Shown here one piece after another: positions 1-64,000 of a stretch of 64,000 nucleotides of DNA. The position numbers and the translations under genes are program-made. Positions within the stretch are counted from its first letter, which is position 1. Every line of letters starts with the position of its first letter. Source of the DNA: an uncultured Gammaproteobacteria bacterium (GTDB lineage: Bacteria > Patescibacteriota > Microgenomatia > Levybacterales > GWA1-39-11). The notes beneath the pieces were generated by a model, which worked only from the letters and a program-made list of their open reading frames with translations, made no database searches and had not been told where the DNA came from. The stretch is taken from contig CAYOTA010000002.1 of NCBI GenBank assembly GCA_964406795.1, positions 81,549 through 145,548 on the forward strand, read 5' to 3'.

Positions 1-337
1 CAGGATCTTTCACTGTTATGTACTCTGCTATAACTCCTCCAAAACAATGCCCCACTAAAACACACTGTGTAATTTTTTCTGATTTTAAAAGCTCTAGTAC
101 TCCATTCGCTAAACTCTCGAATGTGTATGCACTTTTGATACTTGGCCTGGAGGATTTTCCTTGGCCCAATACATCTATTGCAAGGGTGTTGAACCCTTTT
201 TCCTGCAATAGTAAACGAGTGGGCTTCCATGCCGTCAAATCCCCTCCCAGTCCATGCAAAAACACTATACAGTTCTTGCCCTTTTCATCTACCTCATAAT
301 GAAGTGTCGTGTGATTAGAAGTTTTAAATAAGCTCAC
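1..337 (-). CDS. alpha/beta hydrolase fold protein, N-terminal part only (gene continues beyond window start)
   Basis: Minus-strand translation gives ...TLHYEVDEKGKNCIVFLHGLGGDLTAWKPTRLLLQEKGFNTLAIDVLGQGKSS...VLVGHCFGGVIA, with HG oxyanion-hole and GHxFGG nucleophile-elbow motifs; probable GTG start near 337. The listed + ORF 18..299 is its antisense. Confidence 0.55.
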   Translation of the reverse strand, partial: MSLFKTSNHTTLHYEVDEKGKNCIVFLHGLGGDLTAWKPTRLLLQEKGFNTLAIDVLGQGKSSRPSIKSAYTFESLANGVLELLKSEKITQCVLVGHCFGGVIAEYITVKDP

Positions 338-351
338 TACCTTATACTACC

Positions 352-1581
352 TCATTCCCAGTCTTTTCGGTAGTATTTTTTGCCGACTAAATTTTTAGGT
401 AAATATTCCTGCCTGCCGGCAGGCATGGCCTGAGCTGACTTTTCTCCCGTTTCTTTCTCAGTTATCCATGGGTATCTGTCGTGCCCTTTTCCATAATTAA
501 GATTTTTCATAACTTTATTTGCTGCATTTCGTAAGTGCAAAGGGATAGGATCTAGATTTTCAGAATCTATATCAGATAGTGCTTCAGAAATGCCGCTAGT
601 GGAGGCTATAGATTTTTTTGCGGTAGCTAAATATGTTGCGGTTTGCGACAAAACAAGAGTTGCCTCTGGCATTCCAATTAAATGTACCGCTTGCATACAT
701 GCAGTGGCAACCACAAGTGCTGTAGGTTGTGCATTCCCTATGTCTTCGGATGCAAAAATTAACAGTCTCCTGGCAATAAATAGTGGATCTTCTCCTGCCT
801 TTATCATTCTGGCTAAATAGTGAAGTGTTGCATCAGGATTACTTCCCCGCATAGACTTTATAAAAGCCGAAATAGTGTCATAATGATAATCTCCTTTTTT
901 GTCATAAAAAATTGCTTTTCTTTGCACTGCTTCTTGGGCTAGCTCTAGCGTAACCTTGTTTGATAAAGTTGCAGCTAATTCAATTGCGTTAAGCAGCGTT
1001 CTAGCATCCCCTGAAGCACTAGATATCAGATGACTTATGGCGTCCTTTTCAAATTTTACTTTGGGGAACTTTTTTAGTGCGGCAGAGGCAACCTTTCCCA
1101 AATCCTCATCAGTTAATGAGTACAAAACATATACTTGGGCACGCGATATAAGCGGAGCATTTACTCTAAATCCGGGATTTTCAGTGGTGGCACCAATGAG
1201 TATAATAGTGCCGTCTTCAACAAACGGCAAAAATGCATCTTGTTGAGATTTATTAAATCTGTGTATTTCATCCACAAATAATACTGTCTTTTTACTGTCT
1301 TTTTCTTTTTTTTCTTTAGCTATTTTAATAACTCTTCTCACGTCTTCTACACCAGAAGTTACCGCTGAAAAAAACTCAAAATGTGAGTCTATGTTGTGTG
1401 AGATAACGTGAGCCAAAGATGTTTTTCCACTGCCAGGTGGTCCCCATAAAATCATGGAGGAAACAGATCTGAGTTCTATCATGCGTCTGATGGGTTTGCC
1501 CTCACCTACTAGGTGGGACTGGCCTACGTAATCATCTAGTTTTTGAGGCCTGAGAAGCGCTGCTAGAGGTTTCTGATTCAC
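352..1581 (-). CDS. rarA: replication-associated recombination protein A (AAA+ ATPase RarA/MgsA)
   Basis: Walker A WGPPGSGKTSLAH, Walker B LFVDEIHRFNKSQQD, RarA-type C-terminal helical domain, 409 aa. Confidence 0.9.
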   Translation of the reverse strand: MNQKPLAALLRPQKLDDYVGQSHLVGEGKPIRRMIELRSVSSMILWGPPGSGKTSLAHVISHNIDSHFEFFSAVTSGVEDVRRVIKIAKEKKEKDSKKTVLFVDEIHRFNKSQQDAFLPFVEDGTIILIGATTENPGFRVNAPLISRAQVYVLYSLTDEDLGKVASAALKKFPKVKFEKDAISHLISSASGDARTLLNAIELAATLSNKVTLELAQEAVQRKAIFYDKKGDYHYDTISAFIKSMRGSNPDATLHYLARMIKAGEDPLFIARRLLIFASEDIGNAQPTALVVATACMQAVHLIGMPEATLVLSQTATYLATAKKSIASTSGISEALSDIDSENLDPIPLHLRNAANKVMKNLNYGKGHDRYPWITEKETGEKSAQAMPAGRQEYLPKNLVGKKYYRKDWE

Positions 1582-1956
1582 AAAAATAGTATACCAGAAA
1601 AAAACATGAAATTTTGGTAAGACTTTTTAATTCATGCAAGATTTTGCCCGCTTTCTTACACGGTGATTTAAATTTCTGATACAATGATTATTAGTTTTGG
1701 GCTACCTGACTCGACTTGTATATTAATGACAAGGCGGGCCTGCCCGCTTCTAAACAAAGCGGGAAGAATTTATTCAACGAAAAGACTTTCTTTAAGTCTT
1801 ATTCAACAACTTTAAAAGTACTCGAGTACTTTGTTTTATACAGTCCAAGACTATCCTTCTGTTGTCTCTATTTATTTCCTTTGGTAAAATTAGTGGTGTT
1901 TTCCTGGGTCAGTTTCGACTTGCTCGAACCTGATCCTTAAAAACTGAAGTTTTTAA

Positions 1957-2028
1957 GGGCCGGTGGCGCAATGGTAGCGTACTTCCATGGCATGGAAGGG
2001 GTTGAGAGTTCAAATCTCTTCCGGTCCA
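1957..2028 (+). tRNA. tRNA-Ala (anticodon GGC)
   Basis: Manual cloverleaf: acceptor GGGCCGG/CCGGTCC with the G3:U70 Ala identity pair, D-loop AATGGTA, anticodon loop ATGGCAT, T-loop TTCAAAT, discriminator A; 72 nt. Confidence 0.8.
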
Positions 2029-2058
2029 CAAGTAGCTTAGCTATTATCTTCTTCTCCG

Positions 2059-2619
2059 TTAAATCGGGGATCCATCCAGGCAAAAAGTGTTTGGTACAGG
2101 AGGAATAGTTACTCCTTCATCAGGTATAGCATTAGCAACTTTTTGCAGCGCAAGAGACAATTCCAATTTTTTAGGAGATACTGGACGTTTGCCACCCTTG
2201 AAGTGTCTATCAAGTAATGCTTGTACCCTGGGGTCTACGTGCAAATTTGGATTTAAGCTGTTTGCATCATGTCTGAGTAATTTCCTAACTCCTTCAAGAT
2301 CTGGCTCATCACCTCGCAAGCTATCCAGAATTCCACCTGTGTTTGTCACACTTTCAACATGTATGTCATATATATATTTTCCTCTACCATTTCTATAGTC
2401 TTCCCCTGAAGAATTTAACATAGCAAGAAATAGTGAATCTTCTTGTTGTTTGAGGAAAACTCTATCAACGGCTACATTTAATGCCTCAACAGGTGTGGGA
2501 CTTCCTTTTGCCATTTCTACAATCTTTTCATTATTAAAAGATTGTGCCTTTTTAACTGCCTGCTCTTTAGAAACTGGCTGGGGATTTCCTGACTCTCTAT
2601 TATCTGGAAGTTGACTCAT
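2059..2619 (-). CDS. hypothetical protein
   Basis: 186-aa ORF with no recognisable motif; position fits operon spacing. Confidence 0.45.
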   Translation of the reverse strand: MSQLPDNRESGNPQPVSKEQAVKKAQSFNNEKIVEMAKGSPTPVEALNVAVDRVFLKQQEDSLFLAMLNSSGEDYRNGRGKYIYDIHVESVTNTGGILDSLRGDEPDLEGVRKLLRHDANSLNPNLHVDPRVQALLDRHFKGGKRPVSPKKLELSLALQKVANAIPDEGVTIPPVPNTFCLDGSPI

Positions 2620-2639
2620 AAATAAATACTAGCAAATTT

Positions 2640-4121
2640 TTACAATCCTGCAAAGTAGTCGGTTTTGATACTGGTGGGTTTGATTCCGAGCTTATTCAGA
2701 GTCCCTTTGACCCCATGTACCATTCCACTTGATCCAGAAATATAATATTTCCTACCTTCATAATCAGTTACTTGTGTTTTTATGACATCTTCAGTTAAAT
2801 GCTGACCCTTAGATGAATCCACATATACAGCTTTAACGCCAATTGATCTTGCTTGATCTACAATATCTTTATAGGTAAATTCATCACTACTTCCACAATA
2901 GTGAATAAAGATTATATCTCGCTTTTCTCTACTATCTATTAAATACTTCAGCATACTTCTAAATGGAGTAATCCCTATTCCACCTGCTATAAACACAAGC
3001 TTTTTTGTGGTGTCTTTCGGAAGTATAAAATCTCCTTTGAGCTGCCCTGCATATATCACGTCTCCCGGCTTTAAACTAAATAGTGCATTTTTAAATGTGC
3101 TGGACGGATTATACTTTTTAACCCCTAGCTCAAGTGCCCCTTCTGTGGGAGAAGACGCAATAGTAAAGTAACGTCTTATTCCCCTAGAATCAGCCTTTGA
3201 GTGTGGTAGTGTCCATTCCATATACTGACCTGGTTTAAATTTTACCCACGTAGGTTTATCAAATATAAATGCATCAGTAGTTGGAGACAATTTTTGAATT
3301 TTTTCAAGGGTTAACTTGAGCCTCCATTTGGGGCTCACCGCAAATGCAAAAATATTACCAATTAATAATGCAAACTCCGGTGTTACGTAAAAATTAAACA
3401 CAGGAATCTGATATGTAGTTATAATTCCCACTATTGCTCCGTAAACCATCTGCATTCTCTTAGTAGATGGGGCTGTTATAGGTTCTGTTAGTATAATTGT
3501 TCCCAAGAATAGTAATGGCCAGGAAGTAAAAGCAAACTTGAGTGTCTCTAAAGGCGGTTGATTATACGTATATCCAAAAATAAGCATAACAATAAGTGCT
3601 GGGAGTAAAAATGAAAACAGCATGGTAAATTTACGGATTTTACGTACTACCAAAAAGCCTAAAACTACCATAGGCAGCAACAATGCCTCAGATCCCACCC
3701 ACCAAGATACACCTAAACCCAAAAATCCTACCACAAATGAACCCAGTGCTGCCGGATTAAATATATGTTTCCTATGATACACAATCACATATTTAGAAGC
3801 GATAGTAAGTACGCCTGCCAAAAATACTAAAAGATAGCTTTGTAAAGTATTCGAAGGGGAAAGAATAAAAAACAAAATAAGCGACGTTATAGCGCTTGAC
3901 TCTGTATTTGATGGAATTTTTAAAAATTTGGATAACACGTGATTTGTTGCAAAACAACTTATGAATAACAATACAAATGAAACAGAAAGAACGAGTGGGT
4001 CAAGGGATAAAATTTGCAGCAATGTAAGAATGAAAGACAAAATAGCAAGTACAACCAGCCCATATAGGACTAGTCTGTACATGGTGATAGAATTCAAAAG
4101 ATTATCTATTTTAGAAAACAT
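2640..4121 (-). CDS. membrane oxidoreductase: RnfD/NqrB-like multi-TM domain fused to ferredoxin-NADP-reductase-type FAD/NAD(P)H-binding domain (NqrF-like)
   Basis: N-terminal ~280 aa with ~8 hydrophobic helices ending LTEPITAPSTKRMQMVYGAIVGIITT, resembling the conserved C-terminal motif of RnfD/NqrB; C-terminal RRYFTIASSP (FAD RxY[ST]), GDFIL, LVFIAGGIGITPFRSM (NAD GxGxxP). Confidence 0.7.
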   Translation of the reverse strand: MFSKIDNLLNSITMYRLVLYGLVVLAILSFILTLLQILSLDPLVLSVSFVLLFISCFATNHVLSKFLKIPSNTESSAITSLILFFILSPSNTLQSYLLVFLAGVLTIASKYVIVYHRKHIFNPAALGSFVVGFLGLGVSWWVGSEALLLPMVVLGFLVVRKIRKFTMLFSFLLPALIVMLIFGYTYNQPPLETLKFAFTSWPLLFLGTIILTEPITAPSTKRMQMVYGAIVGIITTYQIPVFNFYVTPEFALLIGNIFAFAVSPKWRLKLTLEKIQKLSPTTDAFIFDKPTWVKFKPGQYMEWTLPHSKADSRGIRRYFTIASSPTEGALELGVKKYNPSSTFKNALFSLKPGDVIYAGQLKGDFILPKDTTKKLVFIAGGIGITPFRSMLKYLIDSREKRDIIFIHYCGSSDEFTYKDIVDQARSIGVKAVYVDSSKGQHLTEDVIKTQVTDYEGRKYYISGSSGMVHGVKGTLNKLGIKPTSIKTDYFAGL

Positions 4122-4133
4122 ACTAGTATTGTA

Positions 4134-5012
4134 TCACTGAATAAATAATTCAGCATTAAATCCCTTACTTTTTTCAAAAGTCATATTGGAGTATAAAATA
4201 AAAAATTCACATGGGTATATTGTTTTTGAAACATCGGATTGATCCAAATATAAAACGGTTGTCATGCCGTCAGCAATAAACGCTGTTTTTGCAGTTACCC
4301 AAACGGCGGAAATGTTAGTAGGAGAGGTGAGGGTTTGCGGATTAATTATATGGTGGTACTTCCCCCATTTACGTCTATTTCCTGCAGATCCGCATATACT
4401 TTCATTTAGTATTTCAGAAATTGCTATCACCTGTGTACTGTCTTGGGGATTTTCAAGACCAATTCGTGCCCCATGTAGTGAATTCGAATGATGAAGCATG
4501 TCTCCGCCAGCATTGATTAAAAATTCTGTGACACCCTCTTCCTGTAAAATAGTGCCAATGATATCAACAAGATATCCTTTTCCCCCAGCCCCAAAATCCA
4601 ATAATACAGGATTTTTTACTGTGAGAATTTGATTTTCATATACGAGTGCTTGATCTAGTAAGAGAGGGGAAACAACTTTTTTTGATTTTAATGTATAAGA
4701 AGCATCATAGCCTAGGGAAACGAGAGTATTTCCTATGAGAGGGGTAAACAGTCCATGAGTTTTGTGATAAAAATTTTTATAGATTTCAAAAAGCAAGGTA
4801 AAATCATCAGGCATTGTGTAGTTGCCTGCTTGTTGTGAAATTTTTGAAACTAGCGAGTCAGACCTAAAGCGTGAGTAATTTTTATCAAACTCCTCAATTC
4901 TATTCTTAATTATCTGAGCCAAAAAGTTTACTTTTGATGTTTCAAAAAATATATCAATTTCCCAGTGTGTTCCAATCGCCTCAAGTGAAAAAGAGCTTAA
5001 TATGTGCGACAT
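4134..5012 (-). CDS. apbE: FAD:protein FMN transferase (ApbE family)
   Basis: ApbE motifs LLDFGAGGKGYLVD and INAGGDM; length 292 aa. Confidence 0.8.
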   Translation of the reverse strand: MSHILSSFSLEAIGTHWEIDIFFETSKVNFLAQIIKNRIEEFDKNYSRFRSDSLVSKISQQAGNYTMPDDFTLLFEIYKNFYHKTHGLFTPLIGNTLVSLGYDASYTLKSKKVVSPLLLDQALVYENQILTVKNPVLLDFGAGGKGYLVDIIGTILQEEGVTEFLINAGGDMLHHSNSLHGARIGLENPQDSTQVIAISEILNESICGSAGNRRKWGKYHHIINPQTLTSPTNISAVWVTAKTAFIADGMTTVLYLDQSDVSKTIYPCEFFILYSNMTFEKSKGFNAELFIQ

Positions 5013-5014
5013 TC

Positions 5015-5503
5015 TTAGCTTTTTGCCTCAATTTTTATTTTTTCAAGCGCGTCTTGAAAACCTTTGGGAGTAAGAGACGAGCCTGAAACTTTTGTTAAAT
5101 TTACTTCATCAATGCGTTTACCTACTACCATTGGCTTATAATTTGCGATAAAGTCTGCTTGTTTTTTTTTCGTTGTTGGTCTGTTTGCTTGTGAAAAAAC
5201 TTCAACCTCGGATATTATTCCTTTTGTTAAAGTAACCGTTACGCCAATTGTCTCGGCTCCTCCAGGAGATATATATTCACCAACCTGTGTATAAATTCCA
5301 TTCTTGTATTCTGCCTGAATTGTTTGTGCTTCGGTGTTAAGCTGATTAGCACTTGGAGTTTGATTAACGATAGGTACAATGTTATTAGATTCAATCGTCT
5401 CAAGCCCTATAACGGAAATAATGATAAATAAAACTATGATAACAGCAATTATTGACGTTTTAGCGATGTTGTTGTATGGTCTTTTTGTGTTTTGTTCAAT
5501 CAT
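5015..5503 (-). CDS. membrane-anchored FMN-binding domain protein (NqrC/RnfG-like, FMN_bind)
   Basis: N-terminal TM anchor (IIAVIIVLFIIISVIGL), C-terminal FMN_bind-like domain with candidate flavinylation motif KVSGSSLT; strong SD GGAGGTGA 7 nt upstream; 2-nt gap to apbE. Confidence 0.65.
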   Translation of the reverse strand: MIEQNTKRPYNNIAKTSIIAVIIVLFIIISVIGLETIESNNIVPIVNQTPSANQLNTEAQTIQAEYKNGIYTQVGEYISPGGAETIGVTVTLTKGIISEVEVFSQANRPTTKKKQADFIANYKPMVVGKRIDEVNLTKVSGSSLTPKGFQDALEKIKIEAKS

Positions 5504-5646
5504 TTATAGATCACCTCCGTTCAAATTCGTCAAATAGACCGCAAAATAATATTTGAATATGTAGAAAGTCTCTACACCGATGCGCATTTACCGGTTAAGA
5601 TATCAGTGTATAAAATCGATGTGACGAATGCAAGAAAGAATTATTT

Positions 5647-6348
5647 TTAATGAACAACAAGTAGATTAAGAGCCGTTGTTACTACATATATAGCAACTAT
5701 TCTCAAAATAAGCATTGCGGTGTCTTTTAGCACAAATCCCTTTCTGCATTCATGGTGAATTTCATAAATTGAATCAGATAGCGCTATGTAAATAAAGAAA
5801 ACGGCAGTAATAGGGGGAAACACTGTTTGAATTATAAATTCACCTAAATCACTAAATACAAACATGAGTGTTGCACCTAGAAAGGGAAGCTTCTGCAGGA
5901 AAAACATTAATAAAAATAATCTTTTTGATTTAATTTTTCCTTAAGCAGTACCTCAAAGTTCCCAATCTCCTCCTACGGCAATTGACGTCACAATTCCTTG
6001 AGGAATATTAACAAGAAATGAAGCAGCAATAACTATTCAATCTATAAAACTATGCATGGTGTCCACGAACACAATAAGTGACACTATGGGTTCTCTTTTT
6101 ATTATCTCTCAATCACTTGAAGGGTGATGCGACCAGTGTAAAAAGCGCTCAAATAAGAAAAAGAAGAGTATTCCACTAGGTACACCTATACCTACTGTTT
6201 CAGAAGTGGGTTCATGTACGGATTCAGGAAGTAAATCAAAAAAAACGGTACTCAAAATCGATCCAGCTGCAAATGAAGAAAATAAATGGGAGATATTGTT
6301 TGATAATTTAGGACGGGTTAAAAGATGCATTCCCCCAAGTAATGACAA
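5647..6348 (-). pseudogene. fragmented ZIP-family metal transporter (zupT-like) remnant
   Basis: Two short ORFs (79 aa FDLLPESVHEPTSETVGIGV...HWSHH; 86 aa ...SDSIYEIHHECRKG...) resemble the N- and C-terminal thirds of ZIP/ZupT transporters; the ~200 bp between them has no intact frame. Confidence 0.4.
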
Positions 6349-6736
6349 AACTCAACCATGGCTGTGAATAAGAGCGATGCAGAAAAATAAAATCATTTAC
6401 AATTTTTACATAATTCAAAAAATTTAACCATGTGACTGGTTTATTTAAACTCGGTGGTGGCTTCTATTAATTTCTCCTGACTTTCAAATTCATGGTCTAA
6501 GGGAGTGTCAGTTACTCGCTTACAATTTATACAAATAATATGAAGATGACTCGGTCTGTTTTAAGTTATTTCGTACCGTTTTTTTACCGTTCCCAAATTC
6601 AACTTCTAAAATAACTGTGTGTTCTACTTGTAAGTATTAACTTTTGATCCATTTGTCTATAATAACGCAACTTACTTGCATTAGTATATGCAACATAGTT
6701 GCGTTTGTCAATAGAGTAATTTGTTATAATACTTGT

Positions 6737-7888
6737 ATGGTACGGAAACTATTAAGCAGTGTTATATTATTTCTTGTCTTCGCACATATAGTAGCCCCTT
6801 TGTCCTATGCTCAAAGCACTCAAATCCCACGAGGCAATGTACTTCCTAAAACAACCTACCACAAAGCAAAGGTTATTAAAATACTTGATGAAGGAAAAAA
6901 AGTTGAAGATGAATTTACATCTTTTTATCAGGTGGTGCAGGTGCAAATCCTTAACGGTTCAGAGAAAGGTAAAAAAGTAAACGTTGAGCAGGGTGGACTT
7001 AGAGAAACAACACCTCAGCAGTTTTTAGAACCTGGGGATGATATAGTGATTCTAAGATCAGTTGCAAAAGATGAAACATACTACACTCTGCAAGATAGAT
7101 ACAGGCTGGGAGGAATAATTCCAATATTAGTTGGTTTTTTTCTTTTGGTTATATTGATAGCCGGCAAAAAAGGATTTGGATCTATAATTGGACTGATTAT
7201 TAGCTTAGGAATTATAATGCTATTTATTGTTCCCCAAGTTTTAAAAGGTAACGATCCTGTATTTATAACTATCGTAGGATCTCTTTTAATAATGCTTATC
7301 ACCATGTATTTAGCTCATGGAATTTCTAAGAAAATTACAGTAGCCGTAGTGGCCACTTTAGTTGCTCTTGGTATAACTGGAGTGCTGGCAACTGTTTTGG
7401 TAGGAGTCGTACACTTATCAGGATTGGCAACAGAAGACGCAGCCATGCTATTATTGAATCCAGCGAACATAAACATGCGGGGACTGCTTCTTGCAGGAAT
7501 TATAATAGGAGCACTAGGTGTTTTAGATGACATTACTACTTCGCAGTCGGCAACTGTTTTTGAAATACATCACACTGATCCTAAACTTCCATTTACAACT
7601 CTTGCTAAAAAAGGATTCAATGTAGGAAAAGAGCATATTGCATCCCTCGTAAACACTTTAGTGTTGGCTTATGCAGGTGCTTCTCTTTCATTGTTTATGC
7701 TATTCGTATTAAATCCTGCAAGCCAACCCTATTGGGTACTTTTAAATTCTGAAATAGTAGTGGAAGAGGTAATAAGAACTATAGCAGGGAGTATAGGACT
7801 AGTTATGGCAGTGCCTATCACTACACTTCTTGCCGCATGGGTTGCAACATCTTCCAGGTTTAAAAAGTCCCCATTGACTAAAAAATAG
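6737..7888 (+). CDS. YibE/F-like integral membrane protein
   Basis: Signal/anchor MVRKLLSSVILFLVFAHIVAPLSYAQ, ~100-aa extracytoplasmic domain, then 7-8 TM helices; start at internal ATG 6737 preceded by TATAAT (6725-6730). Confidence 0.45.
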   Translation: MVRKLLSSVILFLVFAHIVAPLSYAQSTQIPRGNVLPKTTYHKAKVIKILDEGKKVEDEFTSFYQVVQVQILNGSEKGKKVNVEQGGLRETTPQQFLEPGDDIVILRSVAKDETYYTLQDRYRLGGIIPILVGFFLLVILIAGKKGFGSIIGLIISLGIIMLFIVPQVLKGNDPVFITIVGSLLIMLITMYLAHGISKKITVAVVATLVALGITGVLATVLVGVVHLSGLATEDAAMLLLNPANINMRGLLLAGIIIGALGVLDDITTSQSATVFEIHHTDPKLPFTTLAKKGFNVGKEHIASLVNTLVLAYAGASLSLFMLFVLNPASQPYWVLLNSEIVVEEVIRTIAGSIGLVMAVPITTLLAAWVATSSRFKKSPLTKK

Positions 7889-7943
7889 GAATAGGATTAC
7901 ATTTAATATACCCCCTTTAAAATACTAAGGTAGCAAAATAAGA

Positions 7944-8510
7944 ATGAATAACAAGCAACACATTCTAAAACATCGATTCATGCTTTGCAAAAGGCAAATT
8001 AAATCCAAAGGGTTTACATTGATTGAACTTATCGTAGCAATCGCTATTATCGCTGTATTGGCTGTTGTGCTAATTACTATTATTGATCCGCAAGAAAAGG
8101 TTTTGTCATCTCAGGATGTTGCTATGATTTCTGCAGTTAAACAATTTGGGGCAGCAGAGGATAATTTTGCCGCACTTCATGATGGGTATTATGCTGGGGG
8201 CAGCGGACTCAACAGTACGCTTATGTTATTAAATGCAACGGGTGACTCCAGAATATCTTCGTTTGATCCAAATGGATATACTATTACTTTTTTAAATTCT
8301 CCAAGTGCCGGCTGTGTCTCCGGAATATCATGCAGTGGATATGCTTTTGTGCTTCAGCTAAAAGCTAGAAAATATTTAGCGGGCATCCCACCCGTGGCAG
8401 GCCCATTTTTTCAGGTAGTAAATGGGAATAGTTGTTATGTGGCAACAGGTATAACGAGTACTCAGCTAGACGCACTTGATGGCTCATCTGAAGGACCAGG
8501 AGGATGCTAA
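7944..8510 (+). CDS. type IV pilin / pseudopilin (prepilin-type N-terminal cleavage-methylation domain)
   Basis: KSKG|FTLIELIVAIAIIAVLAVV: class III signal peptide with Gly-Phe cleavage site and Glu+5. Confidence 0.75.
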   Translation: MNNKQHILKHRFMLCKRQIKSKGFTLIELIVAIAIIAVLAVVLITIIDPQEKVLSSQDVAMISAVKQFGAAEDNFAALHDGYYAGGSGLNSTLMLLNATGDSRISSFDPNGYTITFLNSPSAGCVSGISCSGYAFVLQLKARKYLAGIPPVAGPFFQVVNGNSCYVATGITSTQLDALDGSSEGPGGC

Positions 8511-8764
8511 ACTTGCTCCAATCCATTATCGCAAAAACCCATTGCTTGAGTTTTAGCCCTCTACCCTATAAAATATACAGATCATAAGTTAATTAATTGA
8601 TTTTTACTTTCTATTTTACTTTTGATATTTAATTTTTGACTTTTGATTTTTTACGGGGTGTAAGCAGAGCTTGCTTTTTTGCTCGTTTCACTTTCAAAAA
8701 AGTAGTTCATAATTGTTTGCACAAATGAACTACAGTACAATTTGTTTCTACCCTGAGGGGTAAA

Positions 8765-8836
8765 AACAAAGTTACGGGGTGTAGTTCATCGGTAGAACGC
8801 TCGGTTTGGGACCGAGAAGCAGTGGGTTCAATTCCC
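8765..8836 (+). tRNA. tRNA-Pro (anticodon TGG)
   Basis: Manual fold: acceptor CGGGGTG/CACCCCG, D-arm GTTC-ATCGGTA-GAAC, anticodon loop TTTGGGA (G37), T-loop TTCAATT, discriminator A; 72 nt. Confidence 0.75.
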
Positions 8837-8989
8837 TCCACCCCGACTGAATGATGTATGCATAGAATTTTGTCTTATGCTACAATTATCTAAGTTAGTG
8901 TAGAGGAAGTTTCTCCGGATACCTGCATCTGCCTAATTTCAGCTTTCAAAGTTTTTTGCTATGGAAAAAAGGTTTTACTTTTACATGTA

Positions 8990-10162
8990 ATGGAAAAGCG
9001 TTTCTACTTTTTATATGTTTCTGTTTTTTTAAGCATCATGTCTTTTGGACTGATGTTTCCTATTCTTCCACTTTTTATAAGTAAACTTAATGCAACATCG
9101 CTGGACTTAGGACTTCTTGCCGCGTCTTTTGCACTCATGCAATTTTTGTTTGCACCTCTCATAGGTAAGATGTCTGATAGATATGGACGCAAACCCATTC
9201 TTTTGTTTTCCATAACAGTTACGGCAATTGCCTGTTTCATAATGGGATCAGCAACCACACTGTTTCAACTCTATCTAGGAACTATTCTTCAAGGAATAGG
9301 TAATGCCGGCGTTTTGCCTGCAGCCCTTGCTTATGTAGCAGATGTAACTTCTGGGCATAACCGCTCTAAATTTGTTTCAAGAATAACTGGTACATTTGCG
9401 CTGGGATTTATGGTAGGACCTGCAATTGGTGGATTTTTAGGAGAAGAATCTATAGCATTCCCCTACTATGCGGCGGCATTTGTGGGACTGATTAATGCTG
9501 CGGTTATTGCAATCTTTTTACCAGAAACTCATCACAAACGGGATACAAAGTTGGCAATCAAAGAAGGGCTTATTAATATCAAACCACTATTCACTATTCT
9601 AAAAGGTGAACTGGGAATTATATTCATGGTTTTGTTTGCATGGTCGTTTTATATAGGAAATTTTAACCTGGCAACACCATTTTTTACACTGGAAAAATTC
9701 AATTTTGGCCCGCATGATATTGGCTTGTTTTTCTCAAGTGTAGGACTTGTTTCAGGAGTGTCGCAATGGTTTATACTACCCGCTATAGAACGCCGCATAG
9801 GTGATTTAAGGGTCATGTTTATGGGTCTTATATTTTTGTCAGTAGGTCTATTTTTGGTTCCATTTTCACAGTCCGTATTTATGTTTTATAGCTTTTTTGT
9901 AATTGTTGTTTTTGGAAGTTCTCTGGTCAGGCCGTCAGTTAGCTCATATTTATCTAAAAAAACGCTAGAAGGTCAGGGAGCCACAATGGGGCTTGCGACA
10001 TCTTTTGAAAGCTTAGCTAGAGTCATAAGTCCTCTTTTATTAGGGTTTATCATGACTAAAACTAATACTTCTATACCGTTTTGGGTGACTGCCGGATTTG
10101 TGTTCTTCATATTTCTCCTTTTCTGGAAAACAGAAATGAAAAATCTTAAGTTTGGCCGCTGA
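8990..10162 (+). CDS. MFS transporter (12 TM, DHA1-like)
   Basis: MFS motif A LIGKMSDRYGRKPIL between TM2 and TM3; 390 aa, 12 hydrophobic segments. Confidence 0.8.
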   Translation: MEKRFYFLYVSVFLSIMSFGLMFPILPLFISKLNATSLDLGLLAASFALMQFLFAPLIGKMSDRYGRKPILLFSITVTAIACFIMGSATTLFQLYLGTILQGIGNAGVLPAALAYVADVTSGHNRSKFVSRITGTFALGFMVGPAIGGFLGEESIAFPYYAAAFVGLINAAVIAIFLPETHHKRDTKLAIKEGLINIKPLFTILKGELGIIFMVLFAWSFYIGNFNLATPFFTLEKFNFGPHDIGLFFSSVGLVSGVSQWFILPAIERRIGDLRVMFMGLIFLSVGLFLVPFSQSVFMFYSFFVIVVFGSSLVRPSVSSYLSKKTLEGQGATMGLATSFESLARVISPLLLGFIMTKTNTSIPFWVTAGFVFFIFLLFWKTEMKNLKFGR

Positions 10163-10276
10163 CCTTGTGCATATTCCCAATCTTTTGTATAATCTAGAAT
10201 GATATCTTTGAGTGCGCCGAATTTGAGCGAGCCATAAAGCGAGCGAAAACGCGGTGCTGAAATTCAAAGAATTTCA

Positions 10277-10348
10277 GCGGGTGTAATTCAGTGGTAGAAT
10301 GTCAGATTTCCAATCTGAACGTCGTGGGTTCGAGTCCCATCGCCCGCT
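10277..10348 (+). tRNA. tRNA-Gly (anticodon TCC)
   Basis: Acceptor GCGGGTG/CGCCCGC, D-loop AGTGGTA, anticodon loop TTTCCAA, T-loop TTCGAGT, discriminator T; 72 nt. Confidence 0.8.
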
Positions 10349-10371
10349 CACCTTTTAACAAACAGTAAAAT

Positions 10372-10833
10372 ATGACACATCCGGAATTTCTGCCAGATGA
10401 CAAAATTGATTCTCGAGCGCTTGATATTGCGCAAAACGTATTAGGAATCAATCCCAGTGAAATATTTTTCATTTCAAATGATGTTACACTAGAAGAGTTA
10501 AGCGAATTTAGTTTATCAAACCACACTGTTCAGGGACACAAACAAATTAAGTCAACAGATATTCCTACAGGCGATATCCATTTATACCCTGGCCAGGCAA
10601 TAGACTCTCGAGAATATGTATGGTATCCGCCCTTTTCCAACCAAGAGATAAGATCTTTATGTGTAAGGGATAGAATAAGAAATGTAAAAAAGATAGAACA
10701 AGCATATGGAATTAAAATTAAGGAATTAAAAAATATAGATGTGTATCCAAAGCTCACTATTTCGTTCGTTGCGTCTTATGTAGATCGCGCACTGCTAAAA
10801 GAATATCAACTATTAAATAGTTCGCCCTCTTGA
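10372..10833 (+). CDS. hypothetical protein
   Basis: 153-aa ORF immediately upstream of zwf; no recognisable motif. Confidence 0.45.
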   Translation: MTHPEFLPDDKIDSRALDIAQNVLGINPSEIFFISNDVTLEELSEFSLSNHTVQGHKQIKSTDIPTGDIHLYPGQAIDSREYVWYPPFSNQEIRSLCVRDRIRNVKKIEQAYGIKIKELKNIDVYPKLTISFVASYVDRALLKEYQLLNSSPS

Positions 10834-10864
10834 AATGAAAATATATTCCCACTACAATTAGTGT

Positions 10865-12313
10865 TTGATGGACGCATTACCCCCTACATCCCCCAAAAAT
10901 ATCCCAACCGTATTTATAATCTTTGGTGCAACGGGAGATTTAATGGCTAAAAAAATTACCCCAGCACTTTTCCAACTATATATAAACAAAAAATTGCCTT
11001 CCATGTTTAAGATTATTGGCTTTTCCAGGCGTAGTTTAACACAAGATGATTTTAAAGTTCATGTACGCCAAATTTTAAAAGCAAACCGCAAAAGTGAAGA
11101 ATCACAAATAGAGTCATTTTTAAATTACTTCATGTATCACAAGGGTGAGTTTGATACGCTTGACTCATATTCTACCCTGGCTGAATATTTAGGACAGGTT
11201 GACGGAGAATGGAAAGCTTGCTCTAATAAACTTTTTTATTTGGCAGTTCCCCCTAAAAATTATAAAACGATTTTTCAACATTTAAAAAGTTCAGATCTTA
11301 CACTCCCTTGTGGTCCAGATGAAGGTTGGACTCGAGTTATTGTTGAAAAACCATTTGGAAAAAACGCTGAAACAGCACAGGAACTAGACACACTTTTGGG
11401 AAAGTTATTTAAAGAAGAACAAATTTACAGAATTGATCACTATCTCGGAAAAGATATGCTGCAGAACATTTTAACGTTTAGATTTAATAATGATTTATTT
11501 GAACGTGAATGGGACGGCCGTCATATAGAAAAAATAGAAATAAAATTTTTGGAAAGTATGGGTACTGAAGGGCGTGAAGTTTTTTATGAAGGAGTTGGGG
11601 CACTGCGGGACGTAGGCCAAAACCATATGCTCCAGATGCTCGCTTTTATTACCATGGACCAACCTGATTCTTTTACAGCAACAGACGTAAGACAGCAAAG
11701 AATGAAGGCGCTGCAAAAACTAAAACCCCTGTCAGAGGACGAAGTACTTTCAAAAACTTTTAGAGGACAGTATGTAGGATACACGGCGGGAGAAGGAGTT
11801 ACCACTTCATCTAAAACAGAAACTTACTTTAAAGTGATTGCAGAACTCACAACCGAGCGCTGGAAAGGTGTCCCCATCATTTTAGAAGCGGGAAAAAAGC
11901 TTGAGAAACGTAAAGAAGTAATTGTAACCTTTAGGCATAAGTCTTCCTGTCTGTGCACAGGTGATACTCATTACAAAAATAGACTTCTTTTTACCCTAGA
12001 ACCTAAAGAGGGAATAACTATAGAATTTTGGTCAAAAAAACCAGGACTCACTTATGCTATGGAAAAGCAAAAGTTATCATTTTTATTCAGGGATCAGCGT
12101 AAAAAAGCCCAGTATATAGAGGAGTATGAAAAACTTCTGCTTGATTGTATATTAGGAAATCAGATATCATTTATCTCAACTGAGGAAGTACAAGCAATGT
12201 GGAAATTTATTGATCCCATAGCTACTTCATGGGAAAAAAATAAAGTGAAACTTGTAAAGTACAAACCTAAGTTAAAACGAATACTTCTCGAAAGCATGAA
12301 AATTGAAGCGTAA
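10865..12313 (+). CDS. zwf: glucose-6-phosphate 1-dehydrogenase
   Basis: NADP-binding FGATGDLMAKKI; active-site signature RIDHYLGKDMLQNILTFRFNN; 482 aa. Confidence 0.9.
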   Translation: MMDALPPTSPKNIPTVFIIFGATGDLMAKKITPALFQLYINKKLPSMFKIIGFSRRSLTQDDFKVHVRQILKANRKSEESQIESFLNYFMYHKGEFDTLDSYSTLAEYLGQVDGEWKACSNKLFYLAVPPKNYKTIFQHLKSSDLTLPCGPDEGWTRVIVEKPFGKNAETAQELDTLLGKLFKEEQIYRIDHYLGKDMLQNILTFRFNNDLFEREWDGRHIEKIEIKFLESMGTEGREVFYEGVGALRDVGQNHMLQMLAFITMDQPDSFTATDVRQQRMKALQKLKPLSEDEVLSKTFRGQYVGYTAGEGVTTSSKTETYFKVIAELTTERWKGVPIILEAGKKLEKRKEVIVTFRHKSSCLCTGDTHYKNRLLFTLEPKEGITIEFWSKKPGLTYAMEKQKLSFLFRDQRKKAQYIEEYEKLLLDCILGNQISFISTEEVQAMWKFIDPIATSWEKNKVKLVKYKPKLKRILLESMKIEA

Positions 12314-12318
12314 AAAAT

Positions 12319-13245
12319 ATGAAAAAGCAAATTGGCCTCATTGGACTTGGCAAGATGGGTGCAAATGTTGCCCGCAGACTGACCACTATGGGTTGGGAAG
12401 TTATTGCTTTTAATAGGACCGCAGAAGTAACACAGACACTCGCAAAAGAAGGAATCATAGGCGCATACAGTCTAGAAGAATTGACCCAAAAACTGGAAAT
12501 GCCACGTCCTATTATAACGTTGCTTCCCACAGGAAATCCTACTGACGAAATGCTTGAAAAACTGCTTCCGCTATTATCACCAAATGACATCATTATAGAA
12601 ATGGCTAATTCTTTTTACAAAGATACACAAAAACGGGCGAAATCTGTAGAGTCACACAAAATAAAGTTCATCGATGTAGGAATATCAGGTGGGCCTGGTG
12701 GAGCCCTAACCGGTGCTTGTCTTATGGTTGGTGGAAATACTGAATTATTCACCTATCTTAAACCTTTATTTACTGACATGGCCCGTTTTGATTCCTCAGG
12801 GCAAGCTATTGCACATTTTCCAGGTGTGGGTGCGGGGCATTTTGTCAAAATGGTTCACAACGGAATTGAATACGGAATTATGCAGTCAATTGCCGAAGGA
12901 TTTGCTATCATGAAAAACTCTGAATTTAACTTAAACTTACAACAGGTAACGCAAATTTACAACAACGGAAGTGTTGTAGAATCCAGACTTATTGGCTGGC
13001 TTCAGGAATCGTTTGAAAAATATGGACAAGACTTAGAGACACTTTCAGGTGCAGTCGGTTTTAACGGAGAAGGAGAATGGACGGCAAAAGTAGGTACTGA
13101 AATGAATATTCCAACTCCAGTCATCACTGACTCAGTAAAGTTTAGAAAAGAGTCTCAAGAAAATCCCAGCTATACAGGTAAAGTATTAACCGCTATGAGA
13201 AACGCATTTGGCGGACACAGTATTGAAAAAGGTAAAATGACTTAA
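12319..13245 (+). CDS. gnd: 6-phosphogluconate dehydrogenase (decarboxylating), short NAD(P)-binding form (YqeC-like)
   Basis: Rossmann N-terminus IGLIGLGKMGANVARRL, GGPGGALTGACLMVGG, C-terminal GEGEWTAKVGTEMNIPTPVIT; 5 nt after zwf. Confidence 0.8.
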   Translation: MKKQIGLIGLGKMGANVARRLTTMGWEVIAFNRTAEVTQTLAKEGIIGAYSLEELTQKLEMPRPIITLLPTGNPTDEMLEKLLPLLSPNDIIIEMANSFYKDTQKRAKSVESHKIKFIDVGISGGPGGALTGACLMVGGNTELFTYLKPLFTDMARFDSSGQAIAHFPGVGAGHFVKMVHNGIEYGIMQSIAEGFAIMKNSEFNLNLQQVTQIYNNGSVVESRLIGWLQESFEKYGQDLETLSGAVGFNGEGEWTAKVGTEMNIPTPVITDSVKFRKESQENPSYTGKVLTAMRNAFGGHSIEKGKMT

Positions 13246-13775
13246 GCCAAAAAGAGTGTGGGAAGCCAGGACAAAACTTCCTGATCCCACGGCTTGTGAA
13301 CCCAATCTACTCCACCTGGATCAATCAAAATATTTTTTAATGCGTCAGTATCTAGCCATTTGAGTTCATCTATCTCATCTTTTTCGAAAGCAAAATTTTC
13401 AATATCTCTATCTAAAATTAGCCCAAATACATGTTGGAATTCACTATGCTCATCTTTATTTTTGAAAACTTTATAAAGTATAAGATCTTGTTGGGGGATT
13501 TTTAAGCCTAATTCTTCTTTTGTTTCTTGAACTGCACTCTGCACATAACTTTGTCCAACCGGCACATGTCCTCCAAAAAAAGCCTCCCATAACCCTGCCT
13601 TTACATCTTTTTTTATGGAACGCTTTTGGCATAAGATCTGCTTGTGACTGTTTATAATCCAGATTCCTGTAGTCCTATGCCACATTCCATTTTCATGAGC
13701 AAATTGTCTTGGCAAGGGGTCAAGTGGGTTATTATGTTCGTCAACTACAAATATCAATTCCTGAGGTTGTATCAT
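13242..13775 (-). CDS. NUDIX hydrolase
   Basis: Nudix box GGHVPVGQSYVQSAVQETKEELGL (Gx5Ex7REUxEExGU). Confidence 0.8.
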   Translation of the reverse strand: MIQPQELIFVVDEHNNPLDPLPRQFAHENGMWHRTTGIWIINSHKQILCQKRSIKKDVKAGLWEAFFGGHVPVGQSYVQSAVQETKEELGLKIPQQDLILYKVFKNKDEHSEFQHVFGLILDRDIENFAFEKDEIDELKWLDTDALKNILIDPGGVDWVHKPWDQEVLSWLPTLFLA

Positions 13776-13815
13776 AGGTTCACTATACCATAAATTAAAC
13801 AGCGGCTAAACAAAT

Positions 13816-14016
13816 TTATCTGCGCATAAAGAAGTTTAAAACAAGCGTTAGCACTATACTTAAAACTATAGAAGTAACTATGGGAAAACTAAATGAGAAT
13901 CCTTCCCGCTTTATATTTATATCTCCGGGAAGTCTGAAAAGTGGGAACACAAAAGATAAAAGTCCCACAATAACAAGAACGACGCCTAACAGTAATATGA
14001 TTTTTCCTATGTCCAT
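13816..14016 (-). CDS. small membrane protein, DUF2905-like
   Basis: 66 aa, two TM helices flanking an LPGDI motif typical of DUF2905. Confidence 0.5.
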   Translation of the reverse strand: MDIGKIILLLGVVLVIVGLLSFVFPLFRLPGDINIKREGFSFSFPIVTSIVLSIVLTLVLNFFMRR

Positions 14017-14233
14017 AGAGTTACTATACCAGGGTATTATTAAAATTCAGTAAGAAGTAATTACAATAGCTCTAATTAATTTTCAAGGAGTCTCCCTTTT
14101 GAAGCTGTTAAGGAGTCTCCTTGTCGATCAATCCTAACCTAGATGGTATTTCAAGAAAACTAGGTTCTGTGGGGGCAATAGGTGCAAGAAACAAGGAAAT
14201 ACATAAGCAACTTCTTGAAATGTTTTTGAGTAG

Positions 14234-14782
14234 TTAAGAAGCATCCAGCAACACCCAGTTATTAGAAACTGTAGGATCAGAACACAAATTTCTGTTAAAG
14301 CAGCAAGGACGCCGCATTCCTTTATTTAATTTATCTATCATAACCTCCACATGTTTTTTTCTTGTATCATCAGTTTTAACAGCCCGTATCCATCTTACCC
14401 AATCCCATCTGGCCATAGGAGTAATATCGTTCCACAATTCTTGTATTTTTTTTCTTGATTCCAAGGCTCGCTTCATGTCGGTCGGCACTTCAGGGTTTAT
14501 CCACTCCTTAGTTACTTCAAGCGAAACCTGTACAGTGTCTCCTGCCTTAGCACCCGCTTCTTGGAGTAATGTAGTATCTGGTGAAAACCAGTGACTAGGA
14601 GTGAGTCCAGGTCCATATTTACCGTCTGGTTCAAGAACAGCTTTAAACTGAATATTATTTATATGACCTGACACCATTACCATGCCGCGGGAAGGAAGTT
14701 TGGCTGACGCATCATCAGGAAGTCTTAAAATAACCCTGTCATGAATTTTATAAAGCTGTATTTCAAAATGAATCATTGCCAT
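14234..14782 (-). CDS. DUF1905 / YdeI-OmpD-associated family protein
   Basis: N-terminal DUF1905-like beta domain (VSGHINNIQFKAVLEP...G), C-terminal YdeI-like helical region. Confidence 0.5.
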   Translation of the reverse strand: MAMIHFEIQLYKIHDRVILRLPDDASAKLPSRGMVMVSGHINNIQFKAVLEPDGKYGPGLTPSHWFSPDTTLLQEAGAKAGDTVQVSLEVTKEWINPEVPTDMKRALESRKKIQELWNDITPMARWDWVRWIRAVKTDDTRKKHVEVMIDKLNKGMRRPCCFNRNLCSDPTVSNNWVLLDAS

Positions 14783-14930
14783 AAAGACATTATACCAAAG
14801 TTTATAAAAGGGAAAAATTTGGGATCAGTTACGAAATGATTTTAGAACTTATTATAGTAAGCTATCATTTGAAAAATTTGATTTTTATAAAATATTTTTT
14901 GTAGATTTCCATTTTTGATATACTATCCTC

Positions 14931-15479
14931 ATGAATGAGGTCAAACTAAATGTAGGAGATATAGAGCTAAAAACATTTTCTTTAGAAGAAACGAATACTT
15001 TATATCAATTAATTGATAAAAATAGAGCTCAGATTGGTGAGTGGCTTCTCTGGGTTGATAAAACAAATTCTGTAGAAGATGTTGATAAATTGATAGAGGA
15101 GTATAACCAGAGAAGTGAAAAAGGTGAAGGAATAAGTTTCGGTACTTGGTATCAAACTAAGTTGATAGACTATATTAGCTATGCGTATATTAATACAGAA
15201 AGCAAAAAGGCAAATATTGCTTATTGGCTGGATAGTGATTTCCAAGGAAAGGGTATAATTACTAAATCCTGTGAGACCCTCATTGAGTATGGATTTAACG
15301 AATTAAATCTCAATAGAATTGAGATAAGTTGCGCAGAAGGTAATAGCAAAAGCAAAGCTATACCTGAACGATTAGGTTTTACAAAGGAGGGAGTATTCAG
15401 AGAGTCCGAATTAATAAGAGGTGGAAAGCTTGCAGATAATCACTTTTATGCCTTGCTAAAGAAAGATTGGAAGAATTAG
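14931..15479 (+). CDS. GNAT N-acetyltransferase (RimJ/RimL-like)
   Basis: GNAT motif A region IEISCAEGNSKSKAIPERLGFTKEG; 182 aa. Confidence 0.75.
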   Translation: MNEVKLNVGDIELKTFSLEETNTLYQLIDKNRAQIGEWLLWVDKTNSVEDVDKLIEEYNQRSEKGEGISFGTWYQTKLIDYISYAYINTESKKANIAYWLDSDFQGKGIITKSCETLIEYGFNELNLNRIEISCAEGNSKSKAIPERLGFTKEGVFRESELIRGGKLADNHFYALLKKDWKN

Positions 15480-15512
15480 AGTCTTCTAATACAACTTGAA
15501 GCTGGGAATTTG

Positions 15513-15585
15513 GGTGGAAGACGGGGTTCGAACCCGCGACTTCTTGCTCCACAAGCAAGCGCTCTACCACTGAGCTACATCCACC
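15513..15585 (-). tRNA. tRNA-His (anticodon GTG) with genome-encoded G-1
   Basis: Minus-strand fold: G-1 + GTGGATG acceptor pairing with CTTCCAC (one U-U mismatch), discriminator C73 opposite G-1, D-arm GCTC-AGTGGTA-GAGC, anticodon loop TTGTGGA; 73 nt. Confidence 0.75.
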
Positions 15586-15712
15586 ATATACTTCTTGGAT
15601 GCAAGCTTTGCTTACATCCACCATGTCACCTCAAGTACACGTTTTAAGCATACGAGAAATGATGTATATATTGTACTAATTTTAAGCCTGAAAGTAAAAC
15701 TGCAGAGGAGAA

Positions 15713-16987
15713 CTACTTAACTTTGAATTTAATGAAAGTGCAGTTATTTTCTGTTATCTCCATTGGGTTAAATGTCTGGAGCTGCAGAGATTTTTCAGAT
15801 GCAATCCTGGAAGCTCTGAACGGCAGTGAATAGATTCTATAAGCCAGATCTTTTACAAAACTTGTTACATCACCTAGAAATGTGCTTTGTGATGTGGATT
15901 CTCCCAAAACAGCATATGCACCTCCCATAGCTGTTGCTTTTGGCTTACATCTATTTACCGCTTGGATTCTATATTCCACACCTTTTTTAACATTACTTGG
16001 CATGTTGTAATTCCATTTACCTTCGTAATTAACCAGTGTTGGGGAAGCATTAGTAACTGTCACCGGAAGCGGCGCAGTTTCAGTCAATCTTGTATTTCCT
16101 TCAAACAATCTATACACAAAACCTGTTAATACTGCCTTTGATGTATTAGTTCCCGTCACTTTTCCTTTCGCGGTTACTGTAAACGGTCTACCAGACGCAA
16201 GTGCCGTTACGCTGATACTATCGCACTCACACATAGCGTTATTAAAGTCTGGTGTAGGAGTAGGTGGACGAGGTGTAACTGATGCGGTAGGACGCGGTGT
16301 ATTAGATGGCGCCGGTGTGTTAGTAGGTCTAGGCGTACTAGTTGGACCAGGTGTGTTTGTAGGAGCCGGTGTACGGGTAGGTATTGGTGTACCGGTTGGA
16401 CCGGGCGTGAATGGAGGCTGAGTCGGCACTATGCATTGCCCACAATCCCCTGGGCAACTGGAACATGTTTCATCTGGCTCACATGTATTGTTGGGACATG
16501 TTTGAGGTGGTTGGGTAGGTGGTGGCGGACTTGTAGGCACATTTGGAGGTGTTGTGGGAGCTTTAGTTGGCGGCCAGGTTGGTGGTGCTGTAGGAGGTTT
16601 AGTAGCAGGTGGTGGACAAAAATTTGGACCCTGGCATGCCACAGAGTTTGTTGGAAACTCTCCTGTTTTTACACAGTTGCAATCATTATCATATTGCCAA
16701 TCAGATGTGACACCACACGAAACACACTGATACTTGCAGTAGCTACCAGGTGTATTTCCATATCCTACATCAGGACATGTTTTTGGGCCACACGATCCGC
16801 ATTCTGTGCAAATCGGAGTATTATTTGTACAAATTGCAAGGTTTGGAGGACCCCAATTAGTACAACATGCTTTATCAGGATTACCGGGATACTTATCGGT
16901 ACATACTGAGTCTACAGCATAGGCTTTATCTCCCGAGATAAACAACAGTAAGGTAAAAACAAACACAAATAATAATTTTTTAAACAT
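15713..16987 (-). CDS. secreted cysteine-rich protein with Pro/Thr-rich linker
   Basis: Signal peptide MFKKLLFVFVFTLLLFISGDKAYA, ~20 Cys in first 180 aa, PT(x)PPT low-complexity linker, ~170-aa C-terminal domain. Confidence 0.6.
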   Translation of the reverse strand: MFKKLLFVFVFTLLLFISGDKAYAVDSVCTDKYPGNPDKACCTNWGPPNLAICTNNTPICTECGSCGPKTCPDVGYGNTPGSYCKYQCVSCGVTSDWQYDNDCNCVKTGEFPTNSVACQGPNFCPPPATKPPTAPPTWPPTKAPTTPPNVPTSPPPPTQPPQTCPNNTCEPDETCSSCPGDCGQCIVPTQPPFTPGPTGTPIPTRTPAPTNTPGPTSTPRPTNTPAPSNTPRPTASVTPRPPTPTPDFNNAMCECDSISVTALASGRPFTVTAKGKVTGTNTSKAVLTGFVYRLFEGNTRLTETAPLPVTVTNASPTLVNYEGKWNYNMPSNVKKGVEYRIQAVNRCKPKATAMGGAYAVLGESTSQSTFLGDVTSFVKDLAYRIYSLPFRASRIASEKSLQLQTFNPMEITENNCTFIKFKVK

Positions 16988-16998
16988 ACTAATCCTAG

Positions 16999-18234
16999 TT
17001 ATTTTCTTGGATAAAATAAATACTCTAAGTAAGCAAAATATGCAGTATCAGTCATGTCTACTATCTTTTCAATGCCCTCTGGGACACTTTTTGTTTTTTT
17101 TGCTGCGGTTACACCGTTCTCACCCCACACAAGTTTGTTTTCTGCACTGTCATAATAATTTTGCTCCAAGTAACGCATGACTCGTTCACCCTTTTCAAAC
17201 GCGATCGGATCGTTTGATATTTTATATATCAAATAATACGTTTCAGCGCAAGGCTCAACGCTTACCGAAAAAGGTACATTTAAATACAAACTTTGTATTT
17301 CAGAATCAGTGTCAATGAGCCGTGCCTCATCTAAATAGTTGGGATCTTTGGTTGCCATTGCCATTTCGGCGGCGGCCAGTGTATACCAGCAAGCTTGGCT
17401 TTTTTCATTTGCTTGTGTTAAGTCATCTTCCCCCATTGTGTCGGTCGCATTGAGTGCTTGCTTTACTTCATTAAATGCTTTTGTAGCAGCAGTTAAATAC
17501 TGTTGGTTTTTTGTAATTTGATAAAAAAGTGCTAATTCACGTGCCCGAATACTTTGGATCATAACACTTCCCTTAAAATCAGTTGCAACTAAATTTGCAC
17601 CAATACTATTTATAAAGCTTAAAATTTCTGGTGACTGCGTTCCCATGTAAATAATAGAGGGCTGTGCTAAAACCCATAAGCAGTCATTTTTGCGGGGCTC
17701 ACAATATGACATGAGACTTTCTACATCCTTATTCATAAGCTCAAAATATTTGTCATCTTTTGTTACATCGTAGGCTGCAAAATATCCTAATGCTGACCAG
17801 CTATTATTGATTGGAAGCACGTTATCTGACCCATTTGGACAATTAGTTACTTTATCTCCTCCACATACTTCATTAAAGTGAGCAATATAATTATTGTATC
17901 CTTCAGGTGTTTTTTGAGTCGTTATGTAGTCCGCCACTGCTTTAATTATTCCAAGTCTTTCTTTTCTTAAAGAATCTTGTGCATCCTCTATAGTTTTAAA
18001 TTTTGGAGAAGAGGGTCTACCTGGAAGCTCTTTAACTCCTGATTGAGGTTTATTCATGGTAAGGATGACTGTTATGAGGGCGCCAATCAAGAGCATTGCA
18101 ACTACAATCACAATATGGACTTTTTTCCTTTTTAAAAAGTCTTTAAAGCCACCTGATGCAGGTGGGGTTACCGGCTCAGAAACCATAGGTTGAGCGGGTG
18201 TCACTGGTTGTGTGTTTTGTGTTACAGGATCCAT
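16999..18234 (-). CDS. membrane-anchored extracytoplasmic protein (unknown function)
   Basis: N-terminal Pro-rich segment, single TM (IVIVVAMLLIGALITVILTM), ~330-aa helical-repeat domain; 12 nt after the upstream gene. Confidence 0.55.
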   Translation of the reverse strand: MDPVTQNTQPVTPAQPMVSEPVTPPASGGFKDFLKRKKVHIVIVVAMLLIGALITVILTMNKPQSGVKELPGRPSSPKFKTIEDAQDSLRKERLGIIKAVADYITTQKTPEGYNNYIAHFNEVCGGDKVTNCPNGSDNVLPINNSWSALGYFAAYDVTKDDKYFELMNKDVESLMSYCEPRKNDCLWVLAQPSIIYMGTQSPEILSFINSIGANLVATDFKGSVMIQSIRARELALFYQITKNQQYLTAATKAFNEVKQALNATDTMGEDDLTQANEKSQACWYTLAAAEMAMATKDPNYLDEARLIDTDSEIQSLYLNVPFSVSVEPCAETYYLIYKISNDPIAFEKGERVMRYLEQNYYDSAENKLVWGENGVTAAKKTKSVPEGIEKIVDMTDTAYFAYLEYLFYPRK

Positions 18235-18238
18235 GATA

Positions 18239-18922
18239 TTAAAAAATAATAAAACCGGCTCCTACGGCTATTACTGCTAAAACTCCTATAATTATTCCGG
18301 CTGTTTCCAGTATACCTCCCGTAGGTGGAATTACTTCATTCACTATTGGTGTGGGAATGAATGTAGTCGGAACTGGTGTTATAACTGTTATAGTAGGTGT
18401 TGCAACTGGTACAGTTGGCACAACTGGTGTTGTAGGAACTGGTGTTGCCTCAATCAGTGCATCATTCTCACAATACTGCTCAGCGGATGCTGTAACGCTG
18501 GTGCCCCCACACGTATTTACTGTCGAAATCGTACATCTGTATGTGGTTCTTTGAACAATATCAAAAGTAACCTTAGTGGTACTAGACGGAACTGTTTGCT
18601 GCAGTACTTGCTGGCCAGATTCTACCTGAATTACTGTTACATTGTAATTAGTTGCATCCAGTGAGTCACCCCATGCACAATTTGCCTGGTTAAAATTACA
18701 CTGTGTTCCTTCACAATTAGGATAGTTTACCAGTACCTCTGATGGAGGCTGTGGTGCCGGACAAGCTTCATCTACTCCGTCATCAGTTACTTGCTGCGCG
18801 CCGGATCTATTATCTTGAGACTGACGAGTTAGGTATAAGGTCACACCTACACTTCCGATTAATACAAAAACAATAATGCCTAATAAAATAATTTTTTTGT
18901 TCATAGCGATGCCATAAGGCAT
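18239..18922 (-). CDS. secreted Cys-containing PT-rich protein with C-terminal TM anchor
   Basis: Signal/anchor at N-terminus, 8 Cys in the central domain, PTTPVVPTVPVATPT linker, C-terminal hydrophobic anchor ILETAGIIIGVLAVIAVGAGFIIF. Confidence 0.55.
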   Translation of the reverse strand: MPYGIAMNKKIILLGIIVFVLIGSVGVTLYLTRQSQDNRSGAQQVTDDGVDEACPAPQPPSEVLVNYPNCEGTQCNFNQANCAWGDSLDATNYNVTVIQVESGQQVLQQTVPSSTTKVTFDIVQRTTYRCTISTVNTCGGTSVTASAEQYCENDALIEATPVPTTPVVPTVPVATPTITVITPVPTTFIPTPIVNEVIPPTGGILETAGIIIGVLAVIAVGAGFIIF

Positions 18923-19053
18923 AACTTAAAACCCTACACTCTTACTATATGGAAATTACAACAAGTAATCAAGGAGAAAGTACAGATGAGTTAAAATATG
19001 ATAGTTGCACTTCGAGTACTCAGCGCCAGGTTTTCGGAGTACCTCAAAACTGG

Positions 19054-19126
19054 CGCACCTGGCGGGAATCGAACCCACAACCTAATCATTAGAAGTGATT
19101 TGCTCTATCCGTTGAGCTACAGGTGC
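19054..19126 (-). tRNA. tRNA-Arg (anticodon TCT); CCA encoded at 19051-19053
   Basis: Acceptor GCACCTG/CAGGTGC, D-arm GCTC-AACGGATA-GAGC, anticodon loop CTTCTAA, T-loop TTCGATT, discriminator G followed by genomic CCA. Confidence 0.8.
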
Positions 19127-19783
19127 ATGTTTGCTTTCACCAATACAATACACGAACTGATATATTTTACAATATTCAAGGCCTGAATGGAAATAATACA
19201 ATAGTTACTTGTGAGAAGCGCGGCGATTTCGGGTAGGTTTTCTAGTTAATGTCTCCACTACAACTACACTTGCAATGATCAAAACTCTTGTTCCGATTTG
19301 TGCTTGGCTTAAAATTTCACTTATATTCATATACAATTATACTACCAAATCACGCATAGTTTGTCTAATTTTTTAAAGCATCCAATGTATGCCCCATATA
19401 ATAAGCTGTTGCAAAACATGTACCGCATGCAATAAGAGAATTAATTTTTTCAAGGGAGTCGGAGCTCCACATACACCTGCGAAAAATCCAGCTGATAAAT
19501 TAATAAAAAACCCACCACTTAACCTAATTATGCGTGCCGTCCAATCTTTTCCCATAGGTACTTTCTATACTATATAAAAGCCCAATTCTACGAGATTTAC
19601 TACCAAATAATTAGTACAGTCTGATCTATTTTTTCGTATTTAATTCTATTTACTTTCTAGTAAATTTCTAATATATTTAAAGATATCAAAAGGAAAAAAC
19701 AAAGGTCAAAAATACAGGTAAAAAAAGAAAAACTTTTCACTTTTGAGTTGGACATTTGCATTTTAAATTCTAATTTTTAAATT

Positions 19784-21028
19784 ATGGATAGAATAATACT
19801 ACATATAGATTTTGACTCTTTTTTTGCCTCCTGCGAACAGCATTTTAATCCTAACTTGCGCGGAAAACCAATTGGCGTTACAGCCGCTAACGGACGCAAT
19901 TGCATTATTGCAGCGTCCAGAGAAGCTAAAAAGTGTGGAGTTAAAAGTCCAAGTAATACTTGGGACGCAAAAGTACTATGTCCTGAAATCCAACTTGTTA
20001 AAGCAGATTTTGACAGATATTTGGATGTAACAAAAAAGTTTGTTCAGATTGCAACACTCTACTCACCGCTGGTTGAAATATTTTCCCTGGACGAAGTATT
20101 TATAGATATGACTTCTACCTTTCATCTGTACAAAAACGATCCGCACTATCTAATTAAAAAATTCAAAGATCAAGTGGCAGCTGAAATAAGCCCGGTAACT
20201 ACCTTGTCTGTAGGTGTTTCTTATAATAAGCTTTTGGCCAAATTAGCGTCCGGACTTAATAAACCGAATGGGTACTGCATTATAGACAAAGCAAACTTAG
20301 AATATGTTTACAAAAATACGCAGTTGACTGATATTTGCGGGATTGGCGATAGACTGGCCAGCCGCCTCAATATGCTAGGTGTGTATAGCTTGTTGCAGTT
20401 ACGAGAAACGCCTCCTCATGTTTTAAAAAAAGAATTTGGAAATGTGTGCTCTCAGAGTTTACTTAATTATGCCTGGGCAACAGATCCGTCCCCAGTTGTG
20501 TCATACTTGGAAGAAGTTGACGCCAAATCTGTGGGTCGCAATTTTTGCCTTCCCAAAAATGAATTCGACCAAGAAGTAATACTCAAAACATTAGCAGAAC
20601 TTTGCGAAGAAGTAGGTAGACGACTTAGGATAATTCACAAAAAAGGACGCACAATTTCTTTATATCTGGGTGGCGAGAGGAACATGAGCGGACGCAAAAC
20701 CATTTACACGTATACACATACAGGAAAGGATATTATGGCAGCAGTTAAATTATTTATAAAAGAATGGGAATGGAATCATATGGTGCGCCAAATTCATTTG
20801 TCAGTCAGCAATTTAATTGACGAAAAATATGAAACCATGGGGCTTTTTGAAAACCCTAAGGAATCTGACGTGCTGCATGTTATAGATGCGCTCAACAACA
20901 GGTTTGGAAATCATACTATAAGACAAGGGTATCTTCTCAAAGCGCCAAAGCTTGACACGAAACCCAATGGATTTTTTGGTGATAAGGTACAAAGAAAACA
21001 GATTCAAGTAGCCATCCCCTCTTATTAA
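19784..21028 (+). CDS. dinB: DNA polymerase IV (Y-family translesion polymerase)
   Basis: N-terminal ILHIDFDSFFASCEQ (catalytic Asp/Glu), SVGVSYNKLLAKLAS, little-finger domain; 414 aa. Confidence 0.9.
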   Translation: MDRIILHIDFDSFFASCEQHFNPNLRGKPIGVTAANGRNCIIAASREAKKCGVKSPSNTWDAKVLCPEIQLVKADFDRYLDVTKKFVQIATLYSPLVEIFSLDEVFIDMTSTFHLYKNDPHYLIKKFKDQVAAEISPVTTLSVGVSYNKLLAKLASGLNKPNGYCIIDKANLEYVYKNTQLTDICGIGDRLASRLNMLGVYSLLQLRETPPHVLKKEFGNVCSQSLLNYAWATDPSPVVSYLEEVDAKSVGRNFCLPKNEFDQEVILKTLAELCEEVGRRLRIIHKKGRTISLYLGGERNMSGRKTIYTYTHTGKDIMAAVKLFIKEWEWNHMVRQIHLSVSNLIDEKYETMGLFENPKESDVLHVIDALNNRFGNHTIRQGYLLKAPKLDTKPNGFFGDKVQRKQIQVAIPSY

Positions 21029-21137
21029 CTGTTTTCCTGGTTGACAAGGCTAAAATTAAAAGACTACAATCAAGAATGTAAGCCCCCACATGAGGACTGT
21101 TTGGGGGTTTTGCGTTTTTTATAAGGAGGAATTTATT

Positions 21138-21611
21138 ATGTCCCCACTGGACCCTAAAAAAGAAGCACAAATAAAACAGGAGGAAAAAAGTCTAAGACGA
21201 CAAATTCACTCAGTTGAGGGAAGACTTGCTGATACAATCACGGGATTTTCAGGTAGCATTTACTTTGTATATTTTCACATTATTTGGTTTACACTTTGGG
21301 TGTTAGTAAACCAGGGAGTATTTGAACCATATATCCCAATTTTTGACCCATTCCCATACGGGCTGCTCACTATGCTCGTATCACTAGAGGCTATTTTCCT
21401 GTCTACCTTTATCCTTATTGCTCAAAACAGACAAGAACTGGTAGAGGAATACCGTGAACTGGAGGAAGAAAAGGAAGAACAAGAACAGGAAGAAGAAGTG
21501 GAAGACATTCAAAAGGATTTGGATCAAATCAAAGCTGCCATAAAGCTTATTTCAGAAAAAGTTGGAAGCGTAGAAAAGACCAGACACACCCCACCCAAAA
21601 ACGATAAGTAG
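21138..21611 (+). CDS. DUF1003 membrane protein
   Basis: Two TM helices with DUF1003-like core FDPFPYGLLTMLVSLEAIFLSTFILIAQNRQ, acidic coiled-coil tail; start moved to ATG 21138 after RBS AAGGAGGA (21122-21129). Confidence 0.6.
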   Translation: MSPLDPKKEAQIKQEEKSLRRQIHSVEGRLADTITGFSGSIYFVYFHIIWFTLWVLVNQGVFEPYIPIFDPFPYGLLTMLVSLEAIFLSTFILIAQNRQELVEEYRELEEEKEEQEQEEEVEDIQKDLDQIKAAIKLISEKVGSVEKTRHTPPKNDK

Positions 21612-21623
21612 TAAGAACTAACA

Positions 21624-22112
21624 TTACCTTACCGAAGAAATGATGAACGCGTGGATATGAACTATCGTGTCATTATAAGTAATTGACTCAACACCAGTAG
21701 TCACTTCTGTTTCCGGATAACTTCCTGTAATTACATATGAATAGTGCCACTTTCCGTCGGCTGCAGGAGTACACTCTTCCAATAATCGAGTTTTGTCTGC
21801 TAATTCAGCTATCTTTTTTATCAAATACGCACTTACCTCTTTAGCAGCAATTCCTAATGATTCGAGATGTTCCACAGCAGGTGTTCCGCCTGCATACAGC
21901 CTAGTATATTTTTCTGTGCCTATCTGAATTAATTCCTGCCCTCCACCATTATGGTGATCCACAAACCACTCATCATGATACATTTTATCTTTACCGAGCT
22001 CTACATGACTTGATTTTCCTTCAAATCCTCCTCTATTTACATCTAAAACTTTTCCACCTGCATACCCGGCAAGAAGTCCCTTAGTTAACCCATCTTTAAT
22101 CTTTTTGTTCAT
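21624..22112 (-). CDS. hypothetical protein
   Basis: 162 aa from ATG 22112 (MNKKIKDG...), abutting the upstream stop; no known motifs. Confidence 0.4.
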   Translation of the reverse strand: MNKKIKDGLTKGLLAGYAGGKVLDVNRGGFEGKSSHVELGKDKMYHDEWFVDHHNGGGQELIQIGTEKYTRLYAGGTPAVEHLESLGIAAKEVSAYLIKKIAELADKTRLLEECTPAADGKWHYSYVITGSYPETEVTTGVESITYNDTIVHIHAFIISSVR

Positions 22113-22113
22113 A

Positions 22114-22500
22114 TTATTTCCGTAAAATTTTTTCCATTGTTTTTCCTTTTGCGAGTTCATCAATTAATTTATCTAGGTATCTGATTTCTTGCATGAGTGA
22201 CTCGCTAATCTCTTCTACTCTCATGCCGCAGATAACTCCGGTGATTAATTTTCGATTTGGATTCATGTGAGGAGCTTTTGCAAAAAACGTTTCAAAATCT
22301 GTTTCTTTTTTGAGCTCCACTTTCAAACCTGCATTATCATATCCGGTTAGCCAGTAAATAATTTCATCGACTTCTTGCTTAGTACGACCCTTTTTCCCTA
22401 CTTTCATAATATATAAAGAATACACGCTTGCAAAACTTATTTTGTAAGTCCGGTTATTCTTCACACTATCTATTTTACCATGGATGATAAACGAAATCAT
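22114..22500 (-). CDS. DUF2200-like protein
   Basis: 128 aa; [20 protein letters not shown]...[19 protein letters not shown]...[15 protein letters not shown] resembles the DUF2200 family (from memory). Confidence 0.4.
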
Positions 22501-22582
22501 TAAAAATCTCTTAATTTAGCCTTATTTTCTTTCTTGTGTTTTATAAATATTTGATTTAATATGAAAATATTGTAGAGATTGC

Positions 22583-25500
22583 ATGAAATTATTTAAAAAG
22601 GTATTAACTGCGTTTTGCTTAAGCATCCTATGGATTTGTCTCTTTTCTATTTTCCCCACAAAATCATTTGCTCTTCCCGGAAGCGTTCTTGAAATGGGTT
22701 TTTCCGAAGGCAACGGAACAACGGTTTCCGACTCTTCAGGTAGCAATAATAATGGGACTATTTCCGGAGCCGTTTGGGAATCAAATGGAAAATTTGGATC
22801 CGCTTTGTCGTTTGATGGGTTAAATGACCTGGTCACCATAGCTGACGCAAACAGCTTAGACTTAACAAACAATATAACTCTGGAAGCATGGGTAAAACCC
22901 ACTACAACCTCAAGCAATTACAGAACAATTATCATGAAGGAAAGACCCTCAAACGCTACATACACTCTTTACAGCAACAGTAATAATAACCGTCCTATGG
23001 GTGAGCATTCAAAGACCAGCGGAGCTGTTGTAGATATAAAAGGAACCACTCAACTTCCTGCAAATACTTGGTCTCACATTGCAGTGACTTACAATGGTGC
23101 ACAATTTAAATTTTTTCTAAATGGTGTGCAAAAAGCATCAAAAAATACAACTGGAGCTATGTTTGTTTCCAATGGGGCGCTCAGGATTGGGGGAAACTCT
23201 ATATGGTCAGATGAGTATTTCAGTGGACTGATTGACGAAGTAAGAATATATAACCGCGCTCTTACTGCAGCCGAGATTACAACAGACATGAATACTCCGA
23301 TTACACAAGATACTACAAATCCTACCATATCCATTACCTCCCCTACACAGGGCGCCACAATTTCAGGAACTCAGATCATTACAGCAAACGCACAAGACAA
23401 TATTTCTGTTGCAGGTGTTCAGTTTAAAGTAGACGGACAAAATGTAGGAACAGAAGACACCTCAGCTCCCTATGCGTTTTCTTGGAATACAACTTCTGCT
23501 ACCAATGCTGACCACATAATCACAGCTGTTGCAAGAGATTCATCACAAAATACTACTACTTCATCTCCCATAACTATTACAGTTTCCAATCCCCCTACTT
23601 TAACTATTAGTTCTCCTTCCGAAAACCAAAATATAGTGGGAAATAACATAACAATTACTTATACAAAATCAGGAGATTTAACTTATGCAAATCATGCTCA
23701 TTTTGTGCTTGATGGTGGAGCAACCAAGATGGACTTAGATTTTGATGGAACATATACTATTTCAAATGTTGCGCCTGGAAATCACACGCTTGTTGGAATG
23801 ATAGCCAGATCAGATCACAGTGAGATAGAATTGTCAGAAGATACAGTCAGCTTTACAACCACTGTTCCTGACACTACAAATCCAGTTGTTGATATAATTT
23901 CTCCAGAAGAAGGATCAATAGTATCAGGAACAACAACCCTAACAGCAGTTGCAACAGACAACATAGCTATATCAGGAGTACAATTTAAAGTTAACAATCA
24001 AAATGTAGGAGCACAAGATACTACATTTCCTTATCAAGTATCATGGAATTCCACAACGGTTTCCAATGGAACATATACCTTAACTGCAATAGCAACAGAT
24101 ACTTCTCAAAACGCTACATCTTCAGCGCAAATTTCTATAACAGTCCAAAATGCAGACCCAAGAGCCCAAATTGGTCAGTGGAGCGGCATCATGAATTGGC
24201 CGCTGGTAGCAGTACATTCTACTTTTTTAAATACTGGTAAAATTCTCGTGTGGGATGCATGGGAATATAATACAACAACCGCAAAATTGTGGGACTACCA
24301 AACCAACACATTTTCGCAAGTTCCTAATAGTTCCCAACTTTTTTGTGCGGCACATACAACACTTGCTGATGGTCGTGTACTTGTAACGGGGGGACACAAT
24401 GGGGGAGAAATTGGTATTAAAGACACAAACATTTTTTCTCCTGAAACGGGAAACTGGAATCGTCCACCTGACATGCAGTATGCACGATGGTACCCTTCAA
24501 ATGTAACGTTAGGAGATGGTCGAGTTGTAGTATTAAGTGGACAAATAACCGGAGGGACATTTGCCGATATACCAGAACTATACAACCCAATTACTAATAC
24601 ATGGTCCACTCTGAATGTGAATACTTCCAGTATGCGTGATAGTGAATACCCGCTTACCTTCCTACTTCCGAATGGAAAAATATATACAATTGCGGCAACT
24701 CCTGGAAACTCATATACCTTAGATGTTGCAACTCCACAGTGGACTAATGTGGGTACAATTCCTTCAAAGCTTGGTTCTGCTGCAATGTATCGTCCTGGTA
24801 AGATCCTTTACACAGGAGGAGGAGACATTAAAGATTCAGGACAGGCTTCAAGAAATCAGGCATCAGTAATTGATATGACAGCGGCAACTCCTACATGGAG
24901 TACTGTTGCATCAATGGCGTACCCTAGATACCAGCATAATCTCACTATTCTTGCAGATGGAACTGTCATGGCAATCGGCGGCGCCAGTATTGTTTCACAA
25001 ACTGCCACAAGTGGCACTTTGCCAACAGAAATTTGGGATCCAACTACACAATTATGGTCGACAACTGCTTCAATTGCCCAATCAAGAAACTATCACTCAA
25101 CCGCAATGCTCCTTCCAGATGGCAGAGTCTTATCAGCCGGAGGAGGAAGACTTGGGGGAGCGCCAGACAGATTTACAGCACAAATTTATTCACCCCCTTA
25201 TCTTTTCAAAGGCACAAGGCCAGTTATCAATACAGCACCCACCAACACTGGCTATGGTGAGCAGATGAGTCTTTTAACATCTGATACCACCAATATTTCT
25301 AAAGTGGCATTTGTACCCCTGGCATCCAACACGCACACACTTGACATGAATCAACGATACGTAGAACTCAACTTTACAAAAACAACAAATCAAATAACTG
25401 TTGATAGTCCCACTGATTTTAACATTGCTCCACCTGGTTACTATATGGTTTTTATTATCAATAATCTCGGAGTGCCGTCTGAAGCAAAAATAGTAAAACT

Positions 25501-26488
25501 CAACACATTAAATGACACTACATTTCCCACTGCTTCTATTACCTCTCCAACCCAAAACGCAACCGTTGTTGGTAGTATCACTATCACTGCTCAGGCAGCT
25601 GACAACATTGCAGTAGCACAAACACAATTCACGCTCGATGGTAACAATATAGGCTCTCCCGACACATCAGTTCCTTATGAATTTACATGGGATACAACTA
25701 CCTCATCAAATGGCATTCACTTGCTTTCTGTCAAAGCAACAGACACCTTTGGGAACACAACCACTTCAGACGACGTCTCTGTTACTGTTGATAATCCAGT
25801 AGACACCACAGCACCAATCATAACGAATGTCTTGTCAAGCAATATAAGCGGGACAACAGCAACAATTAGCTGGACAACGAATGAGAATGCAGATACACAG
25901 GTTGAATACGGTACTACAACTGCCTATGGATCAAATACCACCCTCAATCCTGTTCTTTCCACAACTCATAGTCAAAGTTTATCCGGACTAACCAGCAACA
26001 CACAGTATCAATACAGAGTAAAAAGTAAAGACGCCAATGGCAATCTTACAACCTCTGATAACATGACATTTACAACAACAGGCAACCTCGCCACCATTAA
26101 TTTTAATGATCACCCCCAAACAGATGTATCGTTGAACGGGATATTTCCAACAGGTCTTATTAACTGGGGTACAAATCAGTGGTTTATTTCAGGTCCTTGG
26201 GGCCAATTTACTACAAAGAGTATTAGCTTTAACAGCGCTTCCCAAACAACTGCCACATTTAATTTTGTGACCCCAAAAATCTTGTCACAGCTTGATATGT
26301 ATAATGGAGGAGCAAATGGCACTACCACAATTGCTTGTACTGGAAACACAACAAAGTCTGTATCCATAAATGCTTCCCAAATCTTAACAAATATAAGCAC
26401 CGGGTTTACAACACCTTGCACTACTGTTACTTTCACCTCATCTAACGGATGGAACACAAACTATGATAATTTTGTAGTAACTGACTAA
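22583..26488 (+). CDS. giant secreted multidomain protein: LamG lectin-like + Ig-like (Big) repeats + galactose-oxidase-like kelch propeller with DUF1929 + Ig-like + fibronectin type III
   Basis: Signal peptide; LamG_3 motif LIDEVRIYNRALTAAEI; repeated ~90-aa Ig-like units (ISITSPTQGATISG..., DIISPEEGSIVSG..., SITSPTQNATVVG...); copper-radical-oxidase motifs LFCAAHTTLADGRVLVTGG, ARWYPSNVTLGDGRVVV, SRNYHSTAMLLPDGRVLSAGGG; FN3 (ATISWTTNENADTQVEYG). Confidence 0.8.
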   Translation: MKLFKKVLTAFCLSILWICLFSIFPTKSFALPGSVLEMGFSEGNGTTVSDSSGSNNNGTISGAVWESNGKFGSALSFDGLNDLVTIADANSLDLTNNITLEAWVKPTTTSSNYRTIIMKERPSNATYTLYSNSNNNRPMGEHSKTSGAVVDIKGTTQLPANTWSHIAVTYNGAQFKFFLNGVQKASKNTTGAMFVSNGALRIGGNSIWSDEYFSGLIDEVRIYNRALTAAEITTDMNTPITQDTTNPTISITSPTQGATISGTQIITANAQDNISVAGVQFKVDGQNVGTEDTSAPYAFSWNTTSATNADHIITAVARDSSQNTTTSSPITITVSNPPTLTISSPSENQNIVGNNITITYTKSGDLTYANHAHFVLDGGATKMDLDFDGTYTISNVAPGNHTLVGMIARSDHSEIELSEDTVSFTTTVPDTTNPVVDIISPEEGSIVSGTTTLTAVATDNIAISGVQFKVNNQNVGAQDTTFPYQVSWNSTTVSNGTYTLTAIATDTSQNATSSAQISITVQNADPRAQIGQWSGIMNWPLVAVHSTFLNTGKILVWDAWEYNTTTAKLWDYQTNTFSQVPNSSQLFCAAHTTLADGRVLVTGGHNGGEIGIKDTNIFSPETGNWNRPPDMQYARWYPSNVTLGDGRVVVLSGQITGGTFADIPELYNPITNTWSTLNVNTSSMRDSEYPLTFLLPNGKIYTIAATPGNSYTLDVATPQWTNVGTIPSKLGSAAMYRPGKILYTGGGDIKDSGQASRNQASVIDMTAATPTWSTVASMAYPRYQHNLTILADGTVMAIGGASIVSQTATSGTLPTEIWDPTTQLWSTTASIAQSRNYHSTAMLLPDGRVLSAGGGRLGGAPDRFTAQIYSPPYLFKGTRPVINTAPTNTGYGEQMSLLTSDTTNISKVAFVPLASNTHTLDMNQRYVELNFTKTTNQITVDSPTDFNIAPPGYYMVFIINNLGVPSEAKIVKLNTLNDTTFPTASITSPTQNATVVGSITITAQAADNIAVAQTQFTLDGNNIGSPDTSVPYEFTWDTTTSSNGIHLLSVKATDTFGNTTTSDDVSVTVDNPVDTTAPIITNVLSSNISGTTATISWTTNENADTQVEYGTTTAYGSNTTLNPVLSTTHSQSLSGLTSNTQYQYRVKSKDANGNLTTSDNMTFTTTGNLATINFNDHPQTDVSLNGIFPTGLINWGTNQWFISGPWGQFTTKSISFNSASQTTATFNFVTPKILSQLDMYNGGANGTTTIACTGNTTKSVSINASQILTNISTGFTTPCTTVTFTSSNGWNTNYDNFVVTD

Positions 26489-26496
26489 GCCTCTAC

Positions 26497-27060
26497 ATGA
26501 AACGTTTTTTATTTACCTTATTTCTTTCTACAATTATTGTTCTTTTGAGCGTTGTGAACGTGCAGGCTCATGAATCTTTTCACTGGATGCAACAAATAAA
26601 AAAAGATAGGATGCTTGTTGTGTTTTATAATCAAGAAGAATTTCAAGCTAACATAGAACAGTCTTTTCAAGTAAGGCTGGTGGAACTTTCAAATGGAAAA
26701 TCAATTCCATTCAAATACGCAGATGTATCATTTGAAACTAATGGGAAAAGAGCCTATTCATTCAAAAAAAATGCTGATGAAAATAATGATGTAGCATTTT
26801 CCTATGCATTTCCCAAAAAAGGAAAGTATGTGATGACTGTAAAACTTTTTGACAACTCAAAGCTTGTAACTGAGGCAAAATTCCCCATATTAGTGGGATC
26901 AGGTATAAACGCAGACTGGCCAATCATACTCAAAAACTATTGGGCAGAATTTGCGCTTGTAGGAGGGTTACTGATTTTTGTGTCATATCTTGCGGGCAGA
27001 AAAAATATACTTGCTCATACTAAAAAGTTTCTAAAACGAAAAAACTCTCAATCTTCTTAA
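26497..27060 (+). CDS. secreted protein with C-terminal membrane anchor (unknown function)
   Basis: Signal peptide ending VNVQA|HESFHW, ~130-aa domain, C-terminal TM (FALVGGLLIFVSYLAG) and basic tail; 8 nt after the giant gene. Confidence 0.5.
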   Translation: MKRFLFTLFLSTIIVLLSVVNVQAHESFHWMQQIKKDRMLVVFYNQEEFQANIEQSFQVRLVELSNGKSIPFKYADVSFETNGKRAYSFKKNADENNDVAFSYAFPKKGKYVMTVKLFDNSKLVTEAKFPILVGSGINADWPIILKNYWAEFALVGGLLIFVSYLAGRKNILAHTKKFLKRKNSQSS

Positions 27061-27222
27061 TTTTAGGATTGTAACAGTTAAGTATTTGCTATAATTACCT
27101 AGTGAGCAATCAACCGGCATATAGAGAAACTGAGGATTCTGTGGATGATTTTATTGCAAGTCTTGGCAGAAGAACTTCGATTAAAACGGACAAAAACCAA
27201 GACACATAACTTCGAGATTTTG

Positions 27223-27294
27223 TGAGCGACCAGGGTCTCGAACCCTGAACCTATTCCTTAAGAGGGAATTGCTCTACCATTGAGCTAGTCGCCC
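27223..27294 (-). tRNA. tRNA-Lys (anticodon CTT)
   Basis: Acceptor GGGCGAC/GTCGCTC (one G-U), D-arm GCTC-AATGGTA-GAGC, anticodon loop CTCTTAA, T-loop TTCGAGA, discriminator A; 72 nt. Confidence 0.75.
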
Positions 27295-27419
27295 TTCGTA
27301 ATTTTGCCTTGCAAAAATTTCTCAGGAGCACGTTTTCCTTTCAGTCAAATGTGTCCCGTATTCTTTTACCGAATATATTTTATCATGAAGCTGGTATTTT
27401 TGCAGTATTGAGGGGAAAC

Positions 27420-27731
27420 TTAATTTTTGTGCTGGATTCCCAAGTGGTCTTCTATGAATTTTACTCTTCTATCAAGTTTTACATCATTCTCATCAAACAC
27501 ACGAATTGCCATATCAAGCGTTTTCTTAAGATATTTTAGGTCTTTTTTTATTGGCATAAGCTTTTTATCGAGTCTTTGATCAACTATACTCCCAACACGT
27601 GTATCTATACTAGCGTTTACTTTTTCCTCAACGATATCACCAACTCTGGAATCAATACTTGCGTTTACTTTTTCCTCAACGATATCTCCAACCACATCTT
27701 TTATTTGCTCCAAGTCTTGTTTTGTTAACAT
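27420..27731 (-). CDS. hypothetical small protein containing a 16-aa tandem repeat
   Basis: 103 aa; VGDIVEEKVNASID[ST]R occurs twice, encoded by a 48-bp DNA tandem repeat; lies between two tRNA genes. Confidence 0.35.
   Translation of the reverse strand: MLTKQDLEQIKDVVGDIVEEKVNASIDSRVGDIVEEKVNASIDTRVGSIVDQRLDKKLMPIKKDLKYLKKTLDMAIRVFDENDVKLDRRVKFIEDHLGIQHKN
27598..27695. repeat. 48-bp tandem direct repeat, 2 copies
   Basis: gcgtttactttttcctcaacgatatcaccaac (27613-27644) versus gcgtttactttttcctcaacgatatctccaac (27661-27692); flanking bases also similar. Confidence 0.7.
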
Positions 27732-27776
27732 AGCTTAAATATACAATAGAAAGTCCGGGGTGTAAATATATAGTTG

Positions 27777-27849
27777 TGCGCCTGAAGGGACTCGAACCCC
27801 CAACCGCCTCGTCCGAAGCGAGGTGCTCTATCCATTAAGCTACAGGCGC
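27777..27849 (-). tRNA. tRNA-Arg (anticodon TCG)
   Basis: Acceptor GCGCCTG/CAGGCGC, D-arm GCTT-AATGGATA-GAGC, anticodon loop CTTCGGA, T-loop TTCGAGT, discriminator A; 73 nt. Confidence 0.8.
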
Positions 27850-28018
27850 ATGTATCCTGCCTGTATCTTGCGAACTTTGCTCGCGCAAAATTTTTAAGCT
27901 ACAGGCGCTTATGCTAACCACGATCCACAAGGCTTATAGATTTTAACAAATTGAGATCACGCAAGCAATAAAAGTAAGTTAAAAGACTTATGTACACGTA
28001 TACTGGTATAATGAACGC

Positions 28019-28996
28019 ATGGCATTGATAGATGATGTAACAATTAGAATTAAAGCTGGAAATGGTGGTCAGGGCGGGCAATCCTTTTCATCTGGTGTTG
28101 CTCCTGACGGAGGAAACGGCGGAGATGGTGGAGATATTTACCTGGAAGGAAGTACAAATGTAGCAGATCTTTCAGAGTTTAGATTTAAAAAGGATATTCA
28201 TGCCGCAGACGGCACAAATGGACTAAATAAAAAACTCCATGGAAAAAAAGGCACAAGTATAACAATTCTCCTTCCTTTAGGAACTAAAGTTACTGACACA
28301 AAGAATCAAAAATCACTAGAAATTACCGAAAAAGGAAAAGCTATTAGAGTTGCTGAAGGAGGATGGGGAAAAATAGGAAATTATGACGAGCTGAGGGCCA
28401 TTAGAAGCAGAAGGACAGTAAGCGATGTGGAGCAAAAAGGAATAGAACGAGAACTACATCTAGTGTTAAGTCTGATAGCAGATATAGGACTCATAGGGCT
28501 CCCAAATGCCGGCAAAAGCTCATTACTCGCGGAACTAACTAGAGCTACACCTAAAATAGGAAACTACCCGTTTACAACTCTGGAGCCTAATTTAGGGATT
28601 ATTAAAACAGAGGGTGAGGATAAAACTACAGCACTTGCCATTGCTGACATTCCGGGACTAGTAGAAGGTGCGTCAACCGGAAAGGGACTGGGGATTCAGT
28701 TTTTAAAACATATTCAGAAAACAAAAATTTTATTTCACTGTATAGACGCAACTCAAGCAGACTTACTGCAAGTGTATACAACGGTTAGGCAAGAATTTAA
28801 GGCATATGACGTAAACTTACTCAACAAGCAAGAAATAATTTTGCTTACAAAAATAGACTTACTGGAAAAAGGCCAACTGGAAGAAAAAATTCAGGAACTT
28901 AAAAAAACCGGCAAGGAAATAATCCCACTCTCAATTTATGACAAAAAATGTATTGAATACCTCAAAAAATTGATATCAAACCTCCAAAAAGATTAA
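28019..28996 (+). CDS. obg: GTPase Obg/CgtA
   Basis: Gly-rich Obg-fold N-terminus (GNGGQGGQSF...GGNGGDGGDIY) followed by G1 GLIGLPNAGKSSLL and G3 DIPGLVEGA. Confidence 0.85.
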   Translation: MALIDDVTIRIKAGNGGQGGQSFSSGVAPDGGNGGDGGDIYLEGSTNVADLSEFRFKKDIHAADGTNGLNKKLHGKKGTSITILLPLGTKVTDTKNQKSLEITEKGKAIRVAEGGWGKIGNYDELRAIRSRRTVSDVEQKGIERELHLVLSLIADIGLIGLPNAGKSSLLAELTRATPKIGNYPFTTLEPNLGIIKTEGEDKTTALAIADIPGLVEGASTGKGLGIQFLKHIQKTKILFHCIDATQADLLQVYTTVRQEFKAYDVNLLNKQEIILLTKIDLLEKGQLEEKIQELKKTGKEIIPLSIYDKKCIEYLKKLISNLQKD

Positions 28997-30336
28997 TTTT
29001 TTCTGACCACAGTATAGTCATACGGGAAGTAAAGAAAGGCGGCTGGGGCATCATCTAGTAAGTATTTTTGCAACTCTGCATAAATCTGCACACGGTCGGC
29101 AGTATTCATAGTAGTTCTCCCATCTTCCAAAAGCTTATCTATACGTACATTTTTATAGTACGTTATATTACTTGACTGGTTTGAATGCCAAATAGCATAC
29201 ATATCAGGATCCAGTGGTAATCTCATGGGATACAATAAAACCTGATAGTCAGGCGGAATATCCTGTGAAGTCACAATAGTACTTTTGATTCCAATCTTTT
29301 CCCAAGCGCGTGCTAACTGCTTTGCTGTTTCAAGCAGCTCATTAGTGGTTGTAATAGTTAATTTTAAATCTTTAGTATTAGTGGACTCTAAAAGTTCTTT
29401 TGATAACCCTAAGTCAATTAAGCCTTCATTTGGACTTTTTGTGTAATAAAGAGAATGTGTGGGCAAAAATGAGTAACTCCTCTCCCCTTCCGGAAATGTG
29501 CTAGGCAACGCATAAATTAACGCCTGCCTAATTTTTTTATTAGAAAGTGTAGGATCAATGGTATTAAAAAACGCTGAAACTAAAACTTTATAGTTAACTT
29601 TTCGTGCTACATCTACATTTTTAAAATCTTTAAAATAGGTATCTGCTTTTGAGTCAGCAGACAAATTATACACTTGATCAATTTCTCCCAATAAAAAGGC
29701 TGTTTTTAAGGCTTCTTGTGTGGGGTAAAAATAAATAATTTTCTTGTTCCCGTTTTTTTTATTTTGAAGTGTTATGGTTTTTAAAAATCCTGCATTTTGT
29801 TCTGTTTTAGTAATCTGGAAATCAGATAAACCAAAATTACCTTTCAGTATGGGCTTACTTACAACTGATAAAAATGGGGAATAGGGAGTAGTTAAATTAA
29901 ATTCTATAGTTTGTGAATCTTTTATTACTTTTTTAACGTCTTTAAACGTGTACGGAATATCTTTTGTGGTAAATTCTTTATTATTGCTAAGTTTAAGACC
30001 TTTTTTAATGGTGAATGTAACCGTCTTCCCGTCATTTGTGATTTTATAATCAGCGGCAGCTACAGGCTTTATTGAGCCATCTCTTTCAACTTTTGTTAAT
30101 CCGTATGAGACAGTGGACAAAACTTCATCCGGAAGTGTAGATACTGTGTATGAACCTGAATATCCTATTTTTTGCGTTGTATCTTTAAACAAACTTGAAG
30201 TTGCATACGTTACAAACAAAAAAAAACCAAAGAATGCAATTGCCCCAAGAATTACCGAAAGGAGAATTGTACGCCTCCATTTTTTTACATATGCTTTAAA
30301 AAGCCAAAAGTAATAACGGCGTCTTACGTAAACCAT
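28993..30336 (-). CDS. membrane-anchored solute-binding protein, family 5 (Opp/Dpp-like) domain
   Basis: N-terminal TM, SBP_bac_5-like region with ...LLYPMRLPLDPDMYAIWHS...; 447 aa, shorter than canonical OppA. Confidence 0.55.
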   Translation of the reverse strand: MVYVRRRYYFWLFKAYVKKWRRTILLSVILGAIAFFGFFLFVTYATSSLFKDTTQKIGYSGSYTVSTLPDEVLSTVSYGLTKVERDGSIKPVAAADYKITNDGKTVTFTIKKGLKLSNNKEFTTKDIPYTFKDVKKVIKDSQTIEFNLTTPYSPFLSVVSKPILKGNFGLSDFQITKTEQNAGFLKTITLQNKKNGNKKIIYFYPTQEALKTAFLLGEIDQVYNLSADSKADTYFKDFKNVDVARKVNYKVLVSAFFNTIDPTLSNKKIRQALIYALPSTFPEGERSYSFLPTHSLYYTKSPNEGLIDLGLSKELLESTNTKDLKLTITTTNELLETAKQLARAWEKIGIKSTIVTSQDIPPDYQVLLYPMRLPLDPDMYAIWHSNQSSNITYYKNVRIDKLLEDGRTTMNTADRVQIYAELQKYLLDDAPAAFLYFPYDYTVVRKN

Positions 30337-30351
30337 AATGTTGCAGAAACT

Positions 30352-30564
30352 TTAGCTAACTAATGCAATGATAGATATAGCGGCAAAAGAAGCGGCAAAA
30401 ATAATAGTTGCATAAAAAAGAACTTTTTCCAATCCCTTTTTGGCTCTATATGATTCGCCACTTCCGCCAAAAGCCATTCCGCCACTTGATCCTCTGGATT
30501 GCAGTATTACAGTAATTACTATAAGTACTGCCAGGATCATTTGAATAATTGTAAATCCGTTCAT
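30352..30564 (-). CDS. secG: preprotein translocase subunit SecG
   Basis: 70 aa, two TM helices, Gly-rich loop LQSRGSSGGMAFGGSGES typical of SecG. Confidence 0.65.
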   Translation of the reverse strand: MNGFTIIQMILAVLIVITVILQSRGSSGGMAFGGSGESYRAKKGLEKVLFYATIIFAASFAAISIIALVS

Positions 30565-30965
30565 AGTTCAAATAAATTCATTAAGAATTTGTAGACAAGT
30601 TGTATTGTAACAGAAATTATGAGATAAGACAAAATGATATTTAGATGAAAGGAAGGAATACTGAGGCTGGAGACTGTAATGCCATTAAAAACAAATGGCT
30701 GAATTATAAAATTACGGTCAGTTAGCGTCAATAAATACAACACAATAACGGTTGAAAATATGGAAAAAACACCCAAAGTTAACGCATTAAAGGGAAGTGC
30801 TACGATATTTATAATAGGACGCACAAGCACAAACCCCAACACTAACAGTACAGCGTCATATAAATACTGAGAAATTCCACCTTTAATAACGATTCCTGTA
30901 AATAAAGATGACGAAACAAATAACGCAGTTAATAAAATAACATACTGCTGTGCTAAATAACGCAT
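30561..30965 (-). CDS. integral membrane protein (4 TM), unknown function
   Basis: 134 aa, four hydrophobic helices; 4-nt overlap with secG start. Confidence 0.45.
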   Translation of the reverse strand: MRYLAQQYVILLTALFVSSSLFTGIVIKGGISQYLYDAVLLVLGFVLVRPIINIVALPFNALTLGVFSIFSTVIVLYLLTLTDRNFIIQPFVFNGITVSSLSIPSFHLNIILSYLIISVTIQLVYKFLMNLFEL

Positions 30966-30992
30966 GTCTTATGCTATCAAAGATAACAAATT

Positions 30993-32276
30993 CTACGCAA
31001 GTGCATTTTTAGAACGTAACTTTCTATGATACGTAATAGCAAACCTGTGTGCCTCATCCCTTATGCGTCTGACTATGTTTATTGCTGGAGATGACAATGG
31101 GACACGCACTTCTGTAAACTTCAAACCCCTTACCTCTTTTCTGGGAATTACCAGTGTTTCAAATTTTTTGGCAATCCCTATAACCGGAATTGAGACGCCG
31201 TTATGAGCCAAAACTTGAAGAACTGATGAAACCTGACCCTTTCCACCATCTACTATAAAAAGGCTCGGAAATTCCCATTCAGGATGCTTAAGACGCCTTC
31301 CCATCATCTCCTGGTGCATAGCAAAATCATTAGGAGTTTTTGTTTTTCTGATTTTAAACTTTCTATATTCTGATTTTTCAGCTGACCCATTGATCAACAC
31401 TGTCATAGAACCAGTGGCGTTCGTTCCCTGAAAATTAGAAATATCAAAACACTCTATCCTTTTGAGGTTTGTTAAAACTACACCATTGGCAGCCAGTAAA
31501 TCAAATAACGCTTGGTTTTCTGATTCTTCCCGTATGGACTGCGTTTTAGGTTGATTTATATACACAAACGGATCATATGTTTCCTGCGTAATTTTCTCAA
31601 TTGAGTCAATTTGCTTTTGGACAATTCCCGCTTTTTCAAATTCTTCTTGTTTTGAAAATATGTTGCGTTCTGACTCTAAATTTTTAATAACTTGTTTTGT
31701 ACTGCCTTTCAAAAACCGCTTAAGATTTGAAATATTTTTTTTGTATATGTCAGCATTTTCAGGTACTGCTTGGACACATGGGCATAATCCCAGGTGAAAG
31801 TATAAACATTTGCGTTTAGGATGAGTCTTGACAGACTCATAAGGAAAAATTTTTCGAAGTAACTTTAACACAACCTTACTGGAGCCGGCATGAGGATATG
31901 GTCCAAAATAGTCAGCCTTTTTATTTGTCATTTTACGAACTAAACCTACATAGGGGATTTCAGAATTTGTTACAGCAATATACGGATATGACTTGTCATC
32001 AATCATTTTAATATTAAAATAGGGAAGGTGTTGGTGTATTAACTCTGCCTCTAACAAAAATGCCTCAATTTCAGAGTTCACCACTATGTGCACAACTTTT
32101 TTTATTTTAGGAATTAGTAATGAGGTTTTTTCGTCATGAGCTTGCTTTTGAAAATAAGAGGAAACGCGCTTTTTGAGATTTTTTGCTTTCCCAACATAAA
32201 GAATATTACCTTTTTCGTCTAAAAATTGGTAAACCCCTGGTTTTGATGGCAATGATGAATATAATGATTGATCCAA
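30993..32276 (-). CDS. uvrC: excinuclease ABC subunit C, short form (GIY-YIG + RNase H-like endonuclease domains, no C-terminal HhH)
   Basis: GIY-YIG PGVYQFLDEKGNILYVGKAKNLKKRVSSY; endonuclease domain FDISNFQG...IVDGGKGQVSSV; 427 aa versus ~600 for canonical UvrC. Confidence 0.75.
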   Translation of the reverse strand: MDQSLYSSLPSKPGVYQFLDEKGNILYVGKAKNLKKRVSSYFQKQAHDEKTSLLIPKIKKVVHIVVNSEIEAFLLEAELIHQHLPYFNIKMIDDKSYPYIAVTNSEIPYVGLVRKMTNKKADYFGPYPHAGSSKVVLKLLRKIFPYESVKTHPKRKCLYFHLGLCPCVQAVPENADIYKKNISNLKRFLKGSTKQVIKNLESERNIFSKQEEFEKAGIVQKQIDSIEKITQETYDPFVYINQPKTQSIREESENQALFDLLAANGVVLTNLKRIECFDISNFQGTNATGSMTVLINGSAEKSEYRKFKIRKTKTPNDFAMHQEMMGRRLKHPEWEFPSLFIVDGGKGQVSSVLQVLAHNGVSIPVIGIAKKFETLVIPRKEVRGLKFTEVRVPLSSPAINIVRRIRDEAHRFAITYHRKLRSKNALA

Positions 32277-34050
32277 GTAGTAAGACTCCTCCTCCTAAAA
32301 TTGGTAATGAAATCGGAAATACTCGTATTTGTTTTTCAAAAAGTACTTTTTTACGACTATCTTGCATTGTAATGGTGTGGGAAACGTTTGTCAAAGAACC
32401 TAGTATTCCCTGGCTTCTCGGAATGTTAACTGATATAACACTACTGCCCAAGGGAGGAGTTTTTGGAAACGTAATAGTTGAAACTTTTTTTGAATCCAAA
32501 AATATAGAAATGTCTTCAGGATGTGTTTCATAATTTCCTAAATTAAGATAGGTAACCGATCCCTGAATAAATGACCCATTGGTAAACGGTGAAAAGTTAC
32601 CGGTGATTATGTGTCTACTTACTTTTTTAAAATCTGCGACGTCTGCAAATGACACCTCAACATCTTTAGAGTCACCAGATTTGTACCCCCCGGCAGGCAC
32701 AGGGTACGTACTGGATAATCCGTTTTTAACAAATGTCACATGATCCAAATCAAAAACTTTGAAAAAGTCGACTCCTGTAGTATCTGTCCACGTGGGATCA
32801 ACCATTACCCACGTTTTTTGTGTGTCATCATAGTATTCGGGCCATGCGTGCAATACATCTTGGAATAAATCCGTTGGACGAGATAAGTCGTTTTGGGTAT
32901 ATGCATACCCTTCAATGGCACGGGCTGGAATGCCGCTGGAGCGCGCAAGTGTAATAAATAAATCGGTAAATTCTAAGCTACCGGCAAAAAACGGATCACG
33001 CAAGGACTTTAGCGCCCCCAACCGTTCATTCTTAACATTAGTTTTTGAAGTGCCATATGACAAAGATTTTACAATATAATTAAATATTTCCTGAGATGAT
33101 CGCAAATTTTTTGCAATTTTTTTTATCTCCGAACTTTCTGTTTCCCAATATTTTTGCGGTCGCGTGTAAGCCTTTCGCTCGTCCTCCGTTATGTCAGTCT
33201 TACTCGGCTTAAAAGAGGAGTCTACTAACACATCTGCTCGTACTTTATATCCACTTTTTGCGTCTAAAGAGTATTTTGCAAGTGTGTTTCCATCTTTATC
33301 TTTATAAACGGACTGAGGTTTTGGGGAAATATTCTCGAGGATGATTTTTTGGTATGCAGTGTCCGGAGGAAGTGCGATTTCAGTAATTACAGGGTACAAA
33401 TTTTTATTTTCTAAATTATAGGAAAGTTTAAATCTGTAATATTGTCTATCACCAAATACTATAAATATTCCACTTTTAGAAATATTTTCTTTTGAAAACA
33501 CATATACGGAATTGCTTGAATTATAGGGGACATCCGGCTTTACAATACTTGCGTTTCCAAAACTTTCAGGAACCGTAACTAACACTTCATAAGCTGCAAA
33601 ATCCTGTATGTTTGTGATTGCCGGAATTGAAACTGTGTATGACTTGCCGGCAGTTTTTAAATAATCAGTTGTCGTAAATGAGACAGTAAAATTATTTTTT
33701 GCGTTAATCCCCACTGTGCGTTCAGGAAAATTAATGGTAACTATTTTAGTATTATTCTCTCCTTCTTGAAGTTTATAAGGAATAGGACCTTTGCTATTTG
33801 ATGTTTTTATATTGCTTATATTTTTAAGCTTGAGTGCAATGCTGTAAGAAGGCGTGTACACAAATTCTTTGGTGTTGGTTAAGGTGATTTCTTGGGTAAC
33901 AAAAACCTCACCGCTTTCTTGTGGGACATACGTGGTGAGTGCACCGACTATAAAATCGGTATCAGTTTGCGCAAATGATGTTGGAATTTGAATACAAAAG
34001 ATTGCAAAAATGATGCAAATAAACACAACATGCTTTACAAATTTTACCAT
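32206..34050 (-). CDS. secreted transglutaminase-like superfamily protein with Cys->Ser at the nucleophile position; C-terminal TM anchor
   Basis: Signal peptide; core GSLEFTDLFITLARSSGIPARAIEGYAY with Ser where TGase-like Cys is expected, His (DVLHAWPEYY) and Asp (WVMVDPTW) retained; C-terminal TM; 71-nt overlap with uvrC start. Confidence 0.6.
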   Translation of the reverse strand: MVKFVKHVVFICIIFAIFCIQIPTSFAQTDTDFIVGALTTYVPQESGEVFVTQEITLTNTKEFVYTPSYSIALKLKNISNIKTSNSKGPIPYKLQEGENNTKIVTINFPERTVGINAKNNFTVSFTTTDYLKTAGKSYTVSIPAITNIQDFAAYEVLVTVPESFGNASIVKPDVPYNSSNSVYVFSKENISKSGIFIVFGDRQYYRFKLSYNLENKNLYPVITEIALPPDTAYQKIILENISPKPQSVYKDKDGNTLAKYSLDAKSGYKVRADVLVDSSFKPSKTDITEDERKAYTRPQKYWETESSEIKKIAKNLRSSQEIFNYIVKSLSYGTSKTNVKNERLGALKSLRDPFFAGSLEFTDLFITLARSSGIPARAIEGYAYTQNDLSRPTDLFQDVLHAWPEYYDDTQKTWVMVDPTWTDTTGVDFFKVFDLDHVTFVKNGLSSTYPVPAGGYKSGDSKDVEVSFADVADFKKVSRHIITGNFSPFTNGSFIQGSVTYLNLGNYETHPEDISIFLDSKKVSTITFPKTPPLGSSVISVNIPRSQGILGSLTNVSHTITMQDSRKKVLFEKQIRVFPISLPILGGGVLLLGSIIIFIIAIKTRGLPIFRRKR

Positions 34051-36923
34051 TACAATTCTTTTTTGAGGTATCTACCAGTGTGCGAATCTGGGTTTTTTGC
34101 AATTTCTAAAGGTGTTCCTGTTGCTACCACATTCCCTCCGCCACTTCCTCCTTCAGGACCCAAGTCTATAATATAGTCCGCATTTTTTATAATATCTAGA
34201 TTATGCTCAATAACAAGCACCGTGTTTCCTTTTTCAACAAGTTTGTGTAGCACCACAATTAACTTTTCTAAATCTGCAAAATGAAGACCAGTTGTAGGCT
34301 CATCCAAAATATACAAACTTTTATTCCCGCCCCTTTTAGAAAGTTCTGAAGCCAATTTTATGCGCTGCGCTTCTCCACCAGACAAGGTTGGCGCCGGCTG
34401 GCCTATTTTTACATATGACAATCCTACCTCAAGTAACGTTTGGAGTTTATTAGAAAGCCCCTCATGAAAAGAAAAGAATGGGATGGCATCCATAACAGAT
34501 AAGTCTAGAACATCAGCAATGTTTTTCCCATCAAAATCTATTTCTAAGGTTTCTGCTGTATAGCGCTTTCCATTACACGATTCACAGGGAACAAAAACAT
34601 CCGGCAAAAACTGCATCTCTATTTTAAGTTGGCCTTCACCTTCACAGGTTTCGCATCTACCTCCCTTTACATTAAAAGAAAATCTTCCTGGTGTGTACCC
34701 TCTAATTCTAGCCTCCTTACTGTTTACAAAAATATCCCGAATGTGTGTAAAAGCTCCCGTATAGGTTGCTGGATTTGATCTGGGAGTTCGCCCAATTGGG
34801 GACTGATCAATCATAAAAACACGTTTTATATACTCGTCACCTCTTAAATCTTTAAATGCACCAGGCTGTTCTTTATGAAATGGATTTTTCTTTTGTGCCA
34901 GTGCGTGAAACAGCACATCATTCACGAGTGTCGACTTTCCGCTTCCGGAAACGCCAGTCACGCACACTAATTTTCCTAATGGGATTTTTATATCTATGTT
35001 TTTTAAATTGTGATGTGATACTCCTTTTATTTCTAAAAATTCTGGAGGAACTTCTTTTTTAGATTTATGGATCTTAATCTTTTTTGCGCCTGATAAATAT
35101 TTTCCTGTTAGTGAATTCTCATCTTTTTTAATTTGATCAGGAGTCCCCTGAGCTGTAATATGCCCACCGTTAACCCCGGCCCCAGGTCCTATATCAAAAA
35201 TATAGTCTGATTCCTCCATCATTTCGCGGTCATGTTCTACCACAACTACCGTATTTCCTAGCTCCCGCAAGTTTTTAAGTGTGGTTATAAGTTTTGTATT
35301 ATCCCTAGGATGAAGACCTATGGATGGCTCATCCAAAACATACAAGACTCCTGATAGGCCGGAACCTATTTGAGAAGCCAATCGTATACGCTGCGCTTCA
35401 CCACCGGCTAAAGTGTGTGCGCTTCTGGAAAGTGATAAATATGAAAGTCCTACGTTTAATAAGAATTCCAGGCGAGCTGCAATTTCTTTTAAGATAATCC
35501 TTGCAATTTGACGTTCCCGACTTGAAAAGATTTGATCCAACGTATTAATAAATGCGAAACACTCATCAATACTCATATCGGACACAACTGCAATAGATTT
35601 TTTATCAATGGTTACTGACAACGCCTCTTTTTTAAGCCGCGCTCCATGACATTCCTCACAAGTTTTAGGTGTCATGTATTTTTCTATCTCCCGCTTTACG
35701 ATTTCAGATTCTGACTCAGAATATTTTGCCAACATATAGTTTACAATTCCCGTAAACTCTTCAAATATAGTTGTATTTTCACCAAACCTATTCTTTCCTT
35801 TGATTTTGTAAATCTTTTTATTTGTTCCAAACAGTAGTGTTCTTTTTTGATCTGGAGTAAGTGTTTTAATGGGCTGATTTAGCGGAATGTCTTCATCATC
35901 CAATGCTTGTTTTATGGTCCTTGAAAACCAAGTGTCTTGCTCTCCTATATTTGAAAACGGCAAAATTCCACCCTCTAAAATAGTTAATTCCGGAGTTAAG
36001 ATCAAAAGATCATCAATTGAATAAATAAGACCTAACCCGTTGCAGTTGGGACATGCACCATATGGTGAGTTAAAGGAGAAAAGTCTTGGCTCAACCTCAG
36101 CAATAGAAGTTCCACAGTTGGGACACGCAAAGCGCTCTGAGTACCCTGTGTCTTCCATTTCAGTTGGCTTTTCCGGAAATTCAAATCCTTTGTCTTGTAC
36201 TTTTGTAATTATTACTTCCCTGTTTCCTAAATTAAGTGCTTGTTCTAGGGAGTCAGACAACCTTCCTTGATCAAAGTTTTTGTCCAAAGTGATCCGGTCA
36301 ACTACAGCTTCTATACTATGCTTGTTGGTTTTGATAAGTGAATAATTCTCATCTAAATCAAATATTTTCCCGTCAATTCTGGCTTTTTGAAATCCACGCT
36401 TTTTTAAATCTTTAAAAAGATCTGAATATTCACCTTTGCGGCCACGGACTAACGGCGCCAAAATCATAATACGTGTTGGGCTTATACCTACAAATCTTAA
36501 AATTATGTCTTCCATAATTTTTTCTTTTGTAGTTCTTGCAATTTCTGTTCCACACTCTGGACAATGAGGATGCCCAACTCTTGCAAATAATAGCCTCATA
36601 TAATCATAAATTTCAGTAACAGTTCCTACCGTAGAACGAGGATTGTGGGAGGTGGATTTTTGATCAATTGAAATAGCAGGAGACAAACCTTCTATATAAT
36701 CTACGTCAGGCTTTTTCATAACGCCCAAAAATTGACGCGCATAGGATGATAAAGATTCTACATAACGTCTTTGCCCTTCTGCGTAAATTGTGTCAAAAGC
36801 TAAAGATGATTTTCCACTACCGGATAACCCCGTAAAAACAATTAACTTGTTTTTTGGAATTTCTAAATCTATATTTTTGAGGTTATGCTCGCGCGCACCT
36901 TTTACAATAATTTTATCTATCAT
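34050..36923 (-). CDS. uvrA: excinuclease ABC subunit A
   Basis: Two ABC ATPase modules ([23 protein letters not shown]; [13 protein letters not shown]), Zn-finger Cys clusters, signature LSGGEAQRI twice; 957 aa. Confidence 0.95.
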
Positions 36924-36940
36924 AATAATTTTACTTTTTG

Positions 36941-36961
36941 AGCTTGCGAAAAAAGCAAGCT
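36941..36961. promoter_or_regulatory. perfect palindrome AGCTTGC-GAAAAAA-GCAAGCT in the uvrA 5' leader (18 nt upstream of start codon)
   Basis: 7-bp arms with 7-nt A/T loop, read directly from the sequence; contains the recurring 12-mer GCTTGCTTTTTT (minus sense). Confidence 0.5.
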
Positions 36962-37126
36962 ATGCTTATCTATCATATTTTAGTCATTGCGAGGAATAAT
37001 TTCCGAAGCAATCTAAACTTTGAAGCTAGTCTTATCTGTCATTTGTATGACACAATGGTTAACCCAAAGTTAATCATTATAGACTAATTCGCGTGTATTA
37101 TACAAGGGTTATAGGTAAGAGAATTG

Positions 37127-37789
37127 TTACAGCTTTTTAACCAAGAAGTACTCCTCTTTGGGGAATTTTGCGGCCACTTTCAGTATGCTTGAGGCGTCGT
37201 GCTTTTGCGATTTATGACACATCATTGCCTTTACTTTTATATCCCAGACTGAAGATACATCTACCACCTTATCAATTTCTGAACTATCATATCCTAGCGG
37301 AAAATAGATAAAATAATCATTCCTAAATTCCTCACGTCCTTTTTTAATACAATGTAGCCACAATTCTTTTACAGTTTTGTTTTCTCTCAACACAAACTGA
37401 GTCACCATAGATATGGCAATATGGTCTATGTGCCCTGAAATACCGCGTGATTCAAAAGTCATGACTATTTCAGGATTTAATTTTTCTATATGCGCTTGGA
37501 TCCTAGCCGCTAATTTGTGGTAAAGATTATTTGATAGTGTCCCGTCTTTAAAACCCAAAAAATAAACTTTTTTAACCCCCAAAGCTTTAGCTGATTCTAA
37601 TAATTCTTGAGCTCGTACGTCTTTAAGTTTTACATCGTGTGATTCTCTGGAATCTTTTCCAGCCTGGCCCTTGGTGGCGCACAAAATATACACGTCATGA
37701 GTTTTAGTTAGACTGTGGATGGTACCTGAAGGCCCAAACGCTTCATCATCAGGATGGGCAAATACACAAACTACTGTTTTCTTTTTCAT
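37127..37789 (-). CDS. PIG-L/LmbE family N-acetylglucosaminyl deacetylase
   Basis: VFAHPDDEAFGPSG (HPDDE metal-binding motif), HIDH; 220 aa; start abuts uvrB stop. Confidence 0.8.
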   Translation of the reverse strand: MKKKTVVCVFAHPDDEAFGPSGTIHSLTKTHDVYILCATKGQAGKDSRESHDVKLKDVRAQELLESAKALGVKKVYFLGFKDGTLSNNLYHKLAARIQAHIEKLNPEIVMTFESRGISGHIDHIAISMVTQFVLRENKTVKELWLHCIKKGREEFRNDYFIYFPLGYDSSEIDKVVDVSSVWDIKVKAMMCHKSQKHDASSILKVAAKFPKEEYFLVKKL

Positions 37790-39789
37790 TATTGTTGATT
37801 AACGTATCTAATTTTGTCCCTAAGCAGCGCTGCTGTTTCAAAGTCCAAAGACTTGGCTGCTTCCTTCATTTCTTTTTGCAAACGCTTCAATACTTTTTTC
37901 TTTTGGTCGGGTAACAAGACGTCCCGATCCATAAGTGGTTTAAAATCATCTAATGTCTCTTCTTTTTTAACAAGTTTTTCCCGAATCGCTTTTTCCACGG
38001 ACGTTGGGGTTATTCCATGTTTTTCGTTATACGCCAACTGAATTTTGCGTCGTCTGTTAACTTCTGAAACAGCGGCTTTTATAGAATCTGTTTCAGTGTC
38101 AGCATAAAGAATTACTCGAGAATCAACTCTTCTTGCACCACGTCCCATGATTTGGATAAGAGATGAGCGGGAGCGAAGGAACCCTTCTTTATCTGCATCT
38201 AAAATTGCAACCATTCCTACCTCAGGTAAATCAATTCCCTCCCGAAGCAAATTAATACCCACCAACACATCATATTTTCCGGAACGCAAATCATCTAGTA
38301 CGTCTTGGCGAGCAAGCGTATCAATATCTGCATGCAGATAGGTAACTGCAATTCCCTCCTCTTCCAGATAAGATGATAATTCTTCAGCCATTCTTTTCGT
38401 AAGTGTTGTTACTAAAACACGTTCTTTTTTTAGAATGGTTTTTTTAATTTCAGATAGTAAATCCAAAATTTGTCCATCAGTTTTCCTAACTTGTACTTCA
38501 GGGTCTACAATTCCTGTAGGCCTGATGAGCTGCTCAGCAATATTATCACTTCCTGCCTTTTCCATTTCTAGCTCATTTGGAGTGGCACTCATATAAATGG
38601 TCTTGTGTATTTTTTGCAAAAACTCTTCGTTGGTAAGCGGTCTGTTATCAAAAGCGGAAGGAAGCCTAAAACCATAATCAACTAACATTTGTTTACGTGC
38701 ACGGTCCCCATTATACATACCTCTAATCTGAGGCAACGTTATGTGTGATTCGTCAATAATTAAAAGCCAGTCTGGATTTGCCTTTTCAAAGTACTCTAAA
38801 AGGGAGAATGGAGCCTGTCCGGGCGCGCGTCCATCAAAGTATCTGGAATAGTTTTCAATTCCATTTACAAATCCCATTTGCCCAATCATTTTTAAATCAT
38901 ACTCAGTCCGCTGCTGAATTCTATTTGCCTCTAATAATTTATTTTGTAATTTTAACTCTTCAACCCGCAGCGCCAAATCCCGCCTAATTTGCTCAAATAC
39001 ATCTTTATAAAAAGATGGATCAGTTACATAATGCTTGGCAGGATATAGAACAATTTCACTTTTATATCCGGTTTTTTCACCGGTTAACGGATCCAGGATT
39101 TCAAGTTTTGTAATTTTGTTATCAGTCAACACAATTCTTATGACATAGTCGTCGTATGCTGGCTGAATTTCTATAACTTCACCCTTTACTCTAAATGTAC
39201 CGCGCTTAAAATCATAGTCGTTTCTGGTGTACATTAAGTCCAAAAAACGCTCAAGCATATGTTTTCTGTCATATTCGTCACCTACTGAAAGTTTAAAAAT
39301 AAATTTACCATACTCATTTGGTGACCCTAGGTTATAAATACTGGAGACTGATGCCACAACAATTGTGTCGGGTCTTGTTAATATGTTTGTAGTAGCAGCT
39401 AAACGCAATTTATCTATCTCGTCATTAACTTGGGTTTCTTTAGCAATGTAGGTGTCAGTGGTAGGAATGTATGCCTCTGGTTGGTAGAAATCGTAATATG
39501 ACACAAAGTATGAAACAGCATTTTCTGGAAAAAAGTCCCGCATTTCCTGATAAATTTGAGCGGCAAGTGTTTTATTGTGGGAGATAATAAGAGTTGGCTT
39601 TCCGTAATTTTTAATAACGTTTGCAATTGTAAAAGTTTTACCACTACCGGTAACTCCCAGGAGTACTTGATCCTTTTTATCTTTTTCCAAGCCATTTGAA
39701 AGCTTTTCAATAGCTGTAGGCTGGTCACCAGTAGGCTTAAATTTTGATTTAAGTGTAAAAACCATATCTATCCCTAATTTAGAGAGCAT
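37789..39789 (-). CDS. uvrB: excinuclease ABC subunit B
   Basis: Helicase motif I GVTGSGKTFT, beta-hairpin region, motifs V/VI (ILDADKEGFLRS; QIMGRGAR), C-terminal UVR domain; 666 aa. Confidence 0.95.
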   Translation of the reverse strand: MLSKLGIDMVFTLKSKFKPTGDQPTAIEKLSNGLEKDKKDQVLLGVTGSGKTFTIANVIKNYGKPTLIISHNKTLAAQIYQEMRDFFPENAVSYFVSYYDFYQPEAYIPTTDTYIAKETQVNDEIDKLRLAATTNILTRPDTIVVASVSSIYNLGSPNEYGKFIFKLSVGDEYDRKHMLERFLDLMYTRNDYDFKRGTFRVKGEVIEIQPAYDDYVIRIVLTDNKITKLEILDPLTGEKTGYKSEIVLYPAKHYVTDPSFYKDVFEQIRRDLALRVEELKLQNKLLEANRIQQRTEYDLKMIGQMGFVNGIENYSRYFDGRAPGQAPFSLLEYFEKANPDWLLIIDESHITLPQIRGMYNGDRARKQMLVDYGFRLPSAFDNRPLTNEEFLQKIHKTIYMSATPNELEMEKAGSDNIAEQLIRPTGIVDPEVQVRKTDGQILDLLSEIKKTILKKERVLVTTLTKRMAEELSSYLEEEGIAVTYLHADIDTLARQDVLDDLRSGKYDVLVGINLLREGIDLPEVGMVAILDADKEGFLRSRSSLIQIMGRGARRVDSRVILYADTETDSIKAAVSEVNRRRKIQLAYNEKHGITPTSVEKAIREKLVKKEETLDDFKPLMDRDVLLPDQKKKVLKRLQKEMKEAAKSLDFETAALLRDKIRYVNQQ

Positions 39790-39862
39790 ACTATTTTACC
39801 ACACTCGCGATTTAGAAAAACTATGATTAAATAATAACTATAGATAATAAAAACTTGACATT

Positions 39863-40660
39863 AAGGTTTGACCTTGAGTATGCTTAACGAAGGTCAAACC
39901 TTCACGACGAACAACTGTGAATAAACCTTACTACAATGCCGTCAAAAAATATAATAAAAACTTATTATAAAGGCGCCTACTTTCATGTCTACAATCGTGG
40001 TGTTGAAAAGCGTTCAATCTTCATAGATGAACAAGACTGTCAGGTGTTTTTAAGATATATCAAACTATACTTATCTCCTTTGGAATTTGTAAACAAAATG
40101 GGAGAGTCAGAACCAAAAATCCGAAGATTTTTTAAATTAAATCTGAAAAATGATGTAGAGCTTTTGTGTTTTGCACTTATGCCTAATCATTTTCATATGC
40201 TGTTAAAGAATAAAAGCGAAAGGGGTATTCCAATACTAATGCAACGCGTTATGACTGCTTACACAATGTATTTTAACAAAAAATATAACAGAATTGGTGC
40301 CTTATTCCAAAATGCATACAAAGCATCCCCTGTCTTACATGACTCATATCTGCTTCATCTCACCAGATACATTCACAATAATTCATCACGAATTCAACCA
40401 AAGCAAATTAATTTCATGAACTATTCTTCATATCCTTATTATCTAGGAACACTTGCATCAGAATGGCTAAATACAACTTTCATATTAGATTACTTCAAAA
40501 ATACAATCAAAGCTACAAATACGATCGAAGCATATAAAAGCTTTGTTGAAATGGACATCACAGACTCTATAAGTGTGCTTAATTTAAATAACTTAATACT
40601 AGAAAATGACCTATGTATTTAAGGTTTGACCTTCAATGAAGCAGAATAAGGTCAAACCTT
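39863..40660. mobile_element. IS200/IS605-like or REP-associated Y1 transposase (RAYT) unit: hairpin - tnpA - hairpin
   Basis: HuH transposase ORF bounded by two hairpins with identical 13-bp arms AAGGTTTGACCTT/AAGGTCAAACCTT (39863-39902 and 40621-40660), each with a different 14-nt loop. Confidence 0.6.
39936..40622 (+). CDS. IS200-like / REP-associated tyrosine (Y1, HuH) transposase
   Basis: HuH motif LCFALMPNHFHMLL; later Tyr-containing helix (LHLTRYIHNN); Transposase_17-like fold; 228 aa, longer than classical 140-aa TnpA. Confidence 0.65.
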   Translation: MPSKNIIKTYYKGAYFHVYNRGVEKRSIFIDEQDCQVFLRYIKLYLSPLEFVNKMGESEPKIRRFFKLNLKNDVELLCFALMPNHFHMLLKNKSERGIPILMQRVMTAYTMYFNKKYNRIGALFQNAYKASPVLHDSYLLHLTRYIHNNSSRIQPKQINFMNYSSYPYYLGTLASEWLNTTFILDYFKNTIKATNTIEAYKSFVEMDITDSISVLNLNNLILENDLCI

Positions 40661-40879
40661 TATTAGAGCATATACATTATAAAGTCTCGAATCTTTTTTA
40701 AATAACATTTTGACCTAGTTTTATTATTTTTGATATCTTGTATTGTTCTAGAATATTTCGTATATTTTTCATATACCTATGACAGCTGTACTACTTTTTG
40801 AACGAAGTGAAAAAAGCAAGCAGGGAATCGAAATAAACACTATGAAAAACCTACAAGATAAAGGAGGAAGCCACTAATT

Positions 40880-41524
40880 ATGACAGCGGTCTTATATAAA
40901 AAAGAACGGGAACTTTTAAACTTTATCATCCAATTCCAAGAACAAAATGGATACTCTCCTACTCTCAAGGAAATGGCTGAAGCAACCGGTAAAAGAAGCG
41001 CTTCAACCATTCATGCTTTAATCCGCACCATGGTAGATAAAGGATATGTTCAAAAGGTTGAGGGAAATTTACGCACACTTAAAGTTTTAAAAAAGGATTC
41101 GCTTGGCAAACTTATGGGTCCTACTACAAAAGCTTTGGGACCGTCCATTGCACTCCCACTCATGGGCTTTATTGCAGCAGGAAAACCTTTAGAACCATAT
41201 ACAGATCCTGAAGCTACCTTTGCTGTGGCGTCTAGCATGCTGTCTGGCACAAAAACGTCCTATGTGCTCCAGGTAAAAGGCTCTTCTATGATAGACGACG
41301 GCATTTTAGATGGAGACTATGTAGTTATAGAAAAGTCAGATTTAGCACATAACGGGGATATTGTGGTGGCACTTGTGGACGATTCACTTGCAACACTTAA
41401 GCGTTTTTATAAAGAAGGTGAACAGGTAATTCTCAAGCCTGCGAACGCTACCATGGAGCCAATTTATCCTAAAAGCGTTCGCGTACAAGGCAAGGTTGTG
41501 GGTCTAGTCCGCCGCTTTAATTAA
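40880..41524 (+). CDS. lexA: LexA repressor (SOS regulon)
   Basis: N-terminal winged HTH, Ala-Gly autocleavage site GFIAAGKP, S24 peptidase Ser (VKGSSMIDDGI) and Lys (ATLKRF); SD AAGGAGGA at 40861-40868. Confidence 0.9.
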   Translation: MTAVLYKKERELLNFIIQFQEQNGYSPTLKEMAEATGKRSASTIHALIRTMVDKGYVQKVEGNLRTLKVLKKDSLGKLMGPTTKALGPSIALPLMGFIAAGKPLEPYTDPEATFAVASSMLSGTKTSYVLQVKGSSMIDDGILDGDYVVIEKSDLAHNGDIVVALVDDSLATLKRFYKEGEQVILKPANATMEPIYPKSVRVQGKVVGLVRRFN

Positions 41525-41528
41525 CCTC

Positions 41529-41921
41529 ATGAATTACAAGGGTGTAATAATCGAAGAAAGCTTAGATGACAAATCAGTACTTGAGGAAGTTAGCATTCTG
41601 GACACAAAAATCGAACAAGTGACGAACAGTCATAAAACTCCTTGGGTCACTCAGTGGACACTTCATACTGTTGAAATTCCTGAAGATAAAGCAGATGAAA
41701 TAGCTAAAAGAATTTCCGAGTCTATAGACACCTCTCATGAAAACTCGTGGTACGCAGACTTTAATAATGATAATGTCCATTATGTTATTTTCTCTAACAA
41801 GGTCTTTAAAATTCTTCTAGGCGATACTGCTGCTTATGAAAATGCTAGGGCTTATGGAGTAAAACTAGGAATACCTGTATATCAGTTGGCGTTTGAAAAA
41901 CTTGTCAAAAGGCAGAATTAA
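41529..41921 (+). CDS. hypothetical protein co-operonic with lexA
   Basis: 130 aa, starts 4 nt after lexA stop; no recognisable motif. Confidence 0.5.
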   Translation: MNYKGVIIEESLDDKSVLEEVSILDTKIEQVTNSHKTPWVTQWTLHTVEIPEDKADEIAKRISESIDTSHENSWYADFNNDNVHYVIFSNKVFKILLGDTAAYENARAYGVKLGIPVYQLAFEKLVKRQN

Positions 41922-41937
41922 TAGGTATTGAGGAAGT

Positions 41938-42657
41938 TTAGTTTTCTTCTTCGTTTACTTCTTTGATTGTTTCTTTTACTTCTTTGTAGTTTGCGTGCTT
42001 GAGCCTTCTCTTTGACATATGTGCTTCGTATTTGTGCTTTCCTATTTCATACGCCACGGGAACAAGCGAAAGTGCTACTATGATAACAACTGCATAGTGA
42101 AAATTCTCCTTCATAAAAGGGAGTCCTCCAAAAAAGTATCCTGCAAAAACAAGGCTAGTTACCCATATGATGGCACCAACTATATTATACGTAATAAATG
42201 TTTTATAGTTCATCTTCCCAACTCCAGCTACAAAAGGCGCGAATGTGCGAATCAAGGGGATAAACCGAGCCAGAATTATAGTCTTACCACCATGTTTTTC
42301 ATAAAACTCACGTGTTTTTTCCAAATACTCTTTTTTAAAGATTTTGGAGTTCTCTTTTGCAAAAACTCGAGGGCCAATTTTGTTTCCTATCCAGTAATTA
42401 AGTGAGTCTCCCAAGATAGCAGCAATAAGAAGTGATACATAAAGAACAAAAATATCCAAATACCCCAAACCTGCTAGCGCGCCTGCTGCAAAAAGAAGTG
42501 AATCTCCAGGCAAAAATGGTGCAACCACAAGTCCAGTTTCAGCAAAAACAATTCCAAAGAGAATTAGATACGTAAACGGACCAAAAAGATTAATGATGTT
42601 TGAGAGATGCTGATCAAGATTCAAAAACAAATCAGCAACTGTAGTTAATGCTTCCAT
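41938..42657 (-). CDS. DedA/TVP38 family membrane protein
   Basis: DedA motif region FAETGLVVAPFLPGDSLLFAAGALAG; charged C-terminal tail. Confidence 0.8.
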   Translation of the reverse strand: MEALTTVADLFLNLDQHLSNIINLFGPFTYLILFGIVFAETGLVVAPFLPGDSLLFAAGALAGLGYLDIFVLYVSLLIAAILGDSLNYWIGNKIGPRVFAKENSKIFKKEYLEKTREFYEKHGGKTIILARFIPLIRTFAPFVAGVGKMNYKTFITYNIVGAIIWVTSLVFAGYFFGGLPFMKENFHYAVVIIVALSLVPVAYEIGKHKYEAHMSKRRLKHANYKEVKETIKEVNEEEN

Positions 42658-42722
42658 AATATAATTATAAGCAGAGTTTGGTACTTATGCAAGAAAAACC
42701 GCAAATCTAGTATAATAGGCAA

Positions 42723-43418
42723 ATGGACGGAACACTTTATATTATTGCAACCCCTATAGGAAATTTAGGAGATATAACTCTGCGAGCAATTGATACGCTC
42801 AAATCAGTAGACCTTATAGTGTGCGAAGACTCACGCCTTTCTGGAAACTTATTGCATCACCTGGAAATTAAAAAAGATTTTTTTGTTTTAAATGACGTAA
42901 ATGAAGACAAGAAAATGTACGAGCTTATTGAAAAATTAGAGCAAGGAACACAAGTGGCTCTCATTTCTGACGCTGGTACTCCCCTTATATCAGACCCTGG
43001 ATTTAAACTAGTTCGTGAATGCGTAAAGCAAGGAATTAAAGTAATCCCGATTCCTGGACCAAGCTCTATTATTACAGCATTATCTGCAAGCGCTCTACCC
43101 ACTGACAAATTTTTATTTTTAGGCTACTCTCCTGACTCTGAAGAAAGAAAAAGAAAATGGTTTTTAAGTATAAAAGAAGTTGTTAAAACCAGCGCTGATC
43201 ACAAATTAACTCCTACCGTTGTGTTTTTTGAATCCCCGCATAAATTATTACGAACTTTGGATGCCATACATGAAAGTCTGGGAGATATAGACTTGGTTGT
43301 AGCCCGAGAAATGACTAAAATATATGAAAAATTTTTAAGAATGAAAGTCTCAGAGTTACAAGAGCATTTTAAAACAGTATCTCCAAAAGGCGAATTCGTA
43401 ATTTTATTTAGACTTTAA
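42723..43418 (+). CDS. rsmI: 16S rRNA (cytidine1402-2'-O)-methyltransferase RsmI
   Basis: Tetrapyrrole-methylase fold N-terminus GTLYIIATPIGNLGDITLRAIDTLKSVDLIVCEDSR; 231 aa. Confidence 0.85.
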   Translation: MDGTLYIIATPIGNLGDITLRAIDTLKSVDLIVCEDSRLSGNLLHHLEIKKDFFVLNDVNEDKKMYELIEKLEQGTQVALISDAGTPLISDPGFKLVRECVKQGIKVIPIPGPSSIITALSASALPTDKFLFLGYSPDSEERKRKWFLSIKEVVKTSADHKLTPTVVFFESPHKLLRTLDAIHESLGDIDLVVAREMTKIYEKFLRMKVSELQEHFKTVSPKGEFVILFRL

Positions 43419-45671
43419 GCGTGCCAGGAGTTTTTTCTCAGCAGTGTGAACTGATAGCCTAGCTTGATCTACCGCGTCAGGGGATACTGAGATACTGTGA
43501 ATTCCCCAGGACACTAATTTTTCAACCAATTCTGGATATTCTGACGGAGCCTGTCCGCACATTCCTGATTCTATTCCATGCTCACGGGCAGCTTTAATAA
43601 CACGCTCAAAAGACCACAGCATAGCTTTATTTTGCTCATCAAATTCAGACTCAACATCCTGATTATCCCGATCCACTCCCAGTGTTAACATGGTCAAATC
43701 ATTAGAACCAATTGACACACCGTCTATTCCTTCGTTTATGAAATCGTCAATAAGAATTACATTAGATGGAATTTCTACCATCATAAATAATTTAAACGTG
43801 TGAGACCGCTTCAGTCCGGCATCATTAATAACCTTTTTAACAAGACGTAGATTGTTAACAGTTCTCACAAACGGCAACATCATGCGCAAATTGGTAAGTC
43901 CCATTTTATCCCGCACTTGCTTTATGGCAGCCAGCTCTAACTCAAATACACGCTTATCATGGATATATCTAAAAGCCCCTCTGTATCCTAACATAGGATT
44001 TGCTTCTTCAGGCTCAAACTGTTTTCCACCTATTAAACTTTTATATTCATTTGTTTTGAAATCAGTAGTTCTATACAAAACAGGACGAGGATAAAACGTT
44101 TTACAAAATGTTGCTATGTCATGCGCAAGTCTATGTGTAAATTCTTTTCCCTTTCCTTCCTCTATAAACTTTTTAGGATGCTTACCTATATGCGCTATGA
44201 TAAACTCGGCTCTTAAAAGACCAATTCCGTCCACCGGATAGGTTGCAATCTTAGAGGCAAGTTCAGGTTCTGCCAAATTAACATACACTTTTGTAGCTGT
44301 TTTTAAATCCTGATGCTCTTTCTTTTTAATATCCACTTTTATACTGCCGCTATAAATATTTCCGGTAGAACCGTTTACTGTAACAACCATGCCGTCTTTT
44401 AATTTACTTATAGCCAATGGTGCGCCTACTACGGCCGGTATTCCATATTCCCGTGACACAATAGCTGCGTGTGATGTGCGTCCACCTTCTTGGGTTATAA
44501 TAGCTGCAGCCTTTTTCATAATGGGCACAAAATCCGGATTTGTAGAGGTTGCAACTAAAATCATTCCAGGCTTAAATGATGAAGTGTCTGAAACCTTTTT
44601 AATAATCTTTACCGTTCCAACACCAATCCCCGGACTTGCTGGACTTCCTATAAGAATTGCATGTTCTGAAGTGGATACAGTTCCCATTACAGAACCTTGT
44701 TTATTTTGGGCTCGTTCTAGAGTTGTAATAGGACGCGTTTGAACTATATAAACTTTTCCTTTTTCCAGCGCCCATTCTATATCCTGCGGAAAATAATAAT
44801 GTTTTTCCAATTCAATTCCTAGCTTTGCAAGAACGTCAATTTGCGCGTCCGTTATCTTTTGTTTTGCTAAATCTGCTACAGCTATTTTTACTTCCTTGTT
44901 TTCATCACCTTGTTTTACAAGTTTTACCTTTTGCTCTTTTACCTGCTTGTCAATAATTTTCAAATCAAATTTACTCACCTCATAATGATCCGGAGTTACC
45001 GTTCCTTGCACTATATACTCACCTAACCCGTAGACTGCTTCTATGATTACCCGCTCACGGCTACCGGAAACTGGATCTGCGGTAAACATAACCCCACTCG
45101 TGTCAGACTGCACCATCCGCTGCACTACAAGCGCTATGCCTGTTTTTAAGTGGTCTATATGCGCTTCATGTCTATAATAAACGGCTCGCGCTTGAAATAA
45201 TGACGCCCAAGCCTCTCTTACTTTTTCAACTAAAACCGTCTCACCTACTACGTTTAAAAATGTATCCTGCTGTCCGGCAAATGATGCCTCCTTAGAGTCT
45301 TCAGATGTTGCACTGGATCTAACAGCCACTAATACGTTTTTTCCCAATTTTTCGTACTCTTTAAAGATTTCTTTTACAATACTTTCAGGCACAGGAGATT
45401 CTAGTATCATGCGTCTGATGTGAGATGACACTTGAGATAAAGCGTGTGAATTATCAAAATTTATAGTACCCAGTAAATGCTTTATTTTAATATCTAGCCT
45501 GTTTTCTTTGAGAAATTGTGAATATGCGCGCGTTGTAATTGCAAAGCCGCCTGGAACGGGAAACTTATTTTGAATCATTTCTCCCAGATTGGCAACTTTT
45601 CCTCCTACATACTTCACGTCATGCTTGTCGCATGCGGATAAATTTATAACTATATCTGAGGCTTGTACCAT
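43404..45671 (-). CDS. ppsA: phosphoenolpyruvate synthase (pyruvate, water dikinase)
   Basis: ATP-grasp N-domain (VGGKVANLGEM), phosphohistidine mobile domain GGRTSHAAIVSREYGIPAVVG, PEP-utilising C-domain; 755 aa. Confidence 0.8.
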   Translation of the reverse strand: MVQASDIVINLSACDKHDVKYVGGKVANLGEMIQNKFPVPGGFAITTRAYSQFLKENRLDIKIKHLLGTINFDNSHALSQVSSHIRRMILESPVPESIVKEIFKEYEKLGKNVLVAVRSSATSEDSKEASFAGQQDTFLNVVGETVLVEKVREAWASLFQARAVYYRHEAHIDHLKTGIALVVQRMVQSDTSGVMFTADPVSGSRERVIIEAVYGLGEYIVQGTVTPDHYEVSKFDLKIIDKQVKEQKVKLVKQGDENKEVKIAVADLAKQKITDAQIDVLAKLGIELEKHYYFPQDIEWALEKGKVYIVQTRPITTLERAQNKQGSVMGTVSTSEHAILIGSPASPGIGVGTVKIIKKVSDTSSFKPGMILVATSTNPDFVPIMKKAAAIITQEGGRTSHAAIVSREYGIPAVVGAPLAISKLKDGMVVTVNGSTGNIYSGSIKVDIKKKEHQDLKTATKVYVNLAEPELASKIATYPVDGIGLLRAEFIIAHIGKHPKKFIEEGKGKEFTHRLAHDIATFCKTFYPRPVLYRTTDFKTNEYKSLIGGKQFEPEEANPMLGYRGAFRYIHDKRVFELELAAIKQVRDKMGLTNLRMMLPFVRTVNNLRLVKKVINDAGLKRSHTFKLFMMVEIPSNVILIDDFINEGIDGVSIGSNDLTMLTLGVDRDNQDVESEFDEQNKAMLWSFERVIKAAREHGIESGMCGQAPSEYPELVEKLVSWGIHSISVSPDAVDQARLSVHTAEKKLLARLKSK

Positions 45672-45710
45672 TCACTTATTTTGTAGTTTTTTGCGGAATT
45701 TTGCAAGTCT

Positions 45711-46595
45711 TCAGTTTGTGAATTCAACTGTTGAAAGAAGTAAATTTAAATATGGGAGAGTTCCTGCCGTGTCTTGCTGGGGCGCAAACCTAATTGCATT
45801 TGAAACACCATCTAGCACATACACTTCATAATATTGGACATTTGGAAACGCAGAATAGGTAATGGTTCGCTCAAGCGCCTGATATTCATTTATGGTAATG
45901 GGGTTGGAAGACAAAACTGTGGTTGTTCCCATGTTTGCTGTTCCAATATACGTGCTGTTTGCGGCATTAAGTGCTAACTGTGTTTGAAGCTGGGCAATAG
46001 TTGTAATTCCCACCTGCTCAAGTCTTCCAATATATATGGAAAAATTTCCGGTAGGACTTGTAGGCGGAGTTGAAGAGACAGCATAGTTTTGGACATACAT
46101 ATATGGAGCGCCTGATGTTGCAGCTACATTTGTAAACCAGCCTGTTGGATAAGAAAAGTTAAGATATACAGCGCTAAAATTATATGGTGTCCAATTTGCA
46201 GTTTGGCTGCTCATGCCTGTGGGAGTTGGAGTTGTTTGAGCTAATACAGGTGTTGGACTCCCTGTAGGCACAAATAGTGTAGGTGTTGGACCTTGGCGAA
46301 GTGTTTTCCGTCCTTGGTATTCCGGAAGATCAGTACTATCAAACTGTGATATCTCTGCTTCGGGAATTTTTGGCTGGGTACTTGTTGCAAACATGTATGT
46401 CCCGCCTATTCCCACAAAGGCTGCAAAAGTAATAAGGCCAATTGGAATTAATATACCTTGCTTAGGAATTGAAAAATTAACTTTGGGGAATAATTTATGA
46501 AGAAACGATGCTTGGTTTCCTGACTCATCAGTTCCTTCTGTTTGTGCAGGCTCTGGGGCGGCTAGAGGATCTTGCATCTTGAAATCATCATTCAT
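45711..46595 (-). CDS. membrane-anchored Pro/Thr-rich extracytoplasmic protein
   Basis: N-terminal cytoplasmic segment, single TM (ILIPIGLITFAAFVGIGGTYMF), PT-rich linker, C-terminal domain; 294 aa. Confidence 0.5.
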   Translation of the reverse strand: MNDDFKMQDPLAAPEPAQTEGTDESGNQASFLHKLFPKVNFSIPKQGILIPIGLITFAAFVGIGGTYMFATSTQPKIPEAEISQFDSTDLPEYQGRKTLRQGPTPTLFVPTGSPTPVLAQTTPTPTGMSSQTANWTPYNFSAVYLNFSYPTGWFTNVAATSGAPYMYVQNYAVSSTPPTSPTGNFSIYIGRLEQVGITTIAQLQTQLALNAANSTYIGTANMGTTTVLSSNPITINEYQALERTITYSAFPNVQYYEVYVLDGVSNAIRFAPQQDTAGTLPYLNLLLSTVEFTN

Positions 46596-46646
46596 ATATC
46601 AAGCGTACGTTAAGAAGGGCAGGTTGTCAAGAAAGCTTCAAAATTA

Positions 46647-47419
46647 CTAACTTGTAAAGAGTCTTACTGCTTTGTCATGAAGAGTCCGATTGGTAACTAA
46701 TATCTCATTATCAAACAAACGTGTTGGACTTCCGTCAACCCTACTCGCCTTTCCACCTGCTTCCACAGCAATAAATGTAGCCGCTAATCGGTGTACTGGT
46801 TCTACATTAAGCTCTACATGTATATCAGATAAACCCCGGGCGAGATTACATACGGATGCAGGGAATGATCCAGGCACTTTCCAATAATGTCCCGCAAACT
46901 TTCCAATTAATCTCATTGCTTCTTGAAGATCGTGTCCTTTTGCAGAAGTGTGTGTTGTTATGATGGAGTCCTCAGTATTTTCAATTGTTGAAACAGAAAT
47001 TTTTTCTCCATTAAGATAAGCTCCATCACCTTTTTGCGCCCAATACAGTTCACCCTGCGCGGGAAGACTACATGCACTCACAACTACCTCTTCATCTTTT
47101 ACGAGTGCTATGGATAGTGCAAAGTCTTTAAATCCTCTTATAAAATCATTTGATCCACACAATGGGTCGATAAACCATGTGTATTCACTACCTCTATTTT
47201 GTTGACCCAATTCCTCACCGTTAATATTTTGAGTAGGAAATGTGCCTTGAAGAATTTGGACAATAGCTTTTTCAGACTCTACATCCGCATATCTGAAACT
47301 CTGTCAAAACGTCCTTTCTTTTCAATACGCCCTGCGGTTCTTTTATTGTGATAGTCCAGTAGTATTTCTGAACCTGCCCTTGCAGCATGAAGGGTTGTCT
47401 CTAATTCTCTGCTCATCAT
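46647..47419 (-). pseudogene. inositol monophosphatase family (SuhB-like) gene interrupted by a 1-nt frameshift
   Basis: N-terminal 46 codons (MMSRELETTLHAARAGSEILLDYHNKRTAGRIEKKGRFDRVSD, 47419..47283) are in a different frame from the rest (ADVESEKAIVQILQGTFPTQNINGEELG...WFIDPLCGSNDF..., 47303..46647); frames overlap at ~47283-47303. Confidence 0.55.
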
Positions 47420-47420
47420 T

Positions 47421-48824
47421 TTAGTGACCTGGAGTTGAGTCTTCTATGGCGTTATCTTTGATTACCTGCATTAACTCATCACGTTTTTCTTCCATAGTGG
47501 CTTTATCAAATGATTCTACATTGAGTCTAAGTAACGGTTCTGTGTTGGAAGTGCGCACTGAAAAACGCCATTCCGGGTAGGTAATTGCTATTCCATCCAT
47601 AGTCTCTAACTCTCCATCTTTATATTTTTCCTTAATTGCTGCTAAAATTTCAGGAGCGTTTGTTACCTTAAAGTTAAATTCTCCTGATTCGTAACTTCTG
47701 TGGAGCTCAGCTAACACCTCAGATAATGGTTTGTTTTCCTCTGTAAGCACTTTCAAAACAGCAATAAGAACTGAAACCTGGGATTCTGCATTTCCTGTAG
47801 ACTTAAAATAAAAATGGCCAGATGACTCACCTGCAAAAATTCCGCCTGTTTTATTTAACATTTCAGTAATAAATGCGTGGCCTACTTTAGTTACTTCATA
47901 TTTTCCTCCAAATTCCTCAACTATCTTTTTAGAACCCAAAATATATCTAATGTCAAATAGTATTGTAGAACCAGGCATTTCCTTGAGTAACTCGCGTGCA
48001 ACTAGTGCCGTTATGATAGTGGCCGGGACAATCTGCCCTTTTTCATCTACAAAATATAACCTGTCTCCGTCCCCGTCAGGTGCGATTCCAAAATCAGCGT
48101 GTGTTTCAAGCACCTTTGCCTGCAAATCTTTTAAGTTATCAAAATTAAGTGGGTCAGGCTGATGAGCCGGGAAACTTCCATCTAACTCAAAATTCATTTT
48201 AACTAAATCTGCAGGAACTTTATTAAATAACGCTTGAATATAGGTGCTGCCCATAGCATTTGCTGGATCCGCTACTACCTTAAACTTTTTTATCTCAGGA
48301 TGTTTAAATAGTTCTAGTGCATTCTCTACTTCATCTTCCAAAACGCCAGTTTTTTCTTCAATTTTACCCTGATATTTTGGCTCAAAGGAGACTCCCGCTA
48401 TAGACATTTCGGAAATCTCTTCCATCCCTGTAGACTTTCCAATTTTATTCAAGCCTGAAGGTGTGTTTATAACAAACTTAATACCATTCCATTCCGGTGG
48501 GTTGTGAGACGCGGTGATTTGGATTCCGCAATCATATCCATATTTAGAAACGGCAAAATAAAATGTAGGAGTAGAAGTTTTTCCAATATCGACTACATGT
48601 GCACCCATTTCAATAAGAGTCTTTTTAGTAACATTATATAAACTTTCGCCTGAAAGTCTCATGTCATAACTGAGACACACGGTCAACTGTCTGTCTACAT
48701 TAATTTTATCAGTGAAAAATTTGAAGATTGCTCGAACCACTTCAACCATTGTCTCCTCGTTAAGATCTGTGGGATATATGCCGCGGATGTCGTAACTTTT
48801 AAAAATGCCTGGTGAAATCGTCAT
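47421..48824 (-). CDS. phosphoglucomutase/phosphomannomutase (alpha-D-phosphohexomutase family)
   Basis: Active-site TASHNPPEWNGIKF (phosphoserine loop), metal-binding DGDGDR, sugar-binding GESSGH; 467 aa. Confidence 0.85.
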   Translation of the reverse strand: MTISPGIFKSYDIRGIYPTDLNEETMVEVVRAIFKFFTDKINVDRQLTVCLSYDMRLSGESLYNVTKKTLIEMGAHVVDIGKTSTPTFYFAVSKYGYDCGIQITASHNPPEWNGIKFVINTPSGLNKIGKSTGMEEISEMSIAGVSFEPKYQGKIEEKTGVLEDEVENALELFKHPEIKKFKVVADPANAMGSTYIQALFNKVPADLVKMNFELDGSFPAHQPDPLNFDNLKDLQAKVLETHADFGIAPDGDGDRLYFVDEKGQIVPATIITALVARELLKEMPGSTILFDIRYILGSKKIVEEFGGKYEVTKVGHAFITEMLNKTGGIFAGESSGHFYFKSTGNAESQVSVLIAVLKVLTEENKPLSEVLAELHRSYESGEFNFKVTNAPEILAAIKEKYKDGELETMDGIAITYPEWRFSVRTSNTEPLLRLNVESFDKATMEEKRDELMQVIKDNAIEDSTPGH

Positions 48825-48833
48825 TTGTAAGCT

Positions 48834-49517
48834 CTAGTGTAACTCTTGTATAAGTACCCTGTCAAGCTCACGCCGTAGTGGCAAAACCAAACCGCCTGAT
48901 TTCATAGACACCTCTATGTCATATAAATGTAAGTAAAGTTTTTTTAAATCTTCTGCTTTCCAACGGCTTGCTTGATCCTGAAGTTTGGATAACTGCCACG
49001 GACTTATTTTAATAACCTCTTCGGATTGAATACTTAGCGATACATACAACAGTTGTCTTATGCGTTTAACTAGTGAATAAAATAATTGCTCAGCTTCAAT
49101 TCCTTCCATTTTTGATAATACATCCAGTTCTTGTTTGTAGTTTTTAGGTGTAATATTATCCAAAAAAGTAAAAAATAATTTTGGAAGCATGTATAGATAA
49201 ACCTGTGCCTCTCTAAACTTAGAAAGAGCCAGTTTTGAAAGCTCCGTGTTGTGCCACAAAACAACCACAACCTGCTTATCTTTTTTTTCAATTGAGGCAT
49301 GCAAAGCTTCCATATCAACCTTCTTAAGCTTTAAGAATTTTTCCACAACTACGCATTTTTCAACAACAAACAAATCTTGTGAGGTAAATGCCGACTCTAT
49401 ATCGCGTCCGCTTACCTTTTCACCATTTAAAACCACCGTATTTTTAAGGCTTTTTAAAAGCTCTTGTACTTTGTTTTGTGAAGACACTGTATCGTCTCCG
49501 TGTATTACGTGTAACAT
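48834..49517 (-). CDS. DNA polymerase III delta subunit-like (HolA-like)
   Basis: N-terminal LHVIHGDD, clamp-loader delta-like helical C-terminus (...LYLHLYDIEVSMKSG); 227 aa, shorter than typical HolA. Confidence 0.4.
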   Translation of the reverse strand: MLHVIHGDDTVSSQNKVQELLKSLKNTVVLNGEKVSGRDIESAFTSQDLFVVEKCVVVEKFLKLKKVDMEALHASIEKKDKQVVVVLWHNTELSKLALSKFREAQVYLYMLPKLFFTFLDNITPKNYKQELDVLSKMEGIEAEQLFYSLVKRIRQLLYVSLSIQSEEVIKISPWQLSKLQDQASRWKAEDLKKLYLHLYDIEVSMKSGGLVLPLRRELDRVLIQELH

Positions 49518-49978
49518 ATTATTTTTTTTGATTTCAGTTCGTTATAGAACCTATCTACCTCGCGTTGATATCCCCTGTGCCCATTTCGGTGCGGAAGCAG
49601 ACTTCCGGAAAAGTTTTTTGGTATATGAAGCAGTTCGTGAATAATTACTTTTGACTGCTCCTCATGAGGCAGCCTGTCATAATATTTAGAAATAACTTCT
49701 ATAACGTATGCCGGCTCTATGTCCAACACCGTTTGAAATATTTTAGGAAACGCCCAAGTTCTGGCATATGCCCGCGCTTTAGATCCGTGTGTCCTAAAAC
49801 AAAAAATCCGGTGTTTTGGAATGTGTGTAAATTCTAGGTCAACAATCATAGTTCTTACACGCTGTGTTAATTCGTAGTCTGTGTGCCACTCAAGCGTTTT
49901 TGGAGTTTTACTTTTAGTAGTACGTTTCTTTGCTACTCTTTTAACTTTCACAGTGGGTTTAAAAATACGGTCTAACAT
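49505..49978 (-). CDS. HExxH zinc-metallopeptidase-like protein (SprT/DUF45-like)
   Basis: VIIHELLHIPKNFSGSLLPH contains HExxH and a downstream His; basic N-terminus. Confidence 0.4.
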   Translation of the reverse strand: MLDRIFKPTVKVKRVAKKRTTKSKTPKTLEWHTDYELTQRVRTMIVDLEFTHIPKHRIFCFRTHGSKARAYARTWAFPKIFQTVLDIEPAYVIEVISKYYDRLPHEEQSKVIIHELLHIPKNFSGSLLPHRNGHRGYQREVDRFYNELKSKKIICYT

Positions 49979-50004
49979 AAGCGCTATTCACTCTATCATG
50001 GAAT

Positions 50005-51165
50005 CTATTCTATTCCAAGAATTGTTTTAAAATATAACCGTGCAAATGGGGAAATTGCTTTCTTACTAAATATGCTCTCCTGGGAAAATGATTGGGCTCC
50101 TAATACTTCTTGTTTTTCGTCTGAGGCAATACTTAACGGTGATGTGTTGACCACTGGGTCACCTTTTACTTTTTTCATTGCTACAAGCGTTTTGTAATAT
50201 AGCTTCTCCTCACCGTTTTGAAGTAGAGAAAATTGATCAAATGGACCACCTGCAGAATTGAGAAGAAAAGGAGTGATTGCCACAATCTTATCACGATCTT
50301 CATTCCAAATATCCCGTATTGTTTGCTTGTAGTATTCAGAAATGACGCTGTGCGGCAGTTTTAAGTCACTCCAACCTGTTTCTGTAATAAATACAGGGAT
50401 TTTGCGTGTAGAATTTTTATTAATCATTTCATACTCAAATCTGTAGGTGGCCACACTCACCTTTTTTGTTTCTGAAGGATATGCTGAAAATGCAGGATTA
50501 GGATACGAGTGAGATGAAAATCCGTCAATAGATGGTACTATTCGCGGATCTTTTAGTAACGCTTCCAAATAGGTAAACCCGCTGATATACTTTACGTAAT
50601 CATCCGGTGCTGCGGCATCCATCCCGGATAAAATTAAATAAAAACTTTGGTCACGAGTCTTAAACGCTTGGTTAGCATATGCCACAATATCAGCATATTC
50701 TGCTGGATTAGGAGCCTCTCCTCCCCATTCATCAGACCTATTTACCTCGTTATATAAAATGACATATTTATTTTTTGTAGGCCAGGAAAGAGAACTTAAG
50801 AAATTTGCAAAATCAACAATGTCATAATCTGTTGGCTTTCTCCATACATTTGTTTGTAACGGATGCGGTTCGGTGGCAAGACGCACAAGGGGAATAATTT
50901 TGAGCCTCTTACACTCGTCCATAAATTTTTGCCACTTTTCCAGGTCGCGATCTCCACTTTGAATTGGAATGGTGACATACCCCCACTCTCCGCCATTACT
51001 ATTTATGAGCTTTGAGGCTTGTTCCAACTCATCAGGGAACAATATGTGAACTCCTATTTCATTATTTGGTCTACTGAGAGGGTCTTCCACGGCATATGAA
51101 ACGCTTGTGCTAGCTAGAACAATCATACAAAATAAAACAATAGCAACTGACATCCACATTTTCAT
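50005..51165 (-). CDS. secreted glycoside hydrolase, clan GH-A (GH5-like) TIM-barrel
   Basis: Signal peptide; acid/base motif ILYNEVN and nucleophile motif FITETGW at spacing typical of GH5-type (beta/alpha)8 enzymes. Confidence 0.5.
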   Translation of the reverse strand: MKMWMSVAIVLFCMIVLASTSVSYAVEDPLSRPNNEIGVHILFPDELEQASKLINSNGGEWGYVTIPIQSGDRDLEKWQKFMDECKRLKIIPLVRLATEPHPLQTNVWRKPTDYDIVDFANFLSSLSWPTKNKYVILYNEVNRSDEWGGEAPNPAEYADIVAYANQAFKTRDQSFYLILSGMDAAAPDDYVKYISGFTYLEALLKDPRIVPSIDGFSSHSYPNPAFSAYPSETKKVSVATYRFEYEMINKNSTRKIPVFITETGWSDLKLPHSVISEYYKQTIRDIWNEDRDKIVAITPFLLNSAGGPFDQFSLLQNGEEKLYYKTLVAMKKVKGDPVVNTSPLSIASDEKQEVLGAQSFSQESIFSKKAISPFARLYFKTILGIE

Positions 51166-51220
51166 ACCTATATTATATCATTCCTATGAAGCGCTTAGCC
51201 TCGACTTTTTATTATAAGAA

Positions 51221-51529
51221 GTGTTAAAATATACCATGACAAAACATCAAAAGATTTTTTCAACCATGCTGGAGGAACATAAAGAATTTTTCGATAACTT
51301 TAAAGCACTTCATGATAAATATAAAGACGACCAGGATACGTATCAAGCTGAATATAATACTGAAGGTGAAAAAGCATTGGAAATTATCCGACGCTACGAA
51401 CAAAGTTTAGTTGCTAAATCCACTACCTCACAGTACGCTAAATTTTCAGGCAATCTATCTGATAAGTATTGGGAAACAGTCAGAAATTATCTTCCCATGA
51501 TAGATTTTGTAGGAGTATCATCATTATAA
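51221..51529 (+). CDS. hypothetical protein
   Basis: 102-aa helical ORF; no motif. Confidence 0.35.
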   Translation: MLKYTMTKHQKIFSTMLEEHKEFFDNFKALHDKYKDDQDTYQAEYNTEGEKALEIIRRYEQSLVAKSTTSQYAKFSGNLSDKYWETVRNYLPMIDFVGVSSL

Positions 51530-51633
51530 TAATCAAGCACCAATAACCAAACTAATTGGATAATTATTTAATTCAAAATTTTAAATTAGTTTGATGAATT
51601 GATAAATTGGAAAACTTGATAATTAAATAGAAT

Positions 51634-52122
51634 ATGCCAAAAATTACAACGGCTGAAAAGCTGGGAAAATTAAAAAGAATTCCTTTTACAAAACAAGGGC
51701 ATGCCGATTTGATTAAAAACCTAGAAGAACTTCAAGAGGCACGACCTGCTGCTGTTAAAGAACTCGCCCGCGCACGAGAGCTAGGTGATTTATCCGAGAA
51801 CGGACTCTATACTGCAGCCAAATCCCGCCTTGTGTCTATAGACAATCAAATTTTTAGAGCAGAAATGACACTAAAACTAGCTGATATTATTGAAGAATCT
51901 GAAGATTCAGGAATTCATATAGGCTCCAGCGTGAAAGTTAAAACGGAGGGCAATGAGTTTACTTATCACGTAGTTGGTGACACTGAAGCAAATCCCAAGG
52001 AATACAAAATAACCCAGCACTCCCCCATAGGACGAGCACTTTTAGGTAAAGTTAAAGGAAATAAAGTAACAGTAACGCTGCCCGCTGGAGACAAGATATT
52101 TGAAATTATAGAAGTATCATAA
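51634..52122 (+). CDS. greA: transcription elongation factor GreA
   Basis: N-terminal coiled coil with ARARELGDLSENGLYTAAK, C-terminal FKBP-like domain HSPIGRALLGKVKGNKVTVTLPAG; 162 aa. Confidence 0.8.
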   Translation: MPKITTAEKLGKLKRIPFTKQGHADLIKNLEELQEARPAAVKELARARELGDLSENGLYTAAKSRLVSIDNQIFRAEMTLKLADIIEESEDSGIHIGSSVKVKTEGNEFTYHVVGDTEANPKEYKITQHSPIGRALLGKVKGNKVTVTLPAGDKIFEIIEVS

Positions 52123-53682
52123 CTTCCAGAAAAACGGCTCATTTTTTTTATTTATAATTTTCCATCCCCATGTCCCTATATCTAGGTAATCTATCCGTTC
52201 CTTATGTACAGTATTTTCAAAACCATTCAAGTGTTTATAAGTGTAGTCACGATCAAAATTTAGCTTTGAAACAGGATTAATTTTATACAAAAAGATTCGG
52301 GGATTTTTGCTCGATCTAATAACACTACTAGAATATTTTTCAAATAAAGGTTTTACTTTAGAATTTCCTATTTTTCCTAAAGACAATACATGCAAATGAT
52401 TTCCGTCATACGAATAATACGGATTAAACAGCGCTTGAGAATCTATATAGACGTTCCTTCCTTGACTCAAGGCTAAATCAATCTTATATTCTATAAATTC
52501 CAGGCTTTGTCCGGGTTCATTTATAAAATATTTCTCACCACTAAATACTACCTGAGGGCGAATTAAATTTGAACTTATTAGCACTGAATTTTGAGGTATA
52601 GTACTGTATATCTTTACGAGTTCTTGCTGAACGGGTGCAGATCTATTAGTAAGAGCTAACGGGATAAACATAATAATTAGCTGGAGTACAATAAGAATAT
52701 AAAATATTCGAGGCACCACGGACACTAACAACGCAAGTGGAAAAGACGCAATCAGGGCAACACGACCAAATAGTCCTATATGCCAATATTGCGTGACAAA
52801 CACTGTAGGTAAAAACCATAGTATCAAAATCAGTAATTTCGTTTTATCCTTTTTAAATAAAAGAATCGACCCAATTACAGCCGACAAAACAACAAGCGTA
52901 GAATTATTTCTTAAAACTATTATTCCAAAATTCCTGATAAATCTTCCTAAATCATATAAAAGATTTCCGGTACCATAAATGTCTGCTCCATGCATAAACA
53001 AAAGCCGCATACTTTCAAAAGGCGTATTTCCAACCAACATCAAAAGAATAACTAAGAATATTACTCCAAGAGTACAGCCCAAAAAAAGAGATAAAATCAC
53101 TTTTTTTAAGACCTTAAATTTATTCTTTTTTTCAAGGATTACGGGCGTCAACAACACTGGGAGCCATAAAATAACTTGCGTGTGAGTAAATACAGAATAA
53201 CCTAACGATAGTATTCCAATACACAACCACTTCTTACTTTTTTCTTTAATATATCTAAGCAAGCTATAAAATGACAACAGATAAAAGAATATATATGTGG
53301 TGTCTGTTAGTACATTTGTGCTTGCTAAAAAGAACGCGGGAAAAAGTGTGACAACTATTAAAGATTTTATGGCTGAAGTTTTATTAAACAATAACTTTAC
53401 GATCTTATAGAAAACGAAAAGTGCCAATGCACCAAATATACTTGATACTACTTCTGCAGAATATACAACACCAAGAAATGGGAAAAGTCGAGTTAGTATC
53501 CATGTTGGCAAAATATAACCTGGGTGAATTGGTTCATGCGCCAGCGTTAACGCTTGGAGTAAATTTGGATTTTGAATCAAACGGACATATTCAGGCGAAT
53601 CAAAATAAATGGGAAGCGGGGATAAAAAGAATACGCGCTGTAAAAATAATATCAGTATCAAGCAAACATTTCCCACACTCAC
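52117..53682 (-). CDS. GT-C fold membrane glycosyltransferase (GT39/ArnT/PMT-like)
   Basis: ~11 TM helices, N-terminal first-loop acidic motif YFDSPEY, long periplasmic C-terminal domain; 521 aa. Confidence 0.45.
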   Translation of the reverse strand: MSVGNVCLILILFLQRVFFLSPLPIYFDSPEYVRLIQNPNLLQALTLAHEPIHPGYILPTWILTRLFPFLGVVYSAEVVSSIFGALALFVFYKIVKLLFNKTSAIKSLIVVTLFPAFFLASTNVLTDTTYIFFYLLSFYSLLRYIKEKSKKWLCIGILSLGYSVFTHTQVILWLPVLLTPVILEKKNKFKVLKKVILSLFLGCTLGVIFLVILLMLVGNTPFESMRLLFMHGADIYGTGNLLYDLGRFIRNFGIIVLRNNSTLVVLSAVIGSILLFKKDKTKLLILILWFLPTVFVTQYWHIGLFGRVALIASFPLALLVSVVPRIFYILIVLQLIIMFIPLALTNRSAPVQQELVKIYSTIPQNSVLISSNLIRPQVVFSGEKYFINEPGQSLEFIEYKIDLALSQGRNVYIDSQALFNPYYSYDGNHLHVLSLGKIGNSKVKPLFEKYSSSVIRSSKNPRIFLYKINPVSKLNFDRDYTYKHLNGFENTVHKERIDYLDIGTWGWKIINKKNEPFFWKL

Positions 53683-53723
53683 TTTATATCACAATACTTT
53701 TGAATATTGATATAATCAACAAA

Positions 53724-54290
53724 ATGAAAAGTAATATAAAATTACTAAGAACAATTGAAAAGTATGTAAAGGAAAAAACTCAGAACGAAGTGACGGGACA
53801 TAACTGGTTTCACGCAGATAGAGTACGAAACAATTCTATCTATATCGCAAAAAAGGAATTTAAAAAAGATGAGGTTAATTTATTTATACTTCAAGCAATA
53901 GCCCTCATGCATGACTTGGGAGATTGGAAGATTAATAATACCAAAAGATCTGAAGAACAAATCTTGAAAGAAGCATGCATGACGTTTAAGCCTCCTCAAG
54001 ACTCGAAAGAAATAATTATTAATACTATAACCCAACTTTCATTCAATGCAAATATTGAGCACAGAAATGAACTGTCGGTGGAAGGAAAAATTGTGCAAGA
54101 TGCTGACAGACTAGATGCTTTAGGAGCAATTGGCATTGCCCGCGCTTTTGCATTTGGAGGACAAAGAAACAGACAAATTTATAACCCAAGCATTAAACCT
54201 CAAACGCTCAGATCTATTAAGGATTACAAAAACACACAAAATCCCAGCATCAATCACTTTTATGAAAAGTTATTTTTATTAAATATTTAA
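53724..54290 (+). CDS. HD-domain phosphohydrolase
   Basis: HD motifs WFHADRV...ALMHDLGDWK...DADRLDALG; start moved to ATG 53724 (MKSNIKLL), preceded by TATAAT at 53709-53714, to avoid a 260-nt antisense overlap. Confidence 0.75.
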   Translation: MKSNIKLLRTIEKYVKEKTQNEVTGHNWFHADRVRNNSIYIAKKEFKKDEVNLFILQAIALMHDLGDWKINNTKRSEEQILKEACMTFKPPQDSKEIIINTITQLSFNANIEHRNELSVEGKIVQDADRLDALGAIGIARAFAFGGQRNRQIYNPSIKPQTLRSIKDYKNTQNPSINHFYEKLFLLNI

Positions 54291-54397
54291 TGAATACAAA
54301 AACAGGCAAAAAGATGGCCATCACCCGCGAAAAATTCATGAAAAAATATTTAGAGGGATTTTATAAAGAGTGGGACACTAAGAATAACTTATAAGTA

Positions 54398-55042
54398 TTA
54401 GCAAGCACCTGTGGGGATTTCGAAGTTTATAGATTCAAAACCAAGGGATGTTAAAAGAGCGGTTAATTGTTTTCGGCCATTATCTGATGCTTGCTGCAGT
54501 ATATTGGCGTCACACGCAGCTTGTCTTATAGACCCTTCTGCCGCTTTACGCACTTCTGATTCTAGCCCATCATTATCACTCAAAAGACCCTGACGTCTGT
54601 CATATACTTTTGTTTGCGTGTTATCCAGAGTGGCCACTAAAATTTGAGGAGCCGGCAGCTTAACCGTTACGTTTTTACCCTCAATTTTTATATCATCATC
54701 TGACACTTGAGACAAATCAAATCCTGCAATAACCTGCCCATGTGCAATCAGTAAAATTTTATCCCCAAACAAAAATTGCTGAAAGATATTTCCGCCTGTG
54801 GTTCCAGCATCAATTACTTTTTCAATAGTAAATACTGCGGTTTCAAGCCTGGACAATGACCTCATTTGCTTAACTACTGCAGTTCTCGAAGTATCTATGT
54901 TAACGCCAAATGGTGGAAAAAATCTATTGAGGAAAAATGATAGTACAAGCAAACACAAAAGAATCAAAAATATTCCAATACCAAATGAGATGACGCGTCT
55001 TTTAAACATATTTCTATTATACCACTTTAAATAAATTACCAA
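54398..55042 (-). CDS. DUF4230-like membrane-anchored protein
   Basis: N-terminal TM, region LSRLETAVFTIEKVIDAG reminiscent of DUF4230; 214 aa. Confidence 0.4.
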   Translation of the reverse strand: MVIYLKWYNRNMFKRRVISFGIGIFLILLCLLVLSFFLNRFFPPFGVNIDTSRTAVVKQMRSLSRLETAVFTIEKVIDAGTTGGNIFQQFLFGDKILLIAHGQVIAGFDLSQVSDDDIKIEGKNVTVKLPAPQILVATLDNTQTKVYDRRQGLLSDNDGLESEVRKAAEGSIRQAACDANILQQASDNGRKQLTALLTSLGFESINFEIPTGAC

Positions 55043-55097
55043 CTAAACGTTAACCATCTACGCATATGGCTTCACACACTGATGCTATAATGTACAC

Positions 55098-55523
55098 ATG
55101 AAACTTACAGCATCAAAGAATAAATCTAAAAAGGCTGCAGAATTCAGCAAGAAAGAATGGGAGCTAGAAGACTTAGAACACTTTGGAAAAGCCTCTGGGT
55201 GGAAAGAAGAAGGATTTTATATTCAGGCAATTGAAAAAAGTGAAGTTGTTGGACTAATTCACTATACGCTCAAGGGTGGAGTTATGGAAATTTCCTCACT
55301 TATTATTTCCAACAAGCATAGAGGTGAAGGAATTGGCACAAAACTTATTAAAAAGTTGGAAGAAATAGCTAAGAAAGAACATATTCACAAAATGTATTTA
55401 ATTACAGGAGATGGGTGGAAAGCAGAAGATTTTTATAAAAAAATGGGTTTTGAAAAAACAGGTGAACACAAAAATCACTATTTGAATAAAGACTGGATCA
55501 TCTACTCCAAATTCCTATTTTAA
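55098..55523 (+). CDS. GNAT acetyltransferase
   Basis: Motif A RGEGIGTKLIKKLEEIAKKE (Q/RxxGxG/A); 141 aa. Confidence 0.7.
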   Translation: MKLTASKNKSKKAAEFSKKEWELEDLEHFGKASGWKEEGFYIQAIEKSEVVGLIHYTLKGGVMEISSLIISNKHRGEGIGTKLIKKLEEIAKKEHIHKMYLITGDGWKAEDFYKKMGFEKTGEHKNHYLNKDWIIYSKFLF

Positions 55524-55706
55524 TTTTAGGTCATACGGATCTGGAATCATTTAGTCCCATAAACACTAACTTTCGAACAATCTCACACCGAGTCTTAAAG
55601 AGACAGTATAAAAAAGCGGCCTCTCACATTTTGTGTTCATATTTAAACATTTTTTGCTGTTAATAGTACAGCAACCTGAAAAATTACCTATAGCTAATGG
55701 GGAGAA

Positions 55707-56312
55707 CTACTTATACTCTGCCAAGCTTTCCGCGAGTTGGATTAACTGATCTTTGGTAAGTCTGCCAAATTCAGAGATTTCATAAAATTTAGAACCTTCC
55801 TGCCATTCAACAAAACTTTTCGGTACTGAAGAGTTAGCGGAATTTATAGTATCAGAATTTTCTCCTTCTTCGCCTGGGATGAGATAATATATACCAGAAT
55901 TGCCGTTGATGGTGATAGTTTCTGCATCGGGTGGAAATGTCATACTTTTACTCGATTGATAGGTCTTAAATAATACGTTATCGTTCTCAGAGTAGGTAAG
56001 ATAAAGGGCATCTGATTCATCAATTAGTGAGTTAGCATTTTTTACTCCTACTCGTATTTCTGATAGGGATTCCTTCCCTATTTTCACTGAAGGGACTTTG
56101 GGAGTATAGCTCAGTTGAGCTGCTGCATCTGCAAGTGAATTTTGTGACTGCAAAGGAATTGCACTCTCTGCACTCATCATTTCCTGAGTAGTATTAGTTT
56201 CAAGGCTAGTGTTAACTGTTGCTTGGTTACTCTTGGATAGGTTTGTTATGAGTAAACTGACAATTACTACGACCACAATGACAACTCCAAGAGTTACAAG
56301 TTTTTTATTCAT
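55707..56312 (-). CDS. membrane-anchored secreted protein, unknown function
   Basis: N-terminal TM (LVTLGVVIVVVVIVSLLI), Ser/Thr-rich linker, ~120-aa C-terminal domain. Confidence 0.45.
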   Translation of the reverse strand: MNKKLVTLGVVIVVVVIVSLLITNLSKSNQATVNTSLETNTTQEMMSAESAIPLQSQNSLADAAAQLSYTPKVPSVKIGKESLSEIRVGVKNANSLIDESDALYLTYSENDNVLFKTYQSSKSMTFPPDAETITINGNSGIYYLIPGEEGENSDTINSANSSVPKSFVEWQEGSKFYEISEFGRLTKDQLIQLAESLAEYK

Positions 56313-56379
56313 ATCTTATCCTTACTATAATACATGAAATGAGAAGAGAGGACAAGAGAACGTTATTTTATTTTTTTGT

Positions 56380-57126
56380 CTATCTTGCACCCGCATTCTC
56401 CAGAATTTCGACTATCTTTGTATACCCACGCTGCTTTGCATGGCTAATTGGCGTTATGCCATCCTTATCCGCACTATTAACATCTGCTCCTGCCTCAACC
56501 AGAAGCCGTACTATTTCCGTATGATCAGGACCTCCTTCGCCTAAAATGATCGCTTCAAGAAGAGCTGTCCAGCCAAGATTATTCACATGGTTTACATCGA
56601 CGTCAGTTCTGGTAAGGAGTTCCTTGACAATCTCAACATGTCCTCGATCTGCAGCAGGGATAAGTGCCGTTCCGCCATACCTATTGAGGAGCTTGGTATC
56701 AGCGTTTGCATCAATGGTAAGTTTGAGAATCTCCAAAAGTCCTTCCGCTCCAGCATACAGAAATGGATTATCCGCCATAGTATCTTGAATGTTAATATCT
56801 GCCCCCTCATTGATGAGAAGTCTGACCACATCGACTTTATTTGCGTGAGTAGCCGCCATGACAGGAGTACCCCCGCGAGCATCGCGTGAATTAATATCTT
56901 CTCCACTGCTCAAAATTCTTTGGATAGTTTTAATATCGCCAATCTCGGCAGCTTGGACAAGCTCTTCAGATTGATACATAGTTGGACGTGAACCGGTTAA
57001 ATTTTGCAAGCGGGTGATATTTTTTTTAGGTATAAAGTTAGAGAAATAATTTGGGAAGACAATATATAGTACTGCCAAAACAATAACTCCACTACTGATA
57101 ATCATTAGGGCATTTTTATTAATCAT
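56380..57126 (-). CDS. ankyrin-repeat protein with N-terminal TM anchor
   Basis: At least 5 ANK repeats (e.g. GGTPVMAATHANKVDVVRLLINEGADINIQD; GWTALLEAIILGEGG...EIVRLLVEAGADVNSAD); N-terminal hydrophobic helix. Confidence 0.8.
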   Translation of the reverse strand: MINKNALMIISSGVIVLAVLYIVFPNYFSNFIPKKNITRLQNLTGSRPTMYQSEELVQAAEIGDIKTIQRILSSGEDINSRDARGGTPVMAATHANKVDVVRLLINEGADINIQDTMADNPFLYAGAEGLLEILKLTIDANADTKLLNRYGGTALIPAADRGHVEIVKELLTRTDVDVNHVNNLGWTALLEAIILGEGGPDHTEIVRLLVEAGADVNSADKDGITPISHAKQRGYTKIVEILENAGAR

Positions 57127-57817
57127 CGTACTATAGTAACAGATAATTTATAATGAACACGTATTAGAGTTTTACCTGCTCTCCCTTATCATTTACCGAA
57201 TTCTGTCTCTATTGAGGACATTAGAACCAAATGTATGATAGGATGGCAGCCAAGTACTGATCTATCTGGATACCTTAATATACACGGAATGAATATGCCA
57301 ATGAGTTAATCATTCTCGATCCTGAAAAATCAAGAAACAGATCTTCTAAAACTGCTAAACGCAAAGATAGATGAAGTCAGATGTTACCCCTCACAAATCA
57401 AAAAAACAGATATAGAGCGATACCATAGACTCAAAATCCAAGTCCTTCATTAGGAATTTATAGACGGGTATCTACAAGAATTTAATAGAATTCCTGAAAG
57501 TGGTGATGACAAAAATGAAATGATGAAAAACTATCTACTTCATATTCTAAAGATTGGAACAGCTGAAGAAAGACTAGATGTGCTTTCATTTATCAAAACT
57601 AAATTCATTCTATCTCAAAGAGAGATAATAATCGAAAAATAACCGCAACTTCTACGATAGTTGTTTTTCTCGTTGGTAAAACAGTCTTTTTTAAGGTCTG
57701 AAAATTACTATTACAGGCTCTTGAAGTGGTTTTAGAACGACTTCAATTTAATTTAGCAAGCCTTATCAACCTAATCGTATATACCCAACGGGTCTGGAAG
57801 GAATACTACAAGATATG

Positions 57818-57889
57818 TGACGCCTACGGGAGTCGAACCCGTCTTACTGGGATGAAAACCCAGTTTCCTAACCGATGGAAGAAGGCGCC
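57818..57889 (-). tRNA. tRNA-Glu (anticodon TTC)
   Basis: Acceptor GGCGCCT/AGGCGTC, D-arm TTCC-ATCGGTTA-GGAA, anticodon loop TTTTCAT, T-loop TTCGACT, discriminator A; 72 nt. Confidence 0.75.
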
Positions 57890-58068
57890 GAAATTAGAAC
57901 TCTATGAGTATACAACGTAAATACATTAGTAATACGAAGTAAACACTAAGGTATTATACGAAATTATGAGGGTAGATTTCAAACTTTAAACTAATTTGAG
58001 GATTTAAGCTTGAAAACTTTTTCTTCAAGGTGCTTCACCCTTGCATTGGTTATTATCTTATCCTCTCT

Positions 58069-58359
58069 TCATGTTTCCAGTTCTTTCACAACTCTATCAA
58101 GATTATTTAAAATCCTATCATGATATTTAGTATGTTTTCTCTCGGACTCCTCGAACATTTCTCTAACATCGTTTTGCATGTTAACTTTTAACTCTAACAT
58201 GTCATCTTTGGTTGCAAAAGGCTTAAGGTCAGAGTTGGTTGCAAAACCACCTAACATTTTTACAATGTTTTCCATATCCTCTTTCGTAGCTGTAACATTG
58301 CTTGTAGTTTTTTTAGACATACAAGTTTCCGATACCATTGTGTAATGGATGAATGTCAA
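58069..58359 (-). CDS. hypothetical protein
   Basis: 96-aa charged/helical ORF 3 nt downstream of the membrane protein gene. Confidence 0.35.
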   Translation of the reverse strand: MTFIHYTMVSETCMSKKTTSNVTATKEDMENIVKMLGGFATNSDLKPFATKDDMLELKVNMQNDVREMFEESERKHTKYHDRILNNLDRVVKELET

Positions 58360-58361
58360 GG

Positions 58362-59018
58362 TTAAATCTTTTTCTTAAGTTTTTCTAAAATTTCTTCTGC
58401 TGTTTTTTTTCCACCTAGTCCAAATGCGAGGCCTCCGGAAAGCGCTACCATAGCCACAATTCCACCAAATAATATTCTAATAAGATCAGAGGCAATTCCC
58501 AACTGATTGAGAACAACAAGGAAAACAAACACTAATACCGCATACCGCCCGACCAGTGCCACTGTCCGTGTACTGTCTTTGGATAACCCATGAACAGAGC
58601 CCATAATCACGTCATACACAAGCTTTGAAACCACAAATCCGATCATGAGAATGAGTACTGACACAAAAACATTTGGAAGGAAAAGAAGCAAATTATTTAA
58701 TACTTCTACAAACTTTCCAAGTCCCCAAATGTCTGCAGTAGGAATTAAAAACAACACTATCACAAACCATCTCACCATCTCTGAAATTATTTGTGCCCAG
58801 TCAACGCCCTCACGTCCCTGAGGAAACCCATATTTCTTGAGCATATTCGACACCCTGGCAAACTTAAAGAGCTCTAACAAAATCTGCTTTAAAAATGTGG
58901 CGATAATAATTCCAATGAGTAAAACTATTAATCCTGAGATAAAACGGGGAATAAATGCGTAGATATTAGCAACTGTGCTTCCATACGTGTCTCCTAGAAC
59001 CATACCTATATTTTCCAT
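58362..59018 (-). CDS. membrane protein with conserved-TM-helix repeats (mechanosensitive-channel-associated family)
   Basis: Four hydrophobic segments with repeated ...NQLGIASDLIRILFGGIVAMVALSGGLAFGLGGKK pattern; 218 aa. Confidence 0.4.
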   Translation of the reverse strand: MENIGMVLGDTYGSTVANIYAFIPRFISGLIVLLIGIIIATFLKQILLELFKFARVSNMLKKYGFPQGREGVDWAQIISEMVRWFVIVLFLIPTADIWGLGKFVEVLNNLLLFLPNVFVSVLILMIGFVVSKLVYDVIMGSVHGLSKDSTRTVALVGRYAVLVFVFLVVLNQLGIASDLIRILFGGIVAMVALSGGLAFGLGGKKTAEEILEKLKKKI

Positions 59019-59079
59019 AAACTTCCTCAGAGTATATCACCCTAGAATTATCTTGACAAGTCAAAAAAATAAGATATGA

Positions 59080-60660
59080 TTGGAAATAAACGCAATGCTG
59101 GCCAAAACTTCAATTAAATCACCTAAATATGCCCTCCTCTCCGTCTACAATAAATCTGGAATCGTAGAACTTGGAAAAAATTTGCAGGATTTAGGATATA
59201 GCATTATTTCTACTGGCGGAACAGCAAAGGTTCTTCAGGAATCTGGAATTCAAGTAGTTCCCATTTCAGAAATTACTAAAAACCCTGAAAGTTTTGACGG
59301 ACGCATGAAAACCATTTCTTTCCAAATAGAATCCGGAATTTTGTTTGACCGCCAAAACTCCAAACACATTAAAGAAGCACAGGCACTTGACATAAAACCA
59401 ATTGATATTGTGGTGTGCAACCTCTATCCCTTTGAAGAAACTATTAAAAAATCTAAAACTACTTTAAGCGAGGCCGTAGAGCAAATAGATGTGGGTGGAC
59501 CTACTATGATACGCGCTGCAGCAAAAAACTTTAAGAATGTAATCGTTGCAACAAATCCGTCTGATTATGAAAGTGTTTTAAAGACTTTATCCAATATTGA
59601 CCTTAAAGCCAGGCAGAAATTAGCAGCCAAAGCTTTCAAGCATTTATCGTTTTATGACGCGCAAGTGGCCAACTATTTAACAGATGAAAAGTTTTCAGGT
59701 GAAACTACTCTACCCGGGCGTCATGGTCTTACGTTAAGATATGGGGAAAATCCTCACCAGGAATCAGTAGTTTACTTTGAACCTCATAATAATTCTCCAC
59801 TTCAAAATTTAGAAAAACTTACAGGGCGTGATTTGTCTTATGTGAATTTTACGGATATTGCTGCTGGTCTAGAATCTGTAAGAGTATTTAAAGAGCCTGC
59901 AGCTGTAGTTATAAAACATAATAGTCCCTCAGGTGTGGCACTTGGAGCTAACAGTGCTGAAGCGCTGAAACGCGCTGTAGAAGCTGATCCTGAATCCGCA
60001 TTTGGTGGGGTCATGGTCCTAAACTCTTCCATGGATTTAAAATGCGCTAAAACTTTTGCGGCATTTAAAGAAGATAACGGAGTACTGGTTGATGTCATCG
60101 CAGCACCTGCGGTAACCGATGACGCACGTGAATTTATAAAAAGCGTTAGAAAAACTACCGGAATTTATACATTTGGAAAAATCCCCACAAAAAGATCTAA
60201 CCCAACTCATATGAGGTATTTTGAGGGTGGATTTGTATTGCAAGATTGGGATGACACATTTAGTACAAAAAATTGGAAAGTAGTCACCAAGAAAAAACCT
60301 ACCGCAAAACAATTAAAACAAGGAGCGCTAGGGTGGAAATTTATTTCAAGAATTAAATCCAATACTATTTTAGTGATAGACAAAAACCTTCCTATGACGC
60401 GTGGTGTAGGATCAGGGCAAACTTCAAGGGTACGTTCTACAAAAATTGCACTGGATCAGGCAGGAGAATACTGTAAGGGTGGAATCCTTATCAGTGACAG
60501 TTTTTTTCCATTTGATGACTCGGTAAAACTAGCAGCAAAGGCCGGTATAACGTGCATTATTCAACAAGGAGGATCTGTAAGGGACAACCTAAGCATAACA
60601 GCTGCTGACAAAGCAGGGATCTCCATGGTAATGACGGGTGAGCGCCGCTTCTGGCACTAG
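59080..60660 (+). CDS. purH: bifunctional AICAR transformylase / IMP cyclohydrolase
   Basis: MGS-like domain ALLSVYNKSGIVELGKNLQDLGYSIISTGGTAK; AICARFT domain with VIKHNSPSG and GGVMVLN motifs; 526 aa (possible start at ATG 59095). Confidence 0.9.
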   Translation: MEINAMLAKTSIKSPKYALLSVYNKSGIVELGKNLQDLGYSIISTGGTAKVLQESGIQVVPISEITKNPESFDGRMKTISFQIESGILFDRQNSKHIKEAQALDIKPIDIVVCNLYPFEETIKKSKTTLSEAVEQIDVGGPTMIRAAAKNFKNVIVATNPSDYESVLKTLSNIDLKARQKLAAKAFKHLSFYDAQVANYLTDEKFSGETTLPGRHGLTLRYGENPHQESVVYFEPHNNSPLQNLEKLTGRDLSYVNFTDIAAGLESVRVFKEPAAVVIKHNSPSGVALGANSAEALKRAVEADPESAFGGVMVLNSSMDLKCAKTFAAFKEDNGVLVDVIAAPAVTDDAREFIKSVRKTTGIYTFGKIPTKRSNPTHMRYFEGGFVLQDWDDTFSTKNWKVVTKKKPTAKQLKQGALGWKFISRIKSNTILVIDKNLPMTRGVGSGQTSRVRSTKIALDQAGEYCKGGILISDSFFPFDDSVKLAAKAGITCIIQQGGSVRDNLSITAADKAGISMVMTGERRFWH

Positions 60661-60676
60661 GTGATATACTCAGATA

Positions 60677-61267
60677 ATGATTAATGAGAATTTCGTATTT
60701 TTAGGAGCCGCTATCGGAATTGCTGGTGGTCTATCATACCTAATTGACACTATCAAGGGTAAAGTTAAACCAAATAAGGTAACTTGGCTTCTTTGGGCGC
60801 TGGCCCCCCTCATTGCATTTACAGCTCAGATACAAGAAGGTGTAGGCTTAGAATCTGTACTCACTTTTTCTGTACGAATTATGCCGTTGTTAATATTCGT
60901 TGCCTCATTCTTTAATAAAAAATCAGAATGGAAATTATGCAAGTTTGACATAATATGCGGATCATTTTCTGTATTAGGAATTATTGCCTGGATTATTACA
61001 AATGATGCAATACTCGCAATCCTTTTTGCAATAATTGCAGACGGGCTTGCATCTCTTCCTACTATAGTTAAATCTTGGAAAGAACCTGAAACAGAAAACT
61101 CACTCGCATTTTTAACAGCAGGAATAAATTCAGCCATTGCACTACTTATTATTAAGGATTGGAACTTTGCAACTGCAGGATTTACTATATACATCTTCTC
61201 TGTCTGTGTGCTTCTCTATGTACTTATTAAATTCAAGCTCGGAACAAGATTCCGCAAGGCTGAATAA
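60677..61267 (+). CDS. integral membrane protein (6 TM), unknown function
   Basis: 196 aa, six hydrophobic helices; 16 nt after purH. Confidence 0.45.
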   Translation: MINENFVFLGAAIGIAGGLSYLIDTIKGKVKPNKVTWLLWALAPLIAFTAQIQEGVGLESVLTFSVRIMPLLIFVASFFNKKSEWKLCKFDIICGSFSVLGIIAWIITNDAILAILFAIIADGLASLPTIVKSWKEPETENSLAFLTAGINSAIALLIIKDWNFATAGFTIYIFSVCVLLYVLIKFKLGTRFRKAE

Positions 61268-61325
61268 CTTCGTAAACCTTCATCATTCCTTGTATCTAAT
61301 CTTATAGGATGCTATAATAGCCTCC

Positions 61326-62027
61326 ATGTCCGAATTCTACAGACCTTTACGTCAAGAACTATCTAAAAATCCTGAAAACCTAAAGGCCATGTTTACAGCT
61401 ATTAACTCTTCTAAAGGTTCCATAACTAAAGCCAATACCTGTTTTATTGATTCAGTATTTGGAGTTCCCATTTTAAAAAGTAGTCAAGAGTATATACAAA
61501 CAACTAATCCCAATACTGGAGAGGTACGATACCTTGATTTTCCGTATGAAGGGACATCATACGACAATATAAGAAATGTTCTTGAAACTGTTAAGCCTTC
61601 AAAGGATGACACCGTCATGGACATAGGATCGGGGTATGGAAGATTTTGTCTATTTGGAGCGCTTACAACAGATGCTTCCTTCGTAGGTATTGAGACTGTA
61701 CAAAAACGCTATGAAGCGGCTCAAGCCGCAAAGGAATCTCTAGATATTCCTAATGTAGCCTTTACAGACTCTGACGTATTAAATTACGATTTATCTAATG
61801 GGTCTATTTTTTATATGTTTAACCCATTTTATCCTTTTGGGTTTGATGCTCAATGGAAGGTAGAAGAAAAACTGAGGGAATTAAGTAGAAAAAAGCCAAT
61901 TCAGATTGTAACATTATCCATGACGGGTGTTTTCCCTATGATTAGAGACGGACAATTTGAGGAGGTTGAAAGAATAAGCACCCGCCAAATGAAACTTCAA
62001 TTTTATAAATCAAAACCCATTACATAA
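61326..62027 (+). CDS. class I SAM-dependent methyltransferase
   Basis: Motif I VMDIGSGYGRF, motif post-I (FVGIE), motif II (IFYMFNPF). Confidence 0.65.
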   Translation: MSEFYRPLRQELSKNPENLKAMFTAINSSKGSITKANTCFIDSVFGVPILKSSQEYIQTTNPNTGEVRYLDFPYEGTSYDNIRNVLETVKPSKDDTVMDIGSGYGRFCLFGALTTDASFVGIETVQKRYEAAQAAKESLDIPNVAFTDSDVLNYDLSNGSIFYMFNPFYPFGFDAQWKVEEKLRELSRKKPIQIVTLSMTGVFPMIRDGQFEEVERISTRQMKLQFYKSKPIT

Positions 62028-62050
62028 TTTCAAGCTAAAAAGTAATGACT

Positions 62051-62887
62051 CTACAAAAGAGACCGCAAGATACTTAAGGTTTTTTTAGGTTGAGAGCTAA
62101 AAACCACATGGTCAGCGTCCTCTATTATAATTTGCATATCTACATAATCTTGAGTTGATAGCAGCAATTTGTCTTTTGAGCCGTACATAAACACAGTTTC
62201 ATTTTTCACATTTTTAAGCAATGACTGTACACGTTTATCTTTCTTTTCAAACATATTAATATCAGTTAATGATTCTACGCCAGTGGACAACATAGCGTCA
62301 TATAATGTTTTGTCTCGTTTTTTATCTGTTATACCTATAACATCTTTAAATATAGGAATTAGTATTCTTTTGCGAGCAAAAGATGATAACGCGAGTGTGC
62401 GTCTTATGCGTAAAGGTAAAAATGAAGCCATACGTAATTTCATATTCTTAACATTTCCCGGCAGTCCTATGAGTATAAGTTTTCCACTTACACTCCCCTT
62501 TGAGGCTGATTTTATAGCTGTTACGGCACCTAAAGAAAATCCAACCAGGGGCACAGCAGAAAGTTTTTTGTGTCTTATAAAAGCATCTAATGCATTACTA
62601 AATAATTCTGTGTCATGCACTGCTCCCCTTACTGTTTCTGAAGCACCAAAGCCTGGAAGGTCTAACAGGTAGAGCTTGTAGTGTTTTGCGAGCTCAAATT
62701 CTATATCACACCATGGATCGTGAGACATAGAACCATGAACTAAAATAACAGGATTACCACGTCCTAGCACTGTATAGTTCATGACAGTACCCTGAAACTG
62801 GTATGTTTTCGATTTCGGAATTTTTAATCTCTTCACCACAACATTATTACATATTAAACGAAGTAAATCTGAACTATGATTGAACAA
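62051..62887 (-). CDS. alpha/beta hydrolase
   Basis: HG motif VILVHGSMSH, nucleophile elbow VGFSLGAV (GxSxG); 278 aa. Confidence 0.7.
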   Translation of the reverse strand: MFNHSSDLLRLICNNVVVKRLKIPKSKTYQFQGTVMNYTVLGRGNPVILVHGSMSHDPWCDIEFELAKHYKLYLLDLPGFGASETVRGAVHDTELFSNALDAFIRHKKLSAVPLVGFSLGAVTAIKSASKGSVSGKLILIGLPGNVKNMKLRMASFLPLRIRRTLALSSFARKRILIPIFKDVIGITDKKRDKTLYDAMLSTGVESLTDINMFEKKDKRVQSLLKNVKNETVFMYGSKDKLLLSTQDYVDMQIIIEDADHVVFSSQPKKTLSILRSLL

Positions 62888-62914
62888 AACGAAGTGAAGT
62901 AAACCAGCTGATTT

Positions 62915-62934
62915 TAGTGATCCGACCGGGGCTC
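62915..62934. repeat. 20-bp direct repeat of the tRNA-Lys(TTT) 3' end (att-like), partner at 63791-63810
   Basis: tagtgatccgaccggggctc occurs identically at 62915-62934 and 63791-63810; the second copy covers the 3'-terminal 17 nt of the tRNA plus 3 nt beyond. Confidence 0.8.
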
Positions 62935-62942
62935 AGCATATC

Positions 62943-63770
62943 TCATTTTAATTGTTTTACCGCAGTTAGTTCAATTTTCTTTGTTTTCTGTTTTATTCTT
63001 GTTCTTGCTTTATTAATCCCATCAGGAACTGGCAGATTTTCAGGCATGCTTCCACCTAATTCCCTTATGGTTTGACGTACTTTACGCCCTACCTCAAAAT
63101 GAGCATAATTTGCTTTGGCTTCTCCATGAATATTTTCTCTTTTTAATTTAGCATCAGCTTGAGTTGCCCTAAAAAGATTTGCAGCAAGCTCTTCACTTCC
63201 CATATAATCCAAGATCTTTTGACTCGATTTTAACCGCTTCTTTCTGTGAATCTGTTGCGTGTCTAATCCTCCATAAAGTCCCATATACCCATAATTCGTA
63301 AACACTCCATAATTTTGCACCCCAGCACGAGATGCAGTTTCAGCCAAATGCTTATTGTGGGCTGTCATCTCGTCTCTTAACAATACACGCTTGTGATCTT
63401 CTGCGATTTGATCTTGAAATTCTTGTCTTCTTGCTTGAATAGCAAAATATGTCTGACCAAGAGCAACTATCTGTTTGGAAGGATCCGCATTTTGCATAAC
63501 TAAGTAACATGCATATCTAGAAAGTAAAATATCCTTAATTTCTCGTGATGCGGTTTTACCTAATTCGATCATATCGAGCACATCCTCGAAATGATCCATA
63601 GTATTTTGGCTACTTTTTACACATGCTTCTTTTGCGCGCTCAATAACCGGAAGAAAATGTCTATATTCGGAGTACTCGAGGGTTTTTGCGAGTTCTCGGG
63701 CAGACCAATATTCAGACCCATATTTATTTACTTTTTTAATTTTCTCAAAAGCGAGTATTGGATTTTCCAT
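62943..63770 (-). CDS. dinD: DNA-damage-inducible protein D (DinD family)-like
   Basis: From ATG 63770: MENPILAFEKIKKVNKYGSEYWSARELAKTLEYSEYRHFLPVIERAKEAC...SRYACYLVMQNADP...QTYFAIQARRQE...HFEVGRKVRQTIRELGG resembles the DinD family as I recall it; the longer listed ORF runs into the tRNA. Confidence 0.6.
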   Translation of the reverse strand: MENPILAFEKIKKVNKYGSEYWSARELAKTLEYSEYRHFLPVIERAKEACVKSSQNTMDHFEDVLDMIELGKTASREIKDILLSRYACYLVMQNADPSKQIVALGQTYFAIQARRQEFQDQIAEDHKRVLLRDEMTAHNKHLAETASRAGVQNYGVFTNYGYMGLYGGLDTQQIHRKKRLKSSQKILDYMGSEELAANLFRATQADAKLKRENIHGEAKANYAHFEVGRKVRQTIRELGGSMPENLPVPDGINKARTRIKQKTKKIELTAVKQLK

Positions 63771-63793
63771 AGTGGTTATAGCGAAGAAGATAG

Positions 63794-63865
63794 TGATCCG
63801 ACCGGGGCTCGAACCCGGAACCAAAAGCTTAAAAGGCTTTTGCTCTACCATTGAGCTATCGGACC
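63794..63865 (-). tRNA. tRNA-Lys (anticodon TTT)
   Basis: Acceptor GGTCCGA/TCGGATC (one G-U), D-arm GCTC-AATGGTA-GAGC, anticodon loop CTTTTAA, T-loop TTCGAGC, discriminator A; 72 nt. Confidence 0.8.
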
Positions 63866-64000
63866 ATATTATTAATTAACCACTTGATGTACTTTTTACT
63901 TTTATAAGACTTTAACTTTTTCTCTCTGTTCCTTGCATCAAGTATCGTATCAAACTTTTCTTTATAAACAAGCTTGTTTGTACCTAACACTCTTGTTGTT

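Follow-up and report, generated by a model that had tools for sequence, protein, structure and literature searches.

The closest described relative of the locus analysed here is the NQR/RNF-like system, defined by Méheust et al. (2021, eLife; PMC8238504) as a fusion of PF03116 and PF00175 within an ApbE/FMN_bind gene cluster, with hosts mainly among the Actinobacteria and the candidate phyla radiation (CPR). Huang et al. (2024, mSystems; PMC11334425) modelled the complex, noting the loss of the Thr that is flavinylated in NqrB/RnfD, and their multimer model docks the FMN_bind subunit on the extracytosolic face. Both descriptions are purely computational (PMC8238504, PMC11334425), and our literature search found no experimental study of any member of the system. 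The locus that we describe lies in a 64,000-nucleotide stretch of contig CAYOTA010000002.1 (the window) and is a typical member of this published flavinylation-associated electron-transfer system. All four features that define the system in the 2021 study are found here, and the flavinylated Thr is missing from the membrane subunit, as in the 2024 models. The first-pass annotation suggested that the architecture may be undescribed; this is wrong, as the same fusion and cluster were reported in PMC8238504 and modelled in PMC11334425. The electron route that it proposed starts at NAD(P)H in the cytoplasm, passes through FAD and ends at an FMN protein outside the cytoplasm; this agrees with the published model.

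The three genes form a real and intact operon on the minus strand, in the order FMN_bind, ApbE, fusion (Table 1). As first annotated, they are closely spaced, with gaps of 2 nt between FMN_bind and ApbE and 12 nt between ApbE and the fusion gene, and the same order on one strand is kept in 63 of the 80 related loci that we fetched. Coupling is tight across loci (median 4-nt overlap and 2-nt gap), and the cassette occurs in Patescibacteria, Chloroflexota, Alphaproteobacteria, Actinomycetota and Spirochaetota. The membrane domain alone, used as query, recovered 1,365 representative protein clusters, and the architecture is common to hundreds of protein clusters. The closest named relatives appear to be Patescibacteria/Saccharimonadales-type genomes. 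No further Pfam family of the full Nqr/Rnf subunit set, including the NqrD/E or RnfA/E pair, was found in the 47 ORFs of the window that were scanned, which bears out the earlier remark that no other Nqr/Rnf genes are nearby, and the 80 related loci likewise hold only the three-gene cassette.

Table 1. Features of the cassette and its upstream region (positions within the window).
Feature	Position	Strand	Basis
Gene 3, residues 268-493 and stop: ferredoxin-reductase-type FAD and NAD(P)H domain	2640..3320	-	
Gene 3, residues 1-265: RnfD/NqrB-fold membrane domain	3327..4121	-	
Outward-facing loop, residues 134-144 (GLGVSWWVGSE), invariant W140-W141	3690..3722	-	Profile alignment to RnfD, loop charges
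Gene 2: 292-aa ApbE-family FAD:protein FMN transferase, signal peptide absent	4134..5012	-	Pfam and alignment
Gene 1: 162-aa NqrC/RnfG-like FMN_bind protein	5015..5503	-	
Codons S140-G141-S142-S143, predicted flavinylation motif	5075..5086	-	Homolog conservation
Shine-Dalgarno GGAGGTGA	5511..5518	-	7 nt 5' of FMN_bind start codon; read off sequence
Conserved non-coding block (~50 nt), ZIP stop to FMN_bind gene	5594..5643	-	Alignment of window with relatives L081 and L083
ZIP-family metal permease pseudogene	5647..6396	-	tblastn with intact ZIP of L081/L083, 55-59% identity
Fur-family regulator gene remnant	6396..6652	-	tblastn with Fur of L081/L083
Promoter/operator-like element upstream of Fur remnant	6667..6711	-	Conserved in window, L081, L083/L084

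The conserved non-coding block ahead of the FMN_bind gene may be an internal promoter or operator of the cassette; it matches no Rfam family. Promoter and terminator scans returned sites no commoner than in shuffled sequence, and the Rfam scan yielded only tRNAs and therefore no FMN riboswitch. The 186-aa ORF at 2059-2619, 20 nt downstream, was rejected as a fourth component, having no family match and no homolog in the 80 loci; its place in relatives is taken by an unrelated gene on the opposite strand. NADPH-generating G6PD and 6PGD lie 5-8 kb from the cassette. We considered an alternative genetic code, since the TGA that ends ApbE shares its reading frame with the fusion gene and two TGAs of the ZIP pseudogene align to Gly. 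This was rejected: coding coverage under code 11 is 83%, and hardly anything is gained by treating TGA as a sense codon. TGA terminates 8 of the 54 long ORFs, the ZIP fragment also contains a TAA and a deletion, and the in-frame arrangement of the ApbE stop and fusion gene is kept only among the closest relatives.

The domain assignments of the first-pass annotation hold throughout the cassette. In the 493-aa fusion protein, the cytoplasmic ferredoxin-reductase-type (FNR) domain carries the FAD motif RRYFTIAS and the NAD(P)H motif GGIGITPF, scores 35.2 bits for PF00175 and 29.2 bits for PF00970, and has NqrF as its top PDB sequence matches (5.8e-16). The 2Fe-2S ferredoxin domain found in NqrF was not matched in the general Pfam scan, nor does the protein have the di-haem ferric-reductase transmembrane domain (PF01794). 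The membrane domain, whose proposed similarity to RnfD/NqrB survived testing, has 10 predicted transmembrane segments, N-in/C-in, and the alternating positive-inside loops place the FNR domain inside and the loop with the invariant tryptophans (the WW loop) outside. The profile alignment skips RnfD residues ~133-206 (about 70 residues missing), and the short WW loop, from which [ST]GA[ST] is absent, fills the place of the loop bearing the flavinylated Thr. The "membrane FMN" of the first pass is thus unsupported as a covalent flavin, and any flavin of this domain would be non-covalent or lent by the partner protein. An SGSS in the FNR domain (YISGSSGMV) was dismissed as a second flavinylation site; it is not conserved and corresponds to the ordinary FNR "SGPN/CGP" motif.

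In the FMN_bind protein, residues 13-33 form an N-terminal transmembrane anchor, residues 36-61 a disordered linker and residues 66-162 a globular domain with the FMN_bind fold (PF04205). The tests did not refute the earlier claims of this fold and of a flavinylatable Ser. The SGSS motif is invariant in 25 homologs and lies 19 residues from the C-terminus, the same place as the canonical D-x-x-S-G-A-T in the wider family, and S143 is the predicted FMN acceptor. Relative to D-x-x-[ST]-G-A-[ST], the motif here (T-K-V-S-G-S-S) has Thr for Asp at position 1 and Ser for Ala at position 6, with the Gly and acceptor Ser kept. Published substitutions in the motif are still flavinylated, changes of the Asp having minor effect and Ala to Val leaving ~50% flavinylation. 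The acceptor residue co-varies with the type of ApbE: the acceptor is Ser in 18/18 loci with a long ApbE and Thr in 37/42 with a short one. This pairing in our clade of a longer (~290 aa) ApbE type with the variant acceptor motif xGSS, not SGAT, is newly noted here. By hydropathy and the positive-inside rule, the FMN_bind domain is predicted to be extracytoplasmic, as first annotated: the anchor has K/R on its N side only, and the linker that follows is long, disordered and free of K/R. Across loci the N-termini are classic Sec signals or anchors with positive n-regions, with lipoboxes in Actinomycetota.

The ApbE gene (Pfam PF02424, 4.8e-40) keeps its catalytic residues: HHIINP, with the general-base His, and ADGMTT, the metal site, align to HVIDP and ADGWDT/ADALST of solved ApbEs. 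It has no signal peptide or lipoprotein signal; the domain begins at residue 8-14, and only 5 codons separate the ATG from an in-frame stop upstream. No hydrophobic segment was found (maximum KD19 1.12), and a C-terminal or internal anchor was rejected, the sole mildly hydrophobic stretch being the buried ADG helix. ApbE is leaderless in 58 of 66 homologous cassettes, the remaining 8 having hydrophilic or spurious extensions, and the window encodes no second ApbE or FMN_bind gene with a secretion signal. A leaderless ApbE in essentially all loci, beside a substrate predicted to carry a Sec signal or lipobox, is an unexpected and newly noted mismatch, on which neither published description of the system comments (PMC8238504, PMC11334425). 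This complicates the inside/outside scheme and leaves one step of maturation unexplained. We tentatively suggest, as a possibility that we ourselves consider rather unlikely, that ApbE puts FMN on the C-terminal motif of the unfolded or not-yet-translocated FMN_bind protein in the cytoplasm, before or during export. Tat export of a pre-flavinylated, folded FMN_bind protein was rejected, as an RR motif is present in only 3 of 69 N-termini, the rest being Sec-type, some with a lipobox. If pre-export flavinylation were true, the covalent flavin would ride with the chain through the translocon, an undescribed maturation route for extracytoplasmic flavoproteins and one that would make FAD export unnecessary, which would be attractive for minimal-genome bacteria.

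Upstream of the operon lie the remains of two further genes. The ZIP pseudogene is interrupted by five in-frame stops, and its HEIPQEIGDF motif carries a deletion of 8 residues. The Fur remnant has 9 codons and then a stop; its N-terminal half is mostly gone, and 2 stops interrupt the still recognisable 70 residues at its C-terminus. The element ahead of it, containing TTGACA and then the palindromes GCAAC-TAT-GTTGC and GCAA-GTAAG-TTGC, has a putative promoter/operator role. In close relatives an intact Fur gene, ZIP gene and cassette follow one another on one strand, and the regulator of an intact relative matches Pfam FUR at 6.8e-27. The relatives' regulator scores equally as Fur (1.1e-25) or PerR (2.7e-25), and the best match of their permease is the zinc transporter ZupT. 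The arrangement of Fur-family regulator, ZIP and cassette is the ancestral context, newly noted here, of which the regulator and permease have decayed in the window with the cassette left intact. Since both are pseudogenes, the cassette either functions independently of them today or is being lost in its turn. In 3 loci the gene directly downstream, on the strand of the cassette, is NRAMP, and in 3 a VIT1 gene is found in the vicinity; VIT1 was reported in six clusters of the NQR/RNF-like system (PMC8238504). The Fur/ZIP pair is confined to near relatives, and in most of the 80 loci the surroundings lack a metal transporter.

From these features we consider it reasonably probable that the locus encodes an NQR/RNF-like complex of two subunits with a dedicated maturation enzyme, in which electrons flow outward from NAD(P)H to FMN and for which a role with metals is the most plausible. 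NAD(P)H would reduce FAD in the cytoplasmic domain of the fusion protein, an activity assigned by homology, and electrons would cross the membrane through the fused 10-TM domain. Having lost the covalent-FMN site, this domain presumably uses a non-covalent flavin and/or the partner's flavin docked at the outward WW loop, following Huang et al. (2024). Electrons would end on FMN held covalently on Ser143 of the anchored FMN_bind protein, a predicted modification that the co-encoded ApbE would carry out, site and enzyme both being recognised by homology. Unlike the semicircular path of Nqr/Rnf, which pumps ions, the flow would run outward in one direction only. The most likely function, judged from sequence, is NAD(P)H-driven export of electrons to a flavin outside the cytoplasm, perhaps in order to reduce metals; the ancestral Fur/ZIP context suggests a part in metal homeostasis, the most plausible being to reduce Fe(III) so that Fe(II) can be taken up.

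The same complex with the same outward flow could serve extracytoplasmic oxidative-stress defence or redox repair rather than iron assimilation, for example by reducing O2, peroxide-derived oxidants, or oxidised methionine or thiols at the cell surface. The fit of the relatives' regulator to PerR as well as to Fur would suit such a role, as would the MsrA-like and MsrB-like genes seen each in the 6-kb flanks of 3 loci (identified by eye from N-terminal sequences), the two-component system convergently downstream in ~8 loci, which suggests control by envelope signals, and the survival of the cassette here despite the decay of the metal permease. We nevertheless judge this role unlikely: no conserved dedicated acceptor enzyme stands beside the cassette, Msr linkage is rare, and the metal transporters ZIP, NRAMP and VIT1 recur at least as often.

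Two other readings alter the complex itself. If the FMN_bind protein were not exported, the leaderless ApbE would simply flavinylate it in the cytoplasm, and the complex would be a membrane-bound NAD(P)H oxidoreductase with its flavins on the cytoplasmic or membrane side. ApbE lacks a signal or anchor in ~60 cassettes, and cytoplasmic ApbEs with cytoplasmic substrates are documented, as for Klebsiella fumarate reductase. Against this, the FMN_bind N-termini and actinobacterial lipoboxes described above are export signals, the K/R-free linker follows the anchor, the loop that stands in for the flavin site of NqrB/RnfD is on the outer side, and the published multimer model places the subunit on the extracytosolic face; we find retention in the cytoplasm quite improbable. 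A minimal energy-conserving pump, coupling NAD(P)H oxidation to Na+/H+ translocation as in Nqr/Rnf, would be hard to reconcile with the absence of NqrD/E (RnfA/E), of a membrane Fe-S centre and of an electron return path, and with the lack of a conserved acceptor-side partner encoded beside the cassette, and we give it very little credence.

CPR bacteria largely lack respiratory chains, and the cassette is among the very few membrane redox modules that they have; the identity of its acceptor would be informative about how CPR cells deal with iron or oxidants at the cell surface. Plant FRO2, a ferric reductase of the NOX/FRE/FRO group, works with the ZIP transporter IRT1 and is cited as an analogy only. 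If the pre-export flavinylation suggested above were true, this widespread cassette would also be a self-contained, Fur-family-controlled NAD(P)H-to-metal reductase beside ZIP or NRAMP importers, and a flavin-based bacterial counterpart of FRO2-IRT1. The intact Fur, ZIP and cassette order in near relatives and its decay here provide a concrete hypothesis, that metals are reduced in order to be taken up, and allow genomes to be compared in a natural way, and the family-wide mismatch between a cytoplasmic transferase and an exported substrate raises a specific and cheaply testable question about covalent flavoprotein maturation outside the cell.

Compared with Na+-NQR (NqrA-F) and Rnf (RnfA-E,G), the cassette lacks NqrA/D/E and RnfA/B/C/E, its B/D-like domain is without the covalent FMN site, and its B-like and F-like modules form one chain, with a flow presumed one-way outward in contrast to a semicircular path coupled to ion pumping. 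Its membrane domain is unrelated to that of NOX/FRE/FRO ferric reductases, having an RnfD/NqrB fold and flavins rather than a six-helix di-haem domain (PF01794), and its terminal redox centre resides on a separate flavinylated subunit. With the flavin-based extracellular electron transfer (EET) of Listeria (Ndh2, EetA/B, PplA, FmnB) it would share an ApbE-family enzyme that flavinylates an extracytoplasmic, membrane-tethered FMN_bind protein, and the handing of electrons from that protein to external acceptors. In Listeria a quinone pool supplies the electrons via Ndh2, FmnB is an ApbE homologue active on the extracytosolic side, and an ECF transporter serves flavin acquisition and extracytosolic trafficking (PMC9973259); here, by contrast, donor domain and membrane module form a single fused protein, ApbE has no leader and the neighbourhood shows no evident flavin exporter. 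Cytoplasmic ApbE systems such as that of Klebsiella pneumoniae fumarate reductase likewise have an ApbE with no signal peptide and with its catalytic residues kept, but their flavinylated substrate is a soluble cytoplasmic enzyme (PMC12052999), whereas the only candidate substrate here carries a Sec signal or anchor. With the NQR/RNF-like system the locus shares both subunits (FMN_bind, and a membrane domain fused to an NqrF-like NAD-binding domain), the ApbE neighbour, the lost flavinylated Thr, a host range including CPR and the absence of other Nqr/Rnf subunits. Our clade differs from it in details only, namely the Ser acceptor in x-K-V-S-G-S-S with its ~290 aa ApbE, and in having as ancestral neighbours a Fur-family regulator and a ZIP permease, which in this genome are pseudogenes.

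The three-gene locus is an ordinary member of the NQR/RNF-like system, which is published, widespread and known from computation. The first-pass annotation had regarded the fusion of an RnfD/NqrB-like membrane domain with an NqrF-like FAD/NAD(P)H (FNR) domain as a possibly undescribed architecture, but Méheust et al. 2021 (PMC8238504) had already defined this system as a flavinylation-associated cluster in which one protein combines an NqrB/RnfD-like (PF03116) membrane domain with a C-terminal NqrF-like NAD-binding (PF00175) domain. Huang et al. 2024 (PMC10979944 / PMC11334425) modelled the complex of Ktedonobacter racemifer, in which the empty flavin pocket receives the NqrC-like flavin, and reported that the system lacks a conserved NqrB/RnfD flavinylation site. 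The mechanism suggested in the annotation, a flavin wire from cytoplasmic NAD(P)H to an extracytoplasmic FMN protein, coincides with the hypothesis of these papers, and its functional reading of the cassette is reasonable. Our literature search found no experimental study of the NQR/RNF-like system.

The observation of a three-gene operon is sound. The annotation had placed the three minus-strand ORFs exactly; they are separated by 2 nt and then 12 nt, with GGAGGTGA 7 nt upstream of the FMN_bind start codon. Its domain assignments passed the Pfam cutoffs for the fusion (NQR2_RnfD_RnfE, 34.6 bits against a cutoff of 27.7, the match being confined to the C-terminal part of the profile, together with FAD_binding_6 and NAD_binding_1) and for ApbE (4.8e-40), while the 162-aa protein scored slightly under the cutoff for FMN_bind (21.4 bits against 22). 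The same synteny occurs in other genomes: with profiles made from the window's own proteins, FMN_bind, ApbE and fusion genes followed one another on one strand in 63 of 80 related loci, with median junctions of a 2-nt gap and a 4-nt overlap. Databases contain thousands of relatives of the fusion protein, labelled "ferredoxin-NADP reductase / RnfD subunit" in several sources; every one of the top 120 is full length, at 45-70% identity. The membrane domain alone retrieved 1,365 clusters at 50% identity (340 with E ≤ 1e-30), mostly of 480-515 aa. A fusion relative is encoded at 471 of the first 600 pattern matches in species-representative genomes, and the hosts of these 471 range over Patescibacteria, Ktedonobacteria and other Chloroflexota, Mesorhizobium/Kaistia, Microbacteriaceae and Spirochaetota.

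Features of the cassette and its surroundings
Feature	Position	Strand	Remarks
Fusion gene	2640-4121	-	493-aa ORF
ApbE gene	4134-5012	-	292-aa ORF
FMN_bind gene	5015-5503	-	162-aa ORF
Non-coding block, ~50 nt	5594-5643	-	between ZIP stop and FMN_bind gene; conserved with L081, L083
ZIP permease pseudogene	5647-6396	-	five in-frame stops; 8-residue deletion in the metal-site motif HEIPQEIGDF
Fur-family regulator pseudogene	6396-6652	-	first nine codons and stop-interrupted C-terminal 70 residues left
Promoter/operator-like element	6667-6711	-	TTGACA, then GCAAC-TAT-GTTGC and GCAA-GTAAG-TTGC; upstream of Fur start
Glucose-6-phosphate dehydrogenase (G6PD), 6-phosphogluconate dehydrogenase (6PGD)	10865-12313, 12319-13245	+	5-8 kb from cassette

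The genetic code was checked because the TGA stop of ApbE is in frame with the fusion gene and in-frame TGAs also occur in the upstream pseudogene. TGA as a sense codon was rejected: the standard code gives 83% coding coverage with near-zero gain from recoding, and TGA terminates 8 of 54 long ORFs in the window. Only 20 nt separate the fusion gene from a downstream 186-aa ORF (2059-2619, minus strand), for which neither Pfam nor NCBIfam gave a match and the 80 loci gave no homolog; in relatives its place is taken by an unrelated 223-aa gene on the opposite strand.

By sequence, the best solved relatives of the C-terminal domain of the fusion are NqrF proteins (5.8e-16), and its membrane domain resembles RnfD weakly (E 0.009). 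The alignment pairs FNPAA (121-125) with RnfD 121-125 and then jumps, pairing fusion residues 133-257 with RnfD 206-327, so that about 70 RnfD residues, including the flavinylated-Thr loop, are unmatched in the fusion; in their place stands a short loop bearing an invariant Trp-Trp pair (the WW loop, residues 134-144). Lys+Arg counts alternate cleanly in successive loops (1.0, 0.06, 1.3, 0.1, 2.0, 0.03, 4.1, 0.6, 1.9, 0.2, 3.7), which fits a predicted topology of 10 TM segments with both termini cytoplasmic, the WW loop outside and the FNR domain inside.

The acceptor region of the FMN_bind protein is well conserved, VSGSSLTPxGF being invariant in 25/25 homologs. The wider family has the canonical D-[IV]-[IV]-S-G-A-T at the equivalent position, 17-21 residues before the C-terminus, and sequences that depart from our motif pattern nonetheless retain Ser as acceptor (for example VAGSS or VGGSS). 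The published canonical flavinylation motif is D-x-x-[ST]-G-A-[ST], with tolerated substitutions of Asp (minor effect) and of Ala to Val (~50% flavinylation). Cassette ApbEs in the 80 loci are of two types, and type co-varies with the partner motif: the ~247-aa type (start MKxTRxLMGMPITV) pairs with SGAT, having a Thr acceptor in 37/42 loci and Ala at the third position in 42/42, whereas the ~290-aa type (start xFEAIGTxW), to which the window's enzyme belongs, pairs with xGSS, having a Ser acceptor in 18/18 and Ser at the third position in 16/18. This co-variation speaks for a true pairing of enzyme and substrate, although common ancestry might leave the same pattern.

The ApbE of the window starts at the first strand of its domain, with only 5 codons between its ATG and the upstream in-frame stop. 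No hydrophobic segment was found in it, and the catalytic His (HHIINP) and metal site (ADGMTT) are retained. The same holds family-wide, and is one of two points worth carrying forward: 58 of 66 cassette ApbEs begin no more than a few residues from the start of the domain, and the extensions of the other 8 are hydrophilic or spurious, so that across about 60 related loci no lineage shows a signal peptide or anchor on the enzyme. In contrast, the partner FMN_bind proteins always have classic Sec-type signals or anchors (lipoboxes in Actinomycetota), with a twin-arginine motif in 3/69 N-termini, and the prediction therefore puts the enzyme inside the cell and its substrate outside. As a rule, ApbEs are secreted lipoproteins, and known cytoplasmic ApbEs have cytoplasmic substrates; Méheust 2021 and Huang 2024 make no mention of a leaderless cassette ApbE. 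The unfolded FMN_bind preprotein may possibly be flavinylated before export, the motif being known to function as a 7-residue linear tag, or a second ApbE might be encoded elsewhere in the genome, none being found within the 64-kb window. Unconventional export of ApbE would also resolve the mismatch, as would an error in the topology prediction.

The second point is an association with Fur and ZIP genes, and its decay in this genome. In the closest relatives (fusion identity 70% and 61%), a Fur-family regulator and an intact ZIP permease precede the cassette on the same strand, and YibE/F divergently upstream and a RarA/MgsA gene downstream are common to these relatives and the window. The Fur and ZIP genes are intact in L081, L083 and L084 and are pseudogenes in the window, where Fur has lost its N-terminal half. 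TTGACA and two GCAAC-N3-GTTGC-type palindromes are conserved in the window, L081 and L083/L084, and are a candidate Fur-family operator kept despite decay of the regulator. The non-coding block preceding the FMN_bind gene matches no Rfam family and could serve as a promoter or operator within the cluster.

Elsewhere in the window, a 1,301-aa protein (22583-26488, plus strand) carries a Laminin_G_3 domain, three Ig-like Big_7 domains, a Kelch propeller similar to that of glyoxal/galactose oxidases and a GO-like E-set domain. It appears to be a large, copper-radical-oxidase-like protein of the cell surface, something unusual in a small genome. Genes for an IS200-like Y1 transposase (39936-40622, plus strand), an ankyrin-repeat protein (56380-57126, minus) and a Bro-N domain protein (62943-63851, minus) probably represent mobile DNA or horizontal gains. 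No Pfam match at E ≤ 1e-5 was obtained for three ORFs in a row, of 424, 411 and 227 aa (15713-18922, minus).

Judging from gene neighbourhoods, we favour a role of the cassette in metal handling, which would most simply be Fe(III) reduction feeding Fe(II) import. Besides Fur and ZIP, NRAMP is the next same-strand gene after the fusion in 3/80 loci, and VIT1 is nearby in 3/80. A histidine kinase and OmpR-type response regulator lie convergently just downstream in ~8/80; loci with two-component, NRAMP or VIT1 neighbours include L054 and L059. Growth of Bifidobacterium breve under iron limitation has been linked to an apbE mutant and to a membrane protein that binds FMN, an indirect precedent only, since the system is a different one. 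Oxidative stress or redox repair remains a serious rival, because the metal-gene linkage is clade-specific, the regulator of the relatives gives equal scores for Fur and PerR, and the best match of their upstream permease is ZupT. G6PD and 6PGD, the NADPH-generating branch of the pentose-phosphate pathway, are also found near the cassette in L083. For the favoured role in metal handling, a functional analogue may be seen in plants, where NAD(P)H ferric reductases work together with ZIP transporters.

Follow-up and report, generated by a model that had tools for sequence, protein, structure and literature searches.

Organization of the Locus and Domain Architecture

The stretch of DNA analysed here (64 kb, hereafter the window) contains two closely spaced genes on its forward strand, the first encoding a large secreted protein with a copper-radical oxidase (CRO) domain and the second a small protein that we refer to as the partner (table 1). 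An earlier note on this DNA had described the first ORF as a 1301-aa product with a signal peptide and LamG, Ig-like, and FN3 modules, and the ORF and the modules were recovered in the ORF list and Pfam searches, although the fn3 match at aa 1081–1163 is weak (20.2 bits, under the cut-off of 25). In an ortholog fragment (L089), fn3/Pur_ac_phosph_N scored at the equivalent position, and Pur_ac_phosph_N appears in the precomputed Pfam list for a full-length ortholog that is 71% identical (L001). Big_7 matched four stretches (E 6.8e-46), and self-comparison resolved these into three 92-aa repeats with a mutual identity of 54% and a weaker fourth Ig-like unit (aa 338–430). The catalytic region matched Glyoxal_oxid_N (PF07250) at aa 569–706 (63.7 bits, cut-off 37.5) and GO-like_E_set (PF09118, the former DUF1929) at aa 879–972 (84 bits, cut-off 25). 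The C-terminal domain had been estimated at approximately 200 aa but spans only about 131 aa (1171–1301); it matched neither Pfam models nor PDB sequences and is 65–71% conserved in three orthologs (L001, L085, and L089).

The predicted signal peptide lacks a twin-arginine motif, and a motif scan of the protein detected neither an LPXTG sequence nor a membrane helix beyond the hydrophobic core of the signal peptide. C588 is the sole cysteine within the first ~1,250 mature residues; the only other mature cysteines, C1252 and C1279, are both in the C-terminal domain.

Table 1. Features of the oxidase gene and the partner gene (positions in the window)
Feature	Position	Strand	Basis
Gene for the 1301-aa secreted multidomain CRO protein	22583..26488	+	ORF list; stop codon included; ATG start
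Predicted Sec signal peptide, aa 1–30 (MKLFKK..., hydrophobic core, SFA/LP cleavage)	22583..22672	+	Read from sequence by eye
LamG/concanavalin-A-like lectin domain, aa 79–232	22817..23278	+	Pfam Laminin_G_3, E 1.9e-35, 122.6 bits
Ig-like stalk: Big_7 repeat 1 (aa 243–334), weaker Ig-like unit (338–430), Big_7 repeat 2 (433–524)	23309..24154	+	Pfam Big_7, self-BLAST
Seven-bladed kelch propeller of the CRO, aa 530–878	24170..25216	+	Pfam Glyoxal_oxid_N and Kelch, BLASTP vs 1GOF, AF2, Foldseek
C588 codon (propeller)	24344-24346	+	Codon checked
W636-Y637 codons (propeller)	24488-24493	+	Codons checked
Y837-H838 codons (propeller)	25091-25096	+	Codons checked
GO-like E-set domain (DUF1929), aa 879–973	25217..25501	+	Pfam PF09118, 84 bits
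H918 codon (E-set domain)	25334-25336	+	
Big_7 repeat 3 (aa 981–1072) and FN3 domain (aa 1081–1163)	25523..26071	+	Pfam, self-comparison
Orphan C-terminal domain, aa 1171–1301, 131 aa	26093..26485	+	No Pfam match
Partner gene, 187 aa	26497..27060	+	ORF list; AF2; family statistics; adjacency to LamG/CRO genes
Partner signal peptide, aa 1–24	26497-26568	+	Cleavage predicted by eye
Partner predicted first mature residue, His25	26569-26571	+	
Partner beta-sandwich, aa 29–133	26581-26895	+	AF2 pLDDT >90
Partner transmembrane helix, ~aa 148–167, then basic cytoplasmic tail	26938-26997	+	

Copper Site and Predicted Fold of the Oxidase

BLASTP alignment to the verified sequence of galactose oxidase (GO, PDB 1GOF) pairs C588 with GO C228, Y637 with GO Y272, and Y837/H838 with GO Y495/H496, which bears out exactly the correspondence of three motifs to the GO active site that the earlier note had drawn. 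The second His ligand, which that note had implied without giving its location, is placed by the same alignment at H918 of the E-set domain (ASNTHTLDMNQR), equivalent to GO H581. Failure of the ligands to superimpose on GO had been named as grounds for dropping the claim; all five align. Among 56 relatives, the Cys, the Tyr-His pair, and the second His (H918) are each conserved in 56/56 sequences and the Trp-Tyr-Pro motif is conserved in 55. The ligands are likewise kept in L001, in Levybacteria (L016), and in L092, and orthologs that share 71% and 44% identity retain them. With E values of 2.6e-51 to 1e-43 for the galactose oxidases in the PDB and of 6e-48 for GlxA, the sequence similarity is far beyond chance.

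The AF2 model of the CRO domain (pLDDT 95.6) superposes in Foldseek on solved CROs with TM scores of 0.89–0.92 and rmsd values of 2.4–3.8 Å; the structures matched (9G43, 4UNM, 1GOF, and 5C92) comprise galactose oxidases, GlxA, and CgrAlcOx. The structural features of a CRO, namely a seven-bladed kelch propeller with an E-set domain, two Tyr and two His copper ligands, and the cofactor Cys, are all present, and the assignment of the propeller to the GO/GlxA type holds with every first-shell residue in place. CROs also catalyse the O2-dependent, two-electron oxidation of alcohols or aldehydes and release H2O2, a reaction predicted for the protein studied here. Judged from its sequence, the ORF product looks like the carrier of an intact copper enzyme domain of the galactose-oxidase type.

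The Partner Gene and Its Association with LamG-Containing Oxidases

The oxidase stop codon (26486–26488) and the partner ATG (26497) are separated by 8 nt, as the earlier note had stated, and no terminator-like site was found on the coding strand across 22100–27400, hence none between both genes. When the window is compared with L001, the two-gene cassette is the only part in common and the flanks differ. In all 11 independent contigs examined, which range from 33% to 72% GC, the partner gene lies directly after a gene for a LamG/CRO multidomain protein, with the junction varying from an overlap of at most 11 nt to a gap of at most 8 nt. The upstream CRO domain was present wherever the available sequence reached at least ~1 kb upstream of the partner: it is whole in the window, L001, L083, L084, and L092, the last providing an intact 1620-aa LamG/CRO example, and its E-set end is present in L089 and L091. 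Partner family members down to ~18% identity also directly follow LamG/CRO genes. The suggestion that the downstream gene encodes a partner is thus supported by genes that travel together while their flanks differ and by a pairing that is kept in distant family members. A search of 80 other CRO loci, Levybacteria included, found no partner gene, which indicates that the partner is not required by CROs generally.

The partner had been described as a secreted protein. It does have a signal peptide and a predicted mature N-terminal His, but the C-terminal transmembrane helix and basic tail show that it is not simply secreted. The motif AHESFHW is invariant across five orthologs, and in a family of 38 members with an overall identity of only ~20–30%, His occupies the +1 position predicted by eye in 31 and Ala the −1 position in 35. 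Seven of the 38 members lack the +1 His; every member whose N-terminus is intact and whose CRO/LamG context was verified has it. The conserved N-terminal His lends indirect support to the metal-handling role that the earlier note had suggested for this protein. The family has no other conserved His, with position 29 being His in only 9/38. None of the 38 members matched a Pfam model, and a profile search with the family against PDB sequences gave no match. Foldseek returned only generic Ig-like sandwiches for the partner model, with the copper proteins CrdA and PmoD scoring no better than an alpha2-macroglobulin domain. By these searches, the partner belongs to an orphan family with no detectable sequence relation to any copper-binding family.

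Distribution of the Oxidase Family and the Host

The CRO domain family yielded more than 7,000 matches in many phyla, mostly from uncultured genomes, and LamG/Big_7/fn3 decoration is common to thousands of these relatives. The oxidase is therefore unremarkable within the very large, almost entirely uncharacterised bacterial branch of the galactose-oxidase family and adds little alone. This, together with an intact LamG-CRO in a Candidatus Levybacteria genome (L016), does not support the view of the earlier note that the enzyme is unusual for such a cell. Among named CPR lineages, at least the Levybacteria accordingly have intact CROs on large lectin-bearing surface proteins, and the organism studied here probably does too. 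Because formation of the cofactor needs copper and O2, such CPR cells would meet oxygen at least sometimes, which bears on the usual view of CPR bacteria as strict fermenters. Among the scanned ORFs of the 64 kb, none was recognised as a gene for respiration, ROS defence, or copper handling, copper transport included, which says little about the CPR-type, anaerobic host presumed in the earlier note.

Proposed Function and Alternative Explanations

We propose that the first gene product is a Sec-exported, adhesin-like protein in which LamG and Ig-like/FN3 spacers would display a mononuclear copper-radical oxidase with an AA5-like fold, belonging to a bacterial clade that has the Trp-Tyr motif of GlxA. 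Once exported, the propeller would bind copper and, with O2, self-process its Cys588-Tyr637 thioether cofactor; with O2 as electron acceptor and H2O2 as product, the mature enzyme would go on to oxidise primary alcohol or aldehyde groups of its substrate, probably a glycan bound by the lectin domain. The second gene product would be a membrane-anchored extracytoplasmic beta-sandwich with a predicted conserved N-terminal His, acting as a dedicated accessory of the LamG-CRO subgroup. Its most likely role would be that of picking up Cu(II) at the membrane surface and passing copper to the newly exported apo-oxidase. A second role may be to hold the oxidase, which has no anchor of its own, at the cell. 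The analysis establishes the domain layout, the complete ligand set, the fold, and the recurrent gene pair; catalysis, the class of substrate, copper binding by the partner, and docking are inferred. This explanation as a whole, with the two genes as one operon-like module and the oxidase and partner in these roles, is one that we favour with moderate confidence.

To our knowledge, GlxA, with Sco and ECuC, is so far the one case in which copper supply to an exported bacterial CRO has been studied, and the partner would offer a concrete, cheaply testable candidate route. As a tentative generalization, the partner family may provide a subgroup of secreted LamG-CROs with a metallochaperone of their own, with a docking subunit, or with both (or even with a co-enzyme that uses H2O2); the pairing is kept across contigs of 33–72% GC. 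If the host is a CPR bacterium, the module might then provide an ultra-small, presumed fermentative cell with self-contained O2- and copper-dependent oxidation of glycans on its own or a host surface.

The oxidase reading could be right and the partner could still be a mere membrane anchor, docking scaffold, or other non-metal accessory with an incidental N-terminal His. The oxidase protein has no LPXTG and no membrane helix beyond its signal peptide, the partner supplies a transmembrane helix and basic tail on a generic Ig-like sandwich, its constant companion is a LamG-containing multidomain protein, and seven of 38 members do without the His. However, pure anchoring would not explain why 82% of the members of a family with only ~20–30% identity keep a His exactly where the signal peptide is predicted to be cleaved, or why the His is present wherever the CRO/LamG context was verified and the N-terminus is intact, and we regard this explanation as rather unlikely. 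Another role that would make sense of an N-terminal His on an Ig-like sandwich, and of a strictly conserved vicinity, is that of a small histidine-brace copper enzyme or peroxygenase, which would use the H2O2 made by the CRO on a surface or host glycan in the manner of AA5-LPMO or AA5-peroxidase pairs. Such tandem oxidative systems have precedents in GlxA, which works with LpmP (PMC9040799), and in a fungal pair of an AA5_2 enzyme and a peroxidase (PMC9770985). Yet the family has no second conserved His, and in Foldseek the partner matches LPMO-containing chains weakly, without exceeding its matches to generic domains. The partner sandwich has only ~105 residues, whereas the catalytic domains of bacterial AA10 LPMOs have roughly 170 aa or more. 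Such a tandem is highly improbable in our judgement.

Least probable of the explanations considered is a pure adhesin whose kelch propeller has no catalytic activity and serves only for binding. The LamG, Big_7, and FN3 context is adhesin-like, neither copper nor ROS genes turned up around it among the scanned ORFs of the window, and O2 chemistry would be pointless if the host were a strict anaerobe. Against this, the 56 relatives show all five ligands and the stacking Trp to be invariant or almost invariant, the two orthologs sharing 71% and 44% identity retain the ligands, and the cofactor Cys is the sole Cys of the catalytic part.

Comparison with Known Copper Enzymes and Copper Proteins

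The fungal galactose 6-oxidase of Fusarium graminearum (1GOF; CAZy AA5_2) is 29% identical across the whole catalytic region, and this enzyme and the galactose oxidase of Pseudarthrobacter siccitolerans (9G43/9G8H) superpose on the predicted model with a TM score of 0.91 and rmsd values of 2.4–2.5 Å. Both GO and the protein studied here have a carbohydrate-binding-type domain in the chain, which in GO is an N-terminal CBM32; the oxidase here lacks a CBM32/F5-8 type C domain and has LamG instead. The second-shell pair Trp290/Arg330 has been described as key to galactose activity in the AA5 literature (PMC11267884). The position of Trp290 is occupied here by Ile655 and that of Arg330 by Arg685; the latter position lies in a gapped loop and is filled by H, D, N, R, or A across the clade. 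Because Trp290 is replaced and Arg330 has no conserved counterpart among these relatives, galactose specificity appears unlikely from the sequence, and the protein falls outside the galactose 6-oxidases sensu stricto (AA5_2 GalOx) as defined by this pair.

GlxA (SCO2837), a membrane-associated radical copper oxidase from Streptomyces (PDB 4UNM), is likewise bacterial and extracytoplasmic, has the same five first-shell residues and the same propeller and E-set fold (TM 0.91), and shares the Trp-Tyr motif (W288-Y289 in GlxA, W636-Y637 here) that replaces GO Trp290. In contrast to GlxA, which has an inserted domain of ~120 residues above the active site, the oxidase here has no insert: the PDB alignment is broken into aa 527–606 and 611–972 and skips GlxA residues ~110–232. 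GlxA has an N-terminal anchor, whereas the signal peptide here looks cleavable and the chain carries additional LamG, Big_7, FN3, and C-terminal domains. The GlxA equivalog model (NCBIfam NF052501) scored 238.9 bits in two separate stretches against a cut-off of 800, and assignment as a GlxA equivalog was rejected. GlxA is paired with cslA, a cellulose-synthase-like gene, and no cslA/cslZ/GT2-like gene was detected among the scanned ORFs of the window. A PMT_2 glycosyltransferase, unrelated to cslA, is encoded at 52117–53682. The proposal that the protein acts as GlxA does in Streptomyces is not supported, given the sub-threshold equivalog score, the missing insert, and the lack of a cslA-like gene among those ORFs. 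Copper loading of GlxA relies on membrane-tethered accessory proteins (PMC11611005; PMC4736821), and its maturation needs membrane-tethered copper chaperones under copper scarcity (PMC4736821); the accessory protein here is unrelated to the Sco or ECuC of that system.

For the partner, no match to the YcnI/DUF1775 or CopC models (PF07987/PF04234) was obtained at E values up to 0.1 with any of the 38 members, and neither protein ranked among the first 50 PDB structures that Foldseek returned for it. Metal chelation by an N-terminal His does not depend on the fold (PMC12537917). [quoted passage not shown] The likeness of the partner to YcnI is thus one of analogy, not of membership.

A predicted copper-radical oxidase with an intact ligand set

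The secreted 1301-aa protein that an earlier note had described was found in our ORF list as a single frame, and its propeller aligns with galactose oxidase (GO) of Fusarium across the entire catalytic region (29% identity, e value 3e-50, in a BLASTP analysis of aa 525–975). The reference was the mature Fusarium sequence, which is identical to PDB 1GOF at 639 of 639 residues and in which C228, Y272, W290, Y495, H496, and H581 were confirmed at their canonical positions. By this alignment the three motifs that the note had assigned to the Cys, the cross-linked Tyr, and the axial Tyr/His are correct, and the second His, which it had not located, lies in the E-set domain (see table); misaligned ligands, which would speak against a copper site, were clearly not seen. 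The position of the stacking Trp290 of GO is occupied by Ile655, and W636 immediately precedes the cofactor Tyr, like the W288-Y289 pair of the Streptomyces copper-radical oxidase (CRO) GlxA (PMC11611005).

In an alignment of the oxidase with 55 relatives at 42–54% identity, C588, Y837, H838, and H918 are invariant among the 56 sequences, and W636-Y637-P638 is present in all but one. Within the mature protein, the first ~1,250 residues contain no cysteine besides C588. Residues 525–975 were modeled with AlphaFold2 (mean pLDDT 95.6, pTM 0.93), and in Foldseek this model superposes on every solved CRO, including Pseudarthrobacter galactose oxidase 9G43 (TM 0.91, rmsd 2.4 Å), GlxA 4UNM (TM 0.91–0.92), 1GOF (TM 0.91), CgrAlcOx 5C92 (TM 0.90), and the F. 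graminearum glyoxal oxidase 9N3U (TM 0.88); ordinary kelch domains reach a TM of just ~0.46.

Coordinates of features of the oxidase, its partner, and their surroundings (nucleotide positions refer to the window unless a locus is named)
Feature	Position	Details
Oxidase gene	22583..26488 (+)	1301 aa
LamG (Laminin_G_3)	aa 79–232	Pfam, e value 1.9e-35
Big_7		Pfam, four stretches
Big_7 repeats	aa 243–334, 433–524, 981–1072	self-comparison, three repeats of 92 aa, mutual identity 54%
Further Ig-like unit	aa 338–430	self-comparison, weaker
Glyoxal_oxid_N	aa 569–706	Pfam, 63.7 bits vs cut-off 37.5, plus several Kelch models
GO-like_E_set (formerly DUF1929)	aa 879–972	Pfam, 84 bits
fn3	aa 1081–1163	Pfam, weak match
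Equivalent of GO C228	C588	BLASTP, codon checked
Equivalent of GO Y272	Y637	BLASTP, codon checked
Equivalent of GO Y495/H496	Y837/H838	BLASTP, codons checked
Equivalent of GO H581	H918	E-set domain (ASNTHTLDMNQR), BLASTP, codon checked
Orphan C-terminal domain	26093–26485	two cysteines
Orphan C-terminal domain, relatives	L085:3–455, L089:3–1067
Partner gene	26497..27060 (+)	187 aa
Partner signal peptide		ends VQA, predicted mature N-terminus HESFHW
Partner beta-sandwich	aa 29–133	eight strands, AF2 pLDDT above 90
Partner transmembrane helix	~aa 148–167	followed by a Lys/Arg-rich tail
Convergent large gene after partner	L001 8567–11353 (-)	928 aa with DUF2341, Laminin_G_3, LysM, CarboxypepD_reg
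Convergent large gene after partner	L085 1018–3690 (-)
Convergent large gene after partner	L089 1633–2424 (-)
tRNA genes, at this position in the window instead of a convergent gene	27223–27294, 27777–27849
LamG/CRO genes split into several frames	L083 4100–8000, L084 3700–7900
NqrB/RnfD-like membrane domain fused to a ferredoxin-NADP-reductase-type FAD/NAD module	2640–4121 (-)	493 aa
ApbE flavin transferase	4134–5012 (-)
ORF	5015–5503 (-)	162 aa, no Pfam or NCBIfam match
Obg	28019–28996	325 aa
UvrC	30993–32276	427 aa
DNA polymerase III delta	48834–49517	227 aa
IS200/Y1-transposase-like ORF	39936–40622
"Putative phage metallopeptidase" ORF	49505–49978
Ankyrin-repeat protein	56380–57126	248 aa

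The protein begins with a Sec-signal-like N-terminus (MKLFKK, a hydrophobic core, and SFA|LP); the core is its only membrane-helix-like segment, and its sequence has no LPXTG. The C-terminal domain, for which ~200 aa had been claimed, measures 131 residues (1171–1301) and has no match in Pfam or among the sequences of the PDB. This orphan domain is 65–71% conserved among the low-GC orthologs, and higher-GC relatives have a LamG domain at its position, adjoining the partner gene.

Nearest classes and breadth of the family

The oxidase is not very unusual but a new member of a known, very large family. More than 7,374 relatives of the catalytic region are present in the database at an e value below 1e-10, many of them likewise decorated with Laminin_G_3, Big_7, and fn3 domains, and scanning a single genome for each species yielded at least 588 CRO loci. 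The best 80 of these are distributed among many phyla including Chloroflexota, Actinomycetota, Acidobacteriota, Gemmatimonadota, and Myxococcota, and one lies in the genome of a named CPR bacterium, Candidatus Levybacteria RIFCSPHIGHO2_01_FULL_38_26, whose CRO of ~1,020 aa is composed of a signal peptide, LamG, Big_7, CRO, and LamG and retains all six site residues. A full-length ortholog of 1304 aa with 71% identity, the same architecture, and retained ligands is encoded on a 201-kb metagenomic contig of 40% GC (L001). Our literature search found no paper pairing galactose oxidase with the Candidate Phyla Radiation; papers naming galactose oxidase and Patescibacteria are, judged by title and abstract, gut- or oral-microbiome studies, none of which concerns a CRO in these bacteria.

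Two specific assignments were rejected. The NCBIfam model excludes a GlxA equivalog (239 bits vs a cut-off of 800); GlxA has an inserted domain that the oxidase lacks, and no cslA-like gene was detected among the window ORFs scanned. A strict galactose oxidase is made unlikely by the absence of the Trp290/Arg330 pair, as judged from the GO alignment and the 56 relatives. Because this pair is described as key to galactose activity (PMC11267884), galactose cannot be presumed to be the substrate.

A conserved partner gene

The downstream ORF begins 8 nt past the oxidase stop, as had been claimed, and our scan for terminator-like sites on the coding strand found none between the two genes; this promoter and terminator scan performed no better than shuffled sequence. 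The two-gene cassette is the sole segment common to the window and L001, whose flanks are unrelated. We then surveyed every partner-family member with an obtainable contig, which gave 11 independent contexts of 33–72% GC. In all of them the start of the partner gene either overlaps the end of a large gene on the same strand by at most 11 nt or trails it by at most 8 nt, so that the proposed partnership is real and conserved. The upstream gene ends in the orphan domain in the low-GC clade (window, L001, L085, and L089) and in Laminin_G_3 in L083, L084, L086, L087, L088, L091/L092, and L093. A CRO domain was seen in every context with at least ~1 kb of upstream sequence, either complete (window, L001, L083, L084, and L092) or as its E-set end (L089 and L091). 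At L092 the upstream ORF is intact and encodes 1620 aa with five Big_7 stretches, fn3/Pur_ac_phosph_N, a CRO propeller that retains C, W-Y, Y-H, and H, an E-set, and a C-terminal LamG; the partner, 178 aa beginning SLA|HETIF, follows after 3 nt. The L083 and L084 contigs are frameshifted, and other L084 genes are fragmented too; faulty assembly is a likelier cause here than pseudogenes.

A general linkage of CRO and partner was rejected: none of the best 80 of at least 588 other CRO loci has a partner gene within ~4 kb, which indicates that the partner is specific to a subset of LamG-CROs and not a general requirement of CROs.

An exhaustive HMMER search found only 49 cluster representatives of the partner family, most of them 140–200 aa with the same layout. 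The segment AHESFHW.Q..KDRMLVVFY is invariant in five close orthologs, and their signal peptides are variable. Among 38 aligned members, 35 have Ala as the predicted -1 residue and 31 have His at +1, where the other seven carry D (3), N (2), G (1), or M (1); conservation is also good at R60, D98, Y111, F129, and P130. These 38 members gave just sub-threshold Ig-like noise against Pfam, the family has no NCBIfam match, and its profile found no relative among PDB sequences. Foldseek matched the model to generic Ig-like sandwiches only, among them the copper proteins CrdA (TM 0.66) and PmoD, whose scores do not exceed that of an alpha2-macroglobulin MG domain. Against JGI metagenomes the close-ortholog alignment gave zero matches, and a four-sequence sub-alignment gave three loci. 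Apparent fusions of the partner in very long multi-repeat proteins were rejected, as the matches cover only a generic motif at ~aa 95–139.

Host setting

The window has a GC content of 37% and encodes repair and regulation proteins (UvrA, UvrB, UvrC, LexA, Pol IV, Obg, and GreA), enzymes of central metabolism (G6PD, 6PGD, PPDK, PGM, and PurH), a type IV pilin-like protein, and single scattered tRNA genes, a content that is compatible with a small-genome bacterium without proving one. Bacterial Obg, UvrC, and DNA polymerase III delta are usually longer than the versions encoded here; such short housekeeping proteins are compatible with a reduced genome and diagnostic of no taxon. The three genes at 2640–5503 (-) seem to make up a compact flavin redox module at the membrane. 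Among the scanned window ORFs, with a minimum length of 100 aa, no copper transporter or chaperone, respiratory oxidase, SOD, or catalase was detected. The region of the oxidase gene (24001–26000) has a GC content of 42.3% vs ~37% window-wide and a negative GC skew; this could reflect a Thr/Gly/Ala-rich composition or foreign origin. Both biogenesis of the CRO cofactor and turnover depend on O2, so that conservation of an intact site speaks for a cell that encounters oxygen.

A proposed two-gene surface module

The best-supported reading is that oxidase and partner form a two-gene surface module. Exported apo-oxidase would pick up Cu outside the cytoplasm, because its signal is of the Sec type and a twin-arginine motif is absent; the Cys588-Tyr637 cofactor would then form with O2, and oxidation of an alcohol or aldehyde group would yield H2O2. 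The lectin domain and the long Ig/FN3 stalk suggest a polymeric or cell-surface glycan as substrate. A rival reading holds that the propeller is a catalytically dead kelch scaffold; the invariant ligands and the superposition on solved CROs support an intact CRO.

The partner may capture Cu(II) and deliver it to the oxidase, tether it, or both. It could instead be purely an anchor, as its transmembrane helix and basic tail would allow, or a co-enzyme consuming H2O2, the proposed product of its neighbor; the N-terminal His, conserved in most of the family, is among the features for which we favor the Cu(II)/tethering role over both. Of the leads given here, this N-terminal-His family holds the most interest and lends itself best to testing. 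Three further considerations likewise point to Cu(II) capture or tethering: an N-terminal His is a metal chelator irrespective of fold (PMC12537917), the topology of the partner resembles that of YcnI (PMC8424229), and GlxA is served by membrane-tethered chaperones (PMC4736821).

Follow-up and report, generated by a model that had tools for sequence, protein, structure and literature searches.

A dinD gene between direct repeats of a tRNA-Lys(TTT) 3' end: a probable site-specific insertion in a Patescibacteria genome

The Patescibacteria (CPR) have tiny, strongly streamlined genomes in which few mobile elements have been recognised. The stretch of DNA analysed here (the window, 64,000 nucleotides) raises a question about one gene of such a genome: how did a dinD gene come to lie between an intact tRNA-Lys(TTT) gene and a second, partial copy of the 3' end of that same tRNA? 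Was it put there by a site-specific enzyme, did it arrive by some more general process that copies whatever lies beside it, or has it always followed this tRNA? The evidence set out below suggests that this islet is probably the product of site-specific recombination of the tyrosine-integrase type into the tRNA 3' end, and from its anatomy and its counterparts in relatives we infer the class of the recombinase and the direction of the events.

The repeat itself is the best starting point. An earlier, sequence-only reading of the window had placed the tRNA on the minus strand between 63794 and 63865; strand and upper end stand, while the lower end is moved to 63793 by ARAGORN, which reads the anticodon as ttt. 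The same reading had described an exact 20-bp repeat of the tRNA 3' end, and the 20-mer in question, TAGTGATCCGACCGGGGCTC, is indeed present exactly twice in the 64 kb (Table 1), with no extra match when up to 3 mismatches are tolerated, rather than being scattered over many unrelated sites, a possibility that had also been raised. It was matched 0 times in 100 dinucleotide-preserving shuffles, the chance expectation being 0. On the tRNA strand the repeat reads GAGCCCCGGTCGGATCAC followed by TA, and it consists of the last 4 nt of the T-loop, the 3' strand of the T-stem, the 3' strand of the acceptor stem and the discriminator A (17 nt in all), then C and TA. The two copies agree at 20/20 positions, from the T-loop to 3 nt past the tRNA 3' end, with the intact tRNA at one end of the islet, and they are not identical beyond the 20 bp on either side. 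The division into 17 nt of tRNA and 3 nt of flank, as first proposed, is correct by tRNA structure (the end coordinate of ARAGORN turns it into 18 + 2). The window holds 9 tRNA genes, and only for tRNA-Lys(TTT) is a 3'-end fragment copied elsewhere.

Table 1. Features of the tRNA-Lys(TTT) islet and its flanks (window coordinates).
Feature	Coordinates	Strand	Basis
3' end of an ORF upstream of the tRNA, running off the window; stable 5' flank	63856..64000	-	
Intact tRNA-Lys(TTT) gene, without encoded CCA; presumed integration target	63793..63865	-	ARAGORN, arm assignment
Proximal 20-bp copy, attL-like core: T-loop GAGC, 3' T-stem, 3' acceptor strand, discriminator, CTA	63791..63810	-	Exact match
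Leader, repeat to dinD ATG, 20 nt	63771..63790	-	
dinD, 275 aa, sole islet cargo	62943..63770	-	NF008573, PF02498, PDC-S13, AlphaFold model
Spacer, dinD stop codon to distal repeat, 8 nt	62935..62942	-	
Distal 20-bp copy, attR-like	62915..62934	-	Exact match; equivalent copy in L093, same place relative to hydrolase
Alpha/beta-hydrolase gene, conserved flank outside the insert	62051..62887	-	Pfam Abhydrolase_6/1

A stretch that starts in the T-loop and extends slightly beyond the tRNA 3' end is a classical sublocation of the att cores of integrases. The proposal that the repeat is an attL/attR-type duplication is therefore borne out by its anatomy, and a repeat in a relative (locus L093, described below) has the same left boundary. 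That the repeat could be a chance match or an artefact of assembly, as might be feared of a sequence that probably stems from a metagenome-assembled genome, is extremely improbable: the shuffles yield no match, the independently assembled L093 has the same architecture, and 20 bp falls below the final k-mers usually employed in assembly, which as a matter of general knowledge are longer than that.

Between the two copies, in an insert of 876 bp, dinD is the only plausible gene, just as the sequence-only reading had it. Its ATG is 22 nt from the tRNA end as placed by ARAGORN (23 nt had been given before), and its stop codon is separated from the distal repeat by the short spacer listed above. 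No promoter or terminator was found in those 22 nt, and the leader contains no promoter-like site, no terminator-like site and no Shine-Dalgarno sequence; the earlier suggestion of read-through from the tRNA promoter holds in this respect, and dinD, lacking a promoter of its own, is most likely co-transcribed with tRNA-Lys. The E. coli dinD gene is expressed under SOS/LexA control. Judged by eye, the leader may share homology with the 3' portion of the dinD leader in two other loci (L081 and L118). On the other side, the upstream ORF extends into the tRNA gene, its stop codon overlapping the latter's first 10 nt; the part of this ORF that lies in the window resembles by eye the C-terminus of a GIY-YIG protein, matches nothing in Pfam or NCBIfam, and has a homologous remnant upstream of tRNA-Lys in the relative L095. 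The alpha/beta-hydrolase gene, with orthologs of 70-76% identity and shared synteny in relatives, anchors the site.

No integrase is encoded between the repeats, and the window ORFs of at least 100 aa, scanned crudely for motifs, gave no signature of a tyrosine or serine recombinase, in agreement with the earlier remark that no integrase remains. The deviation in GC content or codon usage by which a foreign islet might have been recognised is missing: dinD has a GC content of 0.373, the mean for genes being 0.378, and by codon distance it takes rank 21 of 51.

What the same site looks like in relatives is more informative. In L093 (reads SRR21621038), synteny downstream of the site is that of the window (hydrolase 76% identical at the amino acid level, MscS-like protein 88%, purH 83%), and a 25-bp repeat, GAGCCCCGGTCGGATCACAAACTAA, is found at 38-62 and 2138-2162. 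It starts at the same T-loop G as the repeat of the window and adjoins the orthologous hydrolase gene, and what it encloses is a gene for a 288-aa protein and one for a CAP-domain protein, with neither dinD nor an integrase. Although synonymous differences separating the window from L093 have almost reached saturation (identity at 4-fold sites 42-50%), both distal fragments are perfect, from which it follows that the two events took place separately, after the two lineages had split. Two independent events that share one boundary argue, in turn, for a site-specific enzyme. Other relatives have still other genes there: a RelA_SpoT fragment and an S51 peptidase beside the hydrolase (L094), genes of 109 and 499 aa after tRNA-Lys (L095), or a DUF4395 protein and an aldo-keto reductase (L107). 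Altogether, the contents differ in each of the five relatives, an equivalent repeat being present in one; the site is hypervariable among them, and the 5' flank of tRNA-Lys is conserved and its 3' flank variable. An empty site, with tRNA-Lys followed directly by the hydrolase gene, was proposed as a check and occurs in none of the five hydrolase orthologs and relatives examined. The relatives' modules contain no integrase or replication gene, and their cargo gives no PADLOC match. The spacers between modules carry decayed relics resembling tRNA 3' ends (shuffle p 0.007, 0.013 and <0.001 in a test restricted to the spacers, the whole-locus significance threshold not being passed), and in L095 there are, in addition, a 3' fragment of tRNA-Glu and a piece of tRNA-Lys in inverted orientation. 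Such relics and fragments are moderate evidence of serial integration and rearrangement.

Could dinD, then, simply have followed tRNA-Lys(TTT) since ancestral times, the 20-mer being a partial tRNA duplication unrelated to the arrival of the gene? The more distant relative L085, in which the ATG of dinD directly abuts tRNA-Lys(TTT) and no repeat is present within 6.8 kb, speaks in favour of such an old vertical arrangement, as do the inconspicuous composition of dinD and its synonymous sites, which are saturated against every sampled homolog (and which for the same reason allow no donor to be named). The case foreseen in the sequence-only reading, namely dinD at this position in relatives without any repeat, is thus partly realised by L085, but its copy is not the sister of that in the window and its downstream context is different. 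In a neighbour-joining tree without support values, the dinD of the window groups with copies from sites other than tRNAs (P0002, P0003 and P0005), and that of L085 with P0007, P0013 and P0015. Furthermore, the sampled relatives that keep the synteny on the hydrolase side (L093 and L094) have other genes at the site, a neutral 20-mer cannot remain perfect over the divergences seen, and the repeat exactly brackets dinD. All this leaves vertical inheritance with a slim chance.

A weightier alternative comes from dinD loci in general. Flanking direct repeats were found for 9/72 dinD ORFs and for 2/561 control ORFs of the same loci (odds ratio ~40, Fisher p 9e-8), a difference of which part may only reflect the frequent transfer of dinD, since the controls are mostly core genes; at a looser threshold, dinD is flanked by repeats in 13/80 loci. 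These repeats are specific to each locus, 23-162 bp long and 80-93% identical, and often correspond to the 3' end of the co-oriented upstream gene, such as metF (L056), an ImmA-like gene (L019) or a 261-aa ORF (the CPR locus L081), or to the promoter/RBS of the downstream gene (L048 and L055). Homology between dinD loci stops within -27 to +29 nt of the ORF, and the repeat-flanked units include no recombinase. A tRNA is present within 1.5 kb of dinD in 5/80 genome loci (within ~0.4 kb in all five) and a tRNA-end repeat in 0/5 of them, which means that targeting of tRNAs is not a general property of dinD. As dinD is repeat-flanked at many non-tRNA sites in other phyla, a general process without an integrase could have made the repeat of the window too: dinD would move as an ORF-sized unit and the adjacent target would be duplicated, the tRNA 3' end being incidental. 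Candidates for this process are homology-facilitated illegitimate recombination following the uptake of DNA, a Campbell-type single crossover with a circle that bears a short homologous segment, and replication template switching. We regard it as a rather unlikely origin of the islet, in view of the common T-loop boundary in the window and L093 in spite of their different cargo, which arbitrary joins would not be expected to give, and of an exact identity of 20-25 bp ending just past the tRNA, which is typical of an att core. Moreover, integrases that target gene ends also leave duplications of gene 3' ends with ~90% identity, as e14 and phage 21 do at icd, so that the general repeat pattern of dinD is compatible with integrases acting in trans.

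The same pattern allows a bolder idea, which seems quite unlikely to us: dinD could be a free-moving, ORF-sized and recombinase-less cassette that spreads across phyla by an undescribed route, and the CPR tRNA-Lys site an array of single-gene cassettes. Such a cassette would insert just downstream of a co-oriented gene (here the tRNA) or behind a duplicated promoter/RBS, duplicating 20-160 bp of the target, by means of either a trans-acting enzyme or recombination tied to the activity of DinD on DNA breaks or RecA; the array would be integron-like, with tRNA-end fragments as junctions. Be that as it may, the enrichment of repeats around dinD in many phyla suggests an unusual mode of spread for a very conserved and poorly understood gene.

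Is DinD itself able to insert its gene? The protein matches NCBIfam NF008573 ("DNA damage-inducible protein D") with 369.3 bits (cut-off 242, E 1.3e-110), residues 7-268 being aligned to profile positions 12-282 of 288, so the family assignment, which had been left to an HMM search, is confirmed over the full length and above the curated cut-off. An N-terminal Bro-N domain (PF02498) is followed by a helical C-terminal region. DinD also matches, over its full length, the PADLOC model PDC-S13 of a candidate defence gene (E 2.9e-111), of which a literature search returned no mention, and the N-terminal part of the PADLOC fusion model Specificity_I. Among PDB structures, the AlphaFold model (pLDDT 84.5) has significant matches only to Deinococcus DdrC (Foldseek E 1.8e-6), a non-catalytic protein that binds DNA breaks; this fold-level match of a predicted structure points to a possible role of DinD in DNA-break binding. 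If DinD by itself formed a self-inserting element and recognised gene 3' ends, this would account for a mobile unit made up of essentially the dinD ORF alone, for flanking repeats that recur across phyla, and for the unusual conservation of the protein (sequences from CPR, Firmicutes and Proteobacteria are 50-57% identical, and numerous Tyr, Arg and His positions are invariant). Nevertheless, we hold this to be very improbable. Apart from having significant structural matches to DdrC only, DinD matches no recombinase or nuclease fold or family, and in the hsdM-dinD-hsdS operons of many genomes dinD is stable and translationally coupled, with an identical context on 24/24 contigs. E. coli DinD reportedly inhibits RecA filaments (a finding attributed to Uranga et al. 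2011), and we know of no report of DNA-cleaving or joining activity for it. It is listed among the regulators of RecA activity (PMC4457935). DinD is probably a non-enzymatic, DNA-binding accessory protein, the cargo and not the agent of insertion.

The neighbourhoods of its homologs fit a cargo gene that travels. The closest ones (78-84% identity) are located in unrelated contexts, homologs are often embedded in type I R-M operons and in places fused to R-M genes, and in streptococcal phage satellites dinD directly adjoins a tyrosine integrase. It is a widely transferred, defence-island-associated gene.

Returning to integrase-type recombination, the events may have been as follows. The incoming DNA would have brought a copy of the last 17 nt of the tRNA and a few nucleotides more, and a crossover in the T-loop would have rebuilt the tRNA with this incoming copy, pushing the original 3' end, its native trailer and the hydrolase gene 876 bp away. 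The distal copy would accordingly be the displaced original end of the tRNA with the native trailer still attached. The attB junction before the event would have been the tRNA joined directly to AAATCAGCTGG, and a circular junction would read GATATGCT-GAGCCCCGGTCGGATCACTA-TCTTCTTCGC. What would stay is an attL/attR-bounded module with dinD alone and no integrase, either because the recombination genes have been lost or because the module never was autonomous and owed its movement to an integrase gene located elsewhere. The sequence-only reading had opted for the former, a degraded integrative element: integration is supported, but degradation is only one of two readings, since spacers of 22 and 8 nt without other remnants, together with the integrase-less modules of the relatives, are equally well explained by a non-autonomous module moved in trans. 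Against an integrase origin count the lack of an integrase, of an autonomous element and of an empty site among what was found, the absence of compositional deviation and the arrangement in L085.

The autonomous element was sought in sequence collections. A metagenome scan with the distal-type pattern DGAGCCCCGGTCGGATCAC gave 10 matches, all in contigs of 58-75% GC without a tRNA and therefore due to chance, and scans of viral contigs with three variants of the tRNA-Lys 3' end gave two high-GC chance matches for one variant, a single match inside a phage tRNA-Arg for another and none for the remaining one; the viral and metagenome collections scanned thus yielded no autonomous element that has this att core. 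Still, GAGCCCCGGTCGGATCAC is a concrete att core with which the missing recombinase can be looked for. As to the relevance of the locus, a tRNA-Lys site with a different integrase-less module of one or two genes in every relative examined illustrates how accessory genes turn over in tiny genomes, and the accessory gene here is a candidate defence or DNA-damage gene.

Among known systems, the closest parallels are the CIMEs of streptococcal ICE/IME biology, defined as attL/attR-bounded and devoid of integration or transfer genes (PMC5704250). The islet shares with them attL and attR derived from a target gene 3' end, the absence of integration and transfer genes, and a site of tandem accretion, but it comprises one gene in 876 bp, belongs to a CPR host and is only putatively mobilisable. 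To our knowledge, no related autonomous ICE or IME has been described in this lineage, nor conjugation in CPR hosts. In the tycheposon islands of Prochlorococcus, partial tRNA copies lie between successive integrations, with scattered remnants and extra partial tRNAs (bioRxiv 10.1101/2020.12.28.424599). These features recur at the site studied here, and a tRNA-linked hot spot, a streamlined genome and a partial tRNA are likewise common to both, whereas the five loci considered here have no tyrosine recombinase or replication module, hold modules of one or two genes and belong to another phylum. P4-type tRNA integration and the insertion of e14 and phage 21 at icd depend on integrases directed at gene 3' ends, for which a replacement is brought along. 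There, as in the islet, the duplication begins within the target gene and extends slightly beyond it, so that the gene stays intact, but such elements span many kilobases and include an integrase gene. An integron cassette is similar in being a promoterless, co-oriented single ORF of ~0.9 kb that is probably expressed from a resident upstream promoter, and relatives carry arrays of modules; unlike a cassette, the islet has no attC-type imperfect palindrome, neither structured RNA (z +0.74) nor a terminator being detected around the distal repeat, its recombination site is a tRNA fragment, and neither IntI nor attI was found, the motif scan showing no integrase in the window ORFs. As an instance of a process already known, the islet is clean but fairly ordinary; it fits best as an integrase-less, attL/attR-bounded, CIME-like module, and tRNA-Lys(TTT) fits best as a hot spot where insertions recur in this lineage of Patescibacteria.

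Insertions and fusions of dinD in type I R-M loci have been described (PMC4996451, PMC9881135). The dinD of the window resembles these inserts, E. coli DinD and PDC-S13 in its full-length matches to NF008573 and PDC-S13, but it is an orphan that adjoins a tRNA. A Pfam scan of eight large ORFs of the window showed no R-M gene among them; those suspected of belonging to a type I system are uvrA, uvrB and uvrC.

The dinD islet is framed by a 20-bp direct repeat (TAGTGATCCGACCGGGGCTC) whose proximal copy lies in the 3' end of tRNA-Lys(TTT), as had been read from the sequence alone. No third copy occurs in the window, even when up to three mismatches are allowed, and 100 dinucleotide-preserving shuffles gave no match. 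Read along the tRNA, the repeat is GAGCCCCGGTCGGATCAC-TA. Its first 17 nt are the final four bases of the T-loop, the 3' strands of the T and acceptor stems, and the discriminator; three more bases follow, and sequence identity stops sharply at both ends of the repeat. A displaced 3' fragment was also sought for the other eight tRNA genes of the window, and none of the eight has one. The proposal that dinD is the only gene between the copies stands, and its family assignment was confirmed by the HMM search (369 bits, for a cut-off of 242; Bro-N at the N-terminus). The compositional check showed no deviation, the GC content and codon usage of dinD being ordinary for the window (37% GC). As for other tRNA surroundings, tRNA-Arg(TCG) has a 15-nt exact copy of its 5' end (GCGCCTGTAGCTTAA) 44 nt upstream, and the stop codon of an ORF running off the window overlaps the first 10 nt of tRNA-Lys. 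By eye only, this ORF resembles a GIY-YIG protein at its C-terminus (the family search returned no match), and a homologous remnant of it lies upstream of tRNA-Lys in L095, a related locus.

Coordinates of the features discussed (in the window, unless another locus is named)
Feature	Position	Strand	Remark
tRNA-Lys (anticodon ttt)	63793-63865	-	ARAGORN
20-mer, two exact copies	62915-62934 and 63791-63810		exact match
dinD, 275 aa	62943-63770	-	single credible ORF between repeat copies; NCBIfam NF008573, Pfam Bro-N
Methyltransferase-fold gene	61326-62027	+	
ORF running off the window	63856-64000	-	
tRNA-Arg(TCG)	27776-27849		
Copy of tRNA-Arg 5' end	27894-27908	-	
L093, 25-bp repeat	38-62 and 2138-2162		
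L094, RelA_SpoT-domain ORF	3-404		
L095, tRNAs and fragments	2394-2410, 2492-2566, 3589-3662, 5845-5874		each fragment co-oriented with the 'wrong' tRNA
L085 (GCA_964642555.1, CPR), tRNA-Lys/dinD	5961-6831		ATG follows last tRNA base
L125-L128, Pacebacteria type I R-M operon with second Bro-N protein	117-953 and 3001-3813		
Repeat-bracketed dinD flanks			L001, L017, L019, L037, L039, L043, L048, L055-L059, L062, L081

Where a source is named for close DinD homologs, it is mostly Patescibacteria (CPR), and five related loci were reached via orthologs (70-76% identity) of the alpha/beta-hydrolase gene next to the distal copy. Two of them, L093 and L094, keep the synteny of the window beyond the hydrolase (a membrane protein of ~196-197 aa, purH and an MscS-like gene), with 83-90% amino acid identity. 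The L093 contig begins within tRNA-Lys, whose 3' part is identical to that of the window, and carries a 25-bp repeat (GAGCCCCGGTCGGATCACAAACTAA) that starts at the same T-loop G as the window repeat and whose second copy is directly upstream of the hydrolase gene. Between these copies there are a 288-aa protein without family match and a CAP-domain protein, and neither dinD nor an integrase was found in this module. Between the window and L093, housekeeping genes agree at only 42-50% of their four-fold degenerate sites (i.e., near saturation), yet the fragments are perfect, and a neutral fragment of 17-25 nt could not have stayed so over this divergence. Therefore, both distal fragments must have belonged to a functional tRNA until recently, and the two loci must represent independent, relatively recent insertions sharing one boundary; no other observation argues as strongly for a site-specific recombinase. 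The dinD of the window is saturated at synonymous sites against every homolog sampled, so that its donor cannot be named.

The cargo differs in the remaining loci. L094 bears an S51 peptidase and part of a RelA_SpoT-domain ORF, and just TCGGtTCAC plus the conserved trailer are left beside the hydrolase; the RelA_SpoT-domain ORF, truncated by the contig end (Pfam 28.6 bits, cut-off 27), could be a small alarmone synthetase of toxin type. In L095, the order is tRNA-Lys(TTT), a 109-aa gene, a 499-aa gene and the hydrolase, whose proximal spacer contains a tRNA-Glu 3' fragment (23/24 identical to the locus's own tRNA-Glu), while a 17-nt tRNA-Lys 3' fragment lies, inverted, beside tRNA-Glu and downstream of it, which is how two tRNA-linked islets would look after an inversion between them. 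The L107 contig has no tRNA; upstream of its hydrolase lie genes for a DUF4395 protein and an aldo-keto reductase. All cargo genes of the window, L093, L094 and L095 (7/7) are co-oriented with the tRNA. In inter-module spacers, the 3' end of tRNA-Lys has degenerate matches (shuffle p 0.007, 0.013 and <0.001), which do not pass the whole-locus threshold and are only moderate evidence. The predicted empty site, with tRNA-Lys directly followed by the hydrolase, was found in none of the five related loci. Between the hydrolase and the membrane protein gene, the window has a gene of the class I methyltransferase fold (weak matches to Pfam Methyltransf_31/DOT1 and to PADLOC mad2); it is missing from the syntenic L093 and L094, which indicates a second small indel in the neighbourhood.

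The absence of an integrase held up: there is no recombinase-like sequence between the repeats, no tyrosine- or serine-recombinase signature in any window ORF of 100 aa or more (crude motif scan), and no recombinase encoded in the modules of the relatives. The islet is thus an integrase-less module bounded by attL/attR. It matches the definition of a CIME, the cis-mobilizable element of streptococcal biology (PMC5704250), and resembles the remnants separated by partial tRNAs in Prochlorococcus islands (bioRxiv 10.1101/2020.12.28.424599). Integrase-less, att-bounded islets at tRNA hot spots are already known as a kind, and are little documented in the host phylum. Viral contigs, scanned with three variants of the tRNA-Lys 3' end, and metagenomes, scanned for distal-type copies, gave chance matches in high-GC DNA only. 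Of the 'degraded integrative element' proposed in the sequence-only reading, the integration scar is well supported by comparison with the relatives, whereas degradation is not established: decay of a larger element and a module that was always non-autonomous fit equally well, since the spacers (22 nt from the dinD ATG to the tRNA end, 8 nt from its stop codon to the distal copy) hold no other gene remnant.

Regarding expression, no sigma-70-like promoter was found between the tRNA and dinD, and no terminator either (the sole match being the tRNA's own T arm/acceptor), so that co-transcription with tRNA-Lys would be the default expectation. No stable RNA structure includes the distal repeat (z +0.74). 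The CPR copies L081 and L118 have a common leader of ~38 nt with a TATAAT box, absent from the dinD of the window. In L085, another CPR locus, dinD follows tRNA-Lys(TTT) with a 0-nt spacer, and tRNA 3' processing would leave an essentially leaderless mRNA. This locus comes partly under what had been named as counting against an integration scar (a relative with dinD here and no repeat), as no distal repeat was found in it; in a neighbour-joining tree without support values, its dinD and that of the window are not sisters. Two short copies of the tRNA-Lys 5' end (GTCCGGTAAGTC) lie upstream of the L085 tRNA.

Homologs of DinD occur very widely and show unusually high conservation (50-75% identity across phyla, among 80 species representatives). 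The closest ones are found beside hsdM (84%, BLASTP), between housekeeping genes (82% and 81%) and abutting tRNA-Lys(TTT) (78%, L085). hsdM is present in the fetched flank of 16/89 dinD loci, usually adjacent, including four of the five closest genome representatives. In the Pacebacteria operon hsdM-dinD-hsdS-x-hsdR, dinD overlaps both hsdM and hsdS by 8 nt, a context identical on all 24 contigs read; a second Bro-N protein (268-278 aa) is encoded two genes upstream. In published genomes, too, type I R-M genes contain dinD or are fused to it (PMC4996451, PMC9881135). Among defence models, the PADLOC candidate family PDC-S13 matches DinD (E 2.9e-111), as does a type I specificity-subunit fusion model in its N-terminal part. 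Full-length homologs appear in 42 phage records, and dinD directly adjoins a tyrosine integrase in streptococcal phage satellites.

Two side leads are worth following, namely the repeat-bounded spread of dinD and the fold similarity between DinD and DdrC. Across 80 genome loci, direct repeats bracket 9/72 dinD ORFs and 2/561 control ORFs (the other ORFs of these loci with 200 aa or more; odds ratio ~40, Fisher p 9e-8), and 13/80 dinD loci at a looser threshold; the bracketed dinD genes come from several phyla. The repeats, each specific to its locus, span 23-162 bp at 80-93% identity (60 bp and 93% in L081). One kind corresponds to the 3' end of a co-oriented upstream gene (metF in L056, one resembling ImmA in L019, a 261-aa ORF in L081), the other to the promoter/RBS of the gene that follows dinD (L048, L055). 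Between loci, related dinD copies lose homology ~30 nt or less from the ORF. The window islet may be one case of this phenomenon, with trans-acting integrases and incoming DNA that brings a replacement gene end, or the general pattern may reflect a different, undescribed insertion route; for the window islet, integrase action is more likely, because the window and L093 have a common T-loop boundary.

As for the fold, the only significant PDB matches of the AlphaFold model of DinD (pLDDT 84.5) are to Deinococcus radiodurans DdrC (Foldseek E 1.8e-6 to 9.5e-4, probability 1.0), with ~240 aligned columns covering both domains; no sequence-level link was found between the two proteins. DdrC is induced by DNA damage, senses and stabilises DNA breaks and has no identifiable sequence homologs outside Deinococcus, in a report that does not mention DinD (PMC11347143). 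The modelled similarity may represent a relationship, so far unreported, between the folds of two DNA-binding proteins that are induced by DNA damage. Given these DdrC-only structural matches, the R-M and integrative-element contexts and the listing of E. coli DinD among RecA activity regulators (PMC4457935), DinD appears to be an accessory protein that binds DNA and travels as a passenger, rather than a recombinase.
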